Below are positions 1 to 64,000 of a DNA stretch of 64,000 nucleotides, one piece after another (the stretch's first letter is position 1; the number at the start of each line of letters is the position of its first letter). Below the pieces are notes generated by a model. That model saw only the letters and a list, made by a program, of their open reading frames with translations. It had not been told where the DNA came from and searched no databases. Source of the DNA: Anderseniella sp. (GTDB taxonomy: Bacteria; Pseudomonadota; Alphaproteobacteria; Rhizobiales; Aestuariivirgaceae); assembly GCA_028289645.1 (NCBI GenBank), contig JANQOK010000020.1, positions 42,562 to 106,561 on the forward strand, read 5' to 3'. Made by a program: the position numbers and the translations under genes.

Positions 1-1
1 G

Positions 2-442
2 ATCAGCTATCCGCAAGGGGCCAAGTACAAGACGGGCACGATCATTGTCGATACGTCCGAACGCAACCTTTACTTCATTCAACCAGGCGGCAAGGCCTAC
101 AGATACCGGGTTGGCGTGGGCCGCCAGGGCTTCCAGTGGTCCGGAAGCTCCAGAATTTCCCGCAAGGCCGAGTGGCCAAGCTGGACTCCACCTAAGTCTA
201 TGATCGCGCGCGAGAAGAAAAAGGGCATTATTCTGCCGGCGCGCATGGAAGGCGGACCCAACAACCCGCTCGGTGCCCGCTCACTTTATATCGGCAGCTC
301 GCTGTATCGCATCCACGGCACAAACAACCCATCTTCGATCGGCGGCGCAGTGTCATCTGGCTGCATTCGTCTGACAAATACAGACATCATTGACCTCCAC
401 AAGCGCGCCCGCGTCGGTGCCAGGGTCATCGTGCGCCGCTAG
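2..442 (+). CDS. L,D-transpeptidase (YkuD/ErfK family), 5' truncated by window edge
   Basis: Frame open from base 2 (ISYPQGAKYKTGTIIVDT...); YRIHGTN...SSGCIRL catalytic His/Cys motif; NPLGAR motif. Confidence 0.93.
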   Translation: MSYPQGAKYKTGTIIVDTSERNLYFIQPGGKAYRYRVGVGRQGFQWSGSSRISRKAEWPSWTPPKSMIAREKKKGIILPARMEGGPNNPLGARSLYIGSSLYRIHGTNNPSSIGGAVSSGCIRLTNTDIIDLHKRARVGARVIVRR

Positions 443-495
443 CAGGCAGCGCCACATATCACCAGTTTTGCAGGGGAGCCTTGGGGGGTTACCCT

Positions 496-535
496 GACCC
501 CGGAACGCACGAGGGGGCTCAAGCGTTCCGGGGTC
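496..535 (+). terminator. Strong hairpin, probable intrinsic terminator of the L,D-transpeptidase gene
   Basis: 13-bp perfect stem gaccccggaacgc/gcgttccggggtc with 14-nt loop, followed by pyrimidine-rich tctcgtttct. Confidence 0.6.
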
Positions 536-630
536 TCTCGTTTCTGGGGCCGGTATCTGTTAGCTCCCATGTCCGAACCAGTTTGCGGAAACTTGTTTGC
601 CAGGGCTGGACAGCCAACAGCGCGCTGAGC

Positions 631-647
631 ATATTGCAGTGCAATAT
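631..647. promoter_or_regulatory. Perfect palindrome ATATTGCA-G-TGCAATAT, candidate PhaR-type operator
   Basis: 8-1-8 inverted repeat 38 bp upstream of the MaoC/PhaJ-like ATG; core TGCAGTGCA fits the TGC-R-N-Y-GCA PhaR-type motif. Confidence 0.5.
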
Positions 648-684
648 AGTTCATCTGACGCCAAGCTCCAATGAGGCTCCAGCC

Positions 685-1122
685 ATGCTGCCTGCAACGC
701 AAACCCTGTATTTCGAAGACCTGTCGGTCGGCATGGCGGAGACCTACGCCAAGGAAGTCAAATCGTCTGACGTGATCGGCTTTGCTGAGATTTCAGGTGA
801 CCGCAACCCGATCCACCTGTCGGAGCACTTTGCCGCCCAGACCCCGTTCAAGGGTCGAATCGCCCACGGCCTGTACACGGCCAGCCTGATATCTGCGGTG
901 ATCGGCACAAGGTTGCCCGGACCCGGCGCCATCTACATGAAACAGACCTTGAACTTCCGGGCGCCGGTGCGCATTGGAGACATTGTCACCGCCCGTGTCG
1001 AGGTGCTCGAATTGAGCGATAAGGGCAACCGGGTCAGACTGGCGTGCAGTTGCTCGGTGGAAGACCTGCTGGTGCTGGAAGGCGAGGCTCTGGTCAAGGT
1101 CCCCAGCTCGGACGACGACTGA
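685..1122 (+). CDS. MaoC family dehydratase, (R)-specific enoyl-CoA hydratase (PhaJ-like)
   Basis: FAEISGDRNPIHL and RIAHGLYTASLIS hydratase-2 motifs; ATG at 685 preferred over the ORF-track start. Confidence 0.9.
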   Translation: MLPATQTLYFEDLSVGMAETYAKEVKSSDVIGFAEISGDRNPIHLSEHFAAQTPFKGRIAHGLYTASLISAVIGTRLPGPGAIYMKQTLNFRAPVRIGDIVTARVEVLELSDKGNRVRLACSCSVEDLLVLEGEALVKVPSSDDD

Positions 1123-1308
1123 ACCCTGCCGTTAAAGCTGCACCAACTCAATTTCATCACATCCACAGGATATTCTTTGTGCAGAACACCGCATGAGGTT
1201 TCGCGAATCTGCGGACAGTTGTGTACAAATAGAGCTGACCGAACGTCAATCATACGCCCCGGGGGAAGGTAAAGCTGGCGGACCAACCTTGAAAGAGGAT
1301 CCGTGAAC

Positions 1309-1587
1309 ATGACCCGCTCAGGTGATTTTTCCGATGAAGCCCTCGCTGTAGACGCTGTGGCGGCCGATATCGAACTGCTGGAGAAACTGGCGGCACGTGG
1401 TGGCTCGCTGAGCGAATACGATCTGGGGCTGCTGGCACGCTGCCAAGCACGCCTGTCACGCCTGCTGCCAATGCTGGCTGCCAACGGCCGCAATCTCGAT
1501 CTGCGCTCATCGCCCGTCACAACACGGCCCGTCAAACTGAAGAAAGGCCGGCGTTCATTGACGAAGCATCATATTAGCTCCGCGTGA
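1309..1587 (+). CDS. Hypothetical protein (92 aa)
   Basis: Purine-rich RBS (gaaagagga) before GTG/ATG; fills the gap between genes; no recognisable motif. Confidence 0.5.
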   Translation: MTRSGDFSDEALAVDAVAADIELLEKLAARGGSLSEYDLGLLARCQARLSRLLPMLAANGRNLDLRSSPVTTRPVKLKKGRRSLTKHHISSA

Positions 1588-1621
1588 AAGACGAGGTGTC
1601 CTGATCATCACAGGGTGCACT

Positions 1622-2005
1622 TTACAGGACAGAGGCTGCCAGCAGCACGCCGCCAAGCACGATGATGCCCAGCGCCAGGACCGTGCCAAAGCGGTTGTCC
1701 AGGTTCAATTTCGACACAATGCCTAAAAACCGCTCGCGTGCCGCGATCAGCAGGACGCCCTCCACCAGCGCAATCCATCCCACAACCGTCACGAAGCCGG
1801 CCAGCCATCCCGTCCACAGCGAGTGCACGGCCAGTATTGTGCCGCCGATGGCAAATGCCATGACACCGCCGAGATAGCCCAGCACCGGCTGATCGGCGAG
1901 TGACTGCATCATGCCGGCCATGACCTTGCGGTCATTCAGGATGGCGAGGCCGCCGCAGATGAAGTAGAGCCCGATTAGGGCGGCAAGAATGTTGGTGACT
2001 GCCAT
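1622..2005 (-). CDS. Small integral membrane protein (about 4 TM)
   Basis: GGAGG RBS upstream of ATG 2005; four hydrophobic segments; HSLWTGW...GW pattern. Confidence 0.75.
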   Translation of the reverse strand: MAVTNILAALIGLYFICGGLAILNDRKVMAGMMQSLADQPVLGYLGGVMAFAIGGTILAVHSLWTGWLAGFVTVVGWIALVEGVLLIAARERFLGIVSKLNLDNRFGTVLALGIIVLGGVLLAASVL

Positions 2006-2200
2006 CTGGGTATCCTCCGCGCTCGGGTTGGTTGCCTGACTGATATGGGAAGAAACCGCCCTTGTTGCCAGTCTGTTCGGTCCTGGCTGGCGATCGTGAT
2101 CACCGAAATCACCGAAGGTCCATAGGAATGTCACATTAAATGCCGTACACTGCGTGCAGACGGCCTTGATGCGGACCATATCGATTTATCGGAGGTTACC

Positions 2201-2458
2201 ATGAAAACAATGCTTGTCCCTGCGTTCATCGCCCTGTTGGCCGTGCCCGCTATTGCCGGCGAAATGCCGGAAGTGACACCGGCCCCGGCAGCCAGCGCAA
2301 ACACTTCAACGACCACGACTTCGGCTGCTGAAGCAGCCGCCACGGTGGCCACCGGCGAAGTGGGAACGACCGGCGAAAAGATGCAGTCCAAACCGTCCTA
2401 TTCCGGCTACGGCTGCGACCGCGGTCATTCGTCGACGGAAGCAATGCTGATCAACTGA
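2201..2458 (+). CDS. Small secreted low-complexity protein (85 aa)
   Basis: GGAGG RBS; signal-peptide-like MKTMLVPAFIALLAVPAIA; Ala/Thr-rich linker; C-terminal YSGYGCDRGH. Confidence 0.75.
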   Translation: MKTMLVPAFIALLAVPAIAGEMPEVTPAPAASANTSTTTTSAAEAAATVATGEVGTTGEKMQSKPSYSGYGCDRGHSSTEAMLIN

Positions 2459-2546
2459 TCCAGCGTTTGCTGTAACCACACGCCGGCATGTGCGGGCAAA
2501 TTTGTTGTGTCTGCGTGCCAGTGACGCCCAAAGTCTGCCCAGATAC

Positions 2547-2583
2547 AAAAACGGAGCCCCTGGCTGGGACTCCGTCTTTTTTT
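2547..2583. terminator. Bidirectional intrinsic terminator between the small secreted protein gene and nrdJ
   Basis: aaaa-acggagccc...gggactccgt-cttttttt: GC stem with an A-tract on one side and a T-tract on the other, between convergent genes. Confidence 0.75.
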
Positions 2584-2603
2584 GTTCAGGTGGCGGTCGG
2601 GCG

Positions 2604-6353
<3,750 letters not shown>

Positions 6354-6651
6354 TGTATTCCCCTATTCAAAAGCAGCCTATCTGCTTCAATCTGTTCAAG
6401 TTGTTGTTTTCAAGCGATTTACTGCGCTCGAAGCATTGTCACGCGACCCTACAGACACGACTTCACAGCAAAGTCCCACCTTCACGCGCACCGGGTTTCC
6501 CAGCCAGTACGCACAAGACACAACTTCCCCGTTTGGATAGTGCGATATTGCTCCGCTTTATCCATCGTTTGACGTTTGGAGTTCGGTAATTCAATTACCT
6601 TGGGGAAGGCCCTAACTCCGAGCCGCCCCTAGCCCCGGTCCCATGCACATG

Positions 6652-6681
6652 AATGTAGTGCTGATTACGGGGTCTCGTCAA
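6652..6681 (-). promoter_or_regulatory. Putative sigma70 promoter of nrdJ (TTGACG-N18-TACATT on the minus strand)
   Basis: -35 at 6676-6681 and -10 at 6652-6657; overlaps the first NrdR box. Confidence 0.55.
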
Positions 6682-6722
6682 TACCTAGTGTGTTAACAAA
6701 ATCCTAACACAACATATAGTGT
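6676..6722. promoter_or_regulatory. Tandem NrdR boxes
   Basis: cgtCAAtAccTAGtgt (6676-6691) and acaCAAcATaTAGtgt (6707-6722), 31 bp apart, matching acaCwAtATaTwGtgt; a third weaker box ccaCCAgATaTGGtgt at 6867-6882. Confidence 0.8.
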
Positions 6723-6741
6723 CCACAGCCTTGACAGGTTC

Positions 6742-6750
6742 TGTGGATAA
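6742..6750 (-). promoter_or_regulatory. Perfect DnaA box (TTATCCACA on the minus strand)
   Basis: tgtggataa at 6742-6750; an inverted degenerate partner gtgtccaca at 6719-6727. Confidence 0.65.
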
Positions 6751-6913
6751 CCGGAGATAGCCACGATTCGCACCTGAACCTCAACGATTCCGGGGTATTG
6801 CCGCGGATGATATCCATAGGAAATTGCTGTCACGCAACTGTCACGGTCGTGAACAGGGCCTTAAGGCCACCAGATATGGTGTCGTTCACAAAACAAACCG
6901 CAGATTTTTTTGG

Positions 6914-6929
6914 TTAATGAGAGGTTAAC
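6914..6929. promoter_or_regulatory. CtrA-binding site consensus TTAA-N7-TTAAC
   Basis: ttaa-tgagagg-ttaac is a perfect match; a one-mismatch site ttaa-caaaatc-ctaac lies at 6693-6708. Confidence 0.65.
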
Positions 6930-7049
6930 GGCGGAGCACCTTGGATTGTCGCTGCTCTCTGCAACTCAACCATAAGTTGCACATAGAGCTTCCATCGAGA
7001 GAATCAGGCGAGTGGTCGGGAATCACGGAGCGCGACCAGTGCCGCCGGA

Positions 7050-7063
7050 TTGACCTGGATCAA
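7050..7063. promoter_or_regulatory. FNR/FixK-type box
   Basis: TTGAC-ctgg-ATCAA versus consensus TTGAT-N4-ATCAA, centred about 75 bp upstream of ATG 7131. Confidence 0.7.
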
Positions 7064-7130
7064 CCCGCAACGTCACTGCCTGAGACACACTCTCCAGCAT
7101 ATCAGATGCCCGAATACCGGAGGTGAAGCC

Positions 7131-7232
7131 ATGACAACCTATGAGCAGATGTATCTGGCGATGGTCATTATCGCTTTTGTAGCGTTTGGGATCGTGCTGG
7201 CCACCATGTCCTATCGCCAGGGCACAAAATAG
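7131..7232 (+). CDS. 33-aa single-pass small membrane protein
   Basis: GGAGG RBS at correct spacing; MTTYEQMYLAMVIIAFVAFGIVLATMSYRQGTK has one TM helix and a basic tail. Confidence 0.7.
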   Translation: MTTYEQMYLAMVIIAFVAFGIVLATMSYRQGTK

Positions 7233-7299
7233 CTGGCTGGAACGCCGCGCCAGCACACTGCTTCGGTCGCAGGACGCCGCAGGACAGAGTCCGAACCGG

Positions 7300-7758
7300 C
7301 TAGTCGATCACTGGAAAGACACCGGTTTTCTTGACGGTTCCGTAGACGAAGCTGGTGTCGATTGACCCGATGCCGCCAACCGGGTGCAGTCGCTTGCGCA
7401 CGAACGTCTCGTAGTGGTCAAGATCGGCCACCACGACACGCAACAGGTAATCGGACAGTCCTGTCATCACATAGCATTCCAGTACCTCGTCGATGGCCCT
7501 GATGCGGTTTTCAAATTGCTGGACGGCGTCTTCGGTATGCCTTTCCAGGCTGACCCGCACGAACGCATTGACCGGCAGTCCGTAGGCTTTGCTGTCCACA
7601 TCCACGCTGTAACCGCGTATCGCGCCGGCGGCTTCAAGGTTCTTCAGCCGGCGCAGGCATGGCGACGGTGACAGGTTGACCTCCGCCGCAAGGTCCTGGT
7701 TGGTCATACGGCCGTTGCGTTGCAGCGTGCGGACGATTTGACGGTCTTTATCGTCCAT
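7300..7758 (-). CDS. Lrp/AsnC family regulator (MdeR-like), divergent from methionine gamma-lyase
   Basis: N-terminal DxxDRxIL..LQ.NGR HTH, LSPSPCLRR, C-terminal ECY.MTG..DYLLRV RAM domain. Confidence 0.93.
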   Translation of the reverse strand: MDDKDRQIVRTLQRNGRMTNQDLAAEVNLSPSPCLRRLKNLEAAGAIRGYSVDVDSKAYGLPVNAFVRVSLERHTEDAVQQFENRIRAIDEVLECYVMTGLSDYLLRVVVADLDHYETFVRKRLHPVGGIGSIDTSFVYGTVKKTGVFPVID

Positions 7759-7873
7759 TTCATGATCCTGATTAGCAATAAATTCTAATATTTAGTACTG
7801 TATTGGCATAAATAGCAATAATCAGCCGTGCAAACAGGCATATGCTGGATCCCACACATCACGGGAGATTGCC
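7759..7873. promoter_or_regulatory. AT-rich divergent promoter with repeated tagcaataa, likely Lrp-family binding region
   Basis: Markedly AT-rich versus flanks; tagcaataa occurs twice. Confidence 0.45.
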
Positions 7874-9079
7874 ATGAAACCATCATCAAAGAGCTTTGCC
7901 ACGCGCGCCATTCACCATGGCTATGAACCGGCCGACAACGAAGGCGCCCTGACCCCGCCACTGCACCTGACATCGACTTTCGCCTTCGAAAGCGCCGAAG
8001 CCGGCGGTGAAATGTTCAGTGGAGACAGGCCGGGCCACATCTATTCGCGCATCTCAAACCCGACCCTTGACCTGCTGGAGCGCCGCATTGCCGACCTTGA
8101 GGAGGCCGGGGCCGGCCTGGCGCTTGCCTCGGGCATGGGCGCTATCTCGGCCACCTTGTGGACCCTGGTCGCGCCCGGCGACGAGATCATTGTCGACAAG
8201 ACCCTCTATGGCTGCACGTTCTCCTATTTGCGCCACGGACTGGGCAAGTTCGGTGTTACCGTCACCCATGTGGATCTGACGGATTCTGATAACCTGGTTG
8301 AGGCCATCAGCGAGCACACCAGGGTGGTTTACTTTGAGACCCCGGCCAATCCCAACATGCGGCTGGTGGATATCGAACGTGTGGCAGAGATCGCACACTC
8401 AAAGGGCGCCGTCGTTGTTGTCGACAATACCTATGCCACGCCTTACCTGACCCGCCCGGTGACACTCGGCGCCGACCTAGTCGTCCACTCGGCCACCAAA
8501 TATCTCGGTGGCCATGGCGACGTGGTCGCCGGCCTCGTGGCGGGAAATGCCGACATGATTGCTGATATCCGCATGTACGGCATGAAGGACATGACCGGTG
8601 CCGTGATGGCGCCGTTCAATGCCATGCTGATCTTGCGCGGCATCAAGACCCTGGGGCTGCGCATGGACCGGCATAGCCAGAGCGCATTGACCGTTGCCCG
8701 CATGCTGGAGCAGCACCCCGCCGTCCGCAAGGTCTTCTATCCCGGTTTGCCCGTTTATGAGCAGCATGAACTGGCCTGCCGGCAGATGTCCCGGTTCGGC
8801 GGCATGATCGCGTTTGAACTGCACGGTGGCCTGGATGCCGGGCGGGCCCTGATGAACCGCCTGCAGATGATCATGCGCGCAGTGTCTCTGGGGGATGCGG
8901 AAACCCTGATCCAGCATCCCGCCAGCATGACGCATTCCACCTATACAGCGGAAGAGCGAATGGTGCATGGTATTAGCGATGGCCTCGTGCGCCTGTCGGT
9001 CGGGCTTGAGGATGTCGAGGATATCCTGGCAGATCTTGAACAGGCGCTGCCAACGCAACCCAAACTGAAAGCTGCATAG
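7874..9079 (+). CDS. megL: Methionine gamma-lyase
   Basis: YSRISNPT, LYGCT (the Cys is typical of MGL), SATKYLGGHGD PLP-lysine motif, RAVSLGDAETLIQHPASMTH. Confidence 0.92.
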   Translation: MKPSSKSFATRAIHHGYEPADNEGALTPPLHLTSTFAFESAEAGGEMFSGDRPGHIYSRISNPTLDLLERRIADLEEAGAGLALASGMGAISATLWTLVAPGDEIIVDKTLYGCTFSYLRHGLGKFGVTVTHVDLTDSDNLVEAISEHTRVVYFETPANPNMRLVDIERVAEIAHSKGAVVVVDNTYATPYLTRPVTLGADLVVHSATKYLGGHGDVVAGLVAGNADMIADIRMYGMKDMTGAVMAPFNAMLILRGIKTLGLRMDRHSQSALTVARMLEQHPAVRKVFYPGLPVYEQHELACRQMSRFGGMIAFELHGGLDAGRALMNRLQMIMRAVSLGDAETLIQHPASMTHSTYTAEERMVHGISDGLVRLSVGLEDVEDILADLEQALPTQPKLKAA

Positions 9080-9088
9080 ATCAGGTTC

Positions 9089-11479
9089 ATGACGCAAACA
9101 CAAACCCATCTGAAAACCATCGAGCAGCGGCTGCTGTGGCTGTCGCACTGGATGATCCACAACGCCAACCACATCCGGCCCAAGGCTGACGGCATCAAGG
9201 TCGGCGGCCACCAGGCATCGTCGGCTTCCATGGTGTCGATCATGACGGCGCTGTATTTCTCCGCGCTCAGGCCTGAAGACAGGGTGGCGGTCAAGCCGCA
9301 TGCGTCGCCGATCTTCCACGCCATCCAGTACCTGATGGGCAACCAGACCCGCGAGAAGATGGAGAACTTTCGCGGGCTCGGCGGCGTCCAGTCGTACCCA
9401 TCGCGCACCAAGGATATCGACGATGTCGACTTTTCGACCGGCTCGGTCGGCCTCGGCGTCGCGATAACCTCGTTCGCATCGCTGGTGCAGGACTACATTA
9501 CCGCCAAGCACTGGGGGCAGGGCGTGCCGCTGGGTAGAATGGTGGCGCTGGTCGGTGATGCCGAACTGGACGAGGGCAATATCTACGAGGCCCTGCAGGA
9601 AGGCTGGAAGAACGACCTGCGCAATACCTGGTGGGTTATCGACTATAACCGCCAGTCGCTGGACGGCGTGGTGCGCGAAGGCCTCTGGCAGCGGGTGGAA
9701 AAGATATTCGACGCCTTCGGCTGGGACGTGGTGCGCGTCAAGTACGGTCATCTGCAGCGCGCCGCCTTTGAGGAAAACGGCGGCGACAAGCTGCGTGCAT
9801 GGATCGATGCCTGTCCCAACCAGCTATATTCGGCGCTGACATTCATGGGCGGGTCCGTGTGGCGCCAGCGTCTGATGGACGATCTGGGCGATCAGGGTGA
9901 TGTGACCGCTCTGATTGATGCACGGTCCGACGACCAGCTGGCTGAGCTGATGGAAAACCTCGGCGGCAACTGCGTCGCGACGATGGCGGGAGCGTTTGCA
10001 TCCGTCGACCACGACCGGCCGGTGTGTTTTCTTGCCTACACGGTCAAGGGCTGGGGCACGCCCATTGCCGGCCACAAGGACAACCACGGCGGTCTGATGA
10101 ACAAGGCCCAGATGGCTGAATGGCAACAGCACATGGGCGTGGCCGAGGGTGAGGAATGGGATCGGTTTGCCACCGTCAGTGACCCCGATGCGCTACAGGC
10201 GTTTCTCGACCAGGCGGCCTTCTTTTCCAAGGGTGTGCGGCGGTTCACCGAACCGGCAATTAAGGTGCCGGCAATTGACCCCGCCGCGGACCGTGAAATC
10301 TCCACCCAGATGGGTTTCGGCAAGATCCTCGATGAGCTGTCGAAGGGTGACAGTGTGCTGGCTGAGCGCATCGTCACCACCTCGCCGGATGTCACCGGCA
10401 CCACCAACCTCGGCCCGTGGGTCAACCGGCGCAAGCTGTTCGCCCGTACCGAGCAGGCCGACACCTTCATCAACGAGAAGATTCCCTCCACCGCAAAATG
10501 GGAGTTCACGCCCGAAGGCCAGCACATCGAGCTTGGCATTGCGGAAATGAACCTGTTCCTGCTGCTCGGTGCCGCTGGACTGTCCCATTCCCTGTTCGGC
10601 AAGCGGCTGTTGCCGGTCGGCACCGTGTACGATCCGTTCGTGGCCCGCGGCCTCGATGCCCTGAACTATGCCTGCTACCAGGACGCCCGCTTCATGATCG
10701 TCGGCACGCCGTCCGGGGTCACGCTGGCGCCCGAAGGCGGCGCGCACCAGTCCGTCGGCTCGCCGCTGATCGGCATGAGCCAGGACGGATTGGCCGCGTT
10801 TGAGCCGGCCTTTGTCGACGAGCTGGCAGTGATCATGCGGTGGGCGTTTGAATACATGCAGAAGGACGGCGAGGGCGACCCGGATGAGCGCACCTGGCTG
10901 CGCGATGAAACCGGTGGCTCGGTCTATCTGCGTTTAAGCACCAACCCGATCGAACAGCCCGGCACCCGCATCAATGACGATTTCCGGCAGGGCACCATTG
11001 ACGGCGCCTACTGGCTGCGCGAGCCGGGCCCAAACTGCGAGGTGGTTATCGCCTACCAGGGCTGTGTGGCCCCGCAGGCCATCGCCGCCGCCGCCCGCAT
11101 TGCCGAGGTCCGGCGCGATGTCGGCGTGCTGGCTGTTACTTCCGCTGATCGTCTCAACGCCGGATGGACGGCAGCCCAGCGCGACCGCCGGCGCGGCAAT
11201 GCCCGTGCCCGCTCCCACATCGAGGCGCTGCTGTCGCCGCTGCCGGGCAACTGTTCCATTGTCACGGTAATCGACGGTCACCCGGCAACGCTCGCCTGGC
11301 TCGGCGGTGTCATCGGGCACCGGACCATCCCGCTGGGCGTGGAACACTTCGGCCAGACCGGTACCATTGCCGATCTCTACGATCATTTCGGCATCGATGC
11401 CAACGCCATTGTGCACGCGGCAACAGGTTTGACCGATGGCAGTTCCGAAATCCCTGCGCTGCTGTTCACCGGATCATGA
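9089..11479 (+). CDS. AceE-like thiamine-diphosphate 2-oxoacid dehydrogenase E1 (MdeB-like)
   Basis: GGHQASSAS, FSTGSVGLG, GDAELDEG TPP motif, GIAEMN, EGGAHQS; 10 bp downstream of megL. Confidence 0.85.
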   Translation: MTQTQTHLKTIEQRLLWLSHWMIHNANHIRPKADGIKVGGHQASSASMVSIMTALYFSALRPEDRVAVKPHASPIFHAIQYLMGNQTREKMENFRGLGGVQSYPSRTKDIDDVDFSTGSVGLGVAITSFASLVQDYITAKHWGQGVPLGRMVALVGDAELDEGNIYEALQEGWKNDLRNTWWVIDYNRQSLDGVVREGLWQRVEKIFDAFGWDVVRVKYGHLQRAAFEENGGDKLRAWIDACPNQLYSALTFMGGSVWRQRLMDDLGDQGDVTALIDARSDDQLAELMENLGGNCVATMAGAFASVDHDRPVCFLAYTVKGWGTPIAGHKDNHGGLMNKAQMAEWQQHMGVAEGEEWDRFATVSDPDALQAFLDQAAFFSKGVRRFTEPAIKVPAIDPAADREISTQMGFGKILDELSKGDSVLAERIVTTSPDVTGTTNLGPWVNRRKLFARTEQADTFINEKIPSTAKWEFTPEGQHIELGIAEMNLFLLLGAAGLSHSLFGKRLLPVGTVYDPFVARGLDALNYACYQDARFMIVGTPSGVTLAPEGGAHQSVGSPLIGMSQDGLAAFEPAFVDELAVIMRWAFEYMQKDGEGDPDERTWLRDETGGSVYLRLSTNPIEQPGTRINDDFRQGTIDGAYWLREPGPNCEVVIAYQGCVAPQAIAAAARIAEVRRDVGVLAVTSADRLNAGWTAAQRDRRRGNARARSHIEALLSPLPGNCSIVTVIDGHPATLAWLGGVIGHRTIPLGVEHFGQTGTIADLYDHFGIDANAIVHAATGLTDGSSEIPALLFTGS

Positions 11480-12093
11480 CTGGGCATCTGCAGAATTCAA
11501 CTGCTCAGCACATCCGCAGCTGGATCGTCTTGATGTTTGCGGCACTGGTAATGACAGTTTTCGCCGGCAATGCCGGAGCGCAATCAGACAGTGCCACTGA
11601 ACTGGCTCCGGTTCCGGAGTGTTCCAACAACAAGGGTGAGGCGGTTCAGTTCAGCAATACCGACCGGGGGCGTCCCGGTCTGGCAGCAGGTATGGCCATC
11701 CGGGACAAAAGCGGGACACCCGTGGTGTTTCGATCCAACTTTGCTGCGGCGCCGCGCGAGTTTCAGCAATTCATCGACCGGCATGAATGCGCCCATCACC
11801 AGACCGGGGATGTTGACCGCCCGCATCCGCCGCGCAACGGGCCCGAACACCTGATGAACGAGGCCATCAGCGACTGCGTGGCCATCCGCCGCCTGCGCGA
11901 TGAAGAAGGCTTTGGCCGGGAGGCCTTCGACAAGGTAACCGCAGCCCTGCGTACCGACATGGCGAAGATCGGGTTTCCAGAGAGCAGCATCGCCAGCCGG
12001 ATCCGCAATATTGCTGGCTGTTTCGAAAACCCGGCCTCAGCTGGTGATCTGATCAGGCAGGTTTTGCAGGAGAGGGGACTGCCGGTGCAGTAA
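11476..12093 (+). CDS. Secreted HExxH putative zinc metallopeptidase-fold protein
   Basis: ATGA overlap with the upstream stop; signal peptide ending AGA-Q; HECAH plus downstream EAISDC. Confidence 0.7.
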   Translation: MTGHLQNSTAQHIRSWIVLMFAALVMTVFAGNAGAQSDSATELAPVPECSNNKGEAVQFSNTDRGRPGLAAGMAIRDKSGTPVVFRSNFAAAPREFQQFIDRHECAHHQTGDVDRPHPPRNGPEHLMNEAISDCVAIRRLRDEEGFGREAFDKVTAALRTDMAKIGFPESSIASRIRNIAGCFENPASAGDLIRQVLQERGLPVQ

Positions 12094-12145
12094 AGGTCCA
12101 CCTCTGTTTGCCCAAATGGTGATCGTCTCCCATTTGTGCGGCCAT

Positions 12146-13468
12146 TCAGCTCCTGACAAAGTGCAACCGGTCGAACTGCCGCCTGAAGGTGGCCACCTCG
12201 CTGGCCAGCGAAGTTGGATCGTTGGTGGTCAATGCGCGGGCGATCAGTCCAGCCAATTTCGTCGCATGATCCGGCGTGACGCCCCAGCGCACCAGCTCCG
12301 GCGTGCCGATGCGCAGGCCGTTCATATCGCCCGCCACATCTTCACCTGGCAGGCCGATGCCACAGGCAAGAAAACCTGCCTGGCGCAGTTTTTTCGACGC
12401 CGCTTGGCCGCCGCCGAAACCGGCCGCTTCAATGGCAAACTGGTGTGACTGTGTGAACCCGAACGATTTGCCATGCACCGGCAGGCCATTGGCGTCGAGG
12501 GCTTGGGCCAGTGCCAGGGCCAGTTCGACCATGGCGGCGGCGTAGGCAGTACCATGCTCACGCCAGTCCAGCATGGTGACGGCCAGGGCGGCGGACTTGG
12601 CCGCATCGAAGTTGGCGGTCATGCCGGGAAAAGCAATATGATCGAGCCGTTCAGCGATGCCGGCATCGTTGCTGACGATGAGCCCGCCGGCCGGACCGCC
12701 GAGGCTCTTGTAGGTGCTCATGGTCATCATGTGCGCACCTTGTGCCAGCGGGTTGGGCCAGGCCTTGCCGGCAATAATGCCGCATTGGTGCGCCGCATCG
12801 AACAGCACCTTGGCGCCAACATCGTCGGCAATCTCACGTACCTCGGCCACCGGATGCGGCAGGAGGTTGAGGCTGCCACCGATGGTGATGAGTTTGGGGC
12901 GAACCTTGCCTGCAAGTGTCCGCAAGCCGTCCACATCAATTGTATAGCCGTCGGCCCTGATCGGCGCCTGATGAATGTCGAGGCCATAAAGGCCTGCACA
13001 TCCGGCGTCGTGATGGGTGACATGACCGCCGATGGAGGCGGGTGGGACGATCACCGCATTGCCAGGGCTGGTCAGGGCCATGAACCCGTAAAGGTTGGCC
13101 ATGGCGCCGGACGCCACGCGAATTTCCGCATACCGGGCGCTGAAAATCTCCGCACACAACTCGGCGGTGATGACTTCAATTTCCTGGATGGCCTCCAGGC
13201 CCATCTCGTACTTGTCACCCGGATACCCGAGTGAGGGGCGCGAGCCCAGTCCGGCCGACAGCATGGCCTCGGCGCGCGGGTTCATCACATTGGTGGCCGG
13301 GTTGAGATTGAAGCAGTCACGCTCGTGGATGGTCCTGTTGAGATCAACCAGTTGATCGAGCCGGGCATCAATCTGTGCGCTGGATGCCTGCGCAGTGTCC
13401 TCGGCAATGCGCTGCACCAGTGTCTCGCAAGGGGCAGGGACCCAGGGTCTTGTAGTGAGGGATGTCAT
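12146..13468 (-). CDS. SHMT-fold PLP enzyme (annotation-level serine hydroxymethyltransferase; non-canonical active site)
   Basis: GYPG, GGHVTH, DAAH, STYKSLGGPAGG, GLRIGTP; AAGGAG RBS before ATG 13468. Confidence 0.85.
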   Translation of the reverse strand: MTSLTTRPWVPAPCETLVQRIAEDTAQASSAQIDARLDQLVDLNRTIHERDCFNLNPATNVMNPRAEAMLSAGLGSRPSLGYPGDKYEMGLEAIQEIEVITAELCAEIFSARYAEIRVASGAMANLYGFMALTSPGNAVIVPPASIGGHVTHHDAGCAGLYGLDIHQAPIRADGYTIDVDGLRTLAGKVRPKLITIGGSLNLLPHPVAEVREIADDVGAKVLFDAAHQCGIIAGKAWPNPLAQGAHMMTMSTYKSLGGPAGGLIVSNDAGIAERLDHIAFPGMTANFDAAKSAALAVTMLDWREHGTAYAAAMVELALALAQALDANGLPVHGKSFGFTQSHQFAIEAAGFGGGQAASKKLRQAGFLACGIGLPGEDVAGDMNGLRIGTPELVRWGVTPDHATKLAGLIARALTTNDPTSLASEVATFRRQFDRLHFVRS

Positions 13469-13581
13469 CGCGGGCTCCTTTGCCGACAAAGCGTACGTAT
13501 CGCTGTCCCACCAGATCAGCAGTCGGGCTTGCAGGCAAATCAGTTTTGCGAAATATTAGGGTTAGAAAAATTGAGGCTAAT

Positions 13582-14448
13582 ATGGCTGTTGCACCTCCGC
13601 GACCGAAAGACATTCCGCTGAACGCCTTGCGGGCGTTTGAAGCTGCCGCCCGGCTTGGCGGTTTTGCCGCAGCCGCGCAGGAACTGGGCGTGACGCCGGG
13701 AGCCATAACCGCGCACGTAAAGACACTGGAGGCGGCGCTCGGCGCGGCCCTGTTTGAACGCACACCGCGCGGTGTGCAACTGAACGGTCTGGGGCGCAAG
13801 GTGTTGCCCTCTTTCACCGAGGCGTTCGACGGGCTCGGTCTGGCTGTCCAGACTCTGCGCAATGAAGCAGCCCCGAGCACTGTTCACATCGCTGCCCTGC
13901 CGTCGCTGGCGCAATTGTGGCTGTCACCGCGCCTGCCGGCCCTGCGGGCAGCGGCACCTGACATATCGATCTCGATAACGGCAATGGAAGCACCGCCCAA
14001 CCTCAAGCGCACGCCCTACGATCTAAGCCTGTTTTTCAGCAACGATAGCGGCGGCGCACTGTCCCGTGACGTGATCTTTCCCGTCTGCTCGCCGGGCCTG
14101 GCCGCGCGGCTCAGGTCGCCGCAGGACCTGTCGCAAGTGTCATTGCTGTCTGATTCAACCTGGGCCAACGACTGGGCCATATGGTCTGCTGCAGCAGGCT
14201 GCGAGTGCACGCCACGTGGACCGGTGTTCTCACTGTACACTCTGGCCGTCGAGGAGACTGTCAACGGCGCTGGCGTGCTGATGGGGCACGAAGCATTGGT
14301 CGCGTTGCACCTGGCGAGCGGCGAACTGGTGGCGCCTTTTGATCTCAAGGTTGAAATGGACAGGTCCCTCAGCCTGTGGTCGCAGCGGCATTTCAGGTCG
14401 GGCAGCGCGGCTGACAGGGTGATGCAGTGGCTGCGGGAAAACAACTGA
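13582..14448 (+). CDS. LysR family regulator, GcvA subfamily
   Basis: PLNALRAFEAAAR..F..AA.EL.VTP.A HTH; divergent from the SHMT-like gene. Confidence 0.93.
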   Translation: MAVAPPRPKDIPLNALRAFEAAARLGGFAAAAQELGVTPGAITAHVKTLEAALGAALFERTPRGVQLNGLGRKVLPSFTEAFDGLGLAVQTLRNEAAPSTVHIAALPSLAQLWLSPRLPALRAAAPDISISITAMEAPPNLKRTPYDLSLFFSNDSGGALSRDVIFPVCSPGLAARLRSPQDLSQVSLLSDSTWANDWAIWSAAAGCECTPRGPVFSLYTLAVEETVNGAGVLMGHEALVALHLASGELVAPFDLKVEMDRSLSLWSQRHFRSGSAADRVMQWLRENN

Positions 14449-14463
14449 CGCCCGAAGAGCAGG

Positions 14464-15453
14464 CTAGTTGCGTGAGCGCCACATGCCCTTGCCGGCCAGC
14501 GGGCGGTCTCTGACGACGGCCTCGCGCCGCAACACGTAAACCCCGGATGCAATGATCATCAGGGCGCCAATAAGCGTCGTGGATTTCGGCACTTCGCCCC
14601 ACAGCAGGAACGACAGGATGGTCGCCCACAGCATCGAGGTGTACTCGAATGGCGCGACGGTGGGCGCATTGCCGATACGGTAGGCGGTCGCCAGCAGCCA
14701 GAACCCCAGGGCGGAGATGAACCCGATCACCACGATCAACACCAGTTCAATCCCGGTCGGCATGTGCCATGGCAGCAGCAGGAATTTCATTGTGCCGTCC
14801 AGGCCGGCCGAAGGCTCGATATTGGCCAGCAGCACACCGATCGCGCCACCGCAGTAGAAAAACGTGATCATCATGTAGAACGCCATCACCGAGCCTGATT
14901 CCGTGATCCCCATCTTGCGGCCGAGCAGCGCCGAAATCGAGTAGCAGAAAGCCGCCAGAATAGGCAGGATGGCCGCCGCCTGAAAGGTGTCCGCACCGGG
15001 CTGGATGATCACCATGGCACCGGCAAACCCGAACAGTATGCCGGCCCATCTGCGCCAGCCCACCCGCTCTCCGAGTATCGGAACGGCAAGTGCAGTGATG
15101 AACAGTGGCGCGGTGAACCAGATCGCCACCACCGCTGTCAGCGGCATCGTCGGAAGCGCCAGATAATAGAAGAAAAACGCGCCGAATCCGATAAACGAGC
15201 GCAGCGCGTGCATGATCGGGTGTCTTGTCGCCAGCGTTCCCAGGCCGGATTCGTAGTGCACGATCATGAACATCAGGGGCAGGGCGATGATGGCGCGGAC
15301 AAACACGATCTGGTGCGCCGGATACCGGTCCGACAACTGTTTTACGATCACATCCTGAAACGAGAAGATGAATATCCCGGCACACAGGAACAGAACTGCA
15401 CGAGCCGTATCGCTCATGCCGGACAGTCGGAAATTGCCGGTGGGAACGCTCAT
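14464..15453 (-). CDS. DMT/EamA family transporter
   Basis: About 10 TM segments; GERVGWRRW and APFEYTSMLWA motifs; alternative start at 15417. Confidence 0.9.
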   Translation of the reverse strand: MSVPTGNFRLSGMSDTARAVLFLCAGIFIFSFQDVIVKQLSDRYPAHQIVFVRAIIALPLMFMIVHYESGLGTLATRHPIMHALRSFIGFGAFFFYYLALPTMPLTAVVAIWFTAPLFITALAVPILGERVGWRRWAGILFGFAGAMVIIQPGADTFQAAAILPILAAFCYSISALLGRKMGITESGSVMAFYMMITFFYCGGAIGVLLANIEPSAGLDGTMKFLLLPWHMPTGIELVLIVVIGFISALGFWLLATAYRIGNAPTVAPFEYTSMLWATILSFLLWGEVPKSTTLIGALMIIASGVYVLRREAVVRDRPLAGKGMWRSRN

Positions 15454-15610
15454 CGTGACAATTCGCTTTCCTTACCAAGTCGGGTCACGAACGAAGCGGT
15501 GACCGGTTCATGATAAGCAGAAGCGTGTCACGCCCGCATCGGGAGTGTCTCGCTCAAAAACGCCAAGCCGAATGTCGCGAAATGACAATCAGTCGGGCTG
15601 CACACCGCGT

Positions 15611-15979
15611 CTATTTCAGCCTGGCAACACCGAGCGGCACCGAGTATTTCCTGCACCAGATAACCACTTGCTTGGCGGCTTTGGTTGCTGCGGTGGCTCG
15701 CACCGAATAGGTGCCTGAGCCCTTGTTTTTTGCCAGAATGCCGGCGGTGCCGCCTTTGACCGGACGTGACCCGTTGCCCAGCGTCACGTACGGGTCCGGC
15801 GCGCCATCGAGGCTGAAATTTGACCCCAGCCTGATCACCATCTTGCCGCCCCGTTGCGTAACCGTTACCGATCCGGACGTCTTGTGGCCCGAAGCGCCCT
15901 TGAAGGTGCCGCCGGCGGCCATAGAGGGAACTGCCGTTGCGATGAGCAGGGCGGCGGCGAGTGCAGGTGCTCTCAACAT
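15611..15979 (-). CDS. Secreted DM13 domain protein
   Basis: Signal peptide; GTF.G..GH...G.V, GAPDPYV.L, V.IWC.KYSV.LG.A.L. Confidence 0.8.
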   Translation of the reverse strand: MLRAPALAAALLIATAVPSMAAGGTFKGASGHKTSGSVTVTQRGGKMVIRLGSNFSLDGAPDPYVTLGNGSRPVKGGTAGILAKNKGSGTYSVRATAATKAAKQVVIWCRKYSVPLGVARLK

Positions 15980-16076
15980 GGGAAAACCTCCGATCTGGTT
16001 TCGTGGGCAGCAAATTTATGGTGCCAGCCGCGTCACGTGCAAATCACATGGCAGTGTGAGGCCGGTGATGATGCCG

Positions 16077-16865
16077 TCAGGCCCGGGCCTTCATCCGCAT
16101 CTTGATCGGTCCGTCGGCGCGGCCGTTGACCAATTGCAGCACATAAGGGTTTCCGGATGCATCGATGTCCGCAACCGCGCCACTCCATACAATCCTGCCT
16201 TCATGCAGCATGAACATGAAATCATACTCGCTGCGCGCCGCATCCATGTCGCTGGTGATGGCAAACACGGTGGCATGGCTGTCCTCGATGGAGCGGTCGA
16301 GCAGCCGGTAGATTGCCTTGGTGGTAATCGGATCGAGGCCCGCGGTTGGTTCATCAAGCAGCATCAGCGATGGCTGACTGGCCAGCACCCGGGCGATGCC
16401 GACGCGCTTCTGCATGCCGCCCGACAGTTCGGACGGCAACAGGTCCGCGGTGCCTGAAGGCAGGTTGACCCGGGCCAGTTTTTCAATGGCCAGTTCACGC
16501 GCTTCCTTGCGGCTCATGCCCTCATTGTTGATCAGCCGGAACGAGATGTTTTCCCAAACCCGGAGGCTGTCGAACAGGCCGCCCTGCTGGAACAGCACAC
16601 CGGTGTCGGCAAGCAGTTCATTGCGTTCGCGCGGAGTGATTCCCGTCACCGGCCGGCCGTCCAGCCTGATGGCCCCTCTGGTCGGCGCGTGAATACCGGC
16701 CACACATTTCATCAACACGGTTTTTCCGGATGCCGCGGGCCCGATCAGCACCGTCTTGCGCCCGGCCGGAATCTCCATGCTGATGTCATGCAGCACTTTT
16801 GCGCCGCCGAACGACATGTTTACGCCGGCAATGGACAGTTTTACGTTAGGGGTGCTGGTCGTCAT
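16077..16865 (-). CDS. ABC transporter ATP-binding protein, MlaF/Ttg2A-like
   Basis: Walker A GPAASGKT, LFQQGGLFDSL.VWENI, LSGGMQKRV, LLDEPTAGLDPI. Confidence 0.9.
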   Translation of the reverse strand: MTTSTPNVKLSIAGVNMSFGGAKVLHDISMEIPAGRKTVLIGPAASGKTVLMKCVAGIHAPTRGAIRLDGRPVTGITPRERNELLADTGVLFQQGGLFDSLRVWENISFRLINNEGMSRKEARELAIEKLARVNLPSGTADLLPSELSGGMQKRVGIARVLASQPSLMLLDEPTAGLDPITTKAIYRLLDRSIEDSHATVFAITSDMDAARSEYDFMFMLHEGRIVWSGAVADIDASGNPYVLQLVNGRADGPIKMRMKARA

Positions 16866-17025
16866 GGAGCGGGTTCGCTGTGGTGAGCAAAGGAATTTGA
16901 ATATGCCCTTGTACAGCGTGCCTCAGGTTTTCTCAATCGCTCTGGACTTGCGCCTAGCGAATAGGCCATAACGGGGCAGCAATTCACGTTTCAGGACTGC
17001 CCTTTGCGCAGCTCGGGTTTCTGGC

Positions 17026-17427
17026 ATGAAAAACTTACTACTGCAGTTGTTTACCTGGTGGAACGGCCAGACCATGGGCACGCGCTGGTTTACCGCGCGC
17101 CATGGTGAGAAGGTCGGCACCGATGAATTCGGCAATACCTATTATCGTGCGCCATCGAAATTGCCGGCCTCGATTCCCGAGCGCCGCTGGGTGATCTATG
17201 CCAACTACGCTGAAGCATCGATGATCCCGCCGGGATGGCATGGCTGGATGCATCACCGCACCGACACCCCGCCCAGCGAGACGGACTATGAAGCGCGCGA
17301 ATGGCAGAAACCGCATCATCCCAACCTGACCGGTTCGTCGAAGGCCTACCGGCCGGCCGGCAGCCTGCTCGGAGCAACACCAAAGCAGCCGGCAAAACCG
17401 GATTACGATGCGTGGCAGCCCGAATAG
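17026..17427 (+). CDS. NADH:ubiquinone oxidoreductase subunit NDUFA12 family protein
   Basis: G..VGTDEFGN.YY, RRWVIY, IPPGWHGWMHH, PNLTG. Confidence 0.92.
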   Translation: MKNLLLQLFTWWNGQTMGTRWFTARHGEKVGTDEFGNTYYRAPSKLPASIPERRWVIYANYAEASMIPPGWHGWMHHRTDTPPSETDYEAREWQKPHHPNLTGSSKAYRPAGSLLGATPKQPAKPDYDAWQPE

Positions 17428-17482
17428 GAGCTGCATTCGAAACAGTTCACACCACGGGTATTGAGGCAGGAGCACCCCGGAT

Positions 17483-17974
17483 ATGAAAAATTCCATGACG
17501 GAGACGGCTGTCGGCGCCTTTGTTGTCGCCATTGCAGTCGGATTTTTCGGTTTCATGTACTTCGTGGGCGGGCTTGGCGGGCCTGGCAATGGCTACAGTG
17601 TCAAGGCGTCGTTCGGATCGGTAGACGGGATTTCGGTTGGGACCGATGTCCGCATGGCCGGCATCAAGATCGGCTCGGTGACGGCGCAGGACCTTGATCG
17701 TGAAACCTATCGCGCCAATCTCGAACTGGCGGTTGATTCGACTGTCAAGCTGCCGGAGGACACCACCGCAAAAATCGCTTCCGAAGGTTTGCTCGGTGGG
17801 AAGTTCATTTCCCTGGAACCGGGCGGCAGCGAGACCCTGATCGCCAGCGGTGGCGAGATTGAGTTCACCCAGGACGCCATAGACCTGTTCGGGCTGGTGT
17901 CGCAGTTCGTGCTCGGGTCGAACAAGTCGGATGACAGCAAATCTGAAGGCGACTCGACGCAGTCCAGCCAATGA
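17483..17974 (+). CDS. mlaD: MCE/MlaD family lipid asymmetry protein
   Basis: ETAVG N-terminal TM; G.DVRMAGIKIGSV, GLLGGKFISLEPGG. Confidence 0.88.
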   Translation: MKNSMTETAVGAFVVAIAVGFFGFMYFVGGLGGPGNGYSVKASFGSVDGISVGTDVRMAGIKIGSVTAQDLDRETYRANLELAVDSTVKLPEDTTAKIASEGLLGGKFISLEPGGSETLIASGGEIEFTQDAIDLFGLVSQFVLGSNKSDDSKSEGDSTQSSQ

Positions 17975-18735
17975 ACTTCAACACATCCTCCTCAAAGCAG
18001 ACATGGTCTGCCGATGCCTATTCGAAACACGGCCGGTTCGTGGCCGATCTGGCGGGAGCGGTTTACGAGTGGCTTGCGCCGCAAGCGGGTGAAAGGATAC
18101 TCGACCTTGGCTGCGGCGACGGTGCGCTGACGCAGAAGCTGGTTGATGCGGGCTGTGACGTGCTTGGTGTCGACATGAGCGACGACCTGCTGGCAGCGGC
18201 ACGCGAGCGCGGTCTTAAAGTTGTCAATTGCGATGGTCACAGTCTCGATTTTCCCGCCGAGTTCGATGCTGTGTTCTCCAATGCGGCACTGCACTGGATG
18301 AGCCGCCCGGAACAGGTCATAGACGGTGTCTGGCGAGCACTGAAGCCGGGCGGCCGGTTTGTCGCGGAGTTCGGCGGACATGGCAATGTTGCAGCCATCG
18401 TGACCGCAATGCGGGCTGTCAGTGCCCACAGGGGAGGCGAAGAGAGTCTCGCCGGTCCATGGTTCTTTCCGTCTCCGGAAGTCTATGCCGACATGCTTGA
18501 AAGTGCTGGGTTCGAGGTGCGCCGGATCGGGCTGTACCCGCGCCCGACGCCATTGAAGTCCGGCATGAAAGAATGGCTCAAACTGTTCCGCAAGCCGTTT
18601 TTTGAACAGTTCGGCAATGAAACGGACACAGTTCTGGAGGAGGTTGAGCAGTTGTTGCGGCCCAGCCTTTGCGACGCACGCGGCAACTGGACGGCAGATT
18701 ATGTGCGTATTCGCGTGGAGGCGGTGAAGCCTTAA
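17971..18735 (+). CDS. Class I SAM-dependent methyltransferase
   Basis: ILDLGCGDG, FDAVFSNAALHW, LKPGGRFVAEFGG; ATGA overlap with mlaD. Confidence 0.9.
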   Translation: MNFNTSSSKQTWSADAYSKHGRFVADLAGAVYEWLAPQAGERILDLGCGDGALTQKLVDAGCDVLGVDMSDDLLAAARERGLKVVNCDGHSLDFPAEFDAVFSNAALHWMSRPEQVIDGVWRALKPGGRFVAEFGGHGNVAAIVTAMRAVSAHRGGEESLAGPWFFPSPEVYADMLESAGFEVRRIGLYPRPTPLKSGMKEWLKLFRKPFFEQFGNETDTVLEEVEQLLRPSLCDARGNWTADYVRIRVEAVKP

Positions 18736-19217
18736 TGAAACTGTCGAGGGTATCGCTTGTGTCAGGTCTGATGGTGGCTGGCGCTCTGGCGCTCGTGCCG
18801 GAACCTTCGCGTGCGCAGGCCCTGCAAAATCCGTTGGCGGTGTTTGCCGGGCTCGACAAGATCACCGGCCGCATCACCACGTTCGAAATTCCGGTGAATG
18901 AAGTGCGCAGGTTCGGCGCGCTGAACGTGTATCCGCGCATCTGTAACTCCAGGCCGCCGACTGAAGAGCCGAAAACAACGTCTTTTGTACAGGTCGACGA
19001 GAATCTGTTGAGCGGCGGCACGCGAAGGATCTTCTCGGGATGGATGCTGGCTGAAAGTCCAGGCCTCAATGCTGTCGAGCACCCGGTTTACGATGTGTGG
19101 CTGATCGGATGCCGCGATCCCAACCGTAAGAGCGTTGATGAGGAGCAGACCGGCATTCCGCCGGCACAGACCGGGCCTGCCGACACGCAGCAACAGGAAA
19201 CTCAGCCTCAGGAGTGA
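18735..19217 (+). CDS. DUF2155 domain protein
   Basis: GLDKITGR, FGAL, IFSGWM.A.SP.LNA.EHPVYDVWL; TAATG overlap. Confidence 0.88.
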   Translation: MKLSRVSLVSGLMVAGALALVPEPSRAQALQNPLAVFAGLDKITGRITTFEIPVNEVRRFGALNVYPRICNSRPPTEEPKTTSFVQVDENLLSGGTRRIFSGWMLAESPGLNAVEHPVYDVWLIGCRDPNRKSVDEEQTGIPPAQTGPADTQQQETQPQE

Positions 19218-19348
19218 AGACTCAGCCAGCCGAACCTAGTTTTGCCACACATCCGCGCAATCTAGGCTTGGTGATGATTTCGAATATTGATTCTTGATTG
19301 TCAACAGCCCGGGGCATGAGATCGGGCGATACTGAGTCAGGCGGGAAC

Positions 19349-19750
19349 ATGATATTTGCTAAACGGCTGGTTTATCTGCTGTCAGGAGCGCTGGCGGCCA
19401 GTGTGATTTATGTGCCGCTGGCGACAATGCCGGCTCATTCGGCGAGTTGCTCGTCTTTGAAGAAAGAGTTTTCCAGAAAAATACGCCCTACGATTCTCCG
19501 GCTGGCAAAAAAGGAATTTCACCTGAGCAACTGGTATCATGCAACGCTGAAGAAGCAGCAATCGGGGGCTCATCCGACGCTTGCGGATATCAACAGAACC
19601 CACAAGGCCATGCTGGCCAATTGCGATTCCAGGTCAGACAGGAAGTCATGCCGCAAGTTTGCGTCGCAGATGACAGCCGCCTCACGGCGCATCTTCAATG
19701 TCAACAAGCGCTGGAAAGCAGCGGGTTGCCCGGGTCAGTTGAACCGATGA
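19349..19750 (+). CDS. Secreted basic helical hypothetical protein with four Cys
   Basis: Signal peptide ending AHS-A; Cys pattern C...C-x8-C...GC; Lys/Arg-rich. Confidence 0.65.
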   Translation: MIFAKRLVYLLSGALAASVIYVPLATMPAHSASCSSLKKEFSRKIRPTILRLAKKEFHLSNWYHATLKKQQSGAHPTLADINRTHKAMLANCDSRSDRKSCRKFASQMTAASRRIFNVNKRWKAAGCPGQLNR

Positions 19751-19756
19751 TATGAA

Positions 19757-20230
19757 CTACCCTTCCGGCGGATAGTGCATCGGAACACTGATTTCGGTCA
19801 CCGCGGGGCCTTTGACCGGAAAGGTCGCCTCATGATGCAGCGGGATGAAGCGAGGCGGTTTGTCGTAGTTTGAAACGCCTGCACCCTCGATCGGGTATTT
19901 CAGGAACTTGTGCCGCTCCAGAACCCCGTCATTGTTCTGATCGTGGCCGACGGAGATGGCATACTTGCCGTCCGGCACATTTTCAAACAGGAAGCTCACG
20001 GTTCCCTGGGCTGCGGGCACCTTGATCTGTCTGACATTGCTGCGGCCCTGTTCACAGCTCGGGAACCCCCAGCCGGAGCTCCACAGGCAGGCCAGAACCG
20101 TACCGCTGGCATTGCGGACACCGGTGACCGTCACGAACACGTCAGCCGCGAGCGCCGGCGTGGCCAGCACGAACGACCAGAAAGCAACAGCGATGCAGCG
20201 CAGTGACCGGGAGCAGGGGAGTTTGAACAT
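19757..20230 (-). CDS. DUF2141 domain secreted protein
   Basis: V.VTGVR...G.V...L, F..VP.G.YAISV.HD.N.DG, P.EG.G.SN. Confidence 0.85.
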   Translation of the reverse strand: MFKLPCSRSLRCIAVAFWSFVLATPALAADVFVTVTGVRNASGTVLACLWSSGWGFPSCEQGRSNVRQIKVPAAQGTVSFLFENVPDGKYAISVGHDQNNDGVLERHKFLKYPIEGAGVSNYDKPPRFIPLHHEATFPVKGPAVTEISVPMHYPPEG

Positions 20231-20346
20231 GATGAGTAACACCGTAACTGGTTGGTTCCAATCTAGTATAGCAGCCCGCTTGTGTTTGTTGAGTACAATG
20301 TGAGGGCAAAGTTCAGTGTTTTTGAGCTTGCAAAAGTGTGATGATC

Positions 20347-21036
20347 TTATGTGTCGTCATGATGGCCGGATTTGGCCGATGCCAGAACCGCCTGGGGATT
20401 GTCGTCATCTTCAAAGGCGGTAAAATCGGCCTGCGCCAGCAATGCGTCATCGAGAAGTCTGCGATAGTCGTCACGCAGCACCTCCTCACAACCGAAGGTC
20501 TTAAGGTGGTCGGTGACAAACTGGGTGTCCAGCAGGCGAAAGCCGCCGGCCTTCAGCCGGGCCACCAGGTGCACCATCGCCACTTTGGATGCGTCGCGCC
20601 GGGCGGAAAACATGCTTTCGCCGAAAAAAACCGCGCCGATGCGCACGCCGTAAAGCCCGCCAACCAGCGTGCCTTCATGATCGCGGCATTCAACCGAATG
20701 ACAGCACCCCATGGCATGCAGCTGGTTGTACAGCGCGGAGATTCTTGCGTTGATCCAGGTCGAGGGCCGTTCGACCACCGCATGCTCACCGGCGCTGCCG
20801 GGCTGGCCCGAACAGGCCCTGATGACGCCGTCGAAATCGGTATCCACCGTGACCCGGAACTGCCGCGAGCGGATGCGTCGGGCCAGGGAACGTGAGACGT
20901 GGAACCGGTCGAGCGGGATGACGCCACGCACTTCCGGTTCGACCCAGTAAAGCGCACTGTCACTGGCGCTTTCTGCCATCGGAAAGATGCCGGCAGTGTA
21001 AGCTTTCAGCAAAACTTGCGGTGTGATCGTCGACAT
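20347..21036 (-). CDS. aat: Leucyl/phenylalanyl-tRNA--protein transferase
   Basis: [45 protein letters not shown]. Confidence 0.93.
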
Positions 21037-21259
21037 GGCTGACAGTGTTAACGGATTGCCGGTGTGACCGGCAAGTGAACAATTCCGGTGCGGACTGTCT
21101 GGGCCAGGTGAACCGGCTTGCCGGGCCACAGGTGAACCGGTTACACAATTGGGGGGGCCGGGCATTGCGGTCACCAGTCCACGCCAACCGGTGCCGCATG
21201 ACCCTGTTCTGCCTTGTTCAACGCTATCCTGCTCCGGGTCAAATACCAACAGGCGCTTC

Positions 21260-21877
21260 ATGACCGGTTCGAACACCATATCCACCGTTTGCAGCAACCG
21301 CGCGATTGCGTGTGGTGTTTTCTGGTTGGCGTTGGCAGTTCAGTCCGCACCCGGCGCGGCTTCATTCACGGCCAGTTTCCAGCCTTGCGTTCTTCCGTCT
21401 GTTGCCGTGGGCAGCGACGGCGTGCTGGCCCGGTGTGAGGTCGAGTTTGCCGGACGTCCAGGTTCGGTCGAGCTGGTGGGACAGGCCCCGAACCACGTGC
21501 GCGAGGCGGTCTTCCGGAATGAAGGCAATCAAGTCATCCAGCGCATCGCGGTTTCAGCAAGACCGTTCATCGATCCGGAAAATGTATCGATCATCGTGCG
21601 TGACATGAATTTCGACGGCTGGCCGGATTTCGGACTGCGAGACTTTGCCCGCACCGGTGCCAATGAGCCGTGGCAGTTCTGGTTGTGGGAAGCAGCCCGA
21701 AGCAGGTTTGTGTTTCATTCCGCACTCAGCAGACTCCCCAATCCGGAAGTCAGCAAGGCGTCCAAGGTGGTGCGGGCCCATGTCGTGGACGATGACAGCA
21801 ATGTAACAACCATTACCTACAAGTGGTACCAGGGAGAACTTGTGGAGCAGGGGGCTGAGCGTGAAACCGCCCGCTAG
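21260..21877 (+). CDS. Exported hypothetical protein with a DxNFDGxxD motif (XAC2610-like)
   Basis: [10 protein letters not shown]....FWLW.....F....LSRLPNP; hydrophobic N-terminus. Confidence 0.6.
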
Positions 21878-21892
21878 CAGTTACGGCTGAAC

Positions 21893-22645
21893 TCAAAGTG
21901 CGCTTTCGTCCTGTTTGGTGCACGGCCAGGGGTTTGGTGCTTCAACGCCGGGCGGCAGTTTCGTGGAACTGTCCCCGCAGGCAATGGCGACCTGGGCACT
22001 GGTCAGACCCTTTACGCCGGACAGGTCGGCGCCAGCCAGGCTGCTGCGGTAGAGGTAGGCATTGGTCCAGTTCGACCCGGCCAGCTTGGCGTTCCGGAAC
22101 GAGGCCCTGGCGACGATTGCGTAGGTAAAATCGATGCCGGTCAGATCGGCATTGTCAAAATTGCTGCGGATGACATCGGACTTTTCCAGTGACGCCCCAC
22201 TCATGTTTGCACCAGTGAACTGGGCGCGCGGCAGGCTGGCCCGCGACAGATTTGCATTGGTCAGGTTGGCGCCGCTCAAATCTGCGCGGAACAGTTCTAT
22301 CGCCTGCATCCTGGCACTGGTCAGGTCGGCACCGGCAAGTACGGTGCGATTGCCAGCGGTTTTCACCATCGATGCTTCCTTGAGGGAGGCACCTTTCAGT
22401 GAGGTATAGCTCAGGTCGGCATTGTCCAGTGTTGCCCCGTTCAGGCTCGCGCCGCCAAGGTCGGTGCTGGTCAGATTGCTGCCGTCAAGCTTGGCTCCGT
22501 CCAGCGCAGCCGACCCCAACATCAGGAGTTTTTTCGAACAACCAGACCAGTCAACGCCGGATGCAGCATGATCCTTGCAGCCGGCCTGTGCAGTCGCCGG
22601 GGCAATGCCAAGCAGCATAGCGGCTATCAGAGCAGCCAACTTCAT
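21893..22645 (-). CDS. Secreted pentapeptide repeat protein
   Basis: Signal peptide; long A(D/N)LxGA-type pentapeptide array; terminal Cys-containing caps. Confidence 0.92.
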   Translation of the reverse strand: MKLAALIAAMLLGIAPATAQAGCKDHAASGVDWSGCSKKLLMLGSAALDGAKLDGSNLTSTDLGGASLNGATLDNADLSYTSLKGASLKEASMVKTAGNRTVLAGADLTSARMQAIELFRADLSGANLTNANLSRASLPRAQFTGANMSGASLEKSDVIRSNFDNADLTGIDFTYAIVARASFRNAKLAGSNWTNAYLYRSSLAGADLSGVKGLTSAQVAIACGDSSTKLPPGVEAPNPWPCTKQDESAL

Positions 22646-22690
22646 TGAGAACGCCTCCCGTAATTCCTTGTCGCCTTCAGGTCTGATTCC

Positions 22691-24001
22691 TCACACCTGT
22701 ATAGCGGTAGACTTCCAGTGCTTTGGGGCGAAAACACGGACAGGCTCAACAATTCCTTTCAATTCATGGTGACCAATGTCGTCCAGCGGAATCTCAAGCA
22801 GCTCGCCAACCTGTTGCGACATGACGACAGGCCGCAACACGCGTTTGGTCAGTGCCTCCAGCCGGGCTGCTTCGTTGACGGCGCTGCCGATCACCGTGAA
22901 GTCCAGTCTGTCCTGGCCGCCGACGTTGCCGAAGAACACCTCGCCGATATGCATGGCGATGCCGCAACGGATCGGAGTCCATCCGTTCAGACTGCGAACG
23001 TCCTCGCACGGATTGGCATTGTAGGCTTCGACATTTCTCAATGCCCCATCGGCAGCGGCCATGGCAGCCCGTGCGGCGTCTGCGGCTGTGTGGGCACATT
23101 CGAACGGAAACACAGCCAGCACACCGTCGCCCAGAAACTTGAGCACATCGCCGCCATTGCCGGTCACGGCGCCGACCACCTGTTCGAAGAAGCCGTTCAG
23201 GATCCGGTTAACCTGTGGGCCGGAGTATTTTTCTGTCAGTTCGGTGAAGCCGCGCATGTCGGCAAACCAGATCACAGCCTCGATGGCGTTGCCGTCGCCG
23301 CGGCTGATCGAGCCCTCCAGCACCTGCTTGCCGGCACTGTGGCCAAGATAGACGTTGAGCACATTCTCCGCGACACGCCGCGCGGTATGGCGATGGACAT
23401 GCAGGGCCAGGTACCTGAGTACCCGGTCAAGCTGTACCTGCTGCTGCTTGGTAAATCCGCCTTCCTCGGTCGTAGCGATTGTGACCGCATCAAAACGATT
23501 GGCACCGATGCGCTTGGGCATTGGCAGAACCGCGTAGTGTTTGATGCCTTGCTCGGCGAGTTCAGCCGCGATCGGATACATGGCTTGGGTTTCTGTATCG
23601 CGGACATCCAGGAACAGAGACTGACCGTCTTCGATGGCTGGCCGCAGCGGACTGCGCATGTATGCTTCCGACTGTGCTGACATAGCCTTGATGACGATCT
23701 CGTCGCACAGTCCGTCAAGCTTGCTCCAGCTCCAGCCAAAGCCGGTCAGTTGCGGATGCAGCGTGCCCACGTGGATGGTGGCGCGCACCACCGGCAGCCC
23801 GGCTGCAACCATGCGCCAGGCGAGCGACTCCGTCAGCGACAGCATGTCGGTTTCGTTGATGGCATCCCCTAAAAGCCAGTCCTCAAGGTCTGAAATGGAG
23901 GATGTTGTTCCGGCTGCGGCCTCGCCGCGGTTGCCGCGGCCCAGCAAGTGAACAAAGTCAGGATACGACCTTGGTGCCGGATCGAGATAAATTGGTGGCA
24001 T
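22691..24001 (-). CDS. Class III adenylate/guanylate cyclase with N-terminal GAF-like region
   Basis: FADMRGFT, KFLGDG, GNVG...RLDFTVIG.AVNEAARLE. Confidence 0.92.
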   Translation of the reverse strand: MPPIYLDPAPRSYPDFVHLLGRGNRGEAAAGTTSSISDLEDWLLGDAINETDMLSLTESLAWRMVAAGLPVVRATIHVGTLHPQLTGFGWSWSKLDGLCDEIVIKAMSAQSEAYMRSPLRPAIEDGQSLFLDVRDTETQAMYPIAAELAEQGIKHYAVLPMPKRIGANRFDAVTIATTEEGGFTKQQQVQLDRVLRYLALHVHRHTARRVAENVLNVYLGHSAGKQVLEGSISRGDGNAIEAVIWFADMRGFTELTEKYSGPQVNRILNGFFEQVVGAVTGNGGDVLKFLGDGVLAVFPFECAHTAADAARAAMAAADGALRNVEAYNANPCEDVRSLNGWTPIRCGIAMHIGEVFFGNVGGQDRLDFTVIGSAVNEAARLEALTKRVLRPVVMSQQVGELLEIPLDDIGHHELKGIVEPVRVFAPKHWKSTAIQV

Positions 24002-24150
24002 AGAGTATTCCCATGGATCGTGCGGCCAGAATGTCCGCACCAGACGACTTATATAGGATTGTTTTCGCCAGTTTCCATGCCGCCGGGTCGAACAAACTGT
24101 TGCACCGGTCAAACGTGTCAGTTCTACCGGACAAGGTAAGGATCGACACT

Positions 24151-25488
24151 CTAGTTGGACAAAAACTTCTCCAGCCAGTGGATGTCATATTCGCCGTCAA
24201 TGATGTCAGTCTCGCCAAGCAGGCGTTGAAACAGCGGAATCGTTGTGTCGATTCCCTCAATGACATATTCGCCGAGCGCGCGCCTCAGCCGCATCAGGCA
24301 TTCATTGCGGTCCCGGCCGTGCACAATCAGCTTGCCGATCAGGCTGTCATAGTAAGGCGGAATCGAGTAGCCGGCATAGATGCCCGAGTCCACGCGAACA
24401 CCGAGGCCTCCCGGCTGGTGCACGCCAACCACGCGGCCGGGAGAAGGCGCAAAGGTCTCCGCGTTCTCCGCGTTTATCCGGCATTCGATGGCATGGCCGG
24501 AAAAATGGATGTCTTCCTGTTTGAAACCGAGTGTGGCTCCAGATGCCACGCGCAATTGCTCCTGCACAAGATCCAGGCCAGTGATGGCCTCTGTCACCGG
24601 GTGTTCAACCTGCAGCCTGGTATTCATCTCGATGAAGAAGAACTCACCATCCTCATACAGGAACTCAACGGTGCCGGCTCCGGAATACTTCATCTCCGCC
24701 ATCGCATTGGAGCAGATTTCACCGATTTCCTTGCGTTGTGCCGCATTCAGGGCTGGCGACAGGGCTTCTTCCCAGACCTTCTGATGGCGGCGCTGCAGCG
24801 AACAGTCGCGCTCGCCCAGATACACGGCATTGCCTTTTCCATCGCCGAACACCTGTATTTCGATATGGCGGGGTGTGCCCAGGTAACGTTCTATATAGAC
24901 GGCATCGTCGCCAAAGTTGGCTTTTGCCTCGGTCTGGGCGGTCGACAGGGCGGTATCGATTTCGTCTTCGGATTGCGCCACCTTCATGCCGCGCCCACCA
25001 CCGCCGGCAGCCGCCTTGATCAGGACCGGGTAGCCGATGTCCTTGGCCACCCGTCGGGCCTCTTCAAACCCTGAAACACCGCCATCCGAACCTGGCACCA
25101 CCGGAATTCCGAGCTTCTGAGCGGTGAGCTTGGCTTCAATCTTGTCGCCCATGACCGAGATGTGTTCGGCGGACGGACCGATGAAAGCGATGTCGTGCTC
25201 TTCGAGAATCTTGGCAAATCGCGCGTTTTCCGACAGGAAGCCGTAACCGGGATGCACGGCGTCGGCACCGGTGATTTCGCACGCAGCCACAATGGCGGGT
25301 ATGTTGAGATAACTGTCCGTTGCCGATGGCGGACCGATGCACACACTCTCGTCAGCCAGGCGTACATGCATGGCCGTTGCATCGGCGGTGGAATGAACGG
25401 CGACCGTCTGCACGCCCAATTCGCGGCACGCGCGCAGTACACGAAGCGCGATTTCACCACGGTTGGCTATCAGGACTTTTTCAAACAT
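24151..25488 (-). CDS. accC: Acetyl-CoA carboxylase biotin carboxylase subunit
   Basis: IANRGEIA, HPGYGFLSEN, GGGGRGM, RDCSLQRRHQK, EMNTRLQVEHPVTE. Confidence 0.97.
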   Translation of the reverse strand: MFEKVLIANRGEIALRVLRACRELGVQTVAVHSTADATAMHVRLADESVCIGPPSATDSYLNIPAIVAACEITGADAVHPGYGFLSENARFAKILEEHDIAFIGPSAEHISVMGDKIEAKLTAQKLGIPVVPGSDGGVSGFEEARRVAKDIGYPVLIKAAAGGGGRGMKVAQSEDEIDTALSTAQTEAKANFGDDAVYIERYLGTPRHIEIQVFGDGKGNAVYLGERDCSLQRRHQKVWEEALSPALNAAQRKEIGEICSNAMAEMKYSGAGTVEFLYEDGEFFFIEMNTRLQVEHPVTEAITGLDLVQEQLRVASGATLGFKQEDIHFSGHAIECRINAENAETFAPSPGRVVGVHQPGGLGVRVDSGIYAGYSIPPYYDSLIGKLIVHGRDRNECLMRLRRALGEYVIEGIDTTIPLFQRLLGETDIIDGEYDIHWLEKFLSN

Positions 25489-25539
25489 CGGGATCGGGCC
25501 TTACGGGCGGTCTCAATACGGGGGCGAAAAGGGGTAGGT

Positions 25540-26007
25540 TTACTCAATCACCATAAGAGGTTCGTCATATTCGACCGGATCGCCATTGTTGACGAGGATC
25601 GCTGTCACGGTTCCGCTGTGCGGCGCCGGAATCTGGTTCATGGTCTTCATTGCTTCGATGATCATGATCGGCTGCCCGGCCTTGACCTGGCTGCCAACCT
25701 GAACAAACGGCGCCGCTTCCGGCGCCGGTGACATATAGGCTGTGCCGACCATCGGAGAATTCACCGTTCCTGCGGATTTTGCAGCCGGTGCAGGAGCAGC
25801 TTCCGGTGCCGGAGTGCTGGCGACACTTGGCGCAGGTGCCTGCACCACCGGCGCGGGCGCTGCCGCATAACTTGCCGAAATCTCGCGCGCAACCCGGATC
25901 TTCAGTCCGTCCTGCTCGACCTCGATTTCACTCAAGCCTGTGTCGGTCAGGATTTCGGCAAGCTGGCGTATCTGGTCGTTGTCGAATGTCTTGTTGTCCT
26001 TGGCCAT
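25540..26007 (-). CDS. accB: Biotin carboxyl carrier protein
   Basis: SPMVGT, EAMKTMN biotinylation motif, Ala/Pro linker. Confidence 0.97.
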
Positions 26008-26030
26008 GTTCGATTCCGGTATCCTGTGAT

Positions 26031-26486
26031 TCAGGTTTTTTCAGTTCTTGTCGTGGCGATGTGTCTTGCCGCGTCGATTGCCATCACATAGCCATACGCG
26101 CCAAAGCCGCACATGACCCCGTCCGCAACGCTGGAGATGAAGCTCTTATGCCGGAAGCTCTCGCGCTTGTACACATTGGAAAGATGCAGTTCGACAACAG
26201 GCAGGCCGCTTGCCTTGAGCGCGTCGTGCAGGGCAACAGACGTATGGGTGTAGGCTGCAGCATTGATGACAATTGCGATGGCAGTGTCCTTTGCCTGTTG
26301 AACCCAATTCACCAGTTCGCCTTCGACGTTGGACTGGCGAAAGTCCACAGCAACGCCGATTTTTTCTGCGTGCGCGCGGCAACTGGCCTCAATGTCGGAC
26401 AGTGTCGTTGCGCCATAAATGTCAGGTTCACGTGTGCCGAGCAGGTTCAGGTTCGGACCGTTGAGTATCACAATCGTGTCGGGCAA
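26031..26486 (-). CDS. aroQ: Type II 3-dehydroquinate dehydratase
   Basis: [45 protein letters not shown]; TTG start. Confidence 0.95.
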
Positions 26487-26697
26487 CAGGGATCATCTCC
26501 AATTGGGGCAGGCTGGCGGGGTCGCTGCAGGCACATGCTGACTTCCGTATTTTGTCGTACCCCGGTCTTGCCACAAAAACAGCGTCCGGCCAAGCACACG
26601 CACCCGACAGGCTGTGGATGAGATTTGCCGGTTCCGCGCCGCAGGTAACGACAAAGCGGTCAAACGAAATGTGCGCTGTTTGTGCGCTCCCGCCCGA

Positions 26698-27477
26698 TCA
26701 GCAGTACTGGCAACCGCCCTTGTCGCGCACGATTTTCACGCTGGTGGCGAGTTGATCGTAAGGCATGGCGCCGGGCACCAGGTTGTCGTCAATCACAAAT
26801 GCCGGCGTACCATTGATGCCAAGCGCCTGTGCCAGCGCACGGTTGTCATTGATGTTCTTCTCAATCGCTTCGGCATCCTCGGTCATGTCAGCCTTGAGTT
26901 TTGCTACGTCAAGACCGGTCTCTGCTGCGATCGACATCACCTTCTCTTCGGTGTCGATATTGCCGCTGGCTGCCATCAGGGCAAGATGGAACTCCCAGTA
27001 TTTGCCCTGTTTTTTCGACGCGATCGCGGCTCGCGAGGCGATAATCGAGCCTTCTGACAGAATCGGGAATTCTTTCATGACAATCCGCAGGTCCTTGTCT
27101 TCCTCGGTGAAACGGAGCACGTCGGCAACGGACCGCTTGCAGAAACCGCAATTGTAGTCGAAGAACTCGACCATGGTGACGCTGCCATTGGGATTCCCGA
27201 CAACGACATCGTTCTCGTTGCGGAACAGCTCCTTGGCGTTGCTGGCGATGGCTTCGCGGGCCTGTTTGTCCTGCTGATCACGCTCGGCTGCCTGCAGCTT
27301 GGCTATCATCTCATTCAGAATTTCCGGGTTCTCCAGCAGGTAGTCGCGGATGATGTTGTGCATCTCATTGGTTTGTGCCTTTGAGAAAGTCTCCTGCGCA
27401 GACGCTTTCAGCGGCAACAGGGCACTGCCTGCCGCAAGAGCAACCGCCACCAGGCTGGCTGTGAATTTGATGCGCAT
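26698..27477 (-). CDS. DsbA-family (Com1-like) thiol-disulfide oxidoreductase
   Basis: Signal peptide; YLLENPEIL; EFFDYNCGFCK; GINGTPAF. Confidence 0.92.
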   Translation of the reverse strand: MRIKFTASLVAVALAAGSALLPLKASAQETFSKAQTNEMHNIIRDYLLENPEILNEMIAKLQAAERDQQDKQAREAIASNAKELFRNENDVVVGNPNGSVTMVEFFDYNCGFCKRSVADVLRFTEEDKDLRIVMKEFPILSEGSIIASRAAIASKKQGKYWEFHLALMAASGNIDTEEKVMSIAAETGLDVAKLKADMTEDAEAIEKNINDNRALAQALGINGTPAFVIDDNLVPGAMPYDQLATSVKIVRDKGGCQYC

Positions 27478-27559
27478 GAAATTGAACTCCTGTTGTGTCC
27501 AGGCTGGACGGGATGTGATTGGAGGAAAGCTTATACTGTTTTCCCGGAAAAATTCATCT

Positions 27560-28939
27560 TCAACTTTTCTTTTTTTTCAATGCGTTGAGTATGTCTGTTG
27601 CCCTGATCCACACAGTAGACCCGGATTTTGCCCGGCGTTTGGCGCCTTCAGCCTTTCTTTTGGCCAGTTTCTTGTCGCCGCGCAGCATGGCACTTTCCGC
27701 CGTAGATAGTTCGGCGCGCGCGTAATCGCCCAAAATGCCGTGCGCCCGCGCCTTGTGCAAATGCAAGGAGCCCGACTCGACTTCATACCGCTGAGCTTTT
27801 GACAACACCGCCAACGCCTCGCGGGCAGCATCCTTCGTCCCGGCGGCGAGCAGTGCCTGGGCCAGCAGAATACTGATCAAGCCGCTCTTCGGATACAGTT
27901 TCTGAGCCTGCCGCAGTGGCGCCACTGCTTCGGTCGGAAAGCCCTTCTCCAGCAATGCCTGGCCCTTGAGTTCCCAGAAATACGGGTTCTTCGGTATTTG
28001 CGCGATCAGCCTGTCTATGGCCGGAATTGCCGTTTGCAGATCGCCCACCCTGTAGGCGGCGATCGCACGGGCATATTGCGCCGGAATGGATCGGTCTGAA
28101 GTCGGGTAGGAGTTGTAGACCGACTGTGCTGTCCGGGTGAAGCCGGCCAGTTTGGCCTGCGCCATCTTGTGGCGGAACACCAGATAGTCCTTGTCTTTCT
28201 TGTTGTAGTGCTTGGACGCCCGCACGCGGTTTTCCAGAACACGAATGCGCTGCAGCGGCAGCGGGTGGGACACTGCATAGGGGTCTATGTACTGCACCGA
28301 GGCGATGGATTGATTGTAAAGCTTCTGAAACAGTTCCAGCATGCCACGGCCCGATTGTCCGGAGGCGTTCAGGTAACGCAAGGCGCCTTCATCGGCTGCT
28401 GCCTCCTGGGCGCGCACATAGGTCAGCAGGTTGCGTTTGGCAAATTCCGCGCCACTTGCCACCAGCGCACCAGTTGCGCCACCGCTGGACGCCGCACCTG
28501 CCCGAGATGCGCCGATCGCGGCCGCGGCACCGAGCAATGTGCCAATGATGACCTGGTTCGATGCTTTGTCCAGCTGGACACCAAGCCGGGCGAGGTGGCC
28601 TTCCGCCACGTGGGCCGTTTCATGCGCCAGCACGCCAATCACCTGGTTTGGCGTACTGGCCTGTTCGATCAGTCCCGTATGAATGAAAATGCGCTGGCCG
28701 CCTGCGACGAACGCGTTGATGCGGCTGTCTTGGACGAGGTAGATATTGACGGCTCCGCGGGGGATGCCGGCGGCCTTGAAGATCGGCTTCAGATAGCGCC
28801 GCATCAGTTCTTCGATTTCCGCGTCGCGGATCAGCCGTGGACTGTTGCCGCGCTGTTGCGCAAACGATGGCAGGCTTGCCTGCGCCAGCATGGCGGCAGC
28901 CAGTGTCAGGATCCCGATCGTATGCAATAACCTATGCAT
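27560..28939 (-). CDS. M48 family metalloprotease with TPR (BepA-like)
   Basis: INAF, VLAHETAH, QEAAAD, SHP; C-terminal TPR. Confidence 0.92.
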   Translation of the reverse strand: MHRLLHTIGILTLAAAMLAQASLPSFAQQRGNSPRLIRDAEIEELMRRYLKPIFKAAGIPRGAVNIYLVQDSRINAFVAGGQRIFIHTGLIEQASTPNQVIGVLAHETAHVAEGHLARLGVQLDKASNQVIIGTLLGAAAAIGASRAGAASSGGATGALVASGAEFAKRNLLTYVRAQEAAADEGALRYLNASGQSGRGMLELFQKLYNQSIASVQYIDPYAVSHPLPLQRIRVLENRVRASKHYNKKDKDYLVFRHKMAQAKLAGFTRTAQSVYNSYPTSDRSIPAQYARAIAAYRVGDLQTAIPAIDRLIAQIPKNPYFWELKGQALLEKGFPTEAVAPLRQAQKLYPKSGLISILLAQALLAAGTKDAAREALAVLSKAQRYEVESGSLHLHKARAHGILGDYARAELSTAESAMLRGDKKLAKRKAEGAKRRAKSGSTVWIRATDILNALKKKKS

Positions 28940-29174
28940 CAGCGTGCTACAGTTATCCTCTTGTGCAACCGGCTGAATGGTGCCGCAACAATATTGAAAC
29001 GCGTATCTGAATCAGCCGGATTTGTATCGAACATTACGGCAAAAGCATGGGTGAGGCGATGAGGTGCAGGGTCACAGAGCCGTGAGCGGTTTTGTTGTCA
29101 CCAGGTTTGCACAGACCATTGCATCTGGTAGGTAGAGGCAGCTTTCAGCCTCCATCTCAGCGATTCCGGGTACA

Positions 29175-30338
29175 ATGTCTCCTTCATCTTCCAAACGGGC
29201 TTCTCTTGTTCAGCCGTTTATTGTCATGGACATGTTTCGTGAGGCCAACGCGCTGGCCGCTGTCGGTCACGACGTGGTGCATATGTCGGCAGGACAACCG
29301 GCCGGCGGACCGCCTCAGAAAGTTGTGGAGGCTGCAAGGGACGCCTTGAACGGGGCCTATATGGGCTACACCAACTCGCTCGGGCTGCCGGCGCTGCGCG
29401 AACGCATCGCGCAACACTATGACGAGGCCTATGGTGTCGATGTCGACCCGGCTCGGGTCGTGGTGACAACCGGTTCGTCAGGCGCTTTTGTGCTCAGTTT
29501 TCTGGCCTGTTTTGACCAGGGTGACAAGGTGGGCCTGACAGTGCCTGGCTATCCTGCATATTCCAACATCCTGACAGCGCTTGATATCGCCATTGCGGAC
29601 ATAGAGGTCGACGCCCGCCATCGTTGGGCGCCGACGTCAGAGCAGATTGCCGTTGCGTGCGAAAACGGGCTGTCAGGCCTGTTGCTGGCAAGCCCCGCGA
29701 ACCCGACCGGGACCATGGTCACGCCTGAAAACCTGGCAGACATTTCCCGCACCTGCGCCAGCAAGGACATCTGGTTCATTTCCGATGAAATTTATCACGG
29801 CCTGAACTATGAAATGCCGCAGGCAACGGCGCTGACCAGCAACGCCGACGCCGTGATCATCAACTCGTTCTCAAAGTACTATTGCATGACCGGTTGGCGT
29901 ATCGGCTGGATGATCGTGCCTGGAAACCTCGTTCGCCAGGCGGAGTGCCTGGCCCAGAGCCTGTTCATTTCGCCGCCGACGCTGTCGCAATACGCCGCTA
30001 TGGCGGCGTTCGACGCAACCGAGGAACTGGAGCAGCGCAAGGCGGAGTATCGCGAAAACCGCGACTTCCTGTTGCGGGAGTTGCCTGGGTTGGGGCTTGG
30101 CAACCTGTCGCCGGCAGACGGGGCGTTTTACCTTTACGCCGACGTTGCGAACCTGACCAATGACAGTTTTGCGTTTGCCCAGGCGATGCTCAAGGAAGCC
30201 CACGTCGCCGCATCACCCGGGGCTGACTTCGATGCTGAGCGCGGCAACAGGTTCCTGCGTTTGTCATTTGCCGGTTCCATGGAGCACATGCAAAAAGCTG
30301 TTGAGCGTCTGTCGCGCTGGCTGCCGAAATCCGGCTAG
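29175..30338 (+). CDS. Class I/II PLP-dependent aminotransferase
   Basis: ASPANPTG, SDEIYHGL, NSFSKYYCMTGWRIGW, GAFYLY. Confidence 0.93.
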   Translation: MSPSSSKRASLVQPFIVMDMFREANALAAVGHDVVHMSAGQPAGGPPQKVVEAARDALNGAYMGYTNSLGLPALRERIAQHYDEAYGVDVDPARVVVTTGSSGAFVLSFLACFDQGDKVGLTVPGYPAYSNILTALDIAIADIEVDARHRWAPTSEQIAVACENGLSGLLLASPANPTGTMVTPENLADISRTCASKDIWFISDEIYHGLNYEMPQATALTSNADAVIINSFSKYYCMTGWRIGWMIVPGNLVRQAECLAQSLFISPPTLSQYAAMAAFDATEELEQRKAEYRENRDFLLRELPGLGLGNLSPADGAFYLYADVANLTNDSFAFAQAMLKEAHVAASPGADFDAERGNRFLRLSFAGSMEHMQKAVERLSRWLPKSG

Positions 30339-30356
30339 CGCTCTACGGGCTTGACC

Positions 30357-30986
30357 CTAGTTGATACTGGTAACGATGTTGGAGCGTTCATCGACCAGTT
30401 GTTTGCCTGATTTGTATATGTCCTTGCCTGCCCATTGTTCCTCAAGCCGGCTGCGCCAGTCGGCGTCCATGGGAGAATTGACAAAGTATTTGCTGAAGAA
30501 GCGCTGTGTCAGGGCTCTGCGCTCGAATGAAAACCCTTTTGCCTCGCTGCCATCGTCATAGAAACGCTTCGGTTCATGGAACATGAAGCGGGCGTCTGCC
30601 GCAGCGATGCGCCTGCGGCCCTGCAGGAAAATAGGCACGCACATGGACATGCAGATGTCCCTGGACGCGACATAGGTGTCGAGAGTGTGAGTGCGTTTGA
30701 TACGTTGCAGCAGTTCAACGACATCACCACCCTCGCGCACCGAACCGCCTGGTGAATTCAACCGCAGGACAAAGCGCTGCGTCTTGTCGCGCCAGGCCTC
30801 GAATGCGCGCGACAACATGGTGTGCATGGGCAACTCGACTTGGCCGCTCCAGGCCAGAACCACGCTGTTACCGGCCTGGTACACATCGAGTTGTCCGGTG
30901 TCAGCGTGCTTCTGCTCATAAAGCCGCCATCCCAACAGCATAGCGACCACCACCAGCCCAATCAGTACAAGCCGGTTGGGTTTCAT
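30357..30986 (-). CDS. Membrane-anchored ClpP/crotonase-fold protein
   Basis: N-terminal TM; LRLNSPGGSV, ICMSMC, FMFHEP resemble ClpP-fold signatures. Confidence 0.7.
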   Translation of the reverse strand: MKPNRLVLIGLVVVAMLLGWRLYEQKHADTGQLDVYQAGNSVVLAWSGQVELPMHTMLSRAFEAWRDKTQRFVLRLNSPGGSVREGGDVVELLQRIKRTHTLDTYVASRDICMSMCVPIFLQGRRRIAAADARFMFHEPKRFYDDGSEAKGFSFERRALTQRFFSKYFVNSPMDADWRSRLEEQWAGKDIYKSGKQLVDERSNIVTSIN

Positions 30987-31080
30987 GGCAGTAGTCGCTC
31001 ATTCCGGCGGCCGTTGCAGCCGGCGGGAGTGATTTCAGGCATACGTGGCCAGAAATCACCCGAACCGGATCGTGTCGGTG

Positions 31081-33984
31081 TCAGCGCTTGCCCCACCAGC
31101 CGGCCTTTTTTGGCGCAGTTGCGGGGTCGACCGTGGGAGCAGGTGGAGTCCATTTCGGCGGCGATGTTTCGCTTTCCACCGGCTCCGACGATGTTGAATT
31201 GCCATTTGCAGAAGCGGCCTCGTCTGCTGTCTCGGCCTCTGCGAGTTTTGCTTTCTTCGCCGCGCGCTTGCGCGGCTTCTTGGCTGGCTTTTCGCTGTCT
31301 TCCGGCTCCACTGCGTCCTTGGCCGCGTCTGAGCCAAGATCTTCGGCGGCGCTTTCAGGTGTATCGGCCTTGGCTTTCTTTGCAGCCTTGCGCGGAGCGC
31401 GTTTTCTTGCTTTTGGCTTTTCGTCGGGTTCGGTATCTGCGGCGACCGTCACATCTGTCGCCGCATCTGACGCATCGCCGGTGTCTGCGTCTGCCGCAGT
31501 GCCATCTTCTGCTTCCGTGCTTATTGCGTCTTCCGCAGCCTTGTTTTTCGCGCCACGTGACCGGCGCCGGCGTTTCTTCGGCTTGTCGCCATCGCCATCT
31601 GTGTCGGCAACTGCGTCAGCCTCGCTGACTGTTGCTTGCGCTGTGTCTTCAGCGCCGGACGGCTCATCTGCGGCAGGGACGGCTTCTTCCTCACTTTTGG
31701 CCGCCATGTCGCCATCGCGTTCTTCGCGTTGCTTGCGGCCGCCCCGGCGTCCACGGCGACGGCGGCGCTTCTTGCGCGGTTCACCGTTTTCGTCCAGTTG
31801 CAGCTCATCGCCTCTTCTGCCGTCTGCCTCGTCGGCATCCGTGCCGTCGGTATCTGATGCCGACGGTTCCTCGTTGGCTTCCATGCCGTCACCCATGGCG
31901 ACAGCGGTATCCGAGGCGACGGGCCGGGCAGCCGGGCCCTTGCGGTCCGGTTTGCGCTCGATGATGCTGTCGGCAAGTGCACGTTCCGCATCAGGCAGGA
32001 CGTAGATTGAAATCCCGTAATTTGCCTCAAGCGACAGCAGGTGGTCGCGTTTCTCGTTGAAGATGTAGAACGCCACATCCGGATGGACCCGGACATCGAG
32101 GCTTTCCGGTTTGCGGGACAGGAGGTGTTCTTCGATGCCGCGCAATACAGACAGTGCACAGCTTGAAACGCCGCGAATGACCCCGGTGCCTTCGCAGTGT
32201 GGACACTGCATGGTGGAACTTTCCATCATGCCCTGGCGCAGTCTCTGTCGCGACATCTCCAGCAGCCCGAAGTGCGAAATACGCCCGACCTGGATTCGCG
32301 CCCGGTCATTCTTCAATGCGTCCTTGAGCTTGCGCTCAACCGCCCGGTTGTTGCGGTTTTCCTCCATGTCGATGAAGTCGATGACGATCAGGCCGGCAAG
32401 GTCACGAAGGCGCAGTTGCCGGGAAATCTCCACAGCAGCCTCCAGGTTGGTCTTCAACGCCGTGTCTTCGATGCTGTGTTCACGGGTAGCCTTGCCTGAG
32501 TTGATGTCAATCGATACCAGCGCCTCGGTCTGGTTCATGACGATATAACCGCCTGACGGCAGGGTGACGTTCGGTGTGAACAGCCCGTCAAGCTGGCTTT
32601 CAACCTGGTGCCGGGTGAACAGCTGGCGGGTGTCCTTGTAGAGCTTCACGTTGCGCGCATGGCTTGGCATGAGCATCTTCATGAAATTCTTGGCTTCGCG
32701 GAAACCTTCCTCGCCTTCCACCACGACTTCATCGATGTCTTTGGAATACAGATCGCGAATTGACCGCTTGATCAGATTGCCTTCCTCATAGACGAGAGTG
32801 GGGGCGGCCGACTTCAAAGTGAGTTCACGCACTGATTCCCACATCCTGAGAAGATAGTCATAGTCGCGGCGGATCTCCGTCTTGGTGCGCTGGGCACCCG
32901 CGGTGCGAACGATCAGTCCCATGCCTTCGGGCACTTCGACCTGACGGATGACGTCTTTCAGACGGCGGCGGTCGCTGGCATCGGTGATCTTGCGCGAGAT
33001 GCCTCCGCCACGCGCCGTATTTGGCATAAGCACACAATACCGGCCAGCCAGAGACATATAGGTGGTCAGCGCCGCGCCTTTGTTGCCGCGTTCTTCCTTG
33101 ACAACCTGGATCAGCAGAACCTGGCGGCGCTTGATGACTTCCTGGATTTTGTAGTTTTTGCGCGGAGCCCGCTTGCGGGGTTTCGGCGCTTCGTCTTCGG
33201 TGTCATCGTCGGAACCGCTGTCGTCGCCCGATGCGGCAACGTCAATTTCGTCATCGGCATCTGCATTTGTTTCCCCATCCGCTTCCGCATCGGCCGCCGG
33301 ATCTGCATCTGCTTTGGCATCTGCATCTGCTTTGACATCCGCATCAGCTTCCGCATCTGTTTTGGCATCTGCATCTACCGCCGCATCTGCATCAGCCTCT
33401 GAGCCGGCGTCATCAGCGTCCTCGTCTTCAGCAGAGGGTGCGTCTTCGGAAGCTGTCAGTTCGCTGTCGTCTTTCCCGGCATCCGAGGCCTCCGGCTCAG
33501 ATACCTCGTTTGTCTCCGCCTCGGTTCCAGTTTCTCCATCCGCTGTTTCGCCGCTGACAGCCTCTTCTGAGTCAGTTTGCTGGTCTACGGGTTCGCTGGC
33601 GACTTTGTCGTCTTTGGAGCGCGCTGACCTTGAGCGCCGGCGGCGCGGCTTGGGTTTTTCCTGCTCCGCGTCCTCCTCTTCACGGGCAAGGCGGGCATCC
33701 TCGGCATCTGCTTCCAGCAGCGCCTGCCTGTCGGCGACGGGGATCTGGTAATAATCGGGATGAATTTCGCTGAACGCTAGAAAACCATGCCTGTTGCCGC
33801 CGTATTCAACGAAAGCGGCCTGCAGGGAAGGTTCAACCCGTGTAACCTTGGCGAGATAGATATTGCCCTTCAGGGGGCGGCGGGAAGCGGATTCGTAATC
33901 GAACTCCTCGATGCGATTGCCGCGGACAACGCAAACCCTGGTTTCTTCCGGGTGCGCTGCGTCGATAAGCATTTTGCTGGCCAT
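31081..33984 (-). CDS. rne: Ribonuclease E
   Basis: GNIY..KV.RVEPSLQAAFV, KEERGNKGAALTT, IDINSG, DLAGLIVIDFIDM, C..C.GTG Zn-link; acidic S1 insertion; Arg-rich C-terminal IDR. Confidence 0.96.
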   Translation of the reverse strand: MASKMLIDAAHPEETRVCVVRGNRIEEFDYESASRRPLKGNIYLAKVTRVEPSLQAAFVEYGGNRHGFLAFSEIHPDYYQIPVADRQALLEADAEDARLAREEEDAEQEKPKPRRRRSRSARSKDDKVASEPVDQQTDSEEAVSGETADGETGTEAETNEVSEPEASDAGKDDSELTASEDAPSAEDEDADDAGSEADADAAVDADAKTDAEADADVKADADAKADADPAADAEADGETNADADDEIDVAASGDDSGSDDDTEDEAPKPRKRAPRKNYKIQEVIKRRQVLLIQVVKEERGNKGAALTTYMSLAGRYCVLMPNTARGGGISRKITDASDRRRLKDVIRQVEVPEGMGLIVRTAGAQRTKTEIRRDYDYLLRMWESVRELTLKSAAPTLVYEEGNLIKRSIRDLYSKDIDEVVVEGEEGFREAKNFMKMLMPSHARNVKLYKDTRQLFTRHQVESQLDGLFTPNVTLPSGGYIVMNQTEALVSIDINSGKATREHSIEDTALKTNLEAAVEISRQLRLRDLAGLIVIDFIDMEENRNNRAVERKLKDALKNDRARIQVGRISHFGLLEMSRQRLRQGMMESSTMQCPHCEGTGVIRGVSSCALSVLRGIEEHLLSRKPESLDVRVHPDVAFYIFNEKRDHLLSLEANYGISIYVLPDAERALADSIIERKPDRKGPAARPVASDTAVAMGDGMEANEEPSASDTDGTDADEADGRRGDELQLDENGEPRKKRRRRRGRRGGRKQREERDGDMAAKSEEEAVPAADEPSGAEDTAQATVSEADAVADTDGDGDKPKKRRRRSRGAKNKAAEDAISTEAEDGTAADADTGDASDAATDVTVAADTEPDEKPKARKRAPRKAAKKAKADTPESAAEDLGSDAAKDAVEPEDSEKPAKKPRKRAAKKAKLAEAETADEAASANGNSTSSEPVESETSPPKWTPPAPTVDPATAPKKAGWWGKR
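33240..33405 (-). repeat. Degenerate hexamer repeat (GCAGAT on the coding strand) encoding Ala-Asp repeats within rne
   Basis: Plus strand shows repeated gcatct/gcatcc with tttggcatctgcatctg repeated; protein ADADAAVDADAKTDAEADADVKADADAKADAD. Confidence 0.7.
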
Positions 33985-34661
33985 ACTGGCAAATCCTTGC
34001 CGTACACATGGTCACAGATACAGACAGGCGGCGCTCCGGGTGGCGCGCCTGTTCGATTGCGGTCATTTGTACGGGAGTAATCAGGACGGGCGCGTCTAGT
34101 GCCGACAGGGCACAACTCAACCGATGCTTCACTGCCTGAAAGCAGGAACCGGCTGGTCATTTGGTTTGCCGCGCTCATTCTTTGTTTTCCACATGTGTTC
34201 GCGCCTTGCTGGGGCGCTGAACGGTTCACTAAACCGCTTCAGGGGTTGGATTGCGCACTGGGCGATTGCCCATCGAATCCGTCACCCTGCGCGGTGACAC
34301 TCGCAGTTCTACAAAGTGGCTTTCTCCAGCCCGGACTTTGCGAACGCTAAGAAATTACAGGTCCTTTCAGCGTGTGATGCTGCACTACAGCATTTTGGAT
34401 TCCACGCATAAGGATCACCCGTGCTTTTATCACGTCTTAACGGTTACGCAATAGTCCGTTTAAAGTATTCCGTAACGGCAAGCACGTGCGAAGCGGCCGT
34501 GCCCGGCAGTCGCTTCCCGGCTGCGGGCGTTGGCATTTGCCGAACTGGCGCCGGTCAGCGCCACAAACTGGCGCTTTCTGCGGGCCGGCTCGCCAAGTTC
34601 AGCGACTCTAAACGAATGGTTAACCACACTATTGCTAGAGTCTGCGGAACTGAATTTCGTG

Positions 34662-36104
34662 ATGGGAAAGTGGCATTTCGTGGCTCGCCGGGCTCAAACG
34701 CTGATCGGTACATTGCACAGATGGTGCGCTGTGACTGTTCTTGCAACAGCTATGGCGTTTGCCATCACTGCTGTGCTGTCCCCAGATTCCGCCCAGGCAA
34801 CGCCCCCGGTAGCCAGTGTGAGCGAAGCGCGAATTGCCGGTGATGACACACGAACCCGGTTTGTGGCTGATCTCGACAGGCCGGTGAGTTACTCGGTCTA
34901 CGTAATAGATGAGCCATACCGGTTGGTGGTCGATCTGCCGGATGTACGGTTCAACATGCCGCCTGAGATCGGCGATGTGGGCCGGGGATTGATAAAGGCC
35001 TACCGGTTCGGTCAGCTGGCGCCTGGGAAGTCGCGCATTGTGATTGATACAACCGGTCCCGTACTGATCGAGAAGTCGTTCGTGCTGAATCCCGAGAACG
35101 GACAGCCTGCACGCATGATCATAGACATAATCCAGACCGATCAGCGAACGTTTGCCCGGATCAAGGCAACGGAACGGTCGGCCAGAACCGCGGCCGCTTC
35201 ATCCCGGCGCCCGGCGCCGGATACGCTGGCTGCACTTCTGCAGCGGCAGGGTGTTTCTCGTATCGATGAAGAGGCTGAAAAAGCAGAGCTGGCGCAAATG
35301 ACCGCCGGCCTCATTCCCAGGCCTCGACCCAAGCCATCCCAGAATGGCGGACTTTCCGGTGAGTTGGAGGATGAGCGACGGGGAGCCGATACGATTCCGG
35401 CCAGGCCGGTCATCGTGCTGGATCCGGGCCACGGCGGCATAGACGGCGGCACGGTCTCCAGAAAAGGCACACCGGAGAAGACGGTGGTGCTGGCGTTTGC
35501 GCGCGAGCTGCGCAAAAAACTTTTGGCGACCGGACGATTTGAGGTCCACATGACCCGCAATGACGACCGGTTCATTTCGCTGGGCGGGCGTGTCAAGTTT
35601 GCCCGGGCCAAAAAGGCCGATCTGTTTATTGCCGTTCACGCAGACAGCTTGCGGCAGTGTCGCGTGCGCGGCGCAACTGTGTACACCTTGTCTGAAAAGG
35701 CGTCTGATGCGGAAGCGGCGGCGCTGGCGGAGAAAGAAAACAGTGCCGATTTTATCGGTGGCGTCGACCTGGGTGAGGATGCCGGCGAAGTTGCTGACAT
35801 CCTGCTTGATTTGGCGCTGCGCGAGACCAAGAATCACTCGATCTATTTTGCCAGAAGGGTGGTCAAGAACCTGCGGCCGGTCACGCCGTTGAACCGGCGG
35901 CCCATGCGTTCGGCAGGATTCAAGGTGCTGCGCGCCCCGGATGTGCCGTCAGTTCTGCTGGAACTGGGCTACTTGTCGAACCGCCATGATGAGAAGAATC
36001 TTGTCTCCTCAAAGTGGCGGCGTAAAGCCGCAGATGCGGTAACAGCGGCAATAGAGGGGTTTTTCTCGCCGGAAGTGGCCGCCCGCCAGCAGCTTGCCCA
36101 GTGA
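34662..36104 (+). CDS. amiC: N-acetylmuramoyl-L-alanine amidase with AMIN domain
   Basis: RLVVDL AMIN repeats; VLDPGHGGIDGG, EK, HAD, VLLELGYLSN; start uncertain (34662 or 34752). Confidence 0.92.
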   Translation: MGKWHFVARRAQTLIGTLHRWCAVTVLATAMAFAITAVLSPDSAQATPPVASVSEARIAGDDTRTRFVADLDRPVSYSVYVIDEPYRLVVDLPDVRFNMPPEIGDVGRGLIKAYRFGQLAPGKSRIVIDTTGPVLIEKSFVLNPENGQPARMIIDIIQTDQRTFARIKATERSARTAAASSRRPAPDTLAALLQRQGVSRIDEEAEKAELAQMTAGLIPRPRPKPSQNGGLSGELEDERRGADTIPARPVIVLDPGHGGIDGGTVSRKGTPEKTVVLAFARELRKKLLATGRFEVHMTRNDDRFISLGGRVKFARAKKADLFIAVHADSLRQCRVRGATVYTLSEKASDAEAAALAEKENSADFIGGVDLGEDAGEVADILLDLALRETKNHSIYFARRVVKNLRPVTPLNRRPMRSAGFKVLRAPDVPSVLLELGYLSNRHDEKNLVSSKWRRKAADAVTAAIEGFFSPEVAARQQLAQ

Positions 36105-36241
36105 AAACCGGGGGTGCAGGCACATCACCTGACACAAATCATCGCAGCGCCGTCCGATTGCCACAATATTTGGCTTTGTGAGCGCAAACCGGATATATAT
36201 GTGTTCGCATGCTTCGTTGCTGACTTGGGACGCTGATCTGA

Positions 36242-38761
36242 ATGTTTCGACTTTTCAAATACCTGTTCAGTTTTGGACTGGCGGTCTGTTTCGCTGTCGC
36301 CCTGGCAGTGGGGTACATTATCTATGACACCTCCAAGACGCTGCCTTCGCATGAGAGTCTGGCCAAGTACGAACCGCCGGTGATGACCCGCATTCACGCT
36401 GCTGACGGATCGCTGTTGGCGGAGTACGCCAAGGAACGCCGGCTGTTTGTGCCCATAGACGCAGTGCCGAAACGCCTCATCGAGGCTGTCACATCCGCTG
36501 AAGACAAGAACTTTTACAGGCACATGGGGGTTGACCCGGAAGCACTTGCCAGAGCTGTGATTGTGAACGTTAGGGCCAGGCTTCAGGGGTCCAATCGACG
36601 CCTGATCGGGGCATCGACAATCACCCAGCAGGTGGCGAAGAACTTTCTGCTCACCAATGAGCGCACCATCACCCGCAAACTTCGCGAAGCGCTGATTGCG
36701 CTGCGCATGGAAAGCTCATTCACCAAAGACCAGATCCTTGAACTGTACCTCAACGAGATTTTTCTCGGCCAGGGGTCTTATGGAGTCGCAGCAGCGTCGC
36801 TGAACTATTTCGGGAAATCTCTGATTGAACTGGATCTGGCCCAGGTCGCATATCTGGCGGCGCTGCCTAAGGGACCGTCGAACTATCACCCGGTACGCCA
36901 TCGCAAAAGGGCGATTGCGCGGCGCAACTGGGTCTTGGAGCGCATGTACGACAACGGCTACATCACTGAAGCCGAGATGAAAGACGCGCAGGGTAGGGAT
37001 ATCGAAGTGACGCTGCGCCCGTTTGGTGCCAAGTTGTTTGCTGCGGAGTATTTTACCGAAGAGGCCCGTGAGGCTGTTGAACGGATTTACGGCAAGGAAG
37101 TCCTGCGCACCGGCGGTCTGTCTGTTCGCACCACCATCGATCCCAAGTTTCAGATATTTGCCCGACAGGCCCTGGCTGGCGGGCTTATTCGGTTTGACCG
37201 CAATCATGGCTGGCGCGGGCCTGTGGCAACTATAGCGGTAAACGCCGAATGGCCTGCCGCGCTCGCCAAGATCAAGCAGTTGGGTGACGTTTATCCCTGG
37301 CAACTGGCGGTCGTGCTGGAAGTCAACGACGACCAGGCCCGCATCGGACTGCGGCCGTCCCGGGTGGTCAAGGGCAAGGCACCGGAGGCTAAAGAAGGTG
37401 TAATCCCATTGCAGCACATGCTCTGGGCACGCGAGCACAAGGGCATCAACAAGAACGGCATCGTACTGGGCGAAAAGATCGAATTCGCATCTCAGGTGCT
37501 GAAGCCGGGTGATGTGGTGTATGCAACCGCCGCCGGTTCTGACGGCAGCTATCATCTGGTTCAGATACCCGAGGTTGACGGCGGGATGGTCGCGATGGAT
37601 CCGCATACCGGGCGCGTGTTGGCGCTGACCGGCGGGTTTTCGTACAGCCGCAGTCAGTTTGACCGGGTCACACAGGCGAAACGCCAGCCGGGATCCTCGA
37701 TAAAGCCGTTTGTCTATGCGGCAGCTCTGGACAATGGTTACACGCCATCGTCTGTGGTCCTGGACGCGCCGATTGAAATCAAGTTGCGCAGCGGTGAGAC
37801 GTGGAAGCCGTCCAACTACACCAACAAGTTTTACGGACCGTCGACATTGCGCCGCGGCATTGAGTTTTCACGAAATGTGATGACCGTGCGCCTTGCCCAG
37901 GATATGGGCATAAAGAAGTTCAAGGGCCTGACCGAACGGCTTGGCATCTACGACAAGCTGCCTGCCGTGCTGGCCACGTCTCTCGGCTCGGGGGAGACTA
38001 CGTTGCTGCGCATGACGGCGGCGTATTCAGTGTTGGCAAATGGCGGCAAGAAAATCGAACCAACCATGTTGGATCGCATACAGGACCGCTATGGGCGCAC
38101 GGTTTGGCGGCATGACAAGCGCGAATGCACCCAGTGCAACGCGGCGGAGTGGACCAACCAGCCTGAGCCGGAGTTCATCGAAAACCGCGAGGAGGTCATG
38201 AACCCGTACACGGCCTACCAGATCACCTCGATGCTGGAAGGGGTAGTGCAGCGCGGCACCGCCAAGAAATTGCAGGAGATCGGCAAGCCGATTGCCGGCA
38301 AGACCGGCACCACCAATGACGAGCGTGACGCCTGGTTCATCGGTTATACACCGGATCTCGTGGTCGGTGTGTATGTCGGCTATGACCGGCCAAGGCCCAT
38401 GGGCAAGGGTGAAACCGGTGGGTCGCTGGCCGCGCCGATTGTGGCAAATTTCATGAAACTGGCCCTGAAAGACGTATCTGCGACGCCGTTTCGTGTTCCG
38501 TCCGGTGTGCGCCTGATCCCGATCGACCCGAAAAGCGGCAAGCGCGGCACCTACGGTGAAGAAAACGTCATCCTGGAGGCCTTCAAGCCGGGCGAGCAGC
38601 CACCCGAGCGTTCGAGGCTGGTGACAGGTGGAGATGCCATCGCGGCCTCGGGCATCAATGTTGGCAGTTATAGTGACGGTGTGATCATCAATGGTGGTGA
38701 CAGCGGCTCGGCGGCTGTGTCGGAAGGTGGCTTGACGACAGGCACCGGCGGCCTGTACTGA
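36242..38761 (+). CDS. mrcA: Penicillin-binding protein 1A
   Basis: AEDKNFY.H.GVD, GASTITQQVAKN, ILELYLNEI; SSIK, SRN and KTG transpeptidase motifs. Confidence 0.95.
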   Translation: MFRLFKYLFSFGLAVCFAVALAVGYIIYDTSKTLPSHESLAKYEPPVMTRIHAADGSLLAEYAKERRLFVPIDAVPKRLIEAVTSAEDKNFYRHMGVDPEALARAVIVNVRARLQGSNRRLIGASTITQQVAKNFLLTNERTITRKLREALIALRMESSFTKDQILELYLNEIFLGQGSYGVAAASLNYFGKSLIELDLAQVAYLAALPKGPSNYHPVRHRKRAIARRNWVLERMYDNGYITEAEMKDAQGRDIEVTLRPFGAKLFAAEYFTEEAREAVERIYGKEVLRTGGLSVRTTIDPKFQIFARQALAGGLIRFDRNHGWRGPVATIAVNAEWPAALAKIKQLGDVYPWQLAVVLEVNDDQARIGLRPSRVVKGKAPEAKEGVIPLQHMLWAREHKGINKNGIVLGEKIEFASQVLKPGDVVYATAAGSDGSYHLVQIPEVDGGMVAMDPHTGRVLALTGGFSYSRSQFDRVTQAKRQPGSSIKPFVYAAALDNGYTPSSVVLDAPIEIKLRSGETWKPSNYTNKFYGPSTLRRGIEFSRNVMTVRLAQDMGIKKFKGLTERLGIYDKLPAVLATSLGSGETTLLRMTAAYSVLANGGKKIEPTMLDRIQDRYGRTVWRHDKRECTQCNAAEWTNQPEPEFIENREEVMNPYTAYQITSMLEGVVQRGTAKKLQEIGKPIAGKTGTTNDERDAWFIGYTPDLVVGVYVGYDRPRPMGKGETGGSLAAPIVANFMKLALKDVSATPFRVPSGVRLIPIDPKSGKRGTYGEENVILEAFKPGEQPPERSRLVTGGDAIAASGINVGSYSDGVIINGGDSGSAAVSEGGLTTGTGGLY

Positions 38762-38803
38762 CCGGGTCTGATCCATTTCCAAATCCGGCACGGAACCAAT
38801 CGC

Positions 38804-39935
38804 ATGCGCGCAGAAATCGAAACAATTGTCGATGAATTCAAGCAGTCCATCGGACTGCTGAGGAGGCATCTTTGACTGGGATCAGGCTCTGCGTGATCTC
38901 GACCTGCTGAATGCCCAGGCAGAGGATCCGAACCTCTGGAATGACCCCGACGAAGCTCAGCGCGTCATGCGCAAACGCCAGGACCTTGAAAGCCGTATCG
39001 GCACGGTTAGGCGGCTGGAGCAGACCATTTCTGACAGTGTCGAACTGATCGAACTGGGCGAGATGGAAAACGACCAGTCGGTTATCGACGAGGCCGAAGC
39101 CCACATACAGCAATTGCGGCCTGAAATCGCCAAGCTGGAAATTGAAACGCTGCTGTCAGGTGAAGCGGACAGCAATGACAGTTTTCTAGAGGTGCATGCC
39201 GGTGCCGGAGGCACCGAAAGCCAGGACTGGGCCTCGATGCTGATGCGCATGTACACCCGCTGGGCGGAGAAGCAGGGCTACAAGGTCGAGTTGATCGAAA
39301 TGCATGACGGTGAGGAAGCCGGCATCAAGTCAGCCACTCTCAAGGTCAACGGCCACAATGCCTATGGCCGCCTGAAAACCGAAAGCGGTGTGCATCGGCT
39401 GGTGCGAATTTCACCGTATGATTCCAACGCCCGCCGGCATACCTCGTTTGCATCGGTGTGGTGCTATCCGGAGGTGGACGACAATATCGACATCGAGGTC
39501 AATGAAAGCGATTGTCGCATTGATACCTACCGGGCATCCGGGGCAGGGGGCCAGCATGTCAACACAACCGACTCGGCGGTTCGCATAACCCATATCCCGA
39601 CCAACATTGTCGTGCAGTGCCAGAACGAAAGATCGCAGCACAAGAACCGGGCGACCGCCTGGAACATGCTGCGTGCGAGGCTATATGAGCGTGAGCTACA
39701 GATCCGCGAAGAGGCGGCCAGCGCCGAGGAAGCCAACAAGACCGATATTGGCTGGGGACATCAGATCAGATCCTATGTCCTGCAGCCCTATCAGCTTGTA
39801 AAGGATTTGCGTACCGGCCACGAGAGTACGAACCCGTCGGCGGTGCTGGATGGCGATCTGAACGAGTTTATCGAAGCCTCGTTGGCTCAGCGGGTGCATG
39901 GCGGCGGGCCTGACGAGGTTTCTGATATCGAGTAG
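38804..39935 (+). CDS. prfB: Peptide chain release factor 2, with programmed +1 frameshift
   Basis: ORF1 MRAEIE...LLRRHL-stop; SPY (SPF-type) motif, [13 protein letters not shown] in the +1 frame. Confidence 0.96.
38861..38876 (+). promoter_or_regulatory. RF2 autoregulatory frameshift site (AGGAGG-cat-CTT-TGA-C)
   Basis: Internal SD aggagg at 38861 followed by slippery CTT TGA C at codons 23-24. Confidence 0.93.
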
Positions 39936-40037
39936 GCAAGGCGGCCGGGACCAGATGTCAATTCGCCTCGTTAAACCAACGGTTTCACGTCCAGAGTGCC
40001 CTGATCATGACTCGCCCTAGGGATTGAAGCTCAGACG

Positions 40038-40622
40038 ATGCCACTTTTCGAAACAGATGCCGGATCTTTGCTGTTCATTCATGTGCCCAAGACCGGTGGC
40101 ACCAGCATACAGAAATGCCTTGGCAGTTTTCATCGCCATTCGCGTTGGACAAACGATCCTCTGCCTGGCGAGCCCTGCACACCGCAGCACTACAGTAGCG
40201 AGTTGCTGACCGAGCGCCATCGCGAGGATGACTTGATATACAGCTTCATGATGGTGCGGCACCCGGTCGACAGGCTGGTAAGCGAGTACAACTGGCAGAT
40301 GCGAAAGCGGCTGATACCGACCCCGTTTGCCTGGTGGCTTCGCATGGTTCTGAAGAAGCTAAGGCGCGACCGATACTGCTTTGACAACCATATAAGACCG
40401 CAGAGCGAGTTCGCATGCTTCAACGCCGAGGTCTACAGGTATGAGGACGGTTTTGAATCCATAATCGAACGTTTGTCAGGCATCACCGGACTGGATTACG
40501 GGTCCAGGCTGCAGCACTACAAAAGGAGTGTCAGGGCTCCGGTCCAGGTGGAACAGGCGGAGCGGTCGTTGATCGAGGACACTTATGACGTGGACTACGA
40601 GCGTTTCGGTTACGATCGGTAG
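40038..40622 (+). CDS. Sulfotransferase family 2 protein
   Basis: FIHVPKTGGTSI 5'-PSB loop; VRHPVDRLVSEY 3'-PB motif; H.RPQ. Confidence 0.87.
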   Translation: MPLFETDAGSLLFIHVPKTGGTSIQKCLGSFHRHSRWTNDPLPGEPCTPQHYSSELLTERHREDDLIYSFMMVRHPVDRLVSEYNWQMRKRLIPTPFAWWLRMVLKKLRRDRYCFDNHIRPQSEFACFNAEVYRYEDGFESIIERLSGITGLDYGSRLQHYKRSVRAPVQVEQAERSLIEDTYDVDYERFGYDR

Positions 40623-40635
40623 TCACACGGCAAGC

Positions 40636-41208
40636 TTACTCGGCTGCTTTCGGTTTACGGGCTGGCGGTTCGGGATAGATCGGATCTTCATCGACGACAT
40701 CATCGGTACCCGGCAGGGAATACACGTTTTCCTGCGGATAATGCTGGTCGTAGACCGGCGCATAGCTCTGTCCCCATCCGCTGCTGGCATAGCCCTGTTC
40801 CTGATCTATCGGTTCCGACAGAGGATCTTCCACGCGGCGGATCTTGCCGTCAACATGTGCGCCGTTTTCGATCGACAGCGTCTGGTTGATGACATCGCCC
40901 TCAATGTGAGCGCCGGCGTAGATGTGGATATGGAGCGCGCGGATCGGGCCGATCACCCGGCCACGGACAATCACTTCTTCCGCTGTAATGTCGCCATAGA
41001 CGACGCCATTGCCGTCCACCACGACTGCGCGCGCACGAACGGTGCCGTTGATGGTACCATCAACCTGCAGCTCGCCACCGGTTGACACCGAGCCATCGAT
41101 GACAAGGTCCAGAGACAACAAAGACGGGCCGGAACGGTGCCGCTGACGGCCACCGCCGCTATTAGCTCCGCTTTTTGGCGCTTTAGCGCGTGATTTCTTG
41201 AAAAACAT
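40636..41208 (-). CDS. Bactofilin (polymer-forming cytoskeletal protein)
   Basis: PSLLS.DL.I.G, LQVDG.I.G, A.I.GD......L.IE.GA...G beta-helix repeats. Confidence 0.9.
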   Translation of the reverse strand: MFFKKSRAKAPKSGANSGGGRQRHRSGPSLLSLDLVIDGSVSTGGELQVDGTINGTVRARAVVVDGNGVVYGDITAEEVIVRGRVIGPIRALHIHIYAGAHIEGDVINQTLSIENGAHVDGKIRRVEDPLSEPIDQEQGYASSGWGQSYAPVYDQHYPQENVYSLPGTDDVVDEDPIYPEPPARKPKAAE

Positions 41209-42481
41209 CGCGGGCCTTCCAAAATCTTACAGGGTCTATTGCGCGGCCGCCCACGCGTGTTTCGTAATGAAGATGCGGGCCAGTACTGCGACCTGTACTT
41301 CCAACTTTTCCTATTCTATCACCTGACTTGACCTTTTGGCCAGTGCGAACAGAAATTATACTTAAATGCGCATATCGGCTGATAACGCCACCATCATGGC
41401 GAACCTCGACCATTTTGCCATATCCACCTGACCAGCCGGCCTTGGCCACGGTCCCCGGTGCCGTCACATGAACCGGGGAACCGGTAGCACCGCGAAAGTC
41501 AACACCAGAATGCATGGCTGGGCGTTTGCGGAACGGATCCTTGCGCAAGCCGAACCAACTGGACACCTTGTATTTCGGGTCCATGGGCCTGACAAGCGGC
41601 AGTCGTGTGGTCTGGAACTTCAAGGTCTCCCACCGTTCCAGGTGTCCCGACAGATTGGAGACACTCTGCGCCAGCACCTCAGAACCAAGGTCAGTGGCGC
41701 TCGCTGCAATAAATGGTCCGCCGACTGCTTCCGGTTTGTATTTTGACGATTTCGCAAGCTTGTCGGCGTTCACACCCAGCGATCGGTATACCTTGCCCAG
41801 GCGGGTGGTCCGATCCGCAACATACTCCGTCACATTGTCGAGCAGTTTGGCCTCTCGTGTTTCCATCTGGGCCATATAGCTGCGCAGTTCGCTCAGCGGC
41901 TGCAACGCTTGTTCAGGTGCTGTGAACTCCGCCGTGAACTTGTCCGATGCGCGTGGCGATACCGTCCGGCGTGCGGTTTGAACACCGGGACCAACCTCCT
42001 GTGGCGTCAGGCTTCCTTTGAGTTGCTTGGTGGAGCCTTTCGGCTGTGGCAACCATCCCTGCCGGAAAAACTCCGACAGTTGCTGATGGCGGTCAACCAG
42101 CCGGTCATGTTCGATACGTACCTCGTCAACCTTGGCAAGATAGGCCTTCTGGTCCAGCAGCAAGCGCCGGTTCAGCTTGTCGATGGTAGAGCGCATTTCC
42201 CCGATGCGGTCCTCGTATTCCAGGCGCGCACGATACTGATTGCGTTCCTTAAGTGCCAGAACCTGGTCCTTGAAGGCGACATTCACGGTCGCATAGGCAA
42301 CCCAAAAAAGACCAATTGTGAATGCGAGAATGACAGCGACCTGAACCCAGGGCCTGAGGGTTATGAATTGCACCTCACCTTCGGAACGCAGATAAATCTG
42401 GCGCTCGCGAAACGCATATGTCAGCCGGGAAACAAACCCACGCCGATAACGCCCGCCCGGATGTCGTCGTGTGTTACGCAT
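41183..42481 (-). CDS. M23 family endopeptidase with N-terminal TM and coiled coil (LmdC-like)
   Basis: RERQIYLRSEGEV.FITL, TM, coiled coil, H.GVDF (HxxxD), STGPHLHYE; overlaps the bactofilin start. Confidence 0.92.
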   Translation of the reverse strand: MRNTRRHPGGRYRRGFVSRLTYAFRERQIYLRSEGEVQFITLRPWVQVAVILAFTIGLFWVAYATVNVAFKDQVLALKERNQYRARLEYEDRIGEMRSTIDKLNRRLLLDQKAYLAKVDEVRIEHDRLVDRHQQLSEFFRQGWLPQPKGSTKQLKGSLTPQEVGPGVQTARRTVSPRASDKFTAEFTAPEQALQPLSELRSYMAQMETREAKLLDNVTEYVADRTTRLGKVYRSLGVNADKLAKSSKYKPEAVGGPFIAASATDLGSEVLAQSVSNLSGHLERWETLKFQTTRLPLVRPMDPKYKVSSWFGLRKDPFRKRPAMHSGVDFRGATGSPVHVTAPGTVAKAGWSGGYGKMVEVRHDGGVISRYAHLSIISVRTGQKVKSGDRIGKVGSTGRSTGPHLHYETRVGGRAIDPVRFWKARDVFQEITR

Positions 42482-42635
42482 AAGCCCTCCCTGCCACGGG
42501 CCGAGCAACAAATCTGTTGCAATCAGCGCTGTGCCTCAGCTGTGCCGGTGCTTTGTCGTCCGATTATCAACATCGCACAGGAAAGTTCAACCAAACTAAG
42601 GTCAAAGAAGGTTGCCAGTTCCCGCGCTCGTATGG

Positions 42636-43109
42636 TCAGTCGAGCGCCTCGGCTGCCTTTAACACCTCTTCGGCGTGACCGGCGACCCGCACCTTGCGCC
42701 AGACCTTGGCGATCTTGCCGTCCGCGTCGATCAGGAATGTCGAGCGTTCGATACCGAAATACTTGCGTCCGTACATGGCCTTCTGGACCCAGACGCCAAA
42801 TGCTTTCAGGGTGTCCAGTTCCGGATCGGATCCGAGTGTTATGCCGAGGTCATGCTTGGCAATGAACTTGTCATGTTTCTGCGCCGGGTCGGCCGATATG
42901 CCGATAACCCTGGTGCCGGCTGCTTCGAACGCGGGCTTGAGCTGTGTGAAGGCTATGGCTTCCTTGGTGCAGCCGGGTGTGTCGTCTTTGGGATAAAAGT
43001 AAATGACCGCCTTTTGTCCCTTGAGATCGCCGCTGGAAATCCGTGAGGATGAATTTGCGTCAAGATCGAATTCCGGCATCGCCTGGCCTGATTCTAGTGA
43101 ACTGCTCAT
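42636..43109 (-). CDS. bcp: Peroxiredoxin BCP/PrxQ
   Basis: YFYPKDDTPGCTKEA, RSTFLID..G.I..VW..V. Confidence 0.93.
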   Translation of the reverse strand: MSSSLESGQAMPEFDLDANSSSRISSGDLKGQKAVIYFYPKDDTPGCTKEAIAFTQLKPAFEAAGTRVIGISADPAQKHDKFIAKHDLGITLGSDPELDTLKAFGVWVQKAMYGRKYFGIERSTFLIDADGKIAKVWRKVRVAGHAEEVLKAAEALD

Positions 43110-43365
43110 CGTCAAAGAAACGTCCCTGATAAATAGTTGATAAAGGTCTGATTATTTATACTCTTTGCCGGTGAAATTGGGTTTTTTGTAGATGGCGTGC
43201 CGTTTTTTGCACCAGGTGGTATAAGCGCATGATACTAGGTCACAATTGGGCCTTAACCGGATGTAAGGTGGACCATACGGCCTCCATGGTTGCATGGAGG
43301 GCGTTAATTGTCGCTGGGACTAGCGGTTTCGGGGCATTGCTGCCGAAACAGAAAAGAGCGGAAAC

Positions 43366-46300
43366 TTGGCCAGCCGGGCACTAAAAGGCATAGCCTGGGT
43401 AACAGCTGCATTCGCCGTGATGCTTATCGCGGCGGTGATTTATGTCGTGGTCGCATTGTCGTCCGGCCCGCTCAGTGTCGGTTTTCTAACCAACATAGTG
43501 GAAAACAGGGTCAGTGACTCGATCCCCGGCCTGAAGGTCGAACTCGAAAGAGTGGTGATTGAGCGCGGCAGCAATGGTGGGCATCCGACCTTGCGGCTCG
43601 CTGACGTGCGTCTTACCGACACCAGTGGAAACCTGATCGCACGGGCGCCACGCGCGGCGATCGCCGTCGATATCGGCGAAATACTGACAGGCAACGTGAA
43701 GCCGAAAAAGCTTGAGTTGATCGGCGCCCGCATTCTGGCCAGACGCGATAGTGACGGCAGTTTTGCAATGGGCTTTTCTGCCGAGAACCAGACGACGGGC
43801 AAGTCGGATGCGGGAACCCAGCCTGTGCAGCCGTATGTGCAGCCCGACAGCCCGGCAGACGGTTCAACACGGTCGATCGTGGAAACCATCAACAACCTGC
43901 TGCAGAACAAGTCCAATGATCCGGGCACCCGGTCGCTGGAGGCCATTGAGGTCACCGACGCACAGATATCGTTCAAGGACGAAATTCAAGGGCAGCTTTG
44001 GATATCTCCGCGCGCCAACCTTCGCTTCAAGCATGCCGATGGCGGCTTTGCATTGTTCATGGACGCAGACATTTCTGCCGACGGCCCGACCTGGCGTACG
44101 GAAGTGTTGACCACCTACCGCACCGATTCCAGTGTGTTCAAGGTCATCGCCAAGGTCGACGGCGTCACGCCTGCCGATGTTGCGCGGAAGTTGTTCGCAT
44201 TTAACCAACTGGCGAATATCGATCTGCCCATGTCCGGCGAAATGGAGTTTTCGCTGTCCAACAAAGGCGAGATGCTAGCGGGGTCCGGTGTTCTGTCCGT
44301 TAAGGCAGGCAAAGTGTCGTTTCCCGGCTATATCTCTGATCCGGTGCTGATTGACGAGGGCCTGCTGCGGCTGAAGTTCGAGCCCCAGACCGGCCATCTG
44401 TCCATCAATGACTCGAGCTTGGTTATCCGCGGCACCGAGGCGAAATTCAATGGCCGGTTCGCACCGGTTCGAAACGAGCAGCAGGAAGTCATAGCTGCCA
44501 ACATCGATCTGGAAGCGCAGAACGTAAATATTGATACGCCCAATGCAGGGGCAGCCGGCAGCGTGATTGACCAGTTCAAGCTCAGGGGGCAGGCCCTGTT
44601 CAATGAACGTCGCTTCCTCGTTGATGACCTGCTTGTACTGTCCGGTGACGGTGGTGTGAGAGTTCGCGGACAGTTTGTTGCAGATGGTGATGCGGTTGGC
44701 GTGTACATGGCCGGTCGTGGGCGCTCGCTCAGGCACGACCTGATCCGGAAACTGTGGCCACCGGTGATCGCTGCACAGTCGCGCAAATGGTATCGGGAAA
44801 ACCTGCGCACCGGGGTCGTGGAAGACGCGGAGTTCAGGGTCAAGCTCTCAGGCCCCCAGATCAACACGGCACTTGAGGGCAAACCATTGCCCGTCGACGC
44901 AGTCGACCTGAAGTTCAACGCCACAGGTGTTGAATTCACCTATGCAGATGACCTGCCGCCAATGACCAGGGCATCAGGACAGTTTCACCTGACCGGCCAG
45001 GTTTTCGATATCACGGTTCAGGCAGGAACTATCCCGCTGCCATCAGGCAAGTCCCTGGGCGTGACCGGCGGTAACATGCAGATCACTGAACTGGCGCTGC
45101 CGATATCGCCGGCGACTTTGAACCTGAACCTGGAAAGCGATGTTGCCGGATTTCACGAATACGCCGACCTGCCGCCTCTGGCCCTGGTCAGCGACTCCAC
45201 CTTTGACCTGGACTCAGTCAGCGGTCGCGGCGTCGTGAACCTCAGCCTGGCAATGCCTCTCAAGCCTGGTATCACGTCTTCCGATATTGCAGTCGCTGCG
45301 ACAGCGAAGCTGAGCAATGGGCAGATCAAGAATGCAGTTGAAGGCATCGACATCAACGACGCCGAGATAGACCTGGTGCTGGATGACACCATCATCACCG
45401 GAAAAGGCACCGCGAAGCTGGGTGAAAAGGCAGCCCGGCTGACTTGGCGCCGGCCATTGAGCAAGAGTGCCAACGCCGACGAGGACATGACCATTTCGGC
45501 GACACTGAGCGATGCCGACCGGCAGAAACTGGGCATCGACCTGGCGCCGTTCCTGACCGGTCCTACCCGGCTGAATGTCTCAATGGTGCGCCGTGGCTCG
45601 CAAATTGTGTCGGCGAAGGTGGATGCCGACCTGTCGAAAGCATCCATGGCGGTCGATGCCATCGGCTGGTCGCGAAAGCCGACAAAGAACACCAGGGCCA
45701 GGTTCAATGTTGGCCTCAACGACGACAAGTTCATTTTGCTCAACGATCTTTCGGTTACCGGCGGGCAACTCAAGATCCTTGGCAAACTGCGCGTGAACCG
45801 AAAGAACAACAGCCTGCATGATGCTTCCTTCCCGCGCTTCATTCTCAGTGACACAAATCAACTGGCACTGGAGATCGATAATTCGTCGGGTTCGCTGCAG
45901 ATGGGCGTTGGCGGCGCCAGCCTCGACGCAAGGCCGCTGATATCGCGTATCATGTCCAGCAAAGTCGGCGGCAATACGAGCCTGCAGGAGCCGCCTGTCT
46001 CGGTCAATACGAACATCAGCCGCATCTATGTTCACCGTGGCGAGGTGATCAACAATCTGCAGGGCAGGCTGGTCACGTCCGGTGGCGCGGTGCAGTCGGC
46101 GGAGATCAGGGGCAAGTATCGAAACGGTGCGCCGATCACCATGCGTGTTACCCGCGATAACAACGGGCAACGTCGGATGCGAGTGACCGGCAGGGACGCC
46201 GGTGCCTCGCTGCGGGCCACCAACCTCTACTCGAAGATTTCGGGCGGCACCATTGATTTTGGCGCCATTTTGGGCAATCCGGGGCAGGGCGCGATTCAAC

Positions 46301-46878
46301 GTGGCCTGCTGGAAGTGCGCAATTTTGCGGTCCGCAACGAGGCGGCTTTGTCGCAGATTGACAATACCGCCCGCCGCGCGGGGCGAAACACAGGGCCCAG
46401 AAGCAATGACCTGAGGCTGTCCCGCCTTTCAGTGCCGTTCTCGGTTGACAACAACTTCGTCCGGATTGGTGATGCGCTGGTCCAGGGACCCGAGATCGGC
46501 GCCTCGGCGCAGGGCATTATCCGCAAGAACGACCTCGCCATGGATATCGGTGGTACCATCATTCCCGCCTACGCACTGAACTCGGCAATTTCAAACGTAC
46601 CCGTCCTGGGCGATGTGCTCACTGGCGGCAGAGGCCAGGGTGTGTTCGGCCTGAACTTTGCGTTGAAAGGGTCCATGAACCGTCCCCGTTTCCTGGTCAA
46701 TCCGGTGTCCGCGATTGCCCCCGGAATTTTCCGCAATATCTTCACGATTGGTGGCGGCCAGACCAACTCGGATGGCACCGCGCGCGGCACCCGGCAGCAG
46801 CGCGGTACGGTCCGGCAACCGTCGACACGGCAGCAAAACCAAAGGGTGCGTCAGCAGGACCTGCAGTCCACCAGGTGA
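43366..46878 (+). CDS. YhdP/AsmA2-DUF3971 family envelope bridge-like protein
   Basis: N-terminal TM, LSSGPL, LWP...A...R.W, C-terminal GTIIPAY.LNS..S.VPVLG..L.G..G.G.FG..F. Confidence 0.88.
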   Translation: MASRALKGIAWVTAAFAVMLIAAVIYVVVALSSGPLSVGFLTNIVENRVSDSIPGLKVELERVVIERGSNGGHPTLRLADVRLTDTSGNLIARAPRAAIAVDIGEILTGNVKPKKLELIGARILARRDSDGSFAMGFSAENQTTGKSDAGTQPVQPYVQPDSPADGSTRSIVETINNLLQNKSNDPGTRSLEAIEVTDAQISFKDEIQGQLWISPRANLRFKHADGGFALFMDADISADGPTWRTEVLTTYRTDSSVFKVIAKVDGVTPADVARKLFAFNQLANIDLPMSGEMEFSLSNKGEMLAGSGVLSVKAGKVSFPGYISDPVLIDEGLLRLKFEPQTGHLSINDSSLVIRGTEAKFNGRFAPVRNEQQEVIAANIDLEAQNVNIDTPNAGAAGSVIDQFKLRGQALFNERRFLVDDLLVLSGDGGVRVRGQFVADGDAVGVYMAGRGRSLRHDLIRKLWPPVIAAQSRKWYRENLRTGVVEDAEFRVKLSGPQINTALEGKPLPVDAVDLKFNATGVEFTYADDLPPMTRASGQFHLTGQVFDITVQAGTIPLPSGKSLGVTGGNMQITELALPISPATLNLNLESDVAGFHEYADLPPLALVSDSTFDLDSVSGRGVVNLSLAMPLKPGITSSDIAVAATAKLSNGQIKNAVEGIDINDAEIDLVLDDTIITGKGTAKLGEKAARLTWRRPLSKSANADEDMTISATLSDADRQKLGIDLAPFLTGPTRLNVSMVRRGSQIVSAKVDADLSKASMAVDAIGWSRKPTKNTRARFNVGLNDDKFILLNDLSVTGGQLKILGKLRVNRKNNSLHDASFPRFILSDTNQLALEIDNSSGSLQMGVGGASLDARPLISRIMSSKVGGNTSLQEPPVSVNTNISRIYVHRGEVINNLQGRLVTSGGAVQSAEIRGKYRNGAPITMRVTRDNNGQRRMRVTGRDAGASLRATNLYSKISGGTIDFGAILGNPGQGAIQRGLLEVRNFAVRNEAALSQIDNTARRAGRNTGPRSNDLRLSRLSVPFSVDNNFVRIGDALVQGPEIGASAQGIIRKNDLAMDIGGTIIPAYALNSAISNVPVLGDVLTGGRGQGVFGLNFALKGSMNRPRFLVNPVSAIAPGIFRNIFTIGGGQTNSDGTARGTRQQRGTVRQPSTRQQNQRVRQQDLQSTR

Positions 46879-46894
46879 CGGAGCGCCGGAACCT

Positions 46895-48130
46895 CTAGTC
46901 CCGCTTCACCAGAGCGTGTCGTTTCTTGCCCAGCGATATCTTCATCAGGCCATCGGCATTGAAGTCGGCCTCATTTGCCAGGTATCCGGGGTCACTGATC
47001 TTGGTATCGTTTACGCTCACCGAGTTGCCGGTGATGGCGCGGCGCACCTCGCCATTGCTGGCCGCCAGTCCGGCAGCGACAAACAATGACAGCAGGCCGT
47101 CCCCGGGATTGCCTGAAATGGTCGGCAGGTCTTGCGCCAGTCCGCCTTCCTCAAACGTTTTCTGTGCCGTGGCGGCGGCCGCAGCTGCCGCTTCGCGGCC
47201 ATGCAGAAGGGCCGTTGCTTCGTTTGCCAGAACTTTCTTGGCGTCATTGATCTCGGCACCGTCCAGCTTTTCCAGCCTGGCAATTTCGTCCATCGGCAGG
47301 GTTGTGAACAGCTTCAGGAACCGTGCCACATCGCCATCTTCGGTATTGCGCCAGTACTGCCAGAAATCCCACGCACTAAACTGTTCGGCATTGAGCCAGA
47401 CCGCCCCTTGCGCCGTCTTGCCCATCTTCGCGCCCGATGATGTGGTCAGAAGAGGGGTCGTCAGGGCATACAGCTGGTGGGTGCCCATGCGCCTGCCGAG
47501 GTCGACGCCGTTGACAATATTGCCCCACTGGTCCGAACCGCCCATCTGCAGGTTGCAGCCATAGCGCCTGGCCAGTTCCACATAATCGTAGGACTGGCAG
47601 ACCATGTAATTGAACTCGATGAAACTCATTTCCTGCTCGCGCTCCAGTCGCAGGCGGACGGAGTCCATGGTCAGCATCCTGTTGACGGAAAAATGCCGGC
47701 CGACGTCTCGCAGCATGTCGATGTAACTCAGCTTCAACAGCCAGTCCGCATTGTCGACCATGATCGCGTCGGTGTTGCCGTCTCCGAACCGAAGCACTTT
47801 GTTGAACACGCCCTTTATCGACGCCTTGTTGGCTTCGATCTCTTCCGGCGTGCGTATGGCGCGGGTTTCATCCTTGCCGGACGGATCTCCGACCATGGTG
47901 GTGCCGCCGCCCATAAGGGTGATCGGCTTGTTACCGGTTTCCTGCAGCCAGTGCAGCATCATCATGCTTAGAAAATTGCCGATATGCAGCGAGGGTGCAG
48001 TACAGTCATACCCGACATAACCTATTACTTCACGCTTTGCGGCCAGCGCATCCAGACCGTCAAAGTCTGAGCACTGGTGGATAAACCCGCGCTCGTCGAG
48101 CACGTTGAGAAAGTCAGATTTATAGGCCAT
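46895..48130 (-). CDS. tyrS: Tyrosine--tRNA ligase
   Basis: [15 protein letters not shown] (HIGH), [16 protein letters not shown] (KMSKS); C-terminal S4 domain. Confidence 0.97.
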
Positions 48131-48179
48131 GTAAACACTCTTGTGATATTGTTGCTGCCTCATAGCATGATGAGGACGA

Positions 48180-49292
48180 ATGGCAAATCCAATCACGGCA
48201 ATCGGCTTGATGAGCGGCACATCAATGGATGGTATCGATGTGGCCATGATCCGGACCGATGGTGAAAACACAGTTCAGGCCATGGCGTTCGAGGCGGTGG
48301 ACTACGACGCTGCGCAGCGGGCCTTGCTGAGCGAGGCAATGTCTTTGTCCGCCGGCCTGCAGGAACGTGCCTCACGGCCGGGAAAACTGCCTGCAATCGA
48401 AAAGGAGATCACCCGCTGGCACGCCGATGCGGTCGACTGGTTTTGCGACAAGCACGGCGTTGGCAGGCAGGACAAAATCGTCGTCGGTTTTCACGGCCAA
48501 ACGGTTGTGCACCGGCCTGAGATCGGACTGACGGTCCAGTTGGGTGACGGACAATCCCTTGCCGATACAACCGGCCTGAAAGTCGTTGCCGACATGCGCG
48601 CCAACGACATGGCGCATGGCGGGCAGGGCGCGCCACTGGCGTGCGCATATCATGCAGCCATGGCGGCTCATGTTCCCGGCAGGCCGACCGCCTTTGTCAA
48701 TATTGGCGGGGTTGGCAACATTACGCTGGTCGATGAAAACGGTGGCCTGCTGGCTTTCGATACCGGACCCGGCAATGCGCTGATGGATGACTGGTGCCTG
48801 CAGCATACCGGCAAACCTGTTGACGTCGACGGTGCGCTGGCGCGCACCGGAGAGGTGAATGAAGCAGTTCTCGCCGAGCTCCGCCGCCATGAGTATTTCC
48901 TGGAGGCCCCGCCGAAATCACTGGACCGGGCCAGCTTCACGCTGGACGCAGTCAAGGGCCTCAGTCCGCAGGACGGAGCAGCGACACTGGTGATGTTCAC
49001 CGCCCACACAATCGCCGATGCTGTCAACTGGTGCGGCAAGTCTCCGGCCTACTGGGTGATATGCGGCGGTGGCCGCAAGAACCGCTTCCTGATGGAATGC
49101 CTGGCCAGTCTCATAGATGCACCCGTGGTGCCGGCCGAGGCCATTCATACCGACGGTGATGCAGTTGAAGCCGAGGCCTGGGCATACCTGGCTGTGCGGT
49201 CGGTGCGCGGACTGCCGCTGACATGGCCGGGCACGACCGGTACCAGAGAGCCCGTGTCCGGCGGACAGGTGTTTGTGCCTGCCGGTCACTGA
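48180..49292 (+). CDS. anmK: Anhydro-N-acetylmuramic acid kinase
   Basis: [55 protein letters not shown]. Confidence 0.96.
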
Positions 49293-49306
49293 TCCCCGTT
49301 GGACAG

Positions 49307-50035
49307 TTACTCCGACAATGCTGTTACGTCATCTGCCAGACAGTAGCCGATACCGTGTATTGTCTTGATGTAACGGGGCTGCCTGCTGTCCGGCTCTAGT
49401 TTTTTGCGCAACCGCATGATGTGAACATCGATGGCGCGGTCACCAACAACCGTCGCTTGCCCTCTTGTCAGGTCAAACAACTGGTCCCGGCTCAAGGCGA
49501 CACGGGGCTGCTCGATCAGCGCCCGCAGCAGGTCAAACTCCATACTTGTCAGCCCGGCATCCCGTGTGTCTTCGGTGTGCACAACGGTGCGTTCGCTGAG
49601 GTTGACGGTCCAGGTGCCAAATCTGAGCACCTGTCCAACAGAATTGGTTTTTGCCGTCGCGACGCCATCATTGTTCACCCGTCGCAACACGGATCGGATT
49701 CTGGCGACCAGTTCGCGCGGTTCGAATGGCTTGGTCACATAGTCATCGGCGCCGAACTCGAGCCCGAAAATGCGATCAAACGCCTCGTTGCGCACGCTCA
49801 GCACGATGATCGGGAGGTTCGAGTCACGCCGGACTTCCCTGGTCAACTGGAAGCCATCGGCATCTGGCAGCCCGACATCCAGGACGCACAAGTCAATGTT
49901 TTCCTGCCTTAAAGTGTCTCGCATCTGCTGTCCGGTTGCGGCGCACGAAACGCGGAAACCCTGCTTTTCCAGATAGCGTTTCAGAAACGACGTGATCTGA
50001 ACGTCGTCATCTACAACAAGAATGTGTTCGTTCAT
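49307..50035 (-). CDS. OmpR-family response regulator (TorR/DorR-like)
   Basis: ILVVDDD, LDVGLPD.DG, GADDYVTKPF.PREL.ARI; winged helix LT..EF.LL, R.IDVHI.RLR.KLE, TIHGIGY. Confidence 0.93.
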   Translation of the reverse strand: MNEHILVVDDDVQITSFLKRYLEKQGFRVSCAATGQQMRDTLRQENIDLCVLDVGLPDADGFQLTREVRRDSNLPIIVLSVRNEAFDRIFGLEFGADDYVTKPFEPRELVARIRSVLRRVNNDGVATAKTNSVGQVLRFGTWTVNLSERTVVHTEDTRDAGLTSMEFDLLRALIEQPRVALSRDQLFDLTRGQATVVGDRAIDVHIMRLRKKLEPDSRQPRYIKTIHGIGYCLADDVTALSE

Positions 50036-50157
50036 GGCAGTTCCGGCCGATCACCGGGAGTTAACACTATGCCCCGCGTTACCTACAGACATAACGAGGA
50101 AGCTGCAACCGTGCCGGTGTGCTTGCAATGCTGGACATTACAAGGCCAGATGGCGTT

Positions 50158-52365
50158 ATGGTCACCTCTTCAGACAAAGCAAAATTGCCGGTCAGGCTGG
50201 TACTGTCAGGTCTCGGCGCTGCTCTGCTACTGGCCGCCACGGTATTGGCCGGCGTTTATCTCGGCAGCCAGACGCAACAGCGGTTTCAGGACGTCGGCCA
50301 GAGCTGGCAGACCTTTACTGCGGAAGCTGAACGCCGCGGCGCGCTGCTCAGCCGGATTCGGGGGCATCTTGGTTATGGCGGCATAATCCATAACTTCAAG
50401 AACTATGTTCTGCGCCAGGACCAGCGCTATCTCGACAGCCTGATCAGGCAGTTTGAGGACTTTGGAAACACGGTCGACGAATACCGCAAGAGCGGCGCCA
50501 CGGCGGTTGAACTGGGTCATCTCAAGACCATTGAAGACACGATCGCATTGTATCGCTCCAAATTGCCCATTGCCCAGCAGGCTGCCAGGCAAAACTGGCC
50601 GCCGCTGCGAACCGACGGCCTCGTCAAGGTGGATGATACCGAGGCCGTCTCCGCGCTTGAAGCACTGGAGGCGTACTGGTGGGACAAGCATCAGGCCTCG
50701 ACACAGGACATTGCCCGGGCTGTTGATGAAGGCGAGGCGCTGGTAACTATCGGTTTCCGGTTTCTCGCTGGTCTGGCGGTCGTTGCATTGTTGCTCTACG
50801 GCTTGTTCTATCTGCTTCAGGCCGAATTGCGTCAGACCATTGGCAGACTGTCCAATGAACTGCGCGAGCGTCGCGTGGCGGAGCATGTCGCCAAGAAGTT
50901 TCAGCGCGCGGTCGATCAAAGTCCCGCCACCATCATCATCACCGACACCCAGGGCATCATTGAATATGTCAATCAGAAATTCTGTGACCTGACCGGGTAT
51001 TCAGCCGGAGAGGTAATCGGCAAGACACCGCAATTGCTGCAGTCCGGCGACGTCTCTGGTGATGAGTACGTTGCCCTGCGCCAGCAGCTGGTTCGCGGCG
51101 AAGAGTGGCGCGGCACATTTCGCAACCGCAAGAAGTCTGGAGCTCCCTACTGGGCGAAGACGGCAATTCTGCCGTTGCGTGACGACAAGGGGCTGATCAC
51201 CCATTTTATCGGGCTCGGCGAGGATCAGACAGAAAGACGCAAAGCCCGCGACCATATCCATCGCGCGCAGCGAATAGAGGCGGTCAGCATGCTGGCCAGC
51301 GGTGTGGCCCACGATTTCAACAATGTGCTGACCACCATTCTCGGCAATGTGCACCTGGCCAGGCTGGATGCCCCGGCCAAGGGCGAATTTTCGGAGGAAC
51401 TGGAGCAGATTGAGGTTGCGGCCAAGAGGGCCCGCAACCTGGTCGGGCAGATATTCGCCTTTGCCCGGCGCCAGGCAGGCGAAGCAGTCGCCGTTCAGGT
51501 AAACGAGGTTGTGGAGGAAGTCGCACATCTGCTGCAGTCGTCACTGCAACCGAACATCGCCATCAGGTGCCGGATTGACGATGCCGATATGGTGGTGAAG
51601 GCCGATCCGACCCGCCTGCACCAGGTAATCATGAACCTGTGCTCCAATGCCGCCGAGGCGATCGGGCCGCCGGGTGGCAACATCACCATCAGCGTGACGG
51701 CGGATGCTGTCGGTGAGACACCGGAAAGACGAGTATGTGTCTCGGTGAGTGACGATGGACCGGGAATCGCGGATGACTTGCAGGGAAAGATTTTTGATCC
51801 GTTTTTCACCACCAAGACCGCCGGCAAGGGAACCGGGTTGGGGTTGTCCGTAGTGGCCAACCTGGTTGGCGAGATGGGCGGCCAGATTGACGTGACAAGC
51901 ACCGTCGGGCAGGGCACCAACTTCAAGGTGCGCCTGCCGCTCAGCGATGAGCGCATAGAGAAGCGTTCGGCTTCCGGTGAATTGCCATCGGGTTCAGGTC
52001 GGATCCTGCTGATCGATGACGAAGTGGAGGTGGCGGCAACCTGCGCCAAGCTGCTGCGGCGCCTGGGTTACGACGTCGAAGAGTACTATGACCCGGTCAA
52101 AGCCATGCAGACCTTCAGGTCAGGGCCGGATCAGTTTGCGCTGGTGATCACCGATCTGGTGATGCCTGGCCTGTCCGGCAGCGAGGTTTGCCGGATTGTG
52201 CGTGAACTGCGTCCAGCCTGTCCGCTGGTTGCTTATTCGGCTTATCAACCCGACGGTATTGACTTCGATCAGGCCGGTATCATGCGCTTCATGCACAAGC
52301 CCATCGAACCCGCGCAACTTGCCCGCATTGCCAGCGAGATGACCCGCCTCGACCATGTTGGCTGA
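50158..52365 (+). CDS. Membrane hybrid sensor histidine kinase (periplasmic sensor, PAS, HisKA, HATPase, REC)
   Basis: Two TMs flanking the GYGGIIHNFKNYVLR domain; PAS; LASGVAHDFNN H-box; QVIMNLC.NA, FDPFFTTK..GKGTGLGL; C-terminal REC ITDLVMPG. Confidence 0.93.
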   Translation: MVTSSDKAKLPVRLVLSGLGAALLLAATVLAGVYLGSQTQQRFQDVGQSWQTFTAEAERRGALLSRIRGHLGYGGIIHNFKNYVLRQDQRYLDSLIRQFEDFGNTVDEYRKSGATAVELGHLKTIEDTIALYRSKLPIAQQAARQNWPPLRTDGLVKVDDTEAVSALEALEAYWWDKHQASTQDIARAVDEGEALVTIGFRFLAGLAVVALLLYGLFYLLQAELRQTIGRLSNELRERRVAEHVAKKFQRAVDQSPATIIITDTQGIIEYVNQKFCDLTGYSAGEVIGKTPQLLQSGDVSGDEYVALRQQLVRGEEWRGTFRNRKKSGAPYWAKTAILPLRDDKGLITHFIGLGEDQTERRKARDHIHRAQRIEAVSMLASGVAHDFNNVLTTILGNVHLARLDAPAKGEFSEELEQIEVAAKRARNLVGQIFAFARRQAGEAVAVQVNEVVEEVAHLLQSSLQPNIAIRCRIDDADMVVKADPTRLHQVIMNLCSNAAEAIGPPGGNITISVTADAVGETPERRVCVSVSDDGPGIADDLQGKIFDPFFTTKTAGKGTGLGLSVVANLVGEMGGQIDVTSTVGQGTNFKVRLPLSDERIEKRSASGELPSGSGRILLIDDEVEVAATCAKLLRRLGYDVEEYYDPVKAMQTFRSGPDQFALVITDLVMPGLSGSEVCRIVRELRPACPLVAYSAYQPDGIDFDQAGIMRFMHKPIEPAQLARIASEMTRLDHVG

Positions 52366-52370
52366 AACAT

Positions 52371-52400
52371 CTCGTTACAACTCTTCATAAAACTTCACAA
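52371..52400 (+). promoter_or_regulatory. Three in-phase decamer direct repeats (CTCGTTACAA, CTCTTCATAA, AACTTCACAA), candidate OmpR-family operator
   Basis: 10-bp periodicity about 140-170 bp upstream of the first peroxidase ATG; the middle unit is 8/10 identical to the TorR box CTGTTCATAT. Confidence 0.55.
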
Positions 52401-52537
52401 GATTCCCGCCTGAGAGAAATACCCGCGTTACATTGCGGGCATAGGCTCCCCAATGAGTTTGAGCGAAGCAACGTTGTCTGAGGTGCTGAAGACCGGCGTT
52501 GCCCGCCCATTTGCGCAACGCAAAAAGGGGAGGTGGC

Positions 52538-53659
52538 ATGGCACATGTTCCAGTAGGTCAAAACCTGTTCGGGTTAAGGGGAGCATTGCTGGCTCCGGTT
52601 ATGGTTGCGCTGACAGGCGCCTTGAGCATGCCGGCCAGCGCCGATGACTTTGGTCCGGTAAAGCCCCTGGAGGTAAAGCGCGAGCTTGCAGACCTGGGCA
52701 AGCGGCTGTTCTTCGACGAGCGGCTCTCAGGCGACACCAGCCTGGCCTGTGCCAGCTGCCATCAGCCGGACAAGGCATTCACCGACGGCAAGGCTCTGTC
52801 CGACGCCTATACGGGCTCGTCCCACTTCCGCAACACGCCGACGCTTGCCAATGTCGGCCACCGCGCGGCCTGGTTCCACGATGGGCGCCTGGGCACCAAC
52901 CTGAACGATGTGACCCGGGAATCGATCACAGAAACCTACTTCATGAACATGGACATGCGCATCATGCAGGAGCGCCTCAAGCAGGACCCTGTCTATGTTG
53001 AAATGTTTAAGAAGGCTGGCAAGGGAACCCCTTCCAACGGCGGCGCCCGCTCTGCAATCCAGGAGTTCTTGAAATCGATCACATCAAGCGGTGCTCCGTT
53101 TGACACCGGCGACATGTCAGATTCCGCCAAAGCCGGCTTTGAGCTGTTCAAGGGCAAGGCATCCTGTGCGGAGTGTCATACAGGGCCCCGGTTTACCGAC
53201 GATCAGCCGCACAATACCGGCGTGCCGGAAAATCCGGATATCTGGTCCGATCCCGACCGCCACGTGACATTTGTGACCTACGCCAAGTTCATGGGTATTG
53301 AAAACTACATGAATGTGCGCCGCGATCTCGGCGCTTATGTGCGCGATCACAAACCGGAAAGTGCCGGCAAGTTCATGACGCCGACATTGCGTGAACTGAC
53401 CTACACGGCTCCGTACATGCACAACGGCACCATGGCTTCGCTGGAAGAGGTGGTCGAGTTCTACAATGCCGGTGGCGGCAACAAGGCCAACAAGGACAAA
53501 CGCCTGCATCCTTTGAACCTGACCGACGAGGAAAAGGGCGATCTTGTCGAGTTCCTGAAGTCGCTGTCCGGCAACAGCTTCGATGTTCCGTCCTACAATC
53601 CCGGCGAGATCGACACCGATTATCCGTTGATCGCCGACTGGCGCAACCAGAAAAACTGA
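52538..53659 (+). CDS. idrP2: Di-haem cytochrome c peroxidase-family protein (IdrP-like; distal to idrB)
   Basis: Signal peptide; LG..LFFD.RLSGD, CASCH, RNTPTL, CAECH, F.TPTLR...TAPYMHNG; P1/P2 numbering assumed from position. Confidence 0.8.
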   Translation: MAHVPVGQNLFGLRGALLAPVMVALTGALSMPASADDFGPVKPLEVKRELADLGKRLFFDERLSGDTSLACASCHQPDKAFTDGKALSDAYTGSSHFRNTPTLANVGHRAAWFHDGRLGTNLNDVTRESITETYFMNMDMRIMQERLKQDPVYVEMFKKAGKGTPSNGGARSAIQEFLKSITSSGAPFDTGDMSDSAKAGFELFKGKASCAECHTGPRFTDDQPHNTGVPENPDIWSDPDRHVTFVTYAKFMGIENYMNVRRDLGAYVRDHKPESAGKFMTPTLRELTYTAPYMHNGTMASLEEVVEFYNAGGGNKANKDKRLHPLNLTDEEKGDLVEFLKSLSGNSFDVPSYNPGEIDTDYPLIADWRNQKN

Positions 53660-53672
53660 AGAGGGGCTGATC

Positions 53673-54815
53673 ATGAAATTCCAAATCTCAATCCCGCTTG
53701 CTGCAATCACCCTGGTGGCGTCCTCACTGGCGGTGTTTATAGCGCCCGCCCAGGCCCAGGATCGGCCGGCCATGCTGGCGCCGCTGGGCGATCCGCCAAA
53801 TCCGCCGGACAATCCGACCACCCAGGAAAAGGTGGAACTCGGCAAGCTGCTGTTCTTTGACGGGCGCCTGTCGGGCAACGGCGCGATGCCCTGTTCGGCC
53901 TGCCACTTGCCGGATGCCGGTTGGGACTTTCCTGAGAAGATATCTCTGGGTTATCCCGGTACCACTCACTGGCGCAACAGCCAGACCATCATCAACTCCG
54001 CCTATTACGGCAAGCTGTTCTGGGCCGGGTCCTCGAAATCGCTTGAGGGCCAGGCCAGGTCAGCCGCACGCGGCGGTGTGGCTGGAAACGGGGAAGACGA
54101 CATGATGGAGGCCCGCCTGGCCTTCGTCCCGGAATACCGCAAGCGGTTCAAGGCCGTGTTCGGCGACACCTGGCCGAACGTGCGTCATGCCTACATGGCC
54201 ATTGCCGCATTTGAACGTACGCTTGTGCAGACCGATACCCCGTTCGACAACTACATGCGCGGCGATGACAACGCCCTCAACGCGTCTCAGAAGCGTGGCC
54301 TGGACCTGTTTACCGGAAAGGCGGGCTGTGCCCAGTGTCACTCCGGTGCGATGTTGACCAACGAGAAATACTATAACCTCGGCGTGCCGCCCTATGACGG
54401 TTGGGAGACCGATCCGCTGGCGCAGATCACGTTCCGGTTCGAGCTCTATGCCAAGGGGACGAGCCAGGACAAGTACAAGAAGTTCAAGGATGATCCGGGC
54501 TTCTATTTCCGAACCAAGCAGGTCGCCGATCTCGGCAAGTTCCGTGTGCCGTCGCTGCGCTACACCAAGTACACCGCTCCCTACATGCACAACGGCATGT
54601 TGGCCTCGCTGGCCGATGTCGTCGAGTTCTACAATGCCGGCGGCGGCGAAAACGAGTTTGCAGCAACCAAGACAAAGCTGATCAAGCCGCTCGGTCTCAA
54701 CGATACGGAGAAGGCTGATCTGGTGGCGTTCATCGAAAGCCTGTCGGGAGAGCGGATCGAGATGGAACAGCCCGATCTGCCGCCCAGCGAGCCGCTGCCG
54801 GCTTCATCAAATTGA
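53673..54815 (+). CDS. idrP1: Di-haem cytochrome c peroxidase-family protein (IdrP-like; adjacent to idrB)
   Basis: Signal peptide; LGKLLFFD.RLSG, CSACH, RNSQT, CAQCH, FRVPSLR...TAPYMHNG; numbering assumed from position. Confidence 0.8.
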   Translation: MKFQISIPLAAITLVASSLAVFIAPAQAQDRPAMLAPLGDPPNPPDNPTTQEKVELGKLLFFDGRLSGNGAMPCSACHLPDAGWDFPEKISLGYPGTTHWRNSQTIINSAYYGKLFWAGSSKSLEGQARSAARGGVAGNGEDDMMEARLAFVPEYRKRFKAVFGDTWPNVRHAYMAIAAFERTLVQTDTPFDNYMRGDDNALNASQKRGLDLFTGKAGCAQCHSGAMLTNEKYYNLGVPPYDGWETDPLAQITFRFELYAKGTSQDKYKKFKDDPGFYFRTKQVADLGKFRVPSLRYTKYTAPYMHNGMLASLADVVEFYNAGGGENEFAATKTKLIKPLGLNDTEKADLVAFIESLSGERIEMEQPDLPPSEPLPASSN

Positions 54816-55414
54816 CAATGCAGGAGAAAGCCATGACTGAGAACACTGGCCTGATAGAAGCCATCAATGGACCTGCAGAAGCGCGCAAGACCGGGCGCAG
54901 CTGTGTCCTGAACCGCAGGTCGTTCCTGCTCACCTCGGGCGTTGCCACGGCCACCGTCATGGTGACCATGCACACCGCAGACGGGTTGGCCAACGTGCCG
55001 GCGCTGGTTGCCACTTACCCGCGCAAGTTGATCGGCAAACTGTCCGAACTGAAGCCGGACGAGCCGCTGGATTTCGCCTATCCGGACGACAATTCCTACT
55101 CTGAATCGATGCTTGTGAAGCTTGGCCGCGAAGCCGGCGGCGGTATCGGGCCCGACAAGGATGTCGTTGCCTTCAATTACAACTGCACCCATCAGGGCGG
55201 TCCGCTGCAGGGCACCTACCAGGCCGACGACAAGGCTCTGGGGCCGTGCCCGCTGCACCTGACCACGTTCGACCTCACCCGGCACGGCATGTTCATTTCC
55301 GGTCAGGCCTATCAAAGCCTGCCGCAGGTTCTTCTCGAGCTTGATGGTGACGATATCTATGCCGTTGGCATGTTTGGCCTGATCTATGGCCGTTACGACA
55401 ATCTGCAGGGGTAA
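54812..55414 (+). CDS. idrB: Tat-exported Rieske subunit, AioB/IdrB family
   Basis: NRRSFLL twin-arginine motif; GGGIGP..D.VAF, CTHQGG and CPLH Rieske boxes, GQAYQSLPQV.L; start 54812 or 54833. Confidence 0.85.
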   Translation: MTMQEKAMTENTGLIEAINGPAEARKTGRSCVLNRRSFLLTSGVATATVMVTMHTADGLANVPALVATYPRKLIGKLSELKPDEPLDFAYPDDNSYSESMLVKLGREAGGGIGPDKDVVAFNYNCTHQGGPLQGTYQADDKALGPCPLHLTTFDLTRHGMFISGQAYQSLPQVLLELDGDDIYAVGMFGLIYGRYDNLQG

Positions 55415-55426
55415 GGGAGACCAAAC

Positions 55427-58102
55427 ATGACAACGCCGTATTATATTCCCGAAACCAACATTCCGCTGCCGCCGGTCGATGCCGACGTGATCTCCACCGC
55501 CTGCGACTATTGCATCGTCGCGTGCGGCTACAAGGTCTATCGCTGGCCGGTTAGAGGCGGCAAGGTGGGCGGCCCGAAGGCCGACCAGAACGCATTTGGC
55601 GTCGATTTCCCGGTTGAAATTCTGGGACCCTGGGTGGCCCCGAACCAGTACAATGTCGTGCTGCACGAAAACGAGCCGCATCACGTCATCATCATTCCGG
55701 ACAAGGATGCCAAGCACGTCAACATCAACGGCAACTCGTCGATCCGCGGCGGTGCCATTGCGCAGAAGGTCTACAACCCGCAGACCCCGACCCGTGACCG
55801 GCTGAAATCGCCGATGATCCGCATGTTCGGCGTTCTGATGCCGGTGCCGTGGGATTTCGCGCTGGAGATCGCCGCTGAAGTCGGCAAGCACGTGATTGAA
55901 AAGCATGGCGCCAATGCCTACTGCGTGAAAACCTTCTCCTATGGCTACATGGAAAACACCTATGCCATCACCAAATATGCGCTAAGGCACATCTCAACCG
56001 CCAACTTCACTTTCCATGACACGCCGTCCGATGTCACCTCGACGCCGGGCTTCCGTGATGCGGGCTTTGACAATTTCGGACCGGCATATGAAGACTGGCG
56101 TGATGCCGAAACCTTGATGATCTGCGGCACCGATCCGTATGAATCGAAAACCATCCTTTTTACCGACTGGATCATGCCGGCGATTCAGGGTGGCCAGAAG
56201 ACCATCTTCCTCAGCCCGCGCAATACGGGCGGGATTGCCTATGCGGTCAAGAACGGCGGCATGTGGATCGACCTTCTGCCGGGTACCGACCTGCCGGTGG
56301 TGCTGGCCATTGCCCGGGTCATCGTCGAGAACGGCTGGCAGGACGACGAGTGGATCAGGAACTGGGTCAACAACAAATCCGAAAGCTCGTCCGGCTTTGG
56401 CCAGGGCACGCGCAACACGCCGTGGCAGTGGCGCACCACGTGGGGCAAATTCCAGACGGGCGGTTTTGACGACTGGAAAAAGTGGTTGCTCGAGCAGGAC
56501 TACGCGGTGCCGGAAAAGGCGGCGGAAATTGCCCAGATCGATGTTGCCAAGATCTACACCGCGGCCGAATGGCTGGCCAAGCCACGCGAAGACGGGTCAC
56601 GCCCGAAGGCGTCGTTCATGATCGAGAAGGGCTTCTACTGGTCGAACAACACCGGCAACACCAACGCCATATCGGCGCTCGGCATCACCTGTGGCGCCGG
56701 CGGCAGGCCGGGCCAGATGATCGGCCGCGCCGGCGGTCACCAGCGTGGCGGTCTTCGCGGTGGCAAGTACCCGCGCAACAAGTCGCCGGAAAAACTGCCG
56801 GGGCGCCGTCGCCGGGCCATGGACACCGACCGCTATCTGATGTCGGGTCATACCCGGCTGGCCCATGTCATCGGCAATACGTGGATCCAGTCCATGTGCG
56901 GCAGCCAGAGCCTGTCTGCGAAATTTGAGGAACTGACGGCTCAGAATCCGCATCAGATCAGGTCGTTTGACAAGCAGGAGATCATCGAAACGCTCAAGAA
57001 GCGCGCCGACTCCGGCGGCATGGTCGTGTTCGACCAGGACATCTACCTTGTCGACCCGATCGGGGCCCGGTTCGCCGACATCATCTTCCCGGCAGCCGGT
57101 TGGGGAGAGGACACGTTCACCCGTGCCAACGGTGAACGCAGGATCCGGCTGTATCCGAAGTTCTACGACCCGCCGGGAGAGGCAAAGCCGGACTGGTGGA
57201 TCATCGCGCAGCTTTCGAAGAAAATGGGTTTTGAGGGCTTTGACTGGAACAACTCGAACGATGTTCTCGAAGAAGGGGCACGGTTCTCCCGCGGCAGCCG
57301 CAAGGACTTCTTCATGGTCAAGGTCGCCGCCCAGAAGGAAGGCAAGACCCTGCACCAGAAACTCGGTGAGTTCGGAACCGACGGGATCCAGGGCCCTGTG
57401 ATGATGCTGGATGACGGCAGCCTGGAAGGCACCAAGCGCCTGCATGACACGACCCGCAAGCTGCCCGATGACGGTGCGGCCGGTGCCAATGTCTTCAACA
57501 AGAAGCTGACCCATTTCAATTCGCAGACCGGCAAGTGCAACATCCAGAAAGCACCGTGGTCACTGTTCTCCGACTATTGGGAGTGGCTCAGTCCGAAAGG
57601 CGATGAATTGTGGACCACGTCCGGCCGCATCAACGAGCGCTGGCAGTCGGGTTACGATGATCGCAGGCGTCCCTACATTGTGCAGCGCTGGCCGGAAAAC
57701 TGGGTTGAGCTGCATCCTGACGACGCAGCCGCCCGGGGCATCGAGAACGGCGACTATGTGATGTTGTATTCCGATCGCATCCCGGTTCAGGTTGACACCA
57801 TCATCGGCATCGAGGGCGATGACTTCACTTTCACGAAGCTGATGGAGAACGGTCATATCAAGCTGGAAAAAGCCGCCATTACTGCCGTCGCCATCGTGAC
57901 GCCGGCGCTCAAGAAGGGGGTCATGTACATGGACTTCCTGCACACTTCCCAGCCGGCCAATGCACTGGCCGGGCGGGTCGTGGACTGGATCAGCGGCAAC
58001 TACAACTACAAGATGGGTGTCGGCAATGTGAAGAAGATCGGCGAGTCCCCGTACAAGCACGACTTCCGGTCCATGTCGTTTGCACGGCGCGACATCGCCT
58101 GA
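55427..58102 (+). CDS. idrA: Molybdopterin oxidoreductase large subunit, AioA-like IdrA clade (candidate iodate reductase)
   Basis: CDYCIVACG [3Fe-4S] motif, SSIRGG, RAGGHQ, GRINE.WQ; no signal peptide of its own; context of two CCPs plus Rieske. Confidence 0.83.
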   Translation: MTTPYYIPETNIPLPPVDADVISTACDYCIVACGYKVYRWPVRGGKVGGPKADQNAFGVDFPVEILGPWVAPNQYNVVLHENEPHHVIIIPDKDAKHVNINGNSSIRGGAIAQKVYNPQTPTRDRLKSPMIRMFGVLMPVPWDFALEIAAEVGKHVIEKHGANAYCVKTFSYGYMENTYAITKYALRHISTANFTFHDTPSDVTSTPGFRDAGFDNFGPAYEDWRDAETLMICGTDPYESKTILFTDWIMPAIQGGQKTIFLSPRNTGGIAYAVKNGGMWIDLLPGTDLPVVLAIARVIVENGWQDDEWIRNWVNNKSESSSGFGQGTRNTPWQWRTTWGKFQTGGFDDWKKWLLEQDYAVPEKAAEIAQIDVAKIYTAAEWLAKPREDGSRPKASFMIEKGFYWSNNTGNTNAISALGITCGAGGRPGQMIGRAGGHQRGGLRGGKYPRNKSPEKLPGRRRRAMDTDRYLMSGHTRLAHVIGNTWIQSMCGSQSLSAKFEELTAQNPHQIRSFDKQEIIETLKKRADSGGMVVFDQDIYLVDPIGARFADIIFPAAGWGEDTFTRANGERRIRLYPKFYDPPGEAKPDWWIIAQLSKKMGFEGFDWNNSNDVLEEGARFSRGSRKDFFMVKVAAQKEGKTLHQKLGEFGTDGIQGPVMMLDDGSLEGTKRLHDTTRKLPDDGAAGANVFNKKLTHFNSQTGKCNIQKAPWSLFSDYWEWLSPKGDELWTTSGRINERWQSGYDDRRRPYIVQRWPENWVELHPDDAAARGIENGDYVMLYSDRIPVQVDTIIGIEGDDFTFTKLMENGHIKLEKAAITAVAIVTPALKKGVMYMDFLHTSQPANALAGRVVDWISGNYNYKMGVGNVKKIGESPYKHDFRSMSFARRDIA

Positions 58103-58108
58103 ACCTGA

Positions 58109-58136
58109 TCTCCGGGTGCGTTTGTGCGCCCGGAGA
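58109..58136 (+). other. Intercistronic hairpin without U-tract between idrA and the HEAT gene
   Basis: tctccggg/cccggaga 8-bp stem, extendable with G-U pairs. Confidence 0.5.
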
Positions 58137-58156
58137 ACTGCTGGGAGATCGAAGCC

Positions 58157-60460
58157 ATGGCAATTGCAATGCCCCGGCAGGACACGGCGTCCTGCGAGTT
58201 CAGCGAGCTTGCGCGCGCGCTGGCCGACATAGTTGTCAACGGCAACAATGCAGAGCGTTGCCTTGCCGTGCAGGGGTTGGGAAAACTGGACCACCCGACC
58301 GCCACGGATACTTTGATTGCCTCATTGCGCGATGCTGATCCCGATGTGCGCTGTGATGCGGCTGCCGCGCTGGCGAGTTTGAACGTTTCGGCAGCCTGTC
58401 AGCCACTGACGGACAACTTACGTGAAGACCCGGATTCCGAGGCAAAGACGCAATATGTCAAGGCGTTGCAGACCCTCGGGGCTGACGGCTGCCATGACTT
58501 GTTGTCGGCATTGGCAGTTGGCCGTGGGGAACACCACGACATAGCCTGGGATGAGGCCTATTCAGACTGGGATGACTGGCTCGACGTGCAATTGGCCGCT
58601 GTGGAGGCCCTGGGTGTGCTGGGTGCGGAGCAGGCCCCGGCGGTCATCGAGACGGCCCTCAACGACCCGGAAGGTCAGGACCTGTGGCCTGTGGCGTGCA
58701 CAGCGCTGGCGCGGCTGGGACGGCCCGGAATGGAAAAGCTGCAGCAATTGCTGTCACAGGCATCGGTGTTGAACCGCAAGCGTGTTGCTGCGGCACTTGC
58801 AGCCACGGATCCTGCTTTGTCCGGGGCGCTGATGCGACAACTTGCAGCTGATCGGGACGCCAGCGTACGTCTTGCAGTTGTCGAGAGCGCGGCCGCATCG
58901 GCAAGCGACGAAATACTGACCCTGGGACTTGATGATGTCGCCCCTGAAGTGCGAGCGGCGGCTGTCGCCGGCCTCGGGCAAGTGAGCACGAAGGCGCTCG
59001 ACAAGGCGCTCAATGATATCAGCCCGATCGTCGTTATTGCCGCCTGCAAGGCGATAGAGGGCGCCGGGCAACCGGTTGCCGGGCTGGCGCTCGTGTCGAG
59101 GACCGAACGCTCACTGCGCACCAAGCCACCAGAGGTGATCGCCGCAATGCTGGCTGCCGCCGCCGTTGCAGAGCCACGCCAGGCCTCGGCCTTGATTGAA
59201 GACATCTGCGATCACAGGAACACCGATGCCAGGGTGCGCCGTGTTTGCCTGCGGGCCGCGTCCACTTTGAACATGCCGGGTCTCAATGAAATGCTTGATC
59301 AGGCGATCGCCTCGGATGATCAGGCGGTGCGCATGGAAGCCATATCCGCATTGGCCGATCTGGCAAAGGCTGACGGCCCGGACGCAGATCGCGCGGCAGT
59401 TCAACTTGCAGAAACCATTGCCGGCGCGAAGATCGCCGCTCCTGTAGGAGAAGGCGACCAGGAAACCGGCACGGTCGTCCAGTTCGTCCCCAAAAAGGGG
59501 AAACAGGCGGCAGGCGATGAGGGTGATGCGACCATCAAGTTGGATCGCGGCGGCAATGAGATGCCATCAGCGGACAAGTCCGACAGCGACGGAACTGATG
59601 AGGCTGCACAATCCGGACAGAACGTCGATGAACCGCCTCCGCAATCTACCCTACAGGCCATCATGGCGGTTAACCCGGAGCGGATGCAGGCCGGCAATAC
59701 GGTTGAACTGGAAGATGCCGACCTGTCATTCCTGGAAATGACCGGGTCTCTCGTGCGCCGGCGCAAGCTGGACCCCGAGGCGAAACCTCCTGCCCATCTT
59801 GATGTCCGGCGTCTGGCGGCCGGTGTCGCCGGTGATACCCGCAAGTCGGTACTGGTTATGGCGCTCGCCCGTGCGGCAACCGAACGGGATGCTGCTCTCA
59901 GCGATGCTGCATTGAGCTCACTGCGCCGCCTGGCTGACCAGGACATAGATATGTCGGAGGCGCAACAGGACATGATTGTTCTGGCTTCGGGCAATGATGA
60001 CGGGCGCTGCCGGCAGGCAATACCGGTTCTCGGCGCAATTGCCTCGCCTGAGTCCGTTGAAGCGGTCCGCAATACCGCCGGCCACCGCTCACCCCAGGTG
60101 AGGGCAGCCTCATTGGCCGCACTGGTAACGGCCGGAACATTGACAGACGAGGAGTTTGCTTCGGCTGTTTCTGATCCAGATCACAAGGTCAGGCTCGCGG
60201 CAATAGAGGCAAGACAGCAAACCGGTCATCCCGGCATGGTGGCGCTCCTGCTCGAGCAGGCCCGGATGGAATCAGGCCGCCACAAGCATGAGGTTGCGAA
60301 ATTGCTGGCGACAGGTCCGAGTGATGCATTGCCGACGTTGACTGACTGGATCGCTGGTGCCGACACCCAAAGCAGATATCTGGCGCTGGAGATGCTGCCG
60401 GTGGTGCTTGCGGCCATGGCTGGCAACAAGGAAGGACATGATCATGCAGCCGCATCATAG
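58157..60460 (+). CDS. Large HEAT-repeat (PBS-lyase-like) protein
   Basis: Repeated L.D.DP.VR..AA.AL units, central acidic disordered insert, no signal peptide; stop overlaps the moeA start. Confidence 0.87.
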   Translation: MAIAMPRQDTASCEFSELARALADIVVNGNNAERCLAVQGLGKLDHPTATDTLIASLRDADPDVRCDAAAALASLNVSAACQPLTDNLREDPDSEAKTQYVKALQTLGADGCHDLLSALAVGRGEHHDIAWDEAYSDWDDWLDVQLAAVEALGVLGAEQAPAVIETALNDPEGQDLWPVACTALARLGRPGMEKLQQLLSQASVLNRKRVAAALAATDPALSGALMRQLAADRDASVRLAVVESAAASASDEILTLGLDDVAPEVRAAAVAGLGQVSTKALDKALNDISPIVVIAACKAIEGAGQPVAGLALVSRTERSLRTKPPEVIAAMLAAAAVAEPRQASALIEDICDHRNTDARVRRVCLRAASTLNMPGLNEMLDQAIASDDQAVRMEAISALADLAKADGPDADRAAVQLAETIAGAKIAAPVGEGDQETGTVVQFVPKKGKQAAGDEGDATIKLDRGGNEMPSADKSDSDGTDEAAQSGQNVDEPPPQSTLQAIMAVNPERMQAGNTVELEDADLSFLEMTGSLVRRRKLDPEAKPPAHLDVRRLAAGVAGDTRKSVLVMALARAATERDAALSDAALSSLRRLADQDIDMSEAQQDMIVLASGNDDGRCRQAIPVLGAIASPESVEAVRNTAGHRSPQVRAASLAALVTAGTLTDEEFASAVSDPDHKVRLAAIEARQQTGHPGMVALLLEQARMESGRHKHEVAKLLATGPSDALPTLTDWIAGADTQSRYLALEMLPVVLAAMAGNKEGHDHAAAS

Positions 60461-61712
60461 TGCCGGACCAGGCATTGCAGCCTGCACAGGATCCCAGAGC
60501 GGAAAGCTGACGACGCTGGATGTGGCTGTCGAACGCGGGTGCAGGCTGGCAAGTCCGGTTGAAGACACCATCAGCCTGCCACTGGAAGACGCATGTGGAC
60601 GGGTTCTTGCCACGCCGGTCACGGCACCTGGACCCCAGCCGCACTTCGATAATTCAGCCATGGACGGATATGCCGTGAGGTTTGCGGATCTGTCGGGCAT
60701 CGGTCCCTGGAGGTTGACGGTCGACGGCAGGATCGCCGCTGGCGACACCGGCGCCGGGCTGCACACGGCCCGGGCACTGCGGGTGCTGACCGGCGCGCCG
60801 GTGCCGCCGGAATTTGATGCGGTTATCATGCAGGAGCATGTCGAGCGGCTGGATGGTGCAATACTTGTTGCCCGGCGTCCCCGACCTGGTGAGAACATCC
60901 GGCGAGCCGGTGAAGACATCAAGCCGGGTCAGACATTGCTGGAATGCGGACATGTCTTGTCGCCGGCACGGCTGGCACTGGCAGCGTCAACCGGGCTGGC
61001 AATGCTGGATGTGCGCCGCAAGGTGCGTGTCGCAATCTTTTCAACGGGTAACGAACTCCGCCAGCCGGGTGAAACCTTGAACTTCGGGCAGATCTACAAT
61101 TCCAACCGCTTCATGCTCAAGGGCCTGCTTGCCCAGCCGATGCTCGAGGTCATTGACCTGGGCTCGTTGCCGGACGACAGGGTGAGGCTTGCCGAGGCGC
61201 TGGCCGCCGCGTCAAAGCAGGCAGATATCGTGATCACGACCGGAGGCGTATCGGTCGGCGAAGAAGATCATATGCCAGACCTGGTCCGCGACGCCGGGGG
61301 GCAACTGCACGTCCTGAACGTCGCCATGAAGCCAGGCAAGCCGGTCACGCTTGGAGAGATGAGCAGTGCGTTGTATGTCGGGTTGCCGGGAAATCCTGTA
61401 GCGGCATTCGTCACGTTCAACCTGATTGCGCGGCCCATGATCGACAGACTTGCGGGCGCAACAAGACCGCAAAACAGCAAATTCCCTGCAATCAGTGATT
61501 TCCAGCGGCGCAGGCGGCCGCATCGCGTCGAGTACGTTCCGGTTCGGATCACGGGCCGTGACGATCAGGGGCTGCCGATGGTGCAAATGCTGGGGCACGG
61601 CAGTTCTGCCGCGCTATTGCCGATCGCGCTGGCAGATGGGCTGGCGATGGTTGACGCAGGTGTCGGTGAATTGTCCAAAGGCGACACAATCACCTACCTG
61701 CCGTTCGGCTGA
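60438..61712 (+). CDS. moeA: Molybdopterin molybdotransferase (gephyrin-like)
   Basis: GRVLA, P.FDNSAMDGYA, TGAPVP, STGNEL, IYNSN, TTGGVSVGEED, MKPGKP, GLPGNPV. Confidence 0.95.
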   Translation: MIMQPHHSAGPGIAACTGSQSGKLTTLDVAVERGCRLASPVEDTISLPLEDACGRVLATPVTAPGPQPHFDNSAMDGYAVRFADLSGIGPWRLTVDGRIAAGDTGAGLHTARALRVLTGAPVPPEFDAVIMQEHVERLDGAILVARRPRPGENIRRAGEDIKPGQTLLECGHVLSPARLALAASTGLAMLDVRRKVRVAIFSTGNELRQPGETLNFGQIYNSNRFMLKGLLAQPMLEVIDLGSLPDDRVRLAEALAAASKQADIVITTGGVSVGEEDHMPDLVRDAGGQLHVLNVAMKPGKPVTLGEMSSALYVGLPGNPVAAFVTFNLIARPMIDRLAGATRPQNSKFPAISDFQRRRRPHRVEYVPVRITGRDDQGLPMVQMLGHGSSAALLPIALADGLAMVDAGVGELSKGDTITYLPFG

Positions 61713-61803
61713 CAATCCGCAGCGGCAAAGCTTCATAAAATTCAGCGGCTTACTGCGTTAAGCTGCTGTTTCATCCGGATCATGTGTCAGTTGCTCGCGA
61801 GAC

Positions 61804-62460
61804 CTAGTCTTCCTTCAGTTCCACAGCGAGACGCTTGTCGAGATAATCGGCACAGATATCCGTCAGATCCGGGATCTTGTCTTCAAAGAAGTGATTCGTG
61901 TCAGGCATCACTTCATGGTCGATCTTGATACCCTTCTGGGTTTTCAGCTTGGCCACGAGTGCATTGATGGAATCGGCGGGCGTGACCGTGTCGTACTGGC
62001 CATTGACGAACAGGCCCGATGCCGGGCAGGGGGCCAGGAACGAAAAGTCGTAGTGCTTGGCCAGCGGCGCAATGGAGATAAATCCTGCTATCTCAGGGCG
62101 CCGCATCAGCAACTGCATCGAAATCCACGCACCGAACGAGATGCCGACAATCCAGCAGGTGGCCGCTTCCTTGTTGTAGGTCTGCATCCAGTCCAGCGCC
62201 GCTGCGGCATCAGACAGCTCGCCGGCGCCGTTGTCGAACAGGCCCTGGGACCGGCCGACACCGCGGAAGTTGAAGCGCAGGACCGAGAATCCGCGGTCAC
62301 GAAACATATAGTAGAGATCATGCACGATCGGATTGTTCATCGTGCCGCCGAACTGCGGATGCGGATGCAGAATCAGGGCGATTGGCGAGCCGTGCTCCGG
62401 ATTGTGGTGATAGCGGCCTTCAATGCGACCGGCGGGTCCGTTAAAAATGACCTCAGGCAT
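61804..62460 (-). CDS. Conserved alpha/beta hydrolase (alphaproteobacterial, next to the Fe-S cluster locus)
   Basis: MPEVIFNGPAGRIEG, HPHPQFGGTMNN, FNFRGVGRSQG, GISFG nucleophile elbow, NHFF. Confidence 0.92.
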   Translation of the reverse strand: MPEVIFNGPAGRIEGRYHHNPEHGSPIALILHPHPQFGGTMNNPIVHDLYYMFRDRGFSVLRFNFRGVGRSQGLFDNGAGELSDAAAALDWMQTYNKEAATCWIVGISFGAWISMQLLMRRPEIAGFISIAPLAKHYDFSFLAPCPASGLFVNGQYDTVTPADSINALVAKLKTQKGIKIDHEVMPDTNHFFEDKIPDLTDICADYLDKRLAVELKED

Positions 62461-62573
62461 ACGTTTGACATCCGTTCTCAAAAAAAGGTTGCCCTGACAC
62501 AATGACGAGGCAACGAGGATTTGACCCTCTCATCAGCAATTGATGTGAAAAACGCTGAATTTGGCGGGACTGA

Positions 62574-62598
62574 ATTGTTGACTCTGCTTGTCGGGTAT
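62574..62598. promoter_or_regulatory. IscR type-1-like operator overlapping a TTGACT-N17-TATATC promoter
   Basis: ATTGTTGACTCTGCTTGTCGGGTAT matches 20 of 25 positions of ATASYYGACTRWWWYAGTCRRSTAT. Confidence 0.65.
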
Positions 62599-62753
62599 TC
62601 TATATCCAGTTTAGAACTATTCAAGAAACCGTTGCGGCCCGGAAACGGGCGCTTAGGCGGGGTCTTACACAATTTGACAGCGGGAATGCAAGCTTTACGG
62701 GCACTGGATCACTCGCCCGGACGTATTCGCGCGCCAATGGAGTGAGTAATAGC

Positions 62754-63227
62754 ATGAAGCTCTCGACAAAAGGCAGATATGCCGTAATGGCCATGGCTGA
62801 TATTGCGGCCCAGCCCGAAGGCGTCCTTGTGCCATTGGGGGATGTGTCCGAACGGCAGGACATTAGTCAGGAATACCTTGAGCAACTGTTTGCAAAGCTT
62901 CGCCGCGCCGGCCTCGTGGAAAGCCAGCGTGGTCCCGGTGGCGGCTACAAACTTGCCCGCTCGTCTGATCGCATCAATATCGCAGATATCGTGACAGCAG
63001 CCGATGAGCCCATGCAGGTGACACGCTGTCAGGGCGACGCCATTGACGGCTGTGTGAAGGGTGAAAAGTGTGTCACCCACGAGCTGTGGGCGGCACTTGG
63101 CCGTCAGGTGTACGGTTTTCTGTCGGCAGTGACCCTGGGGGATGTTGTCAATCAGCGCAACCTGGCGCTGGAAGCCTCAATCCGCCGCGCCAAGACTCAC
63201 CCTGTCAGCAACATGGTGCAGAACTGA
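62754..63227 (+). CDS. iscR: Rrf2 family regulator, IscR-type
   Basis: MKLSTKGRYAV, YLEQLF.KLRRAGLV.S.RGPGGGY.L; Cys triad plus His C-x7-C-x5-C-x2-H. Confidence 0.85.
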   Translation: MKLSTKGRYAVMAMADIAAQPEGVLVPLGDVSERQDISQEYLEQLFAKLRRAGLVESQRGPGGGYKLARSSDRINIADIVTAADEPMQVTRCQGDAIDGCVKGEKCVTHELWAALGRQVYGFLSAVTLGDVVNQRNLALEASIRRAKTHPVSNMVQN

Positions 63228-63239
63228 GTGCCTGAAGTG

Positions 63240-64000
63240 ATGCGTACCTATCTCGATCACAATGCGACCAGCCCGGTAAGGCCCGAAGCGCGCGACGCAA
63301 TGCTTGCCGCTCTGGATCTGCACGGCAACGCGTCTTCGGTGCATGAGGAAGGCCGAAAGGCCCGCGCGCTGATCGAATCTGCTCGCGAACAGGTTGCGCG
63401 CGCGCTCGGGACCATTGCGCCAACTGTAGTGTTCACTGGCGGTGGCTCGGAGAGCTGCAATCAGGCACTTCGCTGCGTGAAGGCTGATCGCCTGATCGTA
63501 TCGGCAATCGAGCACCCGTGCGTGCTGGAGGCTGCCAGGGCAGCCGGCCGGCCGGTCGATGTGCTGCCGGTCACCGAAGAAGGTGTGGTTGACCTGTCAG
63601 CGCTTGCATCGTTGCTGGCAAAGGCTGACGGGCGGATTCTGGTTTCGGTCATGCTGGCCAACAACGAAACCGGCGCCGTTCAGCCGATACGTGATGTCGT
63701 GGCGCTGGCTGCCCAACATGACGCACTGGTGCATTGCGATGCGGTACAGGCACTCGGCAAACTGCCGGTCAACTTCGGCCTGCTCGGCGTCGACCTGCTC
63801 AGCGTCTCGGCCCACAAACTGGGCGGTCCGCAGGGCGTCGGCGCGCTGGTGATACGCGATGGACTGCCGGTCGCGCCACTCGTGGCCGGCGGAGGTCAGG
63901 AGTTGCGGCGCCGGGCCGGGACGGAAAATGTTGCCGGCATCGCCGGCTTCGCAGCCGCGGTTCGTGCCGCTGGCGAAAACGAATCTGATTTCAGGAACCT
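63240..64000 (+). CDS. Cysteine desulfurase (IscS/NifS family), 3' truncated by window edge
   Basis: YLDHNATSP, GNASSVH, HCDAVQA.GK, SAHKLGGPQG, GGGQE.RRRAGTEN. Confidence 0.93.
   Translation, partial: MRTYLDHNATSPVRPEARDAMLAALDLHGNASSVHEEGRKARALIESAREQVARALGTIAPTVVFTGGGSESCNQALRCVKADRLIVSAIEHPCVLEAARAAGRPVDVLPVTEEGVVDLSALASLLAKADGRILVSVMLANNETGAVQPIRDVVALAAQHDALVHCDAVQALGKLPVNFGLLGVDLLSVSAHKLGGPQGVGALVIRDGLPVAPLVAGGGQELRRRAGTENVAGIAGFAAAVRAAGENESDFRN

What the first reader, a model, noticed from the sequence alone, without database searches (positions are those of the whole stretch)
12146..14448. SHMT-fold enzyme that has lost the SHMT catalytic and folate residues, with its own GcvA-type regulator
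Seen, aligned by eye to E. coli GlyA: the PLP Lys (STYK), Asp (DAAH), His (GGHVTH) and carboxylate-binding Arg (GLRIGTP) are kept. LIASEN becomes LNPATN, and KYAEGYPGKRYYGG becomes RPSLGYPGDKYEMG, so the Tyr55, Glu57 and Tyr65 equivalents are lost; His228 becomes Tyr. Known: these residues handle the serine hydroxyl and folate in SHMT, and SHMT-fold relatives include threonine transaldolases and other aldolases. Inference: probably a mis-annotated enzyme for a different beta-hydroxy or N-methylated amino acid, sensed by the divergent LysR; the adjacent EamA transporter may belong to the module.
Basis: partly seen in the sequence, partly recalled or inferred. Interest (0 to 1): 0.58.

Follow-up and report, generated by a model that had tools for sequence, protein, structure and literature searches.

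The report
Folate-less SHMT-like enzyme with own regulator
This is one member of a large, uncharacterised family of enzymes that look like serine hydroxymethyltransferase and are often annotated as such, but whose folate-handling catalytic residues are all replaced in the same way; it most likely splits or builds a hydroxy-amino acid without folate, under a dedicated regulator.

Summary
Window 12146-13468 (-) encodes a 440-aa protein with the SHMT fold (AlphaFold pLDDT 91.5; TM 0.87-0.91 to M. jannaschii SHMT). It keeps the PLP and carboxylate residues (E. coli K229, D200, H203, H126, R363). It has S35A, Y55P, E57L, Y65E, H228Y, R235A, K346G and N347I, and lacks G262-G263.

These changes are not private to this gene. 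They are essentially invariant in 236 homologues. The family occurs in at least 592 species genomes, mostly marine Alphaproteobacteria, and also Burkholderiales. The window's genome has a canonical glyA elsewhere.

A GcvA-like LysR gene (13582-14448) is divergently paired with the enzyme gene in 48 of 80 alphaproteobacterial loci, over a conserved operator block (13535-13581). The EamA gene is not a conserved partner.

In Burkholderiales the orthologue sits in operons with amino-acid ABC uptake genes and, twice, with L-serine ammonia-lyase.

Best reading (about 0.5): an inducible, folate-independent PLP aldolase for a hydroxy-amino acid, comparable to alpha-methylserine aldolase. The substrate is unknown.

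First readers of this scan flagged the same family on eight other genomes. Novelty: a new variant of a known kind. Interest is moderate.

The parts
12146..13468 (-). SHMT-fold PLP enzyme gene (440 aa, 46.3 kDa) with a remodelled active site. Signatures: NPATN, RPSLGYPGDKYEMG, STYKSLGGPAGG.
   Evidence: PF00464 scores 134 bits. NF000586 scores 267.8, below its 335 cut-off. It is 100% identical to database protein P0005. Alignment to GlyA. AF2 model pLDDT 91.5, with Foldseek TM 0.87-0.91 to SHMT structures. RBS AAGGAG lies before the ATG at 13468.
13469..13581 (.). 113-bp divergent promoter/operator region. The conserved block is 13535-13581. It holds the inverted repeat GCAAA-N5-TTTGC (13535-13549) and ATTAG-N17-CTAAT (13555-13581).
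   Evidence: Sequence. The block is conserved in alignments of 4 and of 48 orthologous intergenic regions from several orders. On the enzyme-gene strand the consensus reads TTAGcCttAgtTTTTCTA.gcCtA...tttagcAAaaCTgaTTTGC.
13582..14448 (+). LysR-family regulator of the GcvA-like subfamily (288 aa), transcribed divergently from the enzyme gene.
   Evidence: HTH_1 and LysR_substrate domains. Best NCBIfam hit is the GcvA subfamily at 189.7 bits, below the 288 cut-off. An orthologue (48-100% identity) sits in the same divergent position in 48 of 80 alphaproteobacterial loci.

Best explanation
The gene encodes a homologue of serine hydroxymethyltransferase that no longer uses tetrahydrofolate. It most likely works as a PLP-dependent aldolase, running a reversible retro-aldol reaction.

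Proposed mechanism:
- An alpha-amino acid with a free carboxylate (held by the retained Arg) forms the external aldimine on the retained Lys/Asp/His PLP site.
- The C-alpha-C-beta bond to a hydroxymethyl or hydroxyalkyl group is cleaved, releasing a free aldehyde and a smaller amino acid. Formaldehyde is the leading candidate for the aldehyde.
- The general base is probably the family-invariant Glu at the Tyr65 position, which would replace the lost Glu57.
- Loss of Tyr55 (to Pro) opens room at C-alpha. Alpha,alpha-disubstituted substrates of the alpha-methylserine type are therefore plausible.

Expression is controlled by the divergent GcvA-like LysR regulator through the conserved operator, presumably in response to the substrate or a product. 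This would make it an inducible catabolic enzyme for an imported amino acid.

Shown: the fold, the retained and replaced residues, family-wide invariance, the second canonical glyA, the regulator pairing, and the operon partners in Burkholderiales.
Inferred: folate independence, aldolase chemistry, the relocated base, and the inducer.
Unknown: the physiological substrate.
For: 1. SHMT fold with intact PLP and carboxylate residues.
2. E57L, N347I, K346G, Y55P and Y65E are invariant in 236 members.
3. The active-site Glu is described as conserved in all SHMTs, and its Gln substitution nearly abolishes the THF-dependent reaction (PMC11323337).
4. Roles of Tyr51*, Glu53*, Tyr61*, Ser31 and Arg358 in T. 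thermophilus SHMT are given in PMC10397204.
5. Changing Tyr55 in S. thermophilus SHMT (Y55T) widens the donor range to D-Ala and D-Ser, giving alpha,alpha-dialkyl amino acids (PMC4761611).
6. THF-independent SHMT homologues exist: alpha-methylserine aldolase (PMC7918591).
7. The genome keeps a canonical glyA scoring 574 bits, so the housekeeping role is covered.
8. Divergent LysR in 48 of 80 alphaproteobacterial loci and 33 of 66 metagenome loci, with a conserved operator.
9. In Burkholderiales orthologues (about 60% identical, same signature), the gene is followed by L-serine ammonia-lyase (L091, L095), by Liv-type binding protein or permeases (L091, L177, L178), or by a polar amino-acid ABC system plus asparaginase (L094). 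This fits catabolism of an imported amino acid.
10. Strong purifying selection: 70-88% identity across orders.
Against: - No enzyme of this family has been assayed, as far as the tools could show. All database names are generic.
- The same neutron-crystallography papers propose the lost Glu as the base for the THF-independent reaction too. Aldolase activity therefore depends on an untested substitute base.
- The link to free formaldehyde is weak. frmA/frmB lie within 7 kb in only 4 of 167 loci, representing three lineages. That is not clearly above chance.
- Pairing with sdaA also fits a glycine-to-serine-to-pyruvate route using a C1 carrier.
- In most marine loci there is no metabolic partner gene at all.
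Confidence: 0.5

Rival explanations
1. It carries out a different PLP reaction on an amino acid, for example racemisation or epimerisation (D-Ser or D-Ala to the L form, followed by serine ammonia-lyase), transamination, or aminomalonate-type decarboxylation. All of these are known side reactions of SHMT, here promoted to the main activity.
For: SHMT side reactions include racemisation and transamination of L- and D-alanine and decarboxylation of aminomalonate (PMC11323337). The invariant new Tyr next to the PLP Lys and the new Glu could provide a second acid/base. The regulator's subfamily also includes the D-serine sensor DsdC, which scores 152 bits. The sdaA gene downstream in two Burkholderiales loci would consume L-serine.
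Against: No racemase- or aminotransferase-specific signature could be tested. No partner genes such as a keto-acid handler recur. This is inference only.
Confidence: 0.2
2. It is still a C1-carrier-dependent hydroxymethyltransferase: a catabolic SHMT isozyme for glycine/serine, analogous to glyA2-sdaA clusters, with a rebuilt pterin pocket.
For: The regulator is GcvA-like. SHMT-like plus sdaA operons occur in Bordetella and Paraburkholderia. The closest solved structure is the H4MPT-dependent M. jannaschii SHMT.
Against: The catalytic Glu and the pterin-binding Asn are replaced by Leu and Ile in every member. Archaeal-type SHMT-like clades keep Y, E, Y and N. No Fae homologue was found in this 98.7% complete genome, so there is no hint of an H4MPT pathway. 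The NF000586 cut-off is not reached.
Confidence: 0.12
3. It is an L-threonine transaldolase-type enzyme that moves the glycyl unit of threonine onto another aldehyde.
For: It has the SHMT fold without folate residues, as transaldolases do. TIGR04506 is the second-best NCBIfam hit.
Against: TIGR04506 scores 178 bits against a cut-off of 650, and ObiH gives only E 1e-22. There is no biosynthetic gene cluster around the gene in any of 161 loci. The family is a stand-alone gene with a regulator, which fits catabolism rather than natural-product synthesis.
Confidence: 0.05

Closest known systems
Serine hydroxymethyltransferase (GlyA, EC 2.1.2.1), including M. jannaschii SHMT (PDB 4uqv/4bhd)
   Same: Same fold (TM 0.87-0.91). 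It shares the PLP Lys, Asp, the stacking His, the carboxylate Arg and a similar length. Identity is 29-31%.
   Different: It lacks the catalytic Glu57, Tyr55, Tyr65, Ser35, Arg235, the Asn347/Lys346 folate contacts and the GG of the phosphate loop. It scores below the curated cut-off. The genome has a separate canonical glyA.
Alpha-methylserine aldolase (Ralstonia, Variovorax, Bosea; Nozaki et al. 2008)
   Same: It is an SHMT homologue that works without THF and releases or uses free formaldehyde (PMC7918591). From my own recall of the abstract, the subunit is about 47 kDa; this protein is 46.3 kDa. Loss of Tyr55 would make room for the alpha-methyl group (PMC4761611).
   Different: Its sequence could not be obtained with these tools, so identity and shared signature are untested. 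No database entry of this family carries that name. Alpha-methylserine is an unlikely common marine substrate.
L-threonine transaldolases (ObiH, fluorothreonine transaldolase, LipK)
   Same: SHMT-fold PLP enzymes that have given up folate.
   Different: Only distant similarity (E 1e-22 to ObiH; TIGR04506 178 against 650). They lie in biosynthetic clusters. This family does not.
GcvA / DsdC subfamily of LysR regulators
   Same: Same domain architecture. Best profile hits are GcvA, the choline-sulfate regulator and DsdC. It is divergently transcribed from its target.
   Different: It scores below every curated cut-off. It is one of 27 such paralogues in this genome. The effector is unknown. Burkholderiales orthologues of the enzyme use a different LysR subtype.

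Membership tests
Serine hydroxymethyltransferase (GlyA) | SHMT fold / Pfam PF00464 | tested here: met
   PF00464 scores 134 bits. Foldseek TM is 0.87-0.91 to SHMT structures.
Serine hydroxymethyltransferase (GlyA) | PLP Lys229, Asp200, His126/His203 and carboxylate Arg363 | tested here: met
   All are present and invariant in 236 members.
Serine hydroxymethyltransferase (GlyA) | Active-site Glu57 (general acid/base, described as conserved in all SHMTs) | tested here: not met
   It is Leu in all 236 members. Role of the Glu: PMC11323337.
Serine hydroxymethyltransferase (GlyA) | Folate and substrate contacts: Tyr55, Tyr65, Asn347, Ser35 | tested here: not met
   They are Pro, Glu, Ile and Ala respectively, invariant or nearly so.
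Serine hydroxymethyltransferase (GlyA) | Curated NCBIfam score cut-off (NF000586, 335 bits) | tested here: not met
   It scores 267.8 bits. The genome's canonical glyA scores 574 bits on PF00464.
Serine hydroxymethyltransferase (GlyA) | THF-dependent Ser/Gly interconversion | not testable with these tools
   This needs an enzyme assay or glyA complementation.
Alpha-methylserine aldolase | Sequence relatedness to the characterised Ralstonia, Variovorax and Bosea enzymes | not testable with these tools
No hit in three homologue searches bears the name. The paper is not held.
Alpha-methylserine aldolase | THF-independent release of formaldehyde from alpha-methyl-L-serine | not testable with these tools
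   This needs an assay. Loss of the folate residues is consistent with it.
L-threonine transaldolase / fluorothreonine transaldolase | Curated model TIGR04506 (cut-off 650 bits) | tested here: not met
   It scores 178 bits. ObiH 7k34 gives E 1e-22, against 4e-62 for archaeal SHMT.
GcvA (glycine cleavage activator) | LysR architecture with a score above the GcvA subfamily cut-off (288 bits) | tested here: not met
   The architecture is present, but the score is 189.7 bits. Four other genes in this genome exceed the cut-off.

The most novel reading that the evidence does not exclude
The family is a natural folate-independent 'serine aldolase'. It would condense glycine with free formaldehyde, or the reverse, feeding serine to serine ammonia-lyase. 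That would give marine Alphaproteobacteria and Burkholderiales a glycine-inducible route to assimilate or detoxify formaldehyde. The formaldehyde would come from methylated amines, DMSP-derived methanethiol or glycine betaine. This would be a natural counterpart of the engineered serine-aldolase/serine-deaminase module.
Probability: 0.12. Interest if true: 0.8.

Novelty: new variant of a known kind. Interest (0 to 1): 0.45.

Why it matters
Thousands of genes in marine and soil bacteria are annotated as serine hydroxymethyltransferase or as a generic aminotransferase while lacking the residues needed for the folate reaction. Metabolic models therefore count a second SHMT that is probably not one.

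The family is tightly conserved and has its own inducible regulator. It should therefore correspond to a defined, still unassigned step in amino-acid or C1 metabolism.

Its rebuilt active site has the Glu moved from position 57 to 65, a Pro at 55 and a Tyr before the PLP Lys. This is a natural version of changes that engineers introduced into SHMT to make quaternary amino acids, so the enzyme may be useful in biocatalysis.

Tried and rejected
- **EamA as a module member:** rejected. Orthologues occur only in Anderseniella.
- **Conserved metabolic neighbours in marine loci:** none found in 161 loci. DUF1989, PNP_UDP_1, enoyl-CoA hydratase, SDR, and Cys/Met-PLP plus E1-like genes each occur in 6-14 loci, mostly as lineage synteny.
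- **Formaldehyde-detoxification adjacency:** frmA/frmB lie near L091, L132/L147 (same gene order) and L111. With an expectation of about one locus, Poisson P is about 0.08 for three or more lineages. Treated as inconclusive.
- **Naming by databases:** three homologue searches, two cluster look-ups and the ESM Atlas gave only generic names.
- **Curated families for sister clades:** none reaches a cut-off.
- **Retrieving the alpha-methylserine aldolase paper or sequence:** failed.
- **Contexts of the 53-59% relatives P0127-P0129:** the contigs were too short to say anything.
Full report
**What is there.**
The region holds three genes.
- An ORF on the minus strand, 12146-13489.
- A divergent ORF on the plus strand, 13462-14448.
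- A convergent EamA gene, 14464-15453 (-).

The minus-strand protein matches Pfam SHMT (134 bits). It falls below the curated NCBIfam SHMT cut-off (267.8 against 335). It is far below the fluorothreonine transaldolase cut-off (178 against 650).

The plus-strand protein has the HTH_1 and LysR_substrate domains. Its best profile hit is the GcvA subfamily at 189.7 bits, below the 288 cut-off.

The likely true starts are the ATG at 13468 for the enzyme and the ATG at 13582 for the regulator.
- The enzyme start is preceded by AAGGAG and gives 440 aa, identical to database protein P0005.
- The regulator start is preceded by GAGG and gives 288 aa.
- This leaves a 113-bp divergent intergenic region.

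**Check of the observation.**
I aligned the protein with E. coli GlyA (taken from NC_000913) and with the genome's own GlyA.
- Kept: K229, D200, H203, H126, H129, R363.
- Changed: S35 to A, Y55 to P, E57 to L, Y65 to E, H228 to Y.

- R235 to A.
- K346 to G.
- N347 to I.
- Loss of G262-G263 in the phosphate loop.

An AlphaFold model has mean pLDDT 91.5. It superposes on SHMT structures with TM 0.87-0.91. M. jannaschii SHMT is the best match. That entry is also the best sequence match among solved structures (E 4e-62), while ObiH reaches only 1e-22.

**It is a family, not an accident.**
- The closest 120 database proteins are 71-90% identical. They come from Anderseniella, Roseibium, Sneathiella, Thalassovita and many marine metagenomes. 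The window's organism is probably an Anderseniella, at 88% identity to Anderseniella genomes.
They include Rhodobacterales, Hyphomicrobiales, Rhodospirillales, Kiloniellales and Granulosicoccaceae.
- In an even sample of 300 alphaproteobacterial genomes, 14 carried one copy.
- A Burkholderiales branch (Paraburkholderia, Burkholderia, Trinickia, Caballeronia, Bordetella) is about 60% identical.
- In 236 full-length members, the motifs NPATN, RPSLGYPG-D-KYEMG and STYKS are invariant or nearly so. This includes P, L, E and Y at E. coli positions 55, 57, 65 and 228, and I at position 347.
- In a tree of 89 representatives, the family is nested in a well-supported clade of SHMT-like proteins that all have Tyr before the PLP Lys. 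Canonical and archaeal-type clades keep Y, E, Y, H and N.
- None of ten sister-clade representatives reaches the cut-off of any non-SHMT (specialised) NCBIfam model; six of them do clear the generic NF000586 SHMT-subfamily cut-off.
- The window's genome has a canonical glyA on another contig (574 bits), so this gene is a paralogue.

**Surroundings.**
I compared 84 genome loci and 83 metagenome or other loci.

Regulator pairing:
- The only recurrent neighbour is a divergent LysR gene.
- An orthologue of the window's regulator (48-100% identity) occupies the same position in 48 of 80 alphaproteobacterial loci with enough upstream sequence.
- A LysR of either type does so in 33 of 66 loci of the second set.
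- The intergenic regions share a conserved block that abuts the regulator's start. In the window this is 13535-13581, with GCAAA-N5-TTTGC and ATTAG-N17-CTAAT.
- Where the LysR is missing, the upstream genes are unrelated housekeeping genes.

EamA:
- The EamA gene is orthologous (over 90% identity) only in Anderseniella.
- Elsewhere there are only 25-32% identical EamA paralogues at varying places.
- I therefore do not count it as part of the unit.

Other neighbours:
- DUF1989, PNP_UDP_1, enoyl-CoA hydratase, SDR and Cys/Met-PLP enzymes occur in 6-14 loci each, mostly as lineage synteny.

Burkholderiales contexts are more informative.

| Organism | Locus | Gene order after the divergent LysR |
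|---|---|---|
| Paraburkholderia sp. PGU19 | L091 | enzyme, L-serine ammonia-lyase, Liv-type ABC importer |
| Bordetella genomosp. 10 | L095 | enzyme, L-serine ammonia-lyase 14 bp downstream |
| Burkholderia sp. Bp9031 | L177 | enzyme, Liv-type binding protein |
| Caballeronia arvi | L178 | enzyme, Liv-type binding protein |
| Trinickia acidisoli | L094 | enzyme, polar amino-acid ABC system, asparaginase |

In L091, S-(hydroxymethyl)glutathione dehydrogenase and S-formylglutathione hydrolase lie 2.8-3.7 kb upstream. Such formaldehyde genes lie within 7 kb in only 4 of 167 loci. These represent three lineages, because L132 and L147 share gene order. I treat this as not clearly above chance.

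**How it most likely works.**
The retained Lys, Asp, His and Arg say that it binds PLP and an alpha-amino acid with a free carboxylate.

What the changed residues normally do:
- The Glu at position 57 is described as conserved in all SHMTs. Its replacement by Gln nearly abolishes the THF-dependent reaction (PMC11323337).
- Tyr51*, Tyr61*, Ser31 and Gly258* of T. thermophilus SHMT hold the PLP phosphate and the substrate carboxylate or hydroxyl (PMC10397204). These correspond to E. coli 55, 65, 35 and 262.
- All of these are changed here, and the pterin-contacting Asn347 is Ile.

A folate-dependent transfer is therefore unlikely. [quoted passage not shown] A folate-independent SHMT homologue, alpha-methylserine aldolase, is known (PMC7918591).

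Replacing Tyr55 in S. thermophilus SHMT (Y55T) widens the donor range to D-Ala and D-Ser, giving alpha,alpha-dialkyl amino acids (PMC4761611). The invariant Pro here would have a comparable effect.

I infer the following:
- The invariant Glu at position 65, on the same partner-subunit loop as the lost Glu57, serves as the base.
- The enzyme is an inducible aldolase for an imported hydroxy-amino acid.
- The LysR protein senses the substrate or a product.

None of this chemistry has been tested. The substrate is unknown.

**Rivals.**
- *Another PLP reaction* (racemase, transaminase, decarboxylase). This would fit the new Tyr and Glu and the downstream serine ammonia-lyase.
- *A carrier-dependent catabolic SHMT for glycine/serine.* This would fit the GcvA-like regulator and the sdaA pairing. 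It is hard to reconcile with the loss of the Glu and Asn in every member. It also gets no support from the absence of Fae in a 98.7% complete genome.
- *A threonine transaldolase.* This is unlikely given the low scores and the lack of biosynthetic clusters.

**Known or new.**
- All names that the sources give this family are 'serine/glycine hydroxymethyltransferase', 'beta-eliminating lyase-related' or 'aminotransferase class I/II-fold'.
- I could not obtain the alpha-methylserine aldolase sequences, so membership in that enzyme family is open.
- First readers of this scan flagged the same family on eight other genomes, in varied contexts.
- I rate it a new variant of a known kind (folate-less SHMT-fold enzymes), of moderate interest.

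Noticed in passing
window 7300-11479: An Lrp/AsnC regulator gene (7300-7758, -) lies divergent from a methionine gamma-lyase gene (7874-9079; NF005695 at 724 bits). Nine bases downstream follows a 796-aa homodimeric-E1/transketolase-like gene. That gene scores far below every curated cut-off (aceE 174 bits against 860). The E1-like gene, flanked in the two longer loci by a Cys/Met-PLP gene, recurs next to the SHMT-like gene in Anderseniella; a single E1-like ORF also lies near it on one metagenome contig (L149). It may be a 2-oxobutanoate-handling enzyme.
   Followed up: partly
window 11476-12093 (+): A small ORF with a signal-peptide-like N-terminus (from about M105 of the 309-aa ORF 11164-12093). 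It has no Pfam or NCBIfam match. It lies between the E1-like gene and the SHMT-like gene.
   Followed up: no
L091:7330-8487: In Paraburkholderia sp. PGU19, the L-serine ammonia-lyase gene after the SHMT-like gene covers only positions 1-335 of the 450-position model (385-aa ORF). It may be truncated or frameshifted. The Bordetella copy (L095:9331-10713) is full length.
   Followed up: partly
plasmid NZ_CP029452.1 (Sinorhizobium fredii), hit H2: tblastn matches only residues 107-374 of the family protein, at 72.8% identity. This is probably a gene remnant on the symbiosis megaplasmid.
   Followed up: no
whole genome G000: There are 27 GcvA-subfamily LysR paralogues at E<=1e-30, four of them above the curated GcvA cut-off. 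There are also two class-III alcohol/formaldehyde dehydrogenase genes and no Fae homologue.
   Followed up: partly
window 2604-6353 (-): A 1249-aa class II (B12-dependent) ribonucleotide reductase with a C-terminal TSCPD domain.
   Followed up: no

Follow-up and report, generated by a model that had tools for sequence, protein, structure and literature searches.

A candidate iodate reductase gene cluster of the Idr family on a 12.5-kb accessory island in the marine alphaproteobacterium Anderseniella sp.

Within the window (the whole 64-kb stretch of Anderseniella DNA that was analyzed, 64,000 nucleotides in length), we identified four adjacent genes that very likely encode a periplasmic iodate reductase belonging to the Idr family already described; the genes form part of a 12.5-kb accessory island of this marine alphaproteobacterium (table 1). 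The gene content, motifs, synteny, and phylogeny support the assignment of the cluster to the published Idr family, outside the arsenite oxidases (AioBA). The copy is an intact instance of the described idrP2-idrP1-idrB-idrA cluster and is ordinary apart from its island setting; it adds one host genus and leaves the knowledge of the enzyme unchanged. Bacterial iodate reduction supplies iodide to surface seawater, and this iodide controls both the deposition of ozone and the release of iodine into the air; the census of idr lineages is thus relevant to modelling of the iodine cycle.

Table 1. Features of the iodate-reduction island, with positions counted from the first letter of the window
Feature	Coordinates	Strand	Domain matches or location
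Iodate-reduction island, 12.5 kb	49293..61803		Between anmK and an alpha/beta-hydrolase gene
OmpR/TorR-type response regulator, first island gene	49307..50035	-	Response_reg, Trans_reg_C
Hybrid PAS histidine kinase with receiver domain	50119..52365	+	PAS, HisKA, HATPase_c, Response_reg
idrP2, di-haem cytochrome c peroxidase paralogue, outer of the pair	52538..53659	+	PF03150 CCP_MauG 1e-37
idrP1, di-haem cytochrome c peroxidase paralogue, adjoining idrB	53673..54815	+	PF03150 8e-42
idrB, Tat-exported Rieske [2Fe-2S] small subunit	54812..55414	+	PF00355 Rieske, PF10518 TAT_signal, TIGR02694
idrA, molybdopterin catalytic subunit, 891 aa	55427..58102	+	Rieske_3 (3Fe-4S), Molybdopterin, Molydop_binding
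HEAT-repeat protein	58124..60460	+	HEAT_2 x3
moeA, molybdopterin molybdotransferase, last island gene	60438..61712	+	MoeA_N, MoCF_biosynth, MoeA_C

The four-gene cluster and its distinction from arsenite oxidase

The initial annotation had described a plus-strand cluster at 52538-58102 with two di-haem cytochrome c peroxidases, a Tat-dependent Rieske subunit, and an 891-aa molybdoenzyme with a C-x2-C-x3-C motif. All four open reading frames proved to be real at these coordinates, and the domains and motifs bore out the description. The genes are spaced by 13, -4, and 12 bp, the second gap becoming 17 bp when idrB is read from ATG 54833, and these short distances give idrP2-idrP1-idrB-idrA an operon-like layout. 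The alternative idrB start has AGGAGA just 5' and is probably the real one, and GGGGAGG lies just 5' of the idrP2 ATG at 52538. The two peroxidases are paralogues with 39% identity. They lie immediately 5' of idrBA as two PF03150 genes with two CxxCH motifs each, at residues 74 and 219 of IdrP1 and at residues 84 and 223 of IdrP2 (numbered on the open reading frame from TTG 52499); a pair of di-haem peroxidase genes beside idrBA is the criterion by which Reyes-Umana et al. set their threshold for the IdrA hidden Markov model (PMC8692401). By eye, the N-terminus of IdrP2 and that of IdrP1 (MKFQ...APAQA/QD) both look like Sec signals. The position of idrP1 beside idrB agrees with the order of the IdrB, IdrP1, and IdrP2 accessions in Azoarcus DN11.

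In the small subunit, which matches TIGR02694 with 123 bits, the Tat motif NRRSFLL occupies residues 34-40, and the Rieske motif C125-T-H127-x18-C146-P-L-H149 corresponds exactly to the published IdrB motif CxHx18Cx2H. The N-terminal [3Fe-4S] domain of IdrA contains C26-x2-C29-x3-C33-x70-S104; the three cysteines do not vary among the 263 IdrA-type sequences, and S104 is invariant in an alignment of nine sequences. All four published Idr motif sets (those of both peroxidases, IdrB, and IdrA) are therefore represented. No signal peptide was found on IdrA itself, which is therefore presumably exported bound to IdrB.

As the initial annotation had anticipated of annotation pipelines, every named homologue of these genes is labelled arsenate reductase (azurin) or arsenite oxidase, and we regard this naming of idr homologues as a systematic error in the databases. 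Taken at face value, the labels would make the cluster an AioBA, a reading to which the scores for both TIGR02693 and TIGR02694, above their cut-offs, and a fold and cofactor motifs common to AioBA also lend themselves. Indeed, AioBA of Alcaligenes faecalis (1G8K) and Rhizobium NT-26 (4AAY) has the same architecture, in which a small Rieske subunit exported through Tat is combined with a large subunit bearing [3Fe-4S] and Mo-bisPGD, and it is the nearest solved structure to IdrA (286 bits); AioBA, however, is an oxidase, whereas Idr acts as a reductase. We consider an arsenite oxidase highly improbable here, and rejected this identity on sequence identity, TIGR02693 score, phylogeny, and active-site motifs. 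In particular, IdrA is only 25-27% identical to the AioA proteins of Bosea, Neotabrizicola, and Ralstonia, but 66% identical to the IdrA-type protein of Vibrio. Its score of 415 bits against TIGR02693, the NCBI model for AioA (cut-off, 359 bits), is close to the 383-386 bits of the IdrA-type proteins of Vibrio and Mariprofundaceae and about one-third of the 1114-1285 bits reached by true AioA proteins in aioXSR/ars contexts. The active-site His and the Arg...His pair are conserved; however, the AioA motifs HNRPAYNSE and GGHQEG read HDTPSDVTS and GGHQRG in IdrA, so that Ser and Arg stand where AioA has two acidic residues, both Glu. Of the 263 IdrA-type proteins, 262 have S205 and all have R440.

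The gene neighborhood points in the same direction. The aio loci of Bosea and Neotabrizicola carry aioXSR and ars genes and lack peroxidases, in line with the earlier statement that true arsenite oxidase operons are without the twin peroxidases, whereas no aioXSR or ars gene was found within the 12.5-kb island, where the peroxidases stand in their place. No second AioA-family gene was detected elsewhere in the genome, and the host has no true aioA. In addition, the IdrA of Roseovarius azorensis was identified in an activity-stained, iodate-reducing gel band (Kine, Yamamura and Amachi 2024, PMC11445184), which further argues against an arsenite oxidase.

Phylogeny and comparison with known Idr systems

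In the phylogenetic tree, IdrA (tip P0004) belongs to an alphaproteobacterial subclade of 26 tips (support 100), which is nested in a crown clade of 40 tips (support 100, stem 0.44) far from AioA and adjoining a deeper lineage that is likewise peroxidase-linked. Long, fully supported branches separate this group from AioA, which together with the peroxidase-less lineages (P0128 and P0130) lies outside the crown clade. By the terms of the initial annotation, a large subunit placed beyond the IdrA clade would refute its proposal; the branching inside the crown clade leaves that proposal standing. The crown clade also holds Thalassovita (=Litorimicrobium) taeanensis, Pseudovibrio, and Vibrio, all three recorded in the literature as bearing idr. 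The tree comprises tips other than the IdrA proteins of SCT, IR-12, DN11, and R. azorensis, and its IdrA clade is anchored indirectly, through taxa that the papers name as carriers: T. taeanensis (PMC8692401) and, in a supplement, Pseudovibrio (PMC11445184), both of which sit in the 26-tip subclade.

A relative is encoded in at least 550 species genomes. The best 80 of these are all from Alphaproteobacteria and share 77-98% identity and the same gene order, the closest being a protein of an Anderseniella MAG at 98% and the other 79 ranging from 77% to 92%. The order P2-P1-B-A was observed in 78 of the 80 closest loci, the remaining two being truncated, and idrP2 has an orthologue at the corresponding place in 78 of the 80 as well as in Vibrio. 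The relatives retrieved by homologue searches seeded with proteins of Mariprofundaceae and Sedimenticola were all marine gamma- and zetaproteobacterial.

The idr cluster is common in marine Alphaproteobacteria; its occurrence there has already been published and tested experimentally and is no new observation. Alphaproteobacteria were already among the 145 idr genomes of Reyes-Umana et al. (PMC8692401), and idrABP1P2 is known in the aerobic marine species R. azorensis and Notoacmeibacter marinus as well as Aliiroseovarius sediminilitoris, in all three of which iodate reduction was demonstrated (PMC11445184). The present cluster shares the four genes, the host class, and the habitat with these systems; its host differs in family (Anderseniella-like) and in also carrying narG. 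IdrA is 83% identical to the proteins of Roseovarius conchicola (L046) and Aliiroseovarius sp. (L048), which are congeners of two tested species rather than the tested strains R. azorensis and A. sediminilitoris themselves; both belong to the same alphaproteobacterial subclade and have the same P2-P1-B-A order. The kinase and regulator of the island show 61-91% identity only with the nearest relatives, and about 45% in roseobacters.

The resemblance to the Idr systems of SCT, IR-12, and DN11 is one of motifs and gene context, as distinct from sequence identity: the motifs are identical (Cx2Cx3Cx70S; Tat and CxHx18Cx2H; two Cx2CH per peroxidase) (Yamazaki 2020; PMC8692401; PMC10149662), and those clusters, as here, have a sensor kinase and regulator upstream, have molybdenum-cofactor genes nearby, and are island-borne. 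However, the SCT, IR-12, and DN11 hosts are denitrifying Beta- and Gammaproteobacteria that respire iodate anaerobically, the regulator of DN11 is of the sigma-54 type (AtoC/AtoS) rather than the OmpR/TorR type of the present island, and a cytochrome c gene lies near the SCT cluster, whereas the island here is without one.

Predicted iodate reduction and host physiology

Following the models published for Pseudomonas sp. SCT and Denitromonas IR-12, we propose that electrons would pass from quinol via bc1 to a soluble carrier, either a cytochrome c or a cupredoxin, whose gene lies elsewhere in the genome, and then through the Rieske and [3Fe-4S] centres to Mo, where IO3- would be reduced to HIO. 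IdrP1 and IdrP2 would remove H2O2 or a related by-product oxidant. Since no cld (chlorite dismutase) gene is present, the conversion of HIO to I- is attributed to abiotic disproportionation. To judge from R. azorensis, expression would be induced by iodate and low oxygen, probably via the adjacent kinase and regulator. For the peroxidases, the HEAT-repeat protein, and the two-component system, we infer roles only. The initial annotation had observed that the window lacks a chlorite-dismutase-like gene, which holds, and a search of the whole 98.7%-complete genome for cld was also negative; its further remark that the handling of HOI is unexplained was superseded by a published explanation, in which HIO is proposed to disproportionate abiotically and the absence of cld is the rule (missing from 143 of 145 idr genomes) (PMC8692401). 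The view that a missing cld signifies an incomplete pathway was dropped on the same count.

An Idr-type enzyme might instead have another oxyanion or oxidant, such as bromate, chlorate, or selenate, as its main substrate and act on iodate only as a side activity. Promiscuity is frequent among DMSO-reductase-family enzymes; the DMSO reductase of Shewanella is reported to act on both iodate and bromate. For alphaproteobacterial Idr, published work gives no substrate range, and the strictly conserved peroxidase pair implies a reactive by-product rather than iodine chemistry specifically. Against this, iodate is the sole halogen oxyanion known to be abundant in seawater. In R. azorensis, moreover, idrA is induced at 0.1 uM iodate, an environmentally relevant concentration, and idr transcripts rise 59-102-fold with iodate (PMC11445184). 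Specificity in the alphaproteobacterial subclade has been addressed by one activity stain and by whole-cell assays (PMC11445184). On balance, we consider a main substrate other than iodate improbable and retain iodate as the predicted substrate.

The initial annotation had proposed that the organism can reduce or respire iodate. The first part agrees with the gene content, motifs, synteny, and phylogeny; respiration is the weaker half, because the tested alphaproteobacteria did not grow anaerobically on iodate (PMC11445184). These three species reduced iodate only under oxygen limitation (PMC11445184), and by analogy we infer iodate reduction under oxygen limitation as the role of the enzyme here. 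Genes for NarG, a respiratory nitrate reductase (2170 bits), and for a cbb3 oxidase (ccoN) are present in the host genome, which suggests that the host is probably not a strict aerobe. This equipment for low-oxygen or anaerobic respiration, unlike that of a strict aerobe, would fit a growth-supporting respiratory iodate reductase of a dissimilatory host rather than an electron sink under oxygen limitation, and the idr-bearing denitrifiers DN11, IR-12, and SCT do respire iodate (PMC10149662, PMC8692401). However, besides the failure of anaerobic growth in the three alphaproteobacteria, seawater iodate, at about 0.45 uM, is too low for much energy conservation, and the island is without a dedicated quinol-oxidising module or cytochrome c. 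Thus, growth by iodate respiration appears possible but rather doubtful, and we favor iodate reduction under oxygen limitation. A literature search found no paper that treats Anderseniella and iodate together.

Organization and insertion site of the island

The response regulator gene is divergent from the kinase gene, and its top NCBIfam matches, OmpR and TorR, are both under the cut-off; it occupies the same place in about 36 related loci. The histidine kinase gene lies directly 5' of idrP2 and is kept there in about 35 related loci, with 37-85% identity. Directly 3' of idrA, a homologue of the HEAT-repeat gene is present in at least 43 of the 80 related loci, with only 26-67% identity; the protein probably starts at ATG 58157 (767 aa), no signal peptide was found on it, and its matches to NblB/CpcE-like proteins are weak. 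MoeA matches NF007960 with 374 bits; the start of its gene overlaps the stop of the HEAT gene, and AAGGAAGG precedes both the ATG at 60438 and that at 60444. No electron-donor gene was found in the island, and cupredoxin genes are located on other contigs.

The island is carried by 4 of the 24 genomes of the genus. Three congeners (G015, G010, and G002) have an empty site, in which tyrS-anmK is followed by the hydrolase gene within about 30 bp and then by Rrf2 and iscS-like genes, the hydrolase and these genes being 84-97% identical; none of the eight island genes, the response regulator included, is present there. No tRNA was found in the 64-kb window, and no integrase or flanking repeat was seen at the island junctions. 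In GC content (0.58-0.62), the island does not stand out from its surroundings. The island thus constitutes a natural experiment, with carriers and intact empty sites in one genus, and paired strains with and without it could test a low-oxygen fitness benefit of idr and the role of the HEAT-repeat partner.

More speculatively, and with a low likelihood in our estimation, the alphaproteobacterial Idr may form a mobile, self-sufficient module of about 12.5 kb in which the HEAT-repeat protein would serve specifically in the assembly or maturation of Idr and which could support growth on iodate in a host with NarG and cbb3. Such a module would comprise a kinase and regulator responding to iodate or low oxygen, idrP2P1BA, a cytoplasmic HEAT-repeat protein, and a dedicated MoeA. 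Iodate-dependent growth of this kind would be the first shown for an alphaproteobacterium.

A scan of the island for sigma-70 promoters and terminators yielded nothing beyond chance. TTCAYA decamers 5' of idrP2 form 10-bp-spaced pairs in the window; such pairs recur in 3 of 32 related intergenic regions, and in the others the spacing is looser or the pairs are absent.

Organization of the idr operon and its separation from arsenite oxidase

The cluster consists of four ORFs oriented in one direction and separated by 13, -4, and 12 bp, and their domains and motifs bear out the peroxidase/peroxidase/Rieske/molybdoenzyme set claimed in the initial annotation. The first two ORFs, idrP2 and idrP1, match PF03150 (1e-37 and 8e-42, respectively) and encode di-haem cytochrome c peroxidase paralogues (39% identity) with two CxxCH motifs apiece, and the ATG at 52538 is backed as the start of idrP2 by a preceding GGGGAGG ribosome-binding site. 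Compared with Azoarcus sp. DN11 and Pseudomonas sp. SCT, the motifs of IdrA, IdrB, IdrP1, and IdrP2 exactly match the published ones (PMC10149662). IdrB and IdrA have the features of a Tat-exported heterodimer of Rieske and [3Fe-4S]/Mo subunits, and the two peroxidases look Sec-exported.

Features of the idr region and related sites (window positions unless a genome or locus handle is given; L091-L093, loci of the genus lacking the island; G000, the window's own genome)
Feature	Position	Description
idr operon	52499-58102	four ORFs
idrB		third ORF, 200 aa; Tat signal NRRSFLL; Rieske site C125-x-H-x18-C146-x2-H
idrA		fourth ORF, 891 aa; Rieske_3 [3Fe-4S], Molybdopterin, and Molydop_binding domains; C26-x2-C29-x3-C33-x70-S104
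IdrA pocket motif, residues 197-205	56015-56041	
IdrA pocket motif, residues 434-442	56726-56752	
Island	49293-61803	12.5 kb; between anmK and an alpha/beta-hydrolase gene
Island regulator		OmpR/TorR-type; opposite strand to the idr operon
Island kinase		PAS hybrid histidine kinase
Kinase-idrP2 intergenic region	52366-52537	tandem TTCATA/TTCACA hexamers, 10 bp apart
HEAT-repeat gene	58124-60460 (probable start 58157)	directly 3' of idrA; cytoplasmic, ~767 aa; weakly NblB/CpcE-like
Island moeA		start overlaps the stop of the HEAT-repeat gene
Empty site, L091	near 3226-3257	
Empty site, L092	near 3136-3170	
Empty site, L093	near 15823-15861	
narG	G000:C16:38581-42288	2170 bits
ccoN	G000:C7:120287-121657	cbb3-type oxidase

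On the NCBI AioA model TIGR02693, the window IdrA reaches 415 bits, above the cut-off of 359, and the NCBI AioB model likewise places the small subunit above its own cut-off. Because these models pass their cut-offs, arsenite oxidase and arsenate reductase (azurin) are the only names given to homologues in the databases, the mislabelling that had been predicted. On TIGR02693, true AioA proteins encoded by Bosea and Neotabrizicola plasmids reach 1285 and 1114 bits, respectively, and share only 25-27% identity with the window IdrA; at their loci, aioXSR-type regulators accompany ars genes and peroxidases are missing. Against solved AioA structures, the window IdrA scores 240-286 bits. Across 263 aligned IdrA-type proteins, HDTPSDVTS and GGHQRG stand where AioA has the pocket motifs HNRPAYNSE and GGHQEG, and the Glu-to-Ser and Glu-to-Arg replacements at S205 (262/263) and R440 (263/263) are essentially invariant. 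Arsenite oxidase was thus ruled out by the TIGR02693 score, the low identity to AioA, the altered pocket motifs, and a distant position in the tree. The loss of two acidic residues and gain of one basic residue would fit an anionic substrate. At position 201, 224 of these proteins have Ser and 35 have Ala, and an obligatory Mo ligand there is therefore unlikely. R440 is common to the peroxidase-less sister clade, and not to the lineages closest to AioA.

Phylogeny and distribution of the large subunit

The phylogeny proposed as a check on the annotation was inferred by maximum likelihood from 58 large subunits, with a second run to which fragments were added; idr identity was anchored only indirectly, through carrier taxa named in the literature rather than through IdrA of SCT, Denitromonas sp. 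IR-12, DN11, and Roseovarius azorensis. The nearest neighbour of the window IdrA is an Anderseniella MAG protein (98% identity), and both fall within a 26-tip alphaproteobacterial subclade (support 100) that includes Thalassovita (=Litorimicrobium) taeanensis and Pseudovibrio, idr carriers named by Reyes-Umana et al. (PMC8692401) and Kine et al. (PMC11445184), respectively. Its sister is a gamma/zetaproteobacterial subclade of Vibrio, Moritella, Sedimenticola, Beggiatoa relatives, and Mariprofundaceae, and the stem uniting the two as a crown clade is long and fully supported. In the first lineage outside, that of the large subunit P0127 (42% identity), there is again an upstream peroxidase gene; the clade beyond it is without peroxidases wherever gene context was available, and AioA is distant. 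IdrA thus lies in the peroxidase-linked clade with named carriers.

At least 550 species-level genomes matched IdrA in a genome scan. The best 80 were all Alphaproteobacteria (77-98% identity), with genera including Roseibium, Pseudovibrio, Pelagibius, Roseovarius, Ruegeria, Thalassovita, Kiloniella, and Filomicrobium; the idrP2-idrP1-idrB-idrA order is kept in 78 of the 80 loci, and the remaining two end at contig edges. Taken together, motifs, tree position, synteny, and distance from AioA support the annotated reading of the cluster as a putative Idr-type iodate reductase system. It is a kind of system already known and already tested in published work: 145 idr genomes, Alphaproteobacteria included, have been counted (PMC8692401). 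Three aerobic marine alphaproteobacteria were shown to reduce iodate; in R. azorensis, an activity-stained band contained IdrA, and idr transcript levels were 59-102-fold higher with iodate (PMC11445184).

Loci L085 and L086, just outside the peroxidase-linked clade and with 41-44% identity to IdrA, combine Rieske and Mo genes and have no peroxidases; on the Acidimicrobiales-type contig of L086, multicopper oxidase and cupredoxin genes are adjacent to these. Vibrio sp. THAF190c carries a complete idrP2-P1-B-A cluster, with an IdrA of 66% identity, at 5187-10682 of its 1.7-Mb secondary replicon pTHAF190c_a, and PLSDB has zero annotated features for that region.

The island carrying the operon

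Kinase and regulator genes adjoin the operon; the island also has a cofactor-insertion gene, moeA, to which the HEAT-repeat gene is coupled in translation. In three genomes of the genus, all eight island genes are absent and anmK lies ~30 bp from the hydrolase gene, in the order tyrS-anmK, hydrolase, Rrf2, iscS-like, with flanking genes 84-97% identical; a window-type idrA (at least 98% identity) and island are carried by 4 of 24 genus genomes. No tRNA was found in the window, nor an integrase or flanking repeat at the junctions, and island GC content is not unusual relative to the surroundings. At least 43 of the 80 alphaproteobacterial loci have a HEAT-repeat homologue immediately after idrA, at only 26-67% identity, and we found no paper describing such a partner in the Idr literature. 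This conserved partner and the clean presence or absence of the island within one genus are the only points meriting follow-up. The kinase and regulator lie upstream of idrP2 in ~35 of the 80 loci; among 32 related intergenic regions, just three (loci L055, L078, and L083) show the 10-bp hexamer pairing, the rest having looser pairs or none.

Predicted pathway and host respiration

Following published models, electrons would pass from quinol through bc1 and a soluble carrier to IdrB and IdrA, where IO3- would be reduced to HIO; abiotic disproportionation would then yield I-, IdrP1 and IdrP2 would remove the peroxide by-product, and iodate with low oxygen would induce the operon. The absence of chlorite dismutase (cld), noted initially for the window, held genome-wide, with zero PF06778 matches in the 98.7% complete genome, but HOI handling need not be called unexplained. 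Reyes-Umana et al. found cld in just 2 of 145 idr genomes and proposed abiotic disproportionation of HIO to iodide and iodate (PMC8692401); the absence of cld here is therefore expected.

Since NarG and CcoN are encoded, the host can probably respire at low oxygen or on nitrate; napA was not found in its genome. The predicted idr system might support growth in this host: the respiratory nitrate reductase speaks for such a role, but the three alphaproteobacteria assayed did not grow anaerobically on iodate (PMC11445184). The cupredoxin genes of the host lie on contigs other than that of the window.

IdrA is the sole AioA-family member encoded in the window's own genome. In about 10 congeners (genomes G001, G002, G005, G006, G010, G011, G016, G019, G021, and G023) there is another AioA-like gene, of ~830 aa and with 30-39% identity to IdrA, whose products may be arsenite oxidases proper or belong to the uncharacterised clade.

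What the first reader, a model, noticed from the sequence alone, without database searches (positions are those of the whole stretch)
58109..61712. HEAT-repeat protein fused operonically to a dedicated MoeA: putative new molybdoenzyme maturation module
Seen: a 767-aa cytoplasmic HEAT solenoid with a central acidic disordered insert (around VVQFVPKKG and PPQSTLQAIM). Its stop overlaps the moeA start, and it is separated from idrA by a U-less hairpin that could step down expression. No TorD/DmsD/NarJ-type chaperone gene is present, although IdrA must fold with cofactor and bind IdrB before Tat export. From unverified recollection, similar HEAT proteins sit beside other periplasmic DMSO-reductase-family operons. 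Inference: a non-TorD scaffold or chaperone coupling Mo insertion to IdrAB assembly.
Basis: inference. Interest (0 to 1): 0.68.

Follow-up and report, generated by a model that had tools for sequence, protein, structure and literature searches.

The report
Conserved HEAT-repeat partner of iodate reductase
A large cytoplasmic helical-repeat protein of unknown function is encoded next to one major branch of bacterial iodate-reductase genes in every genome checked, which makes it a good candidate for the missing helper that assembles this type of molybdenum enzyme; its function has not been tested.

Summary
Window 58157-60460 encodes a 767-aa acidic protein (pI 4.7) with no signal peptide. It has two HEAT arms and a roughly 110-aa low-confidence acidic linker. 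It sits 54 nt after idrA, behind an 11-bp hairpin with no U tail. Its stop overlaps moeA by 17-23 nt.

The gene family is tightly tied to idr:
- It lies directly downstream of idrA in 79/79 assessable genome loci.
- All 50 assessable metagenome loci found from the HEAT side are idr-linked.
- In Gammaproteobacteria it stays beside idr in other arrangements (divergent; ahead of a kinase/sigma-54 regulator pair).
- Across 301 genomes of the order, HEAT and IdrA co-occur almost perfectly.

It is under purifying selection (dN/dS about 0.18) but evolves far faster than IdrA (31% against 84% mean identity).

Three limits apply:
- The moeA link is sporadic and arose at least twice.
- The one experimentally-proven-type idr locus I could reach (Azonexus; IdrA 49% identical) has no such gene.
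- No relative was found beside any other molybdoenzyme.

The best reading, which is inferred, is an Idr-specific cytoplasmic assembly or maturation scaffold that is not of the TorD type. A regulatory role is not excluded. I found no paper that describes it.

The parts
49307..50035 (-). OmpR-type response regulator, divergent from the idr operon
   Evidence: ORF. The same gene (Response_reg + Trans_reg_C) sits in the same place in relatives L001, L003, L004, L007 and L008.
50119..52365 (+). Hybrid PAS histidine kinase with a receiver domain
   Evidence: Pfam PAS, HisKA, HATPase_c and Response_reg.
52499..53659 (+). Di-haem cytochrome c peroxidase (first idrP-type gene)
   Evidence: Pfam CCP_MauG, 1.1e-37.
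53673..54815 (+). Di-haem cytochrome c peroxidase (second idrP-type gene)
   Evidence: Pfam CCP_MauG, 8.2e-42.
54812..55414 (+). idrB: Rieske small subunit with a twin-arginine signal (CVLNRRSFLL)
   Evidence: TIGR02694 scores 123.5 bits against a cut-off of 95.65; Pfam Rieske and TAT_signal; alignment.
55427..58102 (+). idrA: AioA-like Mo-bisPGD / [3Fe-4S] large subunit, 891 aa
   Evidence: TIGR02693 scores 415 bits; Pfam Rieske_3, Molybdopterin and Molydop_binding. It is 77-99% identical to IdrA of 80 genome loci and 49% identical to the Azonexus hydrophilus plasmid copy.
58109..58136 (+). 11-bp GC-rich hairpin between idrA and the HEAT gene, without a U tract
   Evidence: In relatives with a spacer of at least 40 nt, the best hairpin has a median of -25.1 kcal/mol against -16.7 for shuffles.
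58157..60460 (+). HEAT-repeat protein, 767 aa, cytoplasmic and acidic; the subject of the finding
58538..58615 (+). Family signature (V/I)AWE/D..x..WDDWLDVQxAAxxALG (residues 128-153; W131, L142 and Q145 invariant)
   Evidence: Alignment A2. The motif W[DE][DE]WL[DE][VI]Q alone retrieved 67 family loci from metagenomes.
59456..59776 (+). Acidic, low-confidence linker (residues 434-540), variable in length across the family (76-154 aa)
   Evidence: AlphaFold2 pLDDT 37-65; composition and length.
59636..59662 (+). Conserved linker motif (F/Y)PxSTLxAI (residues 494-502; T498 and L499 invariant)
   Evidence: It is also present in the distant members L089, L098 and L101.
60444..61712 (+). moeA paralogue (molybdopterin molybdotransferase), start overlapping the HEAT stop
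   Evidence: Pfam MoeA_N, MoCF_biosynth and MoeA_C. NF007960 scores 374.7 bits, below its cut-off of 440. It is one of three MoeA genes in the genome.

Best explanation
The gene encodes the founding member, for this window, of an undescribed family of HEAT-repeat proteins of about 700-800 aa. The family is a conserved fifth component of one large branch of Idr-type (iodate-reductase, AioA-related) gene clusters.

The protein stays in the cytoplasm, whereas every other idr product works in the periplasm. The most likely role is therefore as a scaffold or holdase that binds the IdrA/IdrB precursors before Tat export. In this picture the two HEAT arms wrap the apo or partly assembled enzyme while Mo-bisPGD and the Fe-S clusters are inserted and IdrA pairs with the signal-bearing IdrB. 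The protein is made at a lower level than the structural genes. In a few lineages a moeA copy is translationally coupled to it, which would supply Mo insertion locally.

Shown: existence, fold, cytoplasmic location, purifying selection, and strict genomic linkage to idr. Inferred: binding to IdrA/IdrB and any role in cofactor insertion or export proofreading.
For: **1. Linkage seen from the IdrA side.** An ORF matching the family HMM lies directly downstream of idrA on the same strand in 79 of 79 assessable loci. These come from species of Hyphomicrobiales, Rhodobacterales, Rhodospirillales, Binatia, Thermodesulfobacteriota and others.

**2. Linkage seen from the HEAT side.** Of 50 assessable metagenome loci found through the family motif, 48 have idrA directly upstream. 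The other two are one locus with an internally deleted idrA remnant.

**3. Linkage survives rearrangement.**
- In L089/L090 the gene is divergent from idrP.
- In Vibrio sp. VB16 it heads a HEAT, kinase, sigma-54 regulator operon divergent from idr.
- In Sedimenticola hydrogenitrophicus it is divergent from a bd-like/cytochrome c/idr supercluster.

**4. Co-occurrence in 301 genomes of the order.**
- 22 have both genes, 2 have HEAT only, 3 have an IdrA-like gene only, and 274 have neither.
- The two HEAT-only genomes are fragmented assemblies with the gene at a contig edge.
- The three IdrA-only genomes have copies only 46-51% identical to the window's.
- There is one HEAT copy per genome.

**5. 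It is a real gene.** dN/dS is 0.16-0.20, and more than 140 clusters at 50% identity match end to end.

**6. Fold.** It resembles generic partner-wrapping HEAT scaffolds such as PP2A-A, karyopherins and CAND1. No transmembrane segment or signal peptide is present.

**7. Chaperone context.** No TorD/NarJ gene lies at the locus, while three other molybdoenzymes of the same genome each have one. A 2023 review states that Aio-type enzymes have no chaperone gene in their operons and may need an unidentified one (PMC10609526).

**8. moeA adjacency.** HEAT-moeA adjacency arose in at least two MoeA lineages.

**9. Expression.** A stable hairpin, sometimes with a U-rich tail, follows idrA in most loci that have a spacer. 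This fits lower expression than the structural genes.
Against: - There is no sequence or fold similarity to any known redox-enzyme maturation protein.
- The experimentally-proven-type idr locus I could reach is an Azonexus hydrophilus plasmid (IdrA 49% identical to the window's). It has no family member within 12 kb or on the whole 319-kb plasmid.
- Papers on Denitromonas IR-12, Pseudomonas SCT, Azoarcus DN11 and Aromatoleum TC-10 list no such gene. An iodate reductase can therefore mature without it.
- HEAT evolves about ten times faster than IdrA (31% against 84% mean identity). That is odd for a protein with a large interface on a very conserved partner.
- In Vibrio the gene is co-oriented with the sensor kinase and regulator, which hints at regulation.
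Confidence: 0.45

Rival explanations
1. The HEAT protein is a regulatory adaptor. It would bind the cytoplasmic part of the idr sensor kinase, the response regulator or another transcription factor, and tune idr expression. For example, it could report precursor or cofactor status.
For: - In Vibrio sp. VB16 the gene is the first of a HEAT, PAS-kinase, sigma-54 regulator operon facing idrP.
- About half of the alphaproteobacterial loci carry a kinase/regulator pair next to idr.
- HEAT scaffolds such as PP2A-A are classic regulatory adaptors.
- Low expression relative to the structural genes would suit a regulator.
Against: - HEAT is present in every alpha-type locus, including the many with no adjacent two-component system, such as Roseibium L024-L034, L033 and L037.
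- The regulators differ between arrangements (OmpR type here, sigma-54 type in Vibrio), while the HEAT family is the same.
- Idr clusters of the experimentally proven type have a kinase/sigma-54 pair but no HEAT.
Confidence: 0.2
2. The HEAT protein is a cofactor carrier or Fe-S/Moco targeting adaptor rather than a holdase. It would bind bis-PGD, or dock Fe-S delivery proteins, on its conserved Trp-rich acidic face and hand the cofactor to apo-IdrA. Bilin-handling CpcE/NblB HEAT proteins or eukaryotic MMS19 would be the analogues.
For: - The weak best NCBIfam matches are to NblB and CpcE, which are PBS-type HEAT proteins that handle bilins.
- The signature VAWE..WDDWLDVQ has three conserved Trp residues.
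- moeA is repeatedly adjacent.
- The MMS19 analogy is from my own knowledge.
Against: - The NblB and CpcE scores are far below the family cut-offs (54 against 300; 26 against 330).
- There are no conserved Cys/His clusters.
- moeA adjacency is seen in only about 8% of loci.
- Nothing here tests ligand binding.
Confidence: 0.15
3. The protein has a cytoplasmic job that is only indirectly tied to the enzyme. Examples would be coping with iodine species or peroxide that leak into the cell, or acting as an inert passenger inherited with the island.
For: - It evolves fast.
- It is absent from idr clusters of the experimentally proven type.
- One cultured strain (Labrenzia sp. DG1229, L029) has the gene split into two ORFs.
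Against: - Purifying selection acts in all pairs tested.
- The gene is retained in about 130 loci across several phyla and in three gene orders. A passenger would have been lost.
- No catalytic motif is conserved.
Confidence: 0.1

Closest known systems
idrABP1P2 iodate-reduction island (Pseudomonas sp. SCT, Denitromonas sp. IR-12, Azoarcus sp. DN11, Aromatoleum TC-10; marine Alphaproteobacteria such as Roseovarius azorensis)
   Same: The window has two di-haem peroxidase genes, a Rieske/Tat small subunit and an AioA-like large subunit in the order P-P-B-A, with a two-component system upstream. Alphaproteobacterial clusters of this type have measured iodate-reducing activity (PMC11445184).
   Different: Published descriptions list four core genes plus variable extras: a two-component system, cytochrome c551, and moaA or moeB. 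They call the surroundings poorly conserved (PMC8692401, PMC8801600, PMC10149662). Here a fifth gene is invariably linked in the branch whose IdrA is at least 55% identical to the window's. It is absent from the one locus of the experimentally proven type that I could read.
TorD/DmsD/NarJ redox-enzyme maturation proteins (Pfam PF02613) and NapD
   Same: The proposed role is the same: a cytoplasmic, enzyme-specific helper encoded with a Tat-exported Mo-bisPGD enzyme.
   Different: There is no sequence or fold relationship. Those proteins are all-helical or ferredoxin-like and roughly 90-200 aa; this one is an 80-kDa two-armed HEAT solenoid. No PF02613 match exists in the protein or at the locus.
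PBS-lyase-type HEAT proteins (CpcE/CpcF, NblB, E. coli YibA, alphaRep designs)
   Same: The repeat type is the same: Pfam HEAT_2, with the repeated motif D.DpxVRxxAAxALG.
   Different: Those proteins are much shorter (200-300 aa) and have a single arm. Scores are far below the NblB and CpcE cut-offs. They lack the WDDWLDVQ signature and the acidic linker, and they have no link to phycobilisomes here.
aioBA-cytC-moeA1 arrangement of arsenite oxidisers (Rhizobium sp. NT-26)
   Same: An extra moeA copy is placed downstream of an Aio-type enzyme operon (PMC3673622).
   Different: No HEAT gene is reported there. In the window, moeA is coupled to the HEAT gene rather than to a cytochrome c gene.
Eukaryotic HEAT scaffolds (PP2A A subunit, karyopherin-beta, CAND1, SF3B1)
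   Same: These are the best structural matches. They are long alpha-solenoids that wrap folded partners, and some carry an acidic regulatory loop (the acidic loop is from my own knowledge).
   Different: TM-scores are only 0.2-0.46 and identity is 10-15%, so this is generic fold resemblance and not homology that predicts function.

Membership tests
HEAT-repeat proteins of the PBS-lyase type (Pfam HEAT_2, PF13646) | Tandem helix-turn-helix repeats of about 30 aa that score above the Pfam gathering threshold | tested here: met
   121.9 bits against a cut-off of 27.7, over five stretches.
HEAT-repeat proteins of the PBS-lyase type (Pfam HEAT_2, PF13646) | Alpha-solenoid three-dimensional structure | tested here: met
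   The AlphaFold2 model has pLDDT 88.1 and about 40 paired helices in two arms. Foldseek hits are all HEAT/ARM solenoids.
CpcE/CpcF/NblB bilin lyase family | Score above the NCBIfam equivalog cut-off | tested here: not met
   NblB scores 54.3 against 300; CpcE scores 25.6 against 330.
TorD/DmsD/NarJ maturation chaperones (PF02613) | Match to the Nitrate_red_del domain | tested here: not met
   There is no such hit in the HEAT protein. The genome's three PF02613 genes lie on other contigs, beside other molybdoenzymes.
TorD/DmsD/NarJ maturation chaperones (PF02613) | Binds the Tat signal peptide or apo form of its cognate enzyme | not testable with these tools
   This needs binding assays or multimer modelling. 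The structure tool here takes only single chains.
Idr-type (iodate reductase) gene cluster | An AioA-like large subunit with an N-terminal 3Fe-4S domain, plus a Rieske small subunit carrying the Tat signal | tested here: met
   TIGR02693 scores 415 bits; Pfam Rieske_3; TIGR02694 scores 123.5 bits; TAT_signal is present.
Idr-type (iodate reductase) gene cluster | Two di-haem cytochrome c peroxidase genes directly upstream of idrB and idrA | tested here: met
   Two CCP_MauG genes lie at 52499-54815. The same order is seen in all relatives.
Idr-type (iodate reductase) gene cluster | Demonstrated iodate reduction by the enzyme | not testable with these tools
   Activity was shown for Roseovarius azorensis IdrA in PMC11445184. 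The window's IdrA is 82-83% identical to IdrA of other Roseovarius and Aliiroseovarius genomes. The assayed protein itself was not compared.
MoeA molybdopterin molybdotransferase | The three MoeA domains (MoeA_N, MoCF_biosynth, MoeA_C) | tested here: met
   All three score above the Pfam cut-offs.
MoeA molybdopterin molybdotransferase | Score above the NCBIfam equivalog cut-off for MoeA (NF007960) | tested here: not met
   374.7 bits against a cut-off of 440. It is a divergent paralogue, 37-38% identical to the genome's two other MoeA genes.
Intrinsic (Rho-independent) terminator | A GC-rich hairpin followed by a U tract | tested here: not met
   The hairpin is present. Only 1 T occurs in the next 9 nt, and the terminator scan does not list it.

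The most novel reading that the evidence does not exclude
The family is a new structural class of redox-enzyme maturation protein. It would be a two-armed HEAT clamp that holds apo-IdrA together with the Tat-signal-bearing IdrB in the cytoplasm. It would recruit the last steps of Mo-bisPGD synthesis (MoeA/MobA) to the enzyme, and release the complex to Tat only once it is complete. That would make it the 'unidentified chaperone' postulated for Aio-type enzymes, at least for this Idr branch.
Probability: 0.3. Interest if true: 0.8.

Novelty: new variant of a known kind. Interest (0 to 1): 0.62.

Why it matters
Aio-type molybdoenzymes (arsenite oxidase, iodate reductase) are the stated exception among exported Mo-bisPGD enzymes. 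No assembly chaperone is encoded with them, and a 2023 review leaves the helper 'unidentified' (PMC10609526).

A protein family is invariably encoded with one large branch of iodate reductases. It is found across marine Alphaproteobacteria, some Gammaproteobacteria, Binatia and Thermodesulfobacteriota. That gives a concrete candidate that can be tested genetically.

The finding also redefines the marine idr cluster as a five-gene unit. It gives a sharp sequence marker (WDDWLDVQ) for that branch in ocean metagenomes. It may also explain why earlier neighbourhood surveys reported 'poor conservation' around idr. This is my inference: those surveys grouped genes by sequence similarity, and this gene evolves too fast to be grouped that way.

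If the protein is not a chaperone, it is still an unexplained obligatory partner of an enzyme that matters for the marine iodine cycle.

Tried and rejected
- **First word-index search.** The search with the single protein found only about 16 relatives. This suggested a tiny family, but that was an artefact of word sharing. HMM scans of fetched loci and the exhaustive HMMER search show hundreds.
- **Known-family searches.** Sequence search of PDB and Foldseek gave only generic HEAT, alphaRep, PP2A and karyopherin matches, with no functional lead. Pfam and NCBIfam gave no link to any chaperone family.
- **An IdrA or IdrB feature that tracks HEAT presence.**
  - The basic insertion KYPRNKSPEKLPGRRRR is absent from NT-26 AioA.
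  - It is present in a similar form in the HEAT-less Azonexus IdrA, so I rejected it as a HEAT docking mark.
  - IdrB signal regions are alike in all branches.
- **A second conserved gene downstream of HEAT.** None was found; the best cluster occurs in 18 of 106 loci.
- **Published proteomics.** I looked for HEAT in the active iodate-reductase gel band of R. azorensis. It is not listed, but only the ~100-kDa band was analysed, so this is uninformative.
- **Multimer modelling.** The available structure tool cannot model HEAT with IdrA, IdrB or MoeA together.
- **Genomes of the proven iodate reducers.** Whole genomes of Pseudomonas sp. SCT, Denitromonas IR-12 and Azoarcus DN11 could not be reached. 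Only an Azonexus hydrophilus plasmid of that type was searched.
- **Reading the hairpin as a terminator.** Rejected for the window, because there is no U tract. It may still act as a partial stop or an RNA-stability element.


Full report
**What is in the window**

On the + strand, 52499-61712 holds six tightly packed genes. They are two di-haem cytochrome c peroxidases, a Rieske/Tat small subunit, an AioA-like Mo-bisPGD large subunit, a HEAT-repeat protein and a MoeA paralogue. A hybrid PAS kinase and a divergent OmpR-type regulator lie upstream. The first four genes have the order and content of the alphaproteobacterial iodate-reductase cluster, idrP-idrP-idrB-idrA. The large subunit is 77-99% identical to 80 such genes in reference genomes.

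The HEAT gene most likely starts at ATG 58157, which gives 767 aa. That is 54 nt after the idrA stop. Most of the spacer is an 11-bp GC-rich hairpin (58109-58136) with no U tract. The TAG at 60458-60460 overlaps the moeA start by 17-23 nt. No promoter-like site lies between idrA and moeA.

**The protein**

- Pfam finds only HEAT repeats.
- AlphaFold2 with 72 relatives gives a confident model (pLDDT 88.1, pTM 0.79). It has two solenoid arms (about 5-430 and 545-766) joined by a linker of about 110 residues with low confidence.
- The protein is 80 kDa with pI 4.67, and has no hydrophobic segment or signal peptide. It is therefore cytoplasmic, unlike all other products of the cluster.
- Structure and sequence searches of PDB return only generic HEAT scaffolds: alphaRep designs, YibA, PP2A-A, karyopherins, CAND1 and SF3B1.
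- The best-conserved part is the N-arm (residues 30-200), with the signature VAWE..WDDWLDVQxAAxxALG and DExGQDL.
- The linker varies from 76 to 154 aa and is acidic. It always carries (F/Y)PxSTLxAI followed by a short basic patch.
- No Cys/His cluster is conserved.

**Linkage to idr**

*From the IdrA side.* I fetched 80 loci from one-genome-per-species contigs. An ORF matching the family HMM follows idrA on the same strand in all 79 that extend past idrA.

*From the HEAT side.* The motif W[DE][DE]WL[DE][VI]Q retrieved 67 metagenome loci. Of the 50 with enough upstream sequence, 48 have idrA directly upstream. The other two are one locus in which idrA is cut down to a 65-aa remnant.

*Distant members in other gene orders.*
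- In L089/L090 the gene is divergent from idrP (IdrA 68% identical).
- In Vibrio sp. VB16 it heads a HEAT, kinase, sigma-54 regulator operon that faces idr.
- In Sedimenticola hydrogenitrophicus it is divergent from a bd-like oxidase/cytochrome c/idr supercluster, and it is the only copy in that genome.

*Co-occurrence in 301 genomes drawn evenly from the window's order.*

| Gene content | Genomes | Note |
|---|---|---|
| Both HEAT and IdrA | 22 | adjacent wherever both lie on one contig |
| HEAT only | 2 | fragmented assemblies, gene at a contig edge |
| IdrA-like only | 3 | 46-51% identical to the window's IdrA |
| Neither | 274 | |

The window's own genome has exactly one family member. The exhaustive HMMER search shows more than 140 end-to-end clusters at 50% identity.

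**Evolution**

| Protein | Mean pairwise identity (same 67 loci) |
|---|---|
| HEAT | 31% |
| IdrA | 84% |
| IdrB | 75% |
| Peroxidases | 66-71% |

dN/dS is 0.16-0.20 for HEAT against 0.014-0.025 for IdrA. The gene is therefore selected but changes fast. This probably explains why published neighbourhood surveys did not pick it up. Those surveys group genes by sequence similarity and reported poor conservation around idrABP1P2 (PMC8692401). That link is my inference. I found no paper that mentions iodate reduction together with a HEAT-repeat protein. I also found none that links HEAT repeats to molybdoenzyme chaperones.

**What is not conserved**

- moeA follows the HEAT gene only in the window's near relatives (L004, L005, L010, L011; L103 at 55% identity) and in an unrelated group (L066, L163, L164, L168; 36-37% identity).
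- In a tree the two MoeA groups fall apart. The second is closer to another MoeA paralogue of the window's own genome. The coupling therefore arose at least twice but is rare.
- Extra Moco genes beside Aio/Idr operons are already known. Examples are moeA1 in Rhizobium NT-26 (PMC3673622) and moaA or moeB in idr islands.
- No other gene is conserved downstream of HEAT.
- The hairpin after idrA recurs. In 55 loci with a spacer of at least 40 nt, the best hairpin has a median of -25.1 kcal/mol against -16.7 for shuffles, and 12 have a U-rich tail. However, 17 loci have almost no spacer.

**Limits of the family**

- The idr type in which iodate respiration was first proven is only about 49% identical in IdrA.
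- An Azonexus hydrophilus plasmid copy has the order kinase, sigma-54 regulator, P, P, B, A, cytochrome c, moaA. It has no family member within 12 kb or anywhere on the 319-kb plasmid.
- The papers on Denitromonas IR-12, Pseudomonas SCT, Azoarcus DN11 and Aromatoleum TC-10 list no such gene.
- I could not search those whole genomes.
- The HEAT partner therefore marks the branch whose IdrA is at least about 55% identical to the window's. It does not mark iodate reductases in general.
- I saw it next to no other molybdoenzyme.

**Interpretation**

A cytoplasmic scaffold is encoded with periplasmic enzymes only, is retained through three gene orders, and is apparently made at a lower level. Such a protein is most simply a factor that acts on the IdrA/IdrB precursors before Tat export.

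This fits the absence of a TorD-type gene at the locus. The same genome supplies one for each of three other molybdoenzymes. It also fits the open question about Aio-type enzymes stated in PMC10609526.

The points against this reading are:
- there is no similarity to known maturation proteins;
- the gene is absent from the idr type in which iodate respiration was first proven;
- its sequence changes fast;
- in Vibrio it is placed with the regulators.

I put the maturation/assembly reading at about 0.45, a regulatory adaptor at 0.2, a cofactor-carrier variant at 0.15 and other roles at 0.1. None of these can be decided by sequence alone.

**Earlier notes of this scan**

Several earlier follow-up agents had flagged the same HEAT partner as their boldest reading on other genomes. 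I treated these as leads and re-derived the linkage, signature and rate independently here.

Noticed in passing
L029:12769-15146 (Labrenzia sp. DG1229): The HEAT gene of this cultured strain is split into two adjoining ORFs (12769-14208 and 14205-15146). This is either a frameshift or a sequencing error. If it is real, the strain is a natural mutant worth testing for iodate reduction.
   Followed up: no
L145:9662-9859 and L146 (two metagenome contigs): idrA is reduced to a 65-aa ORF that joins residues 1-37 to 861-891. Both peroxidases, idrB and an N-terminally shortened HEAT gene remain. This is either a decaying locus or an assembly artefact.
   Followed up: partly
L169 (Azonexus hydrophilus plasmid NZ_CP151407.1, 232994-259651): An idr cluster of the experimentally proven type lies on a 319-kb plasmid. 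It is followed by cytochrome c and moaA, then by Tn7-like genes (TnsA to TnsD) and an IS21 element. This fits mobility of the island.
   Followed up: no
L097 and L101 (Sedimenticola hydrogenitrophicus contig, 58-84 kb): Two complete idrP-P-B-A clusters lie about 12 kb apart on one contig. The first is embedded after bd-like oxidase, multihaem cytochrome c and SCO1 genes. There is a single HEAT gene for both.
   Followed up: partly
window 56732-56830 (IdrA residues 436-468): IdrA carries a basic insertion (KYPRNKSPEKLPGRRRR) next to the GGHQRGG motif. The insertion is missing from NT-26 arsenite oxidase, but a similar form is present in the Azonexus IdrA. It may be an Idr-versus-Aio marker.
   Followed up: partly
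window 54812-54960 (IdrB N-terminus) and relatives: All IdrB precursors have a long region ahead of the twin arginines, and a conserved Cys three to four residues before them (C-x-x-N/S-R-R-x-F-L-L).
   Followed up: no
G000 contig C10:81073-88264: A second MoeA paralogue lies about 3 kb from another large molybdoenzyme gene. Pairing moeA copies with particular enzymes therefore seems to be a habit of this genome.
   Followed up: no
L170:5028-7061 (Vibrio sp. THAF190c, 1.7-Mb 'plasmid'): A 677-aa ORF sits at the HEAT position, divergent from idrP. It matches the family HMM only faintly (12.8 bits), whereas the Vibrio sp. VB16 protein in the same position scores 118 bits. This is an extreme case of the family's divergence.
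   Followed up: no
L006, L097 and several L1xx loci: Many idr clusters of this branch are preceded by bd-like oxidase subunit I, cytochrome c and EB_dh-domain genes. Earlier notes of this scan report the same association.
   Followed up: no
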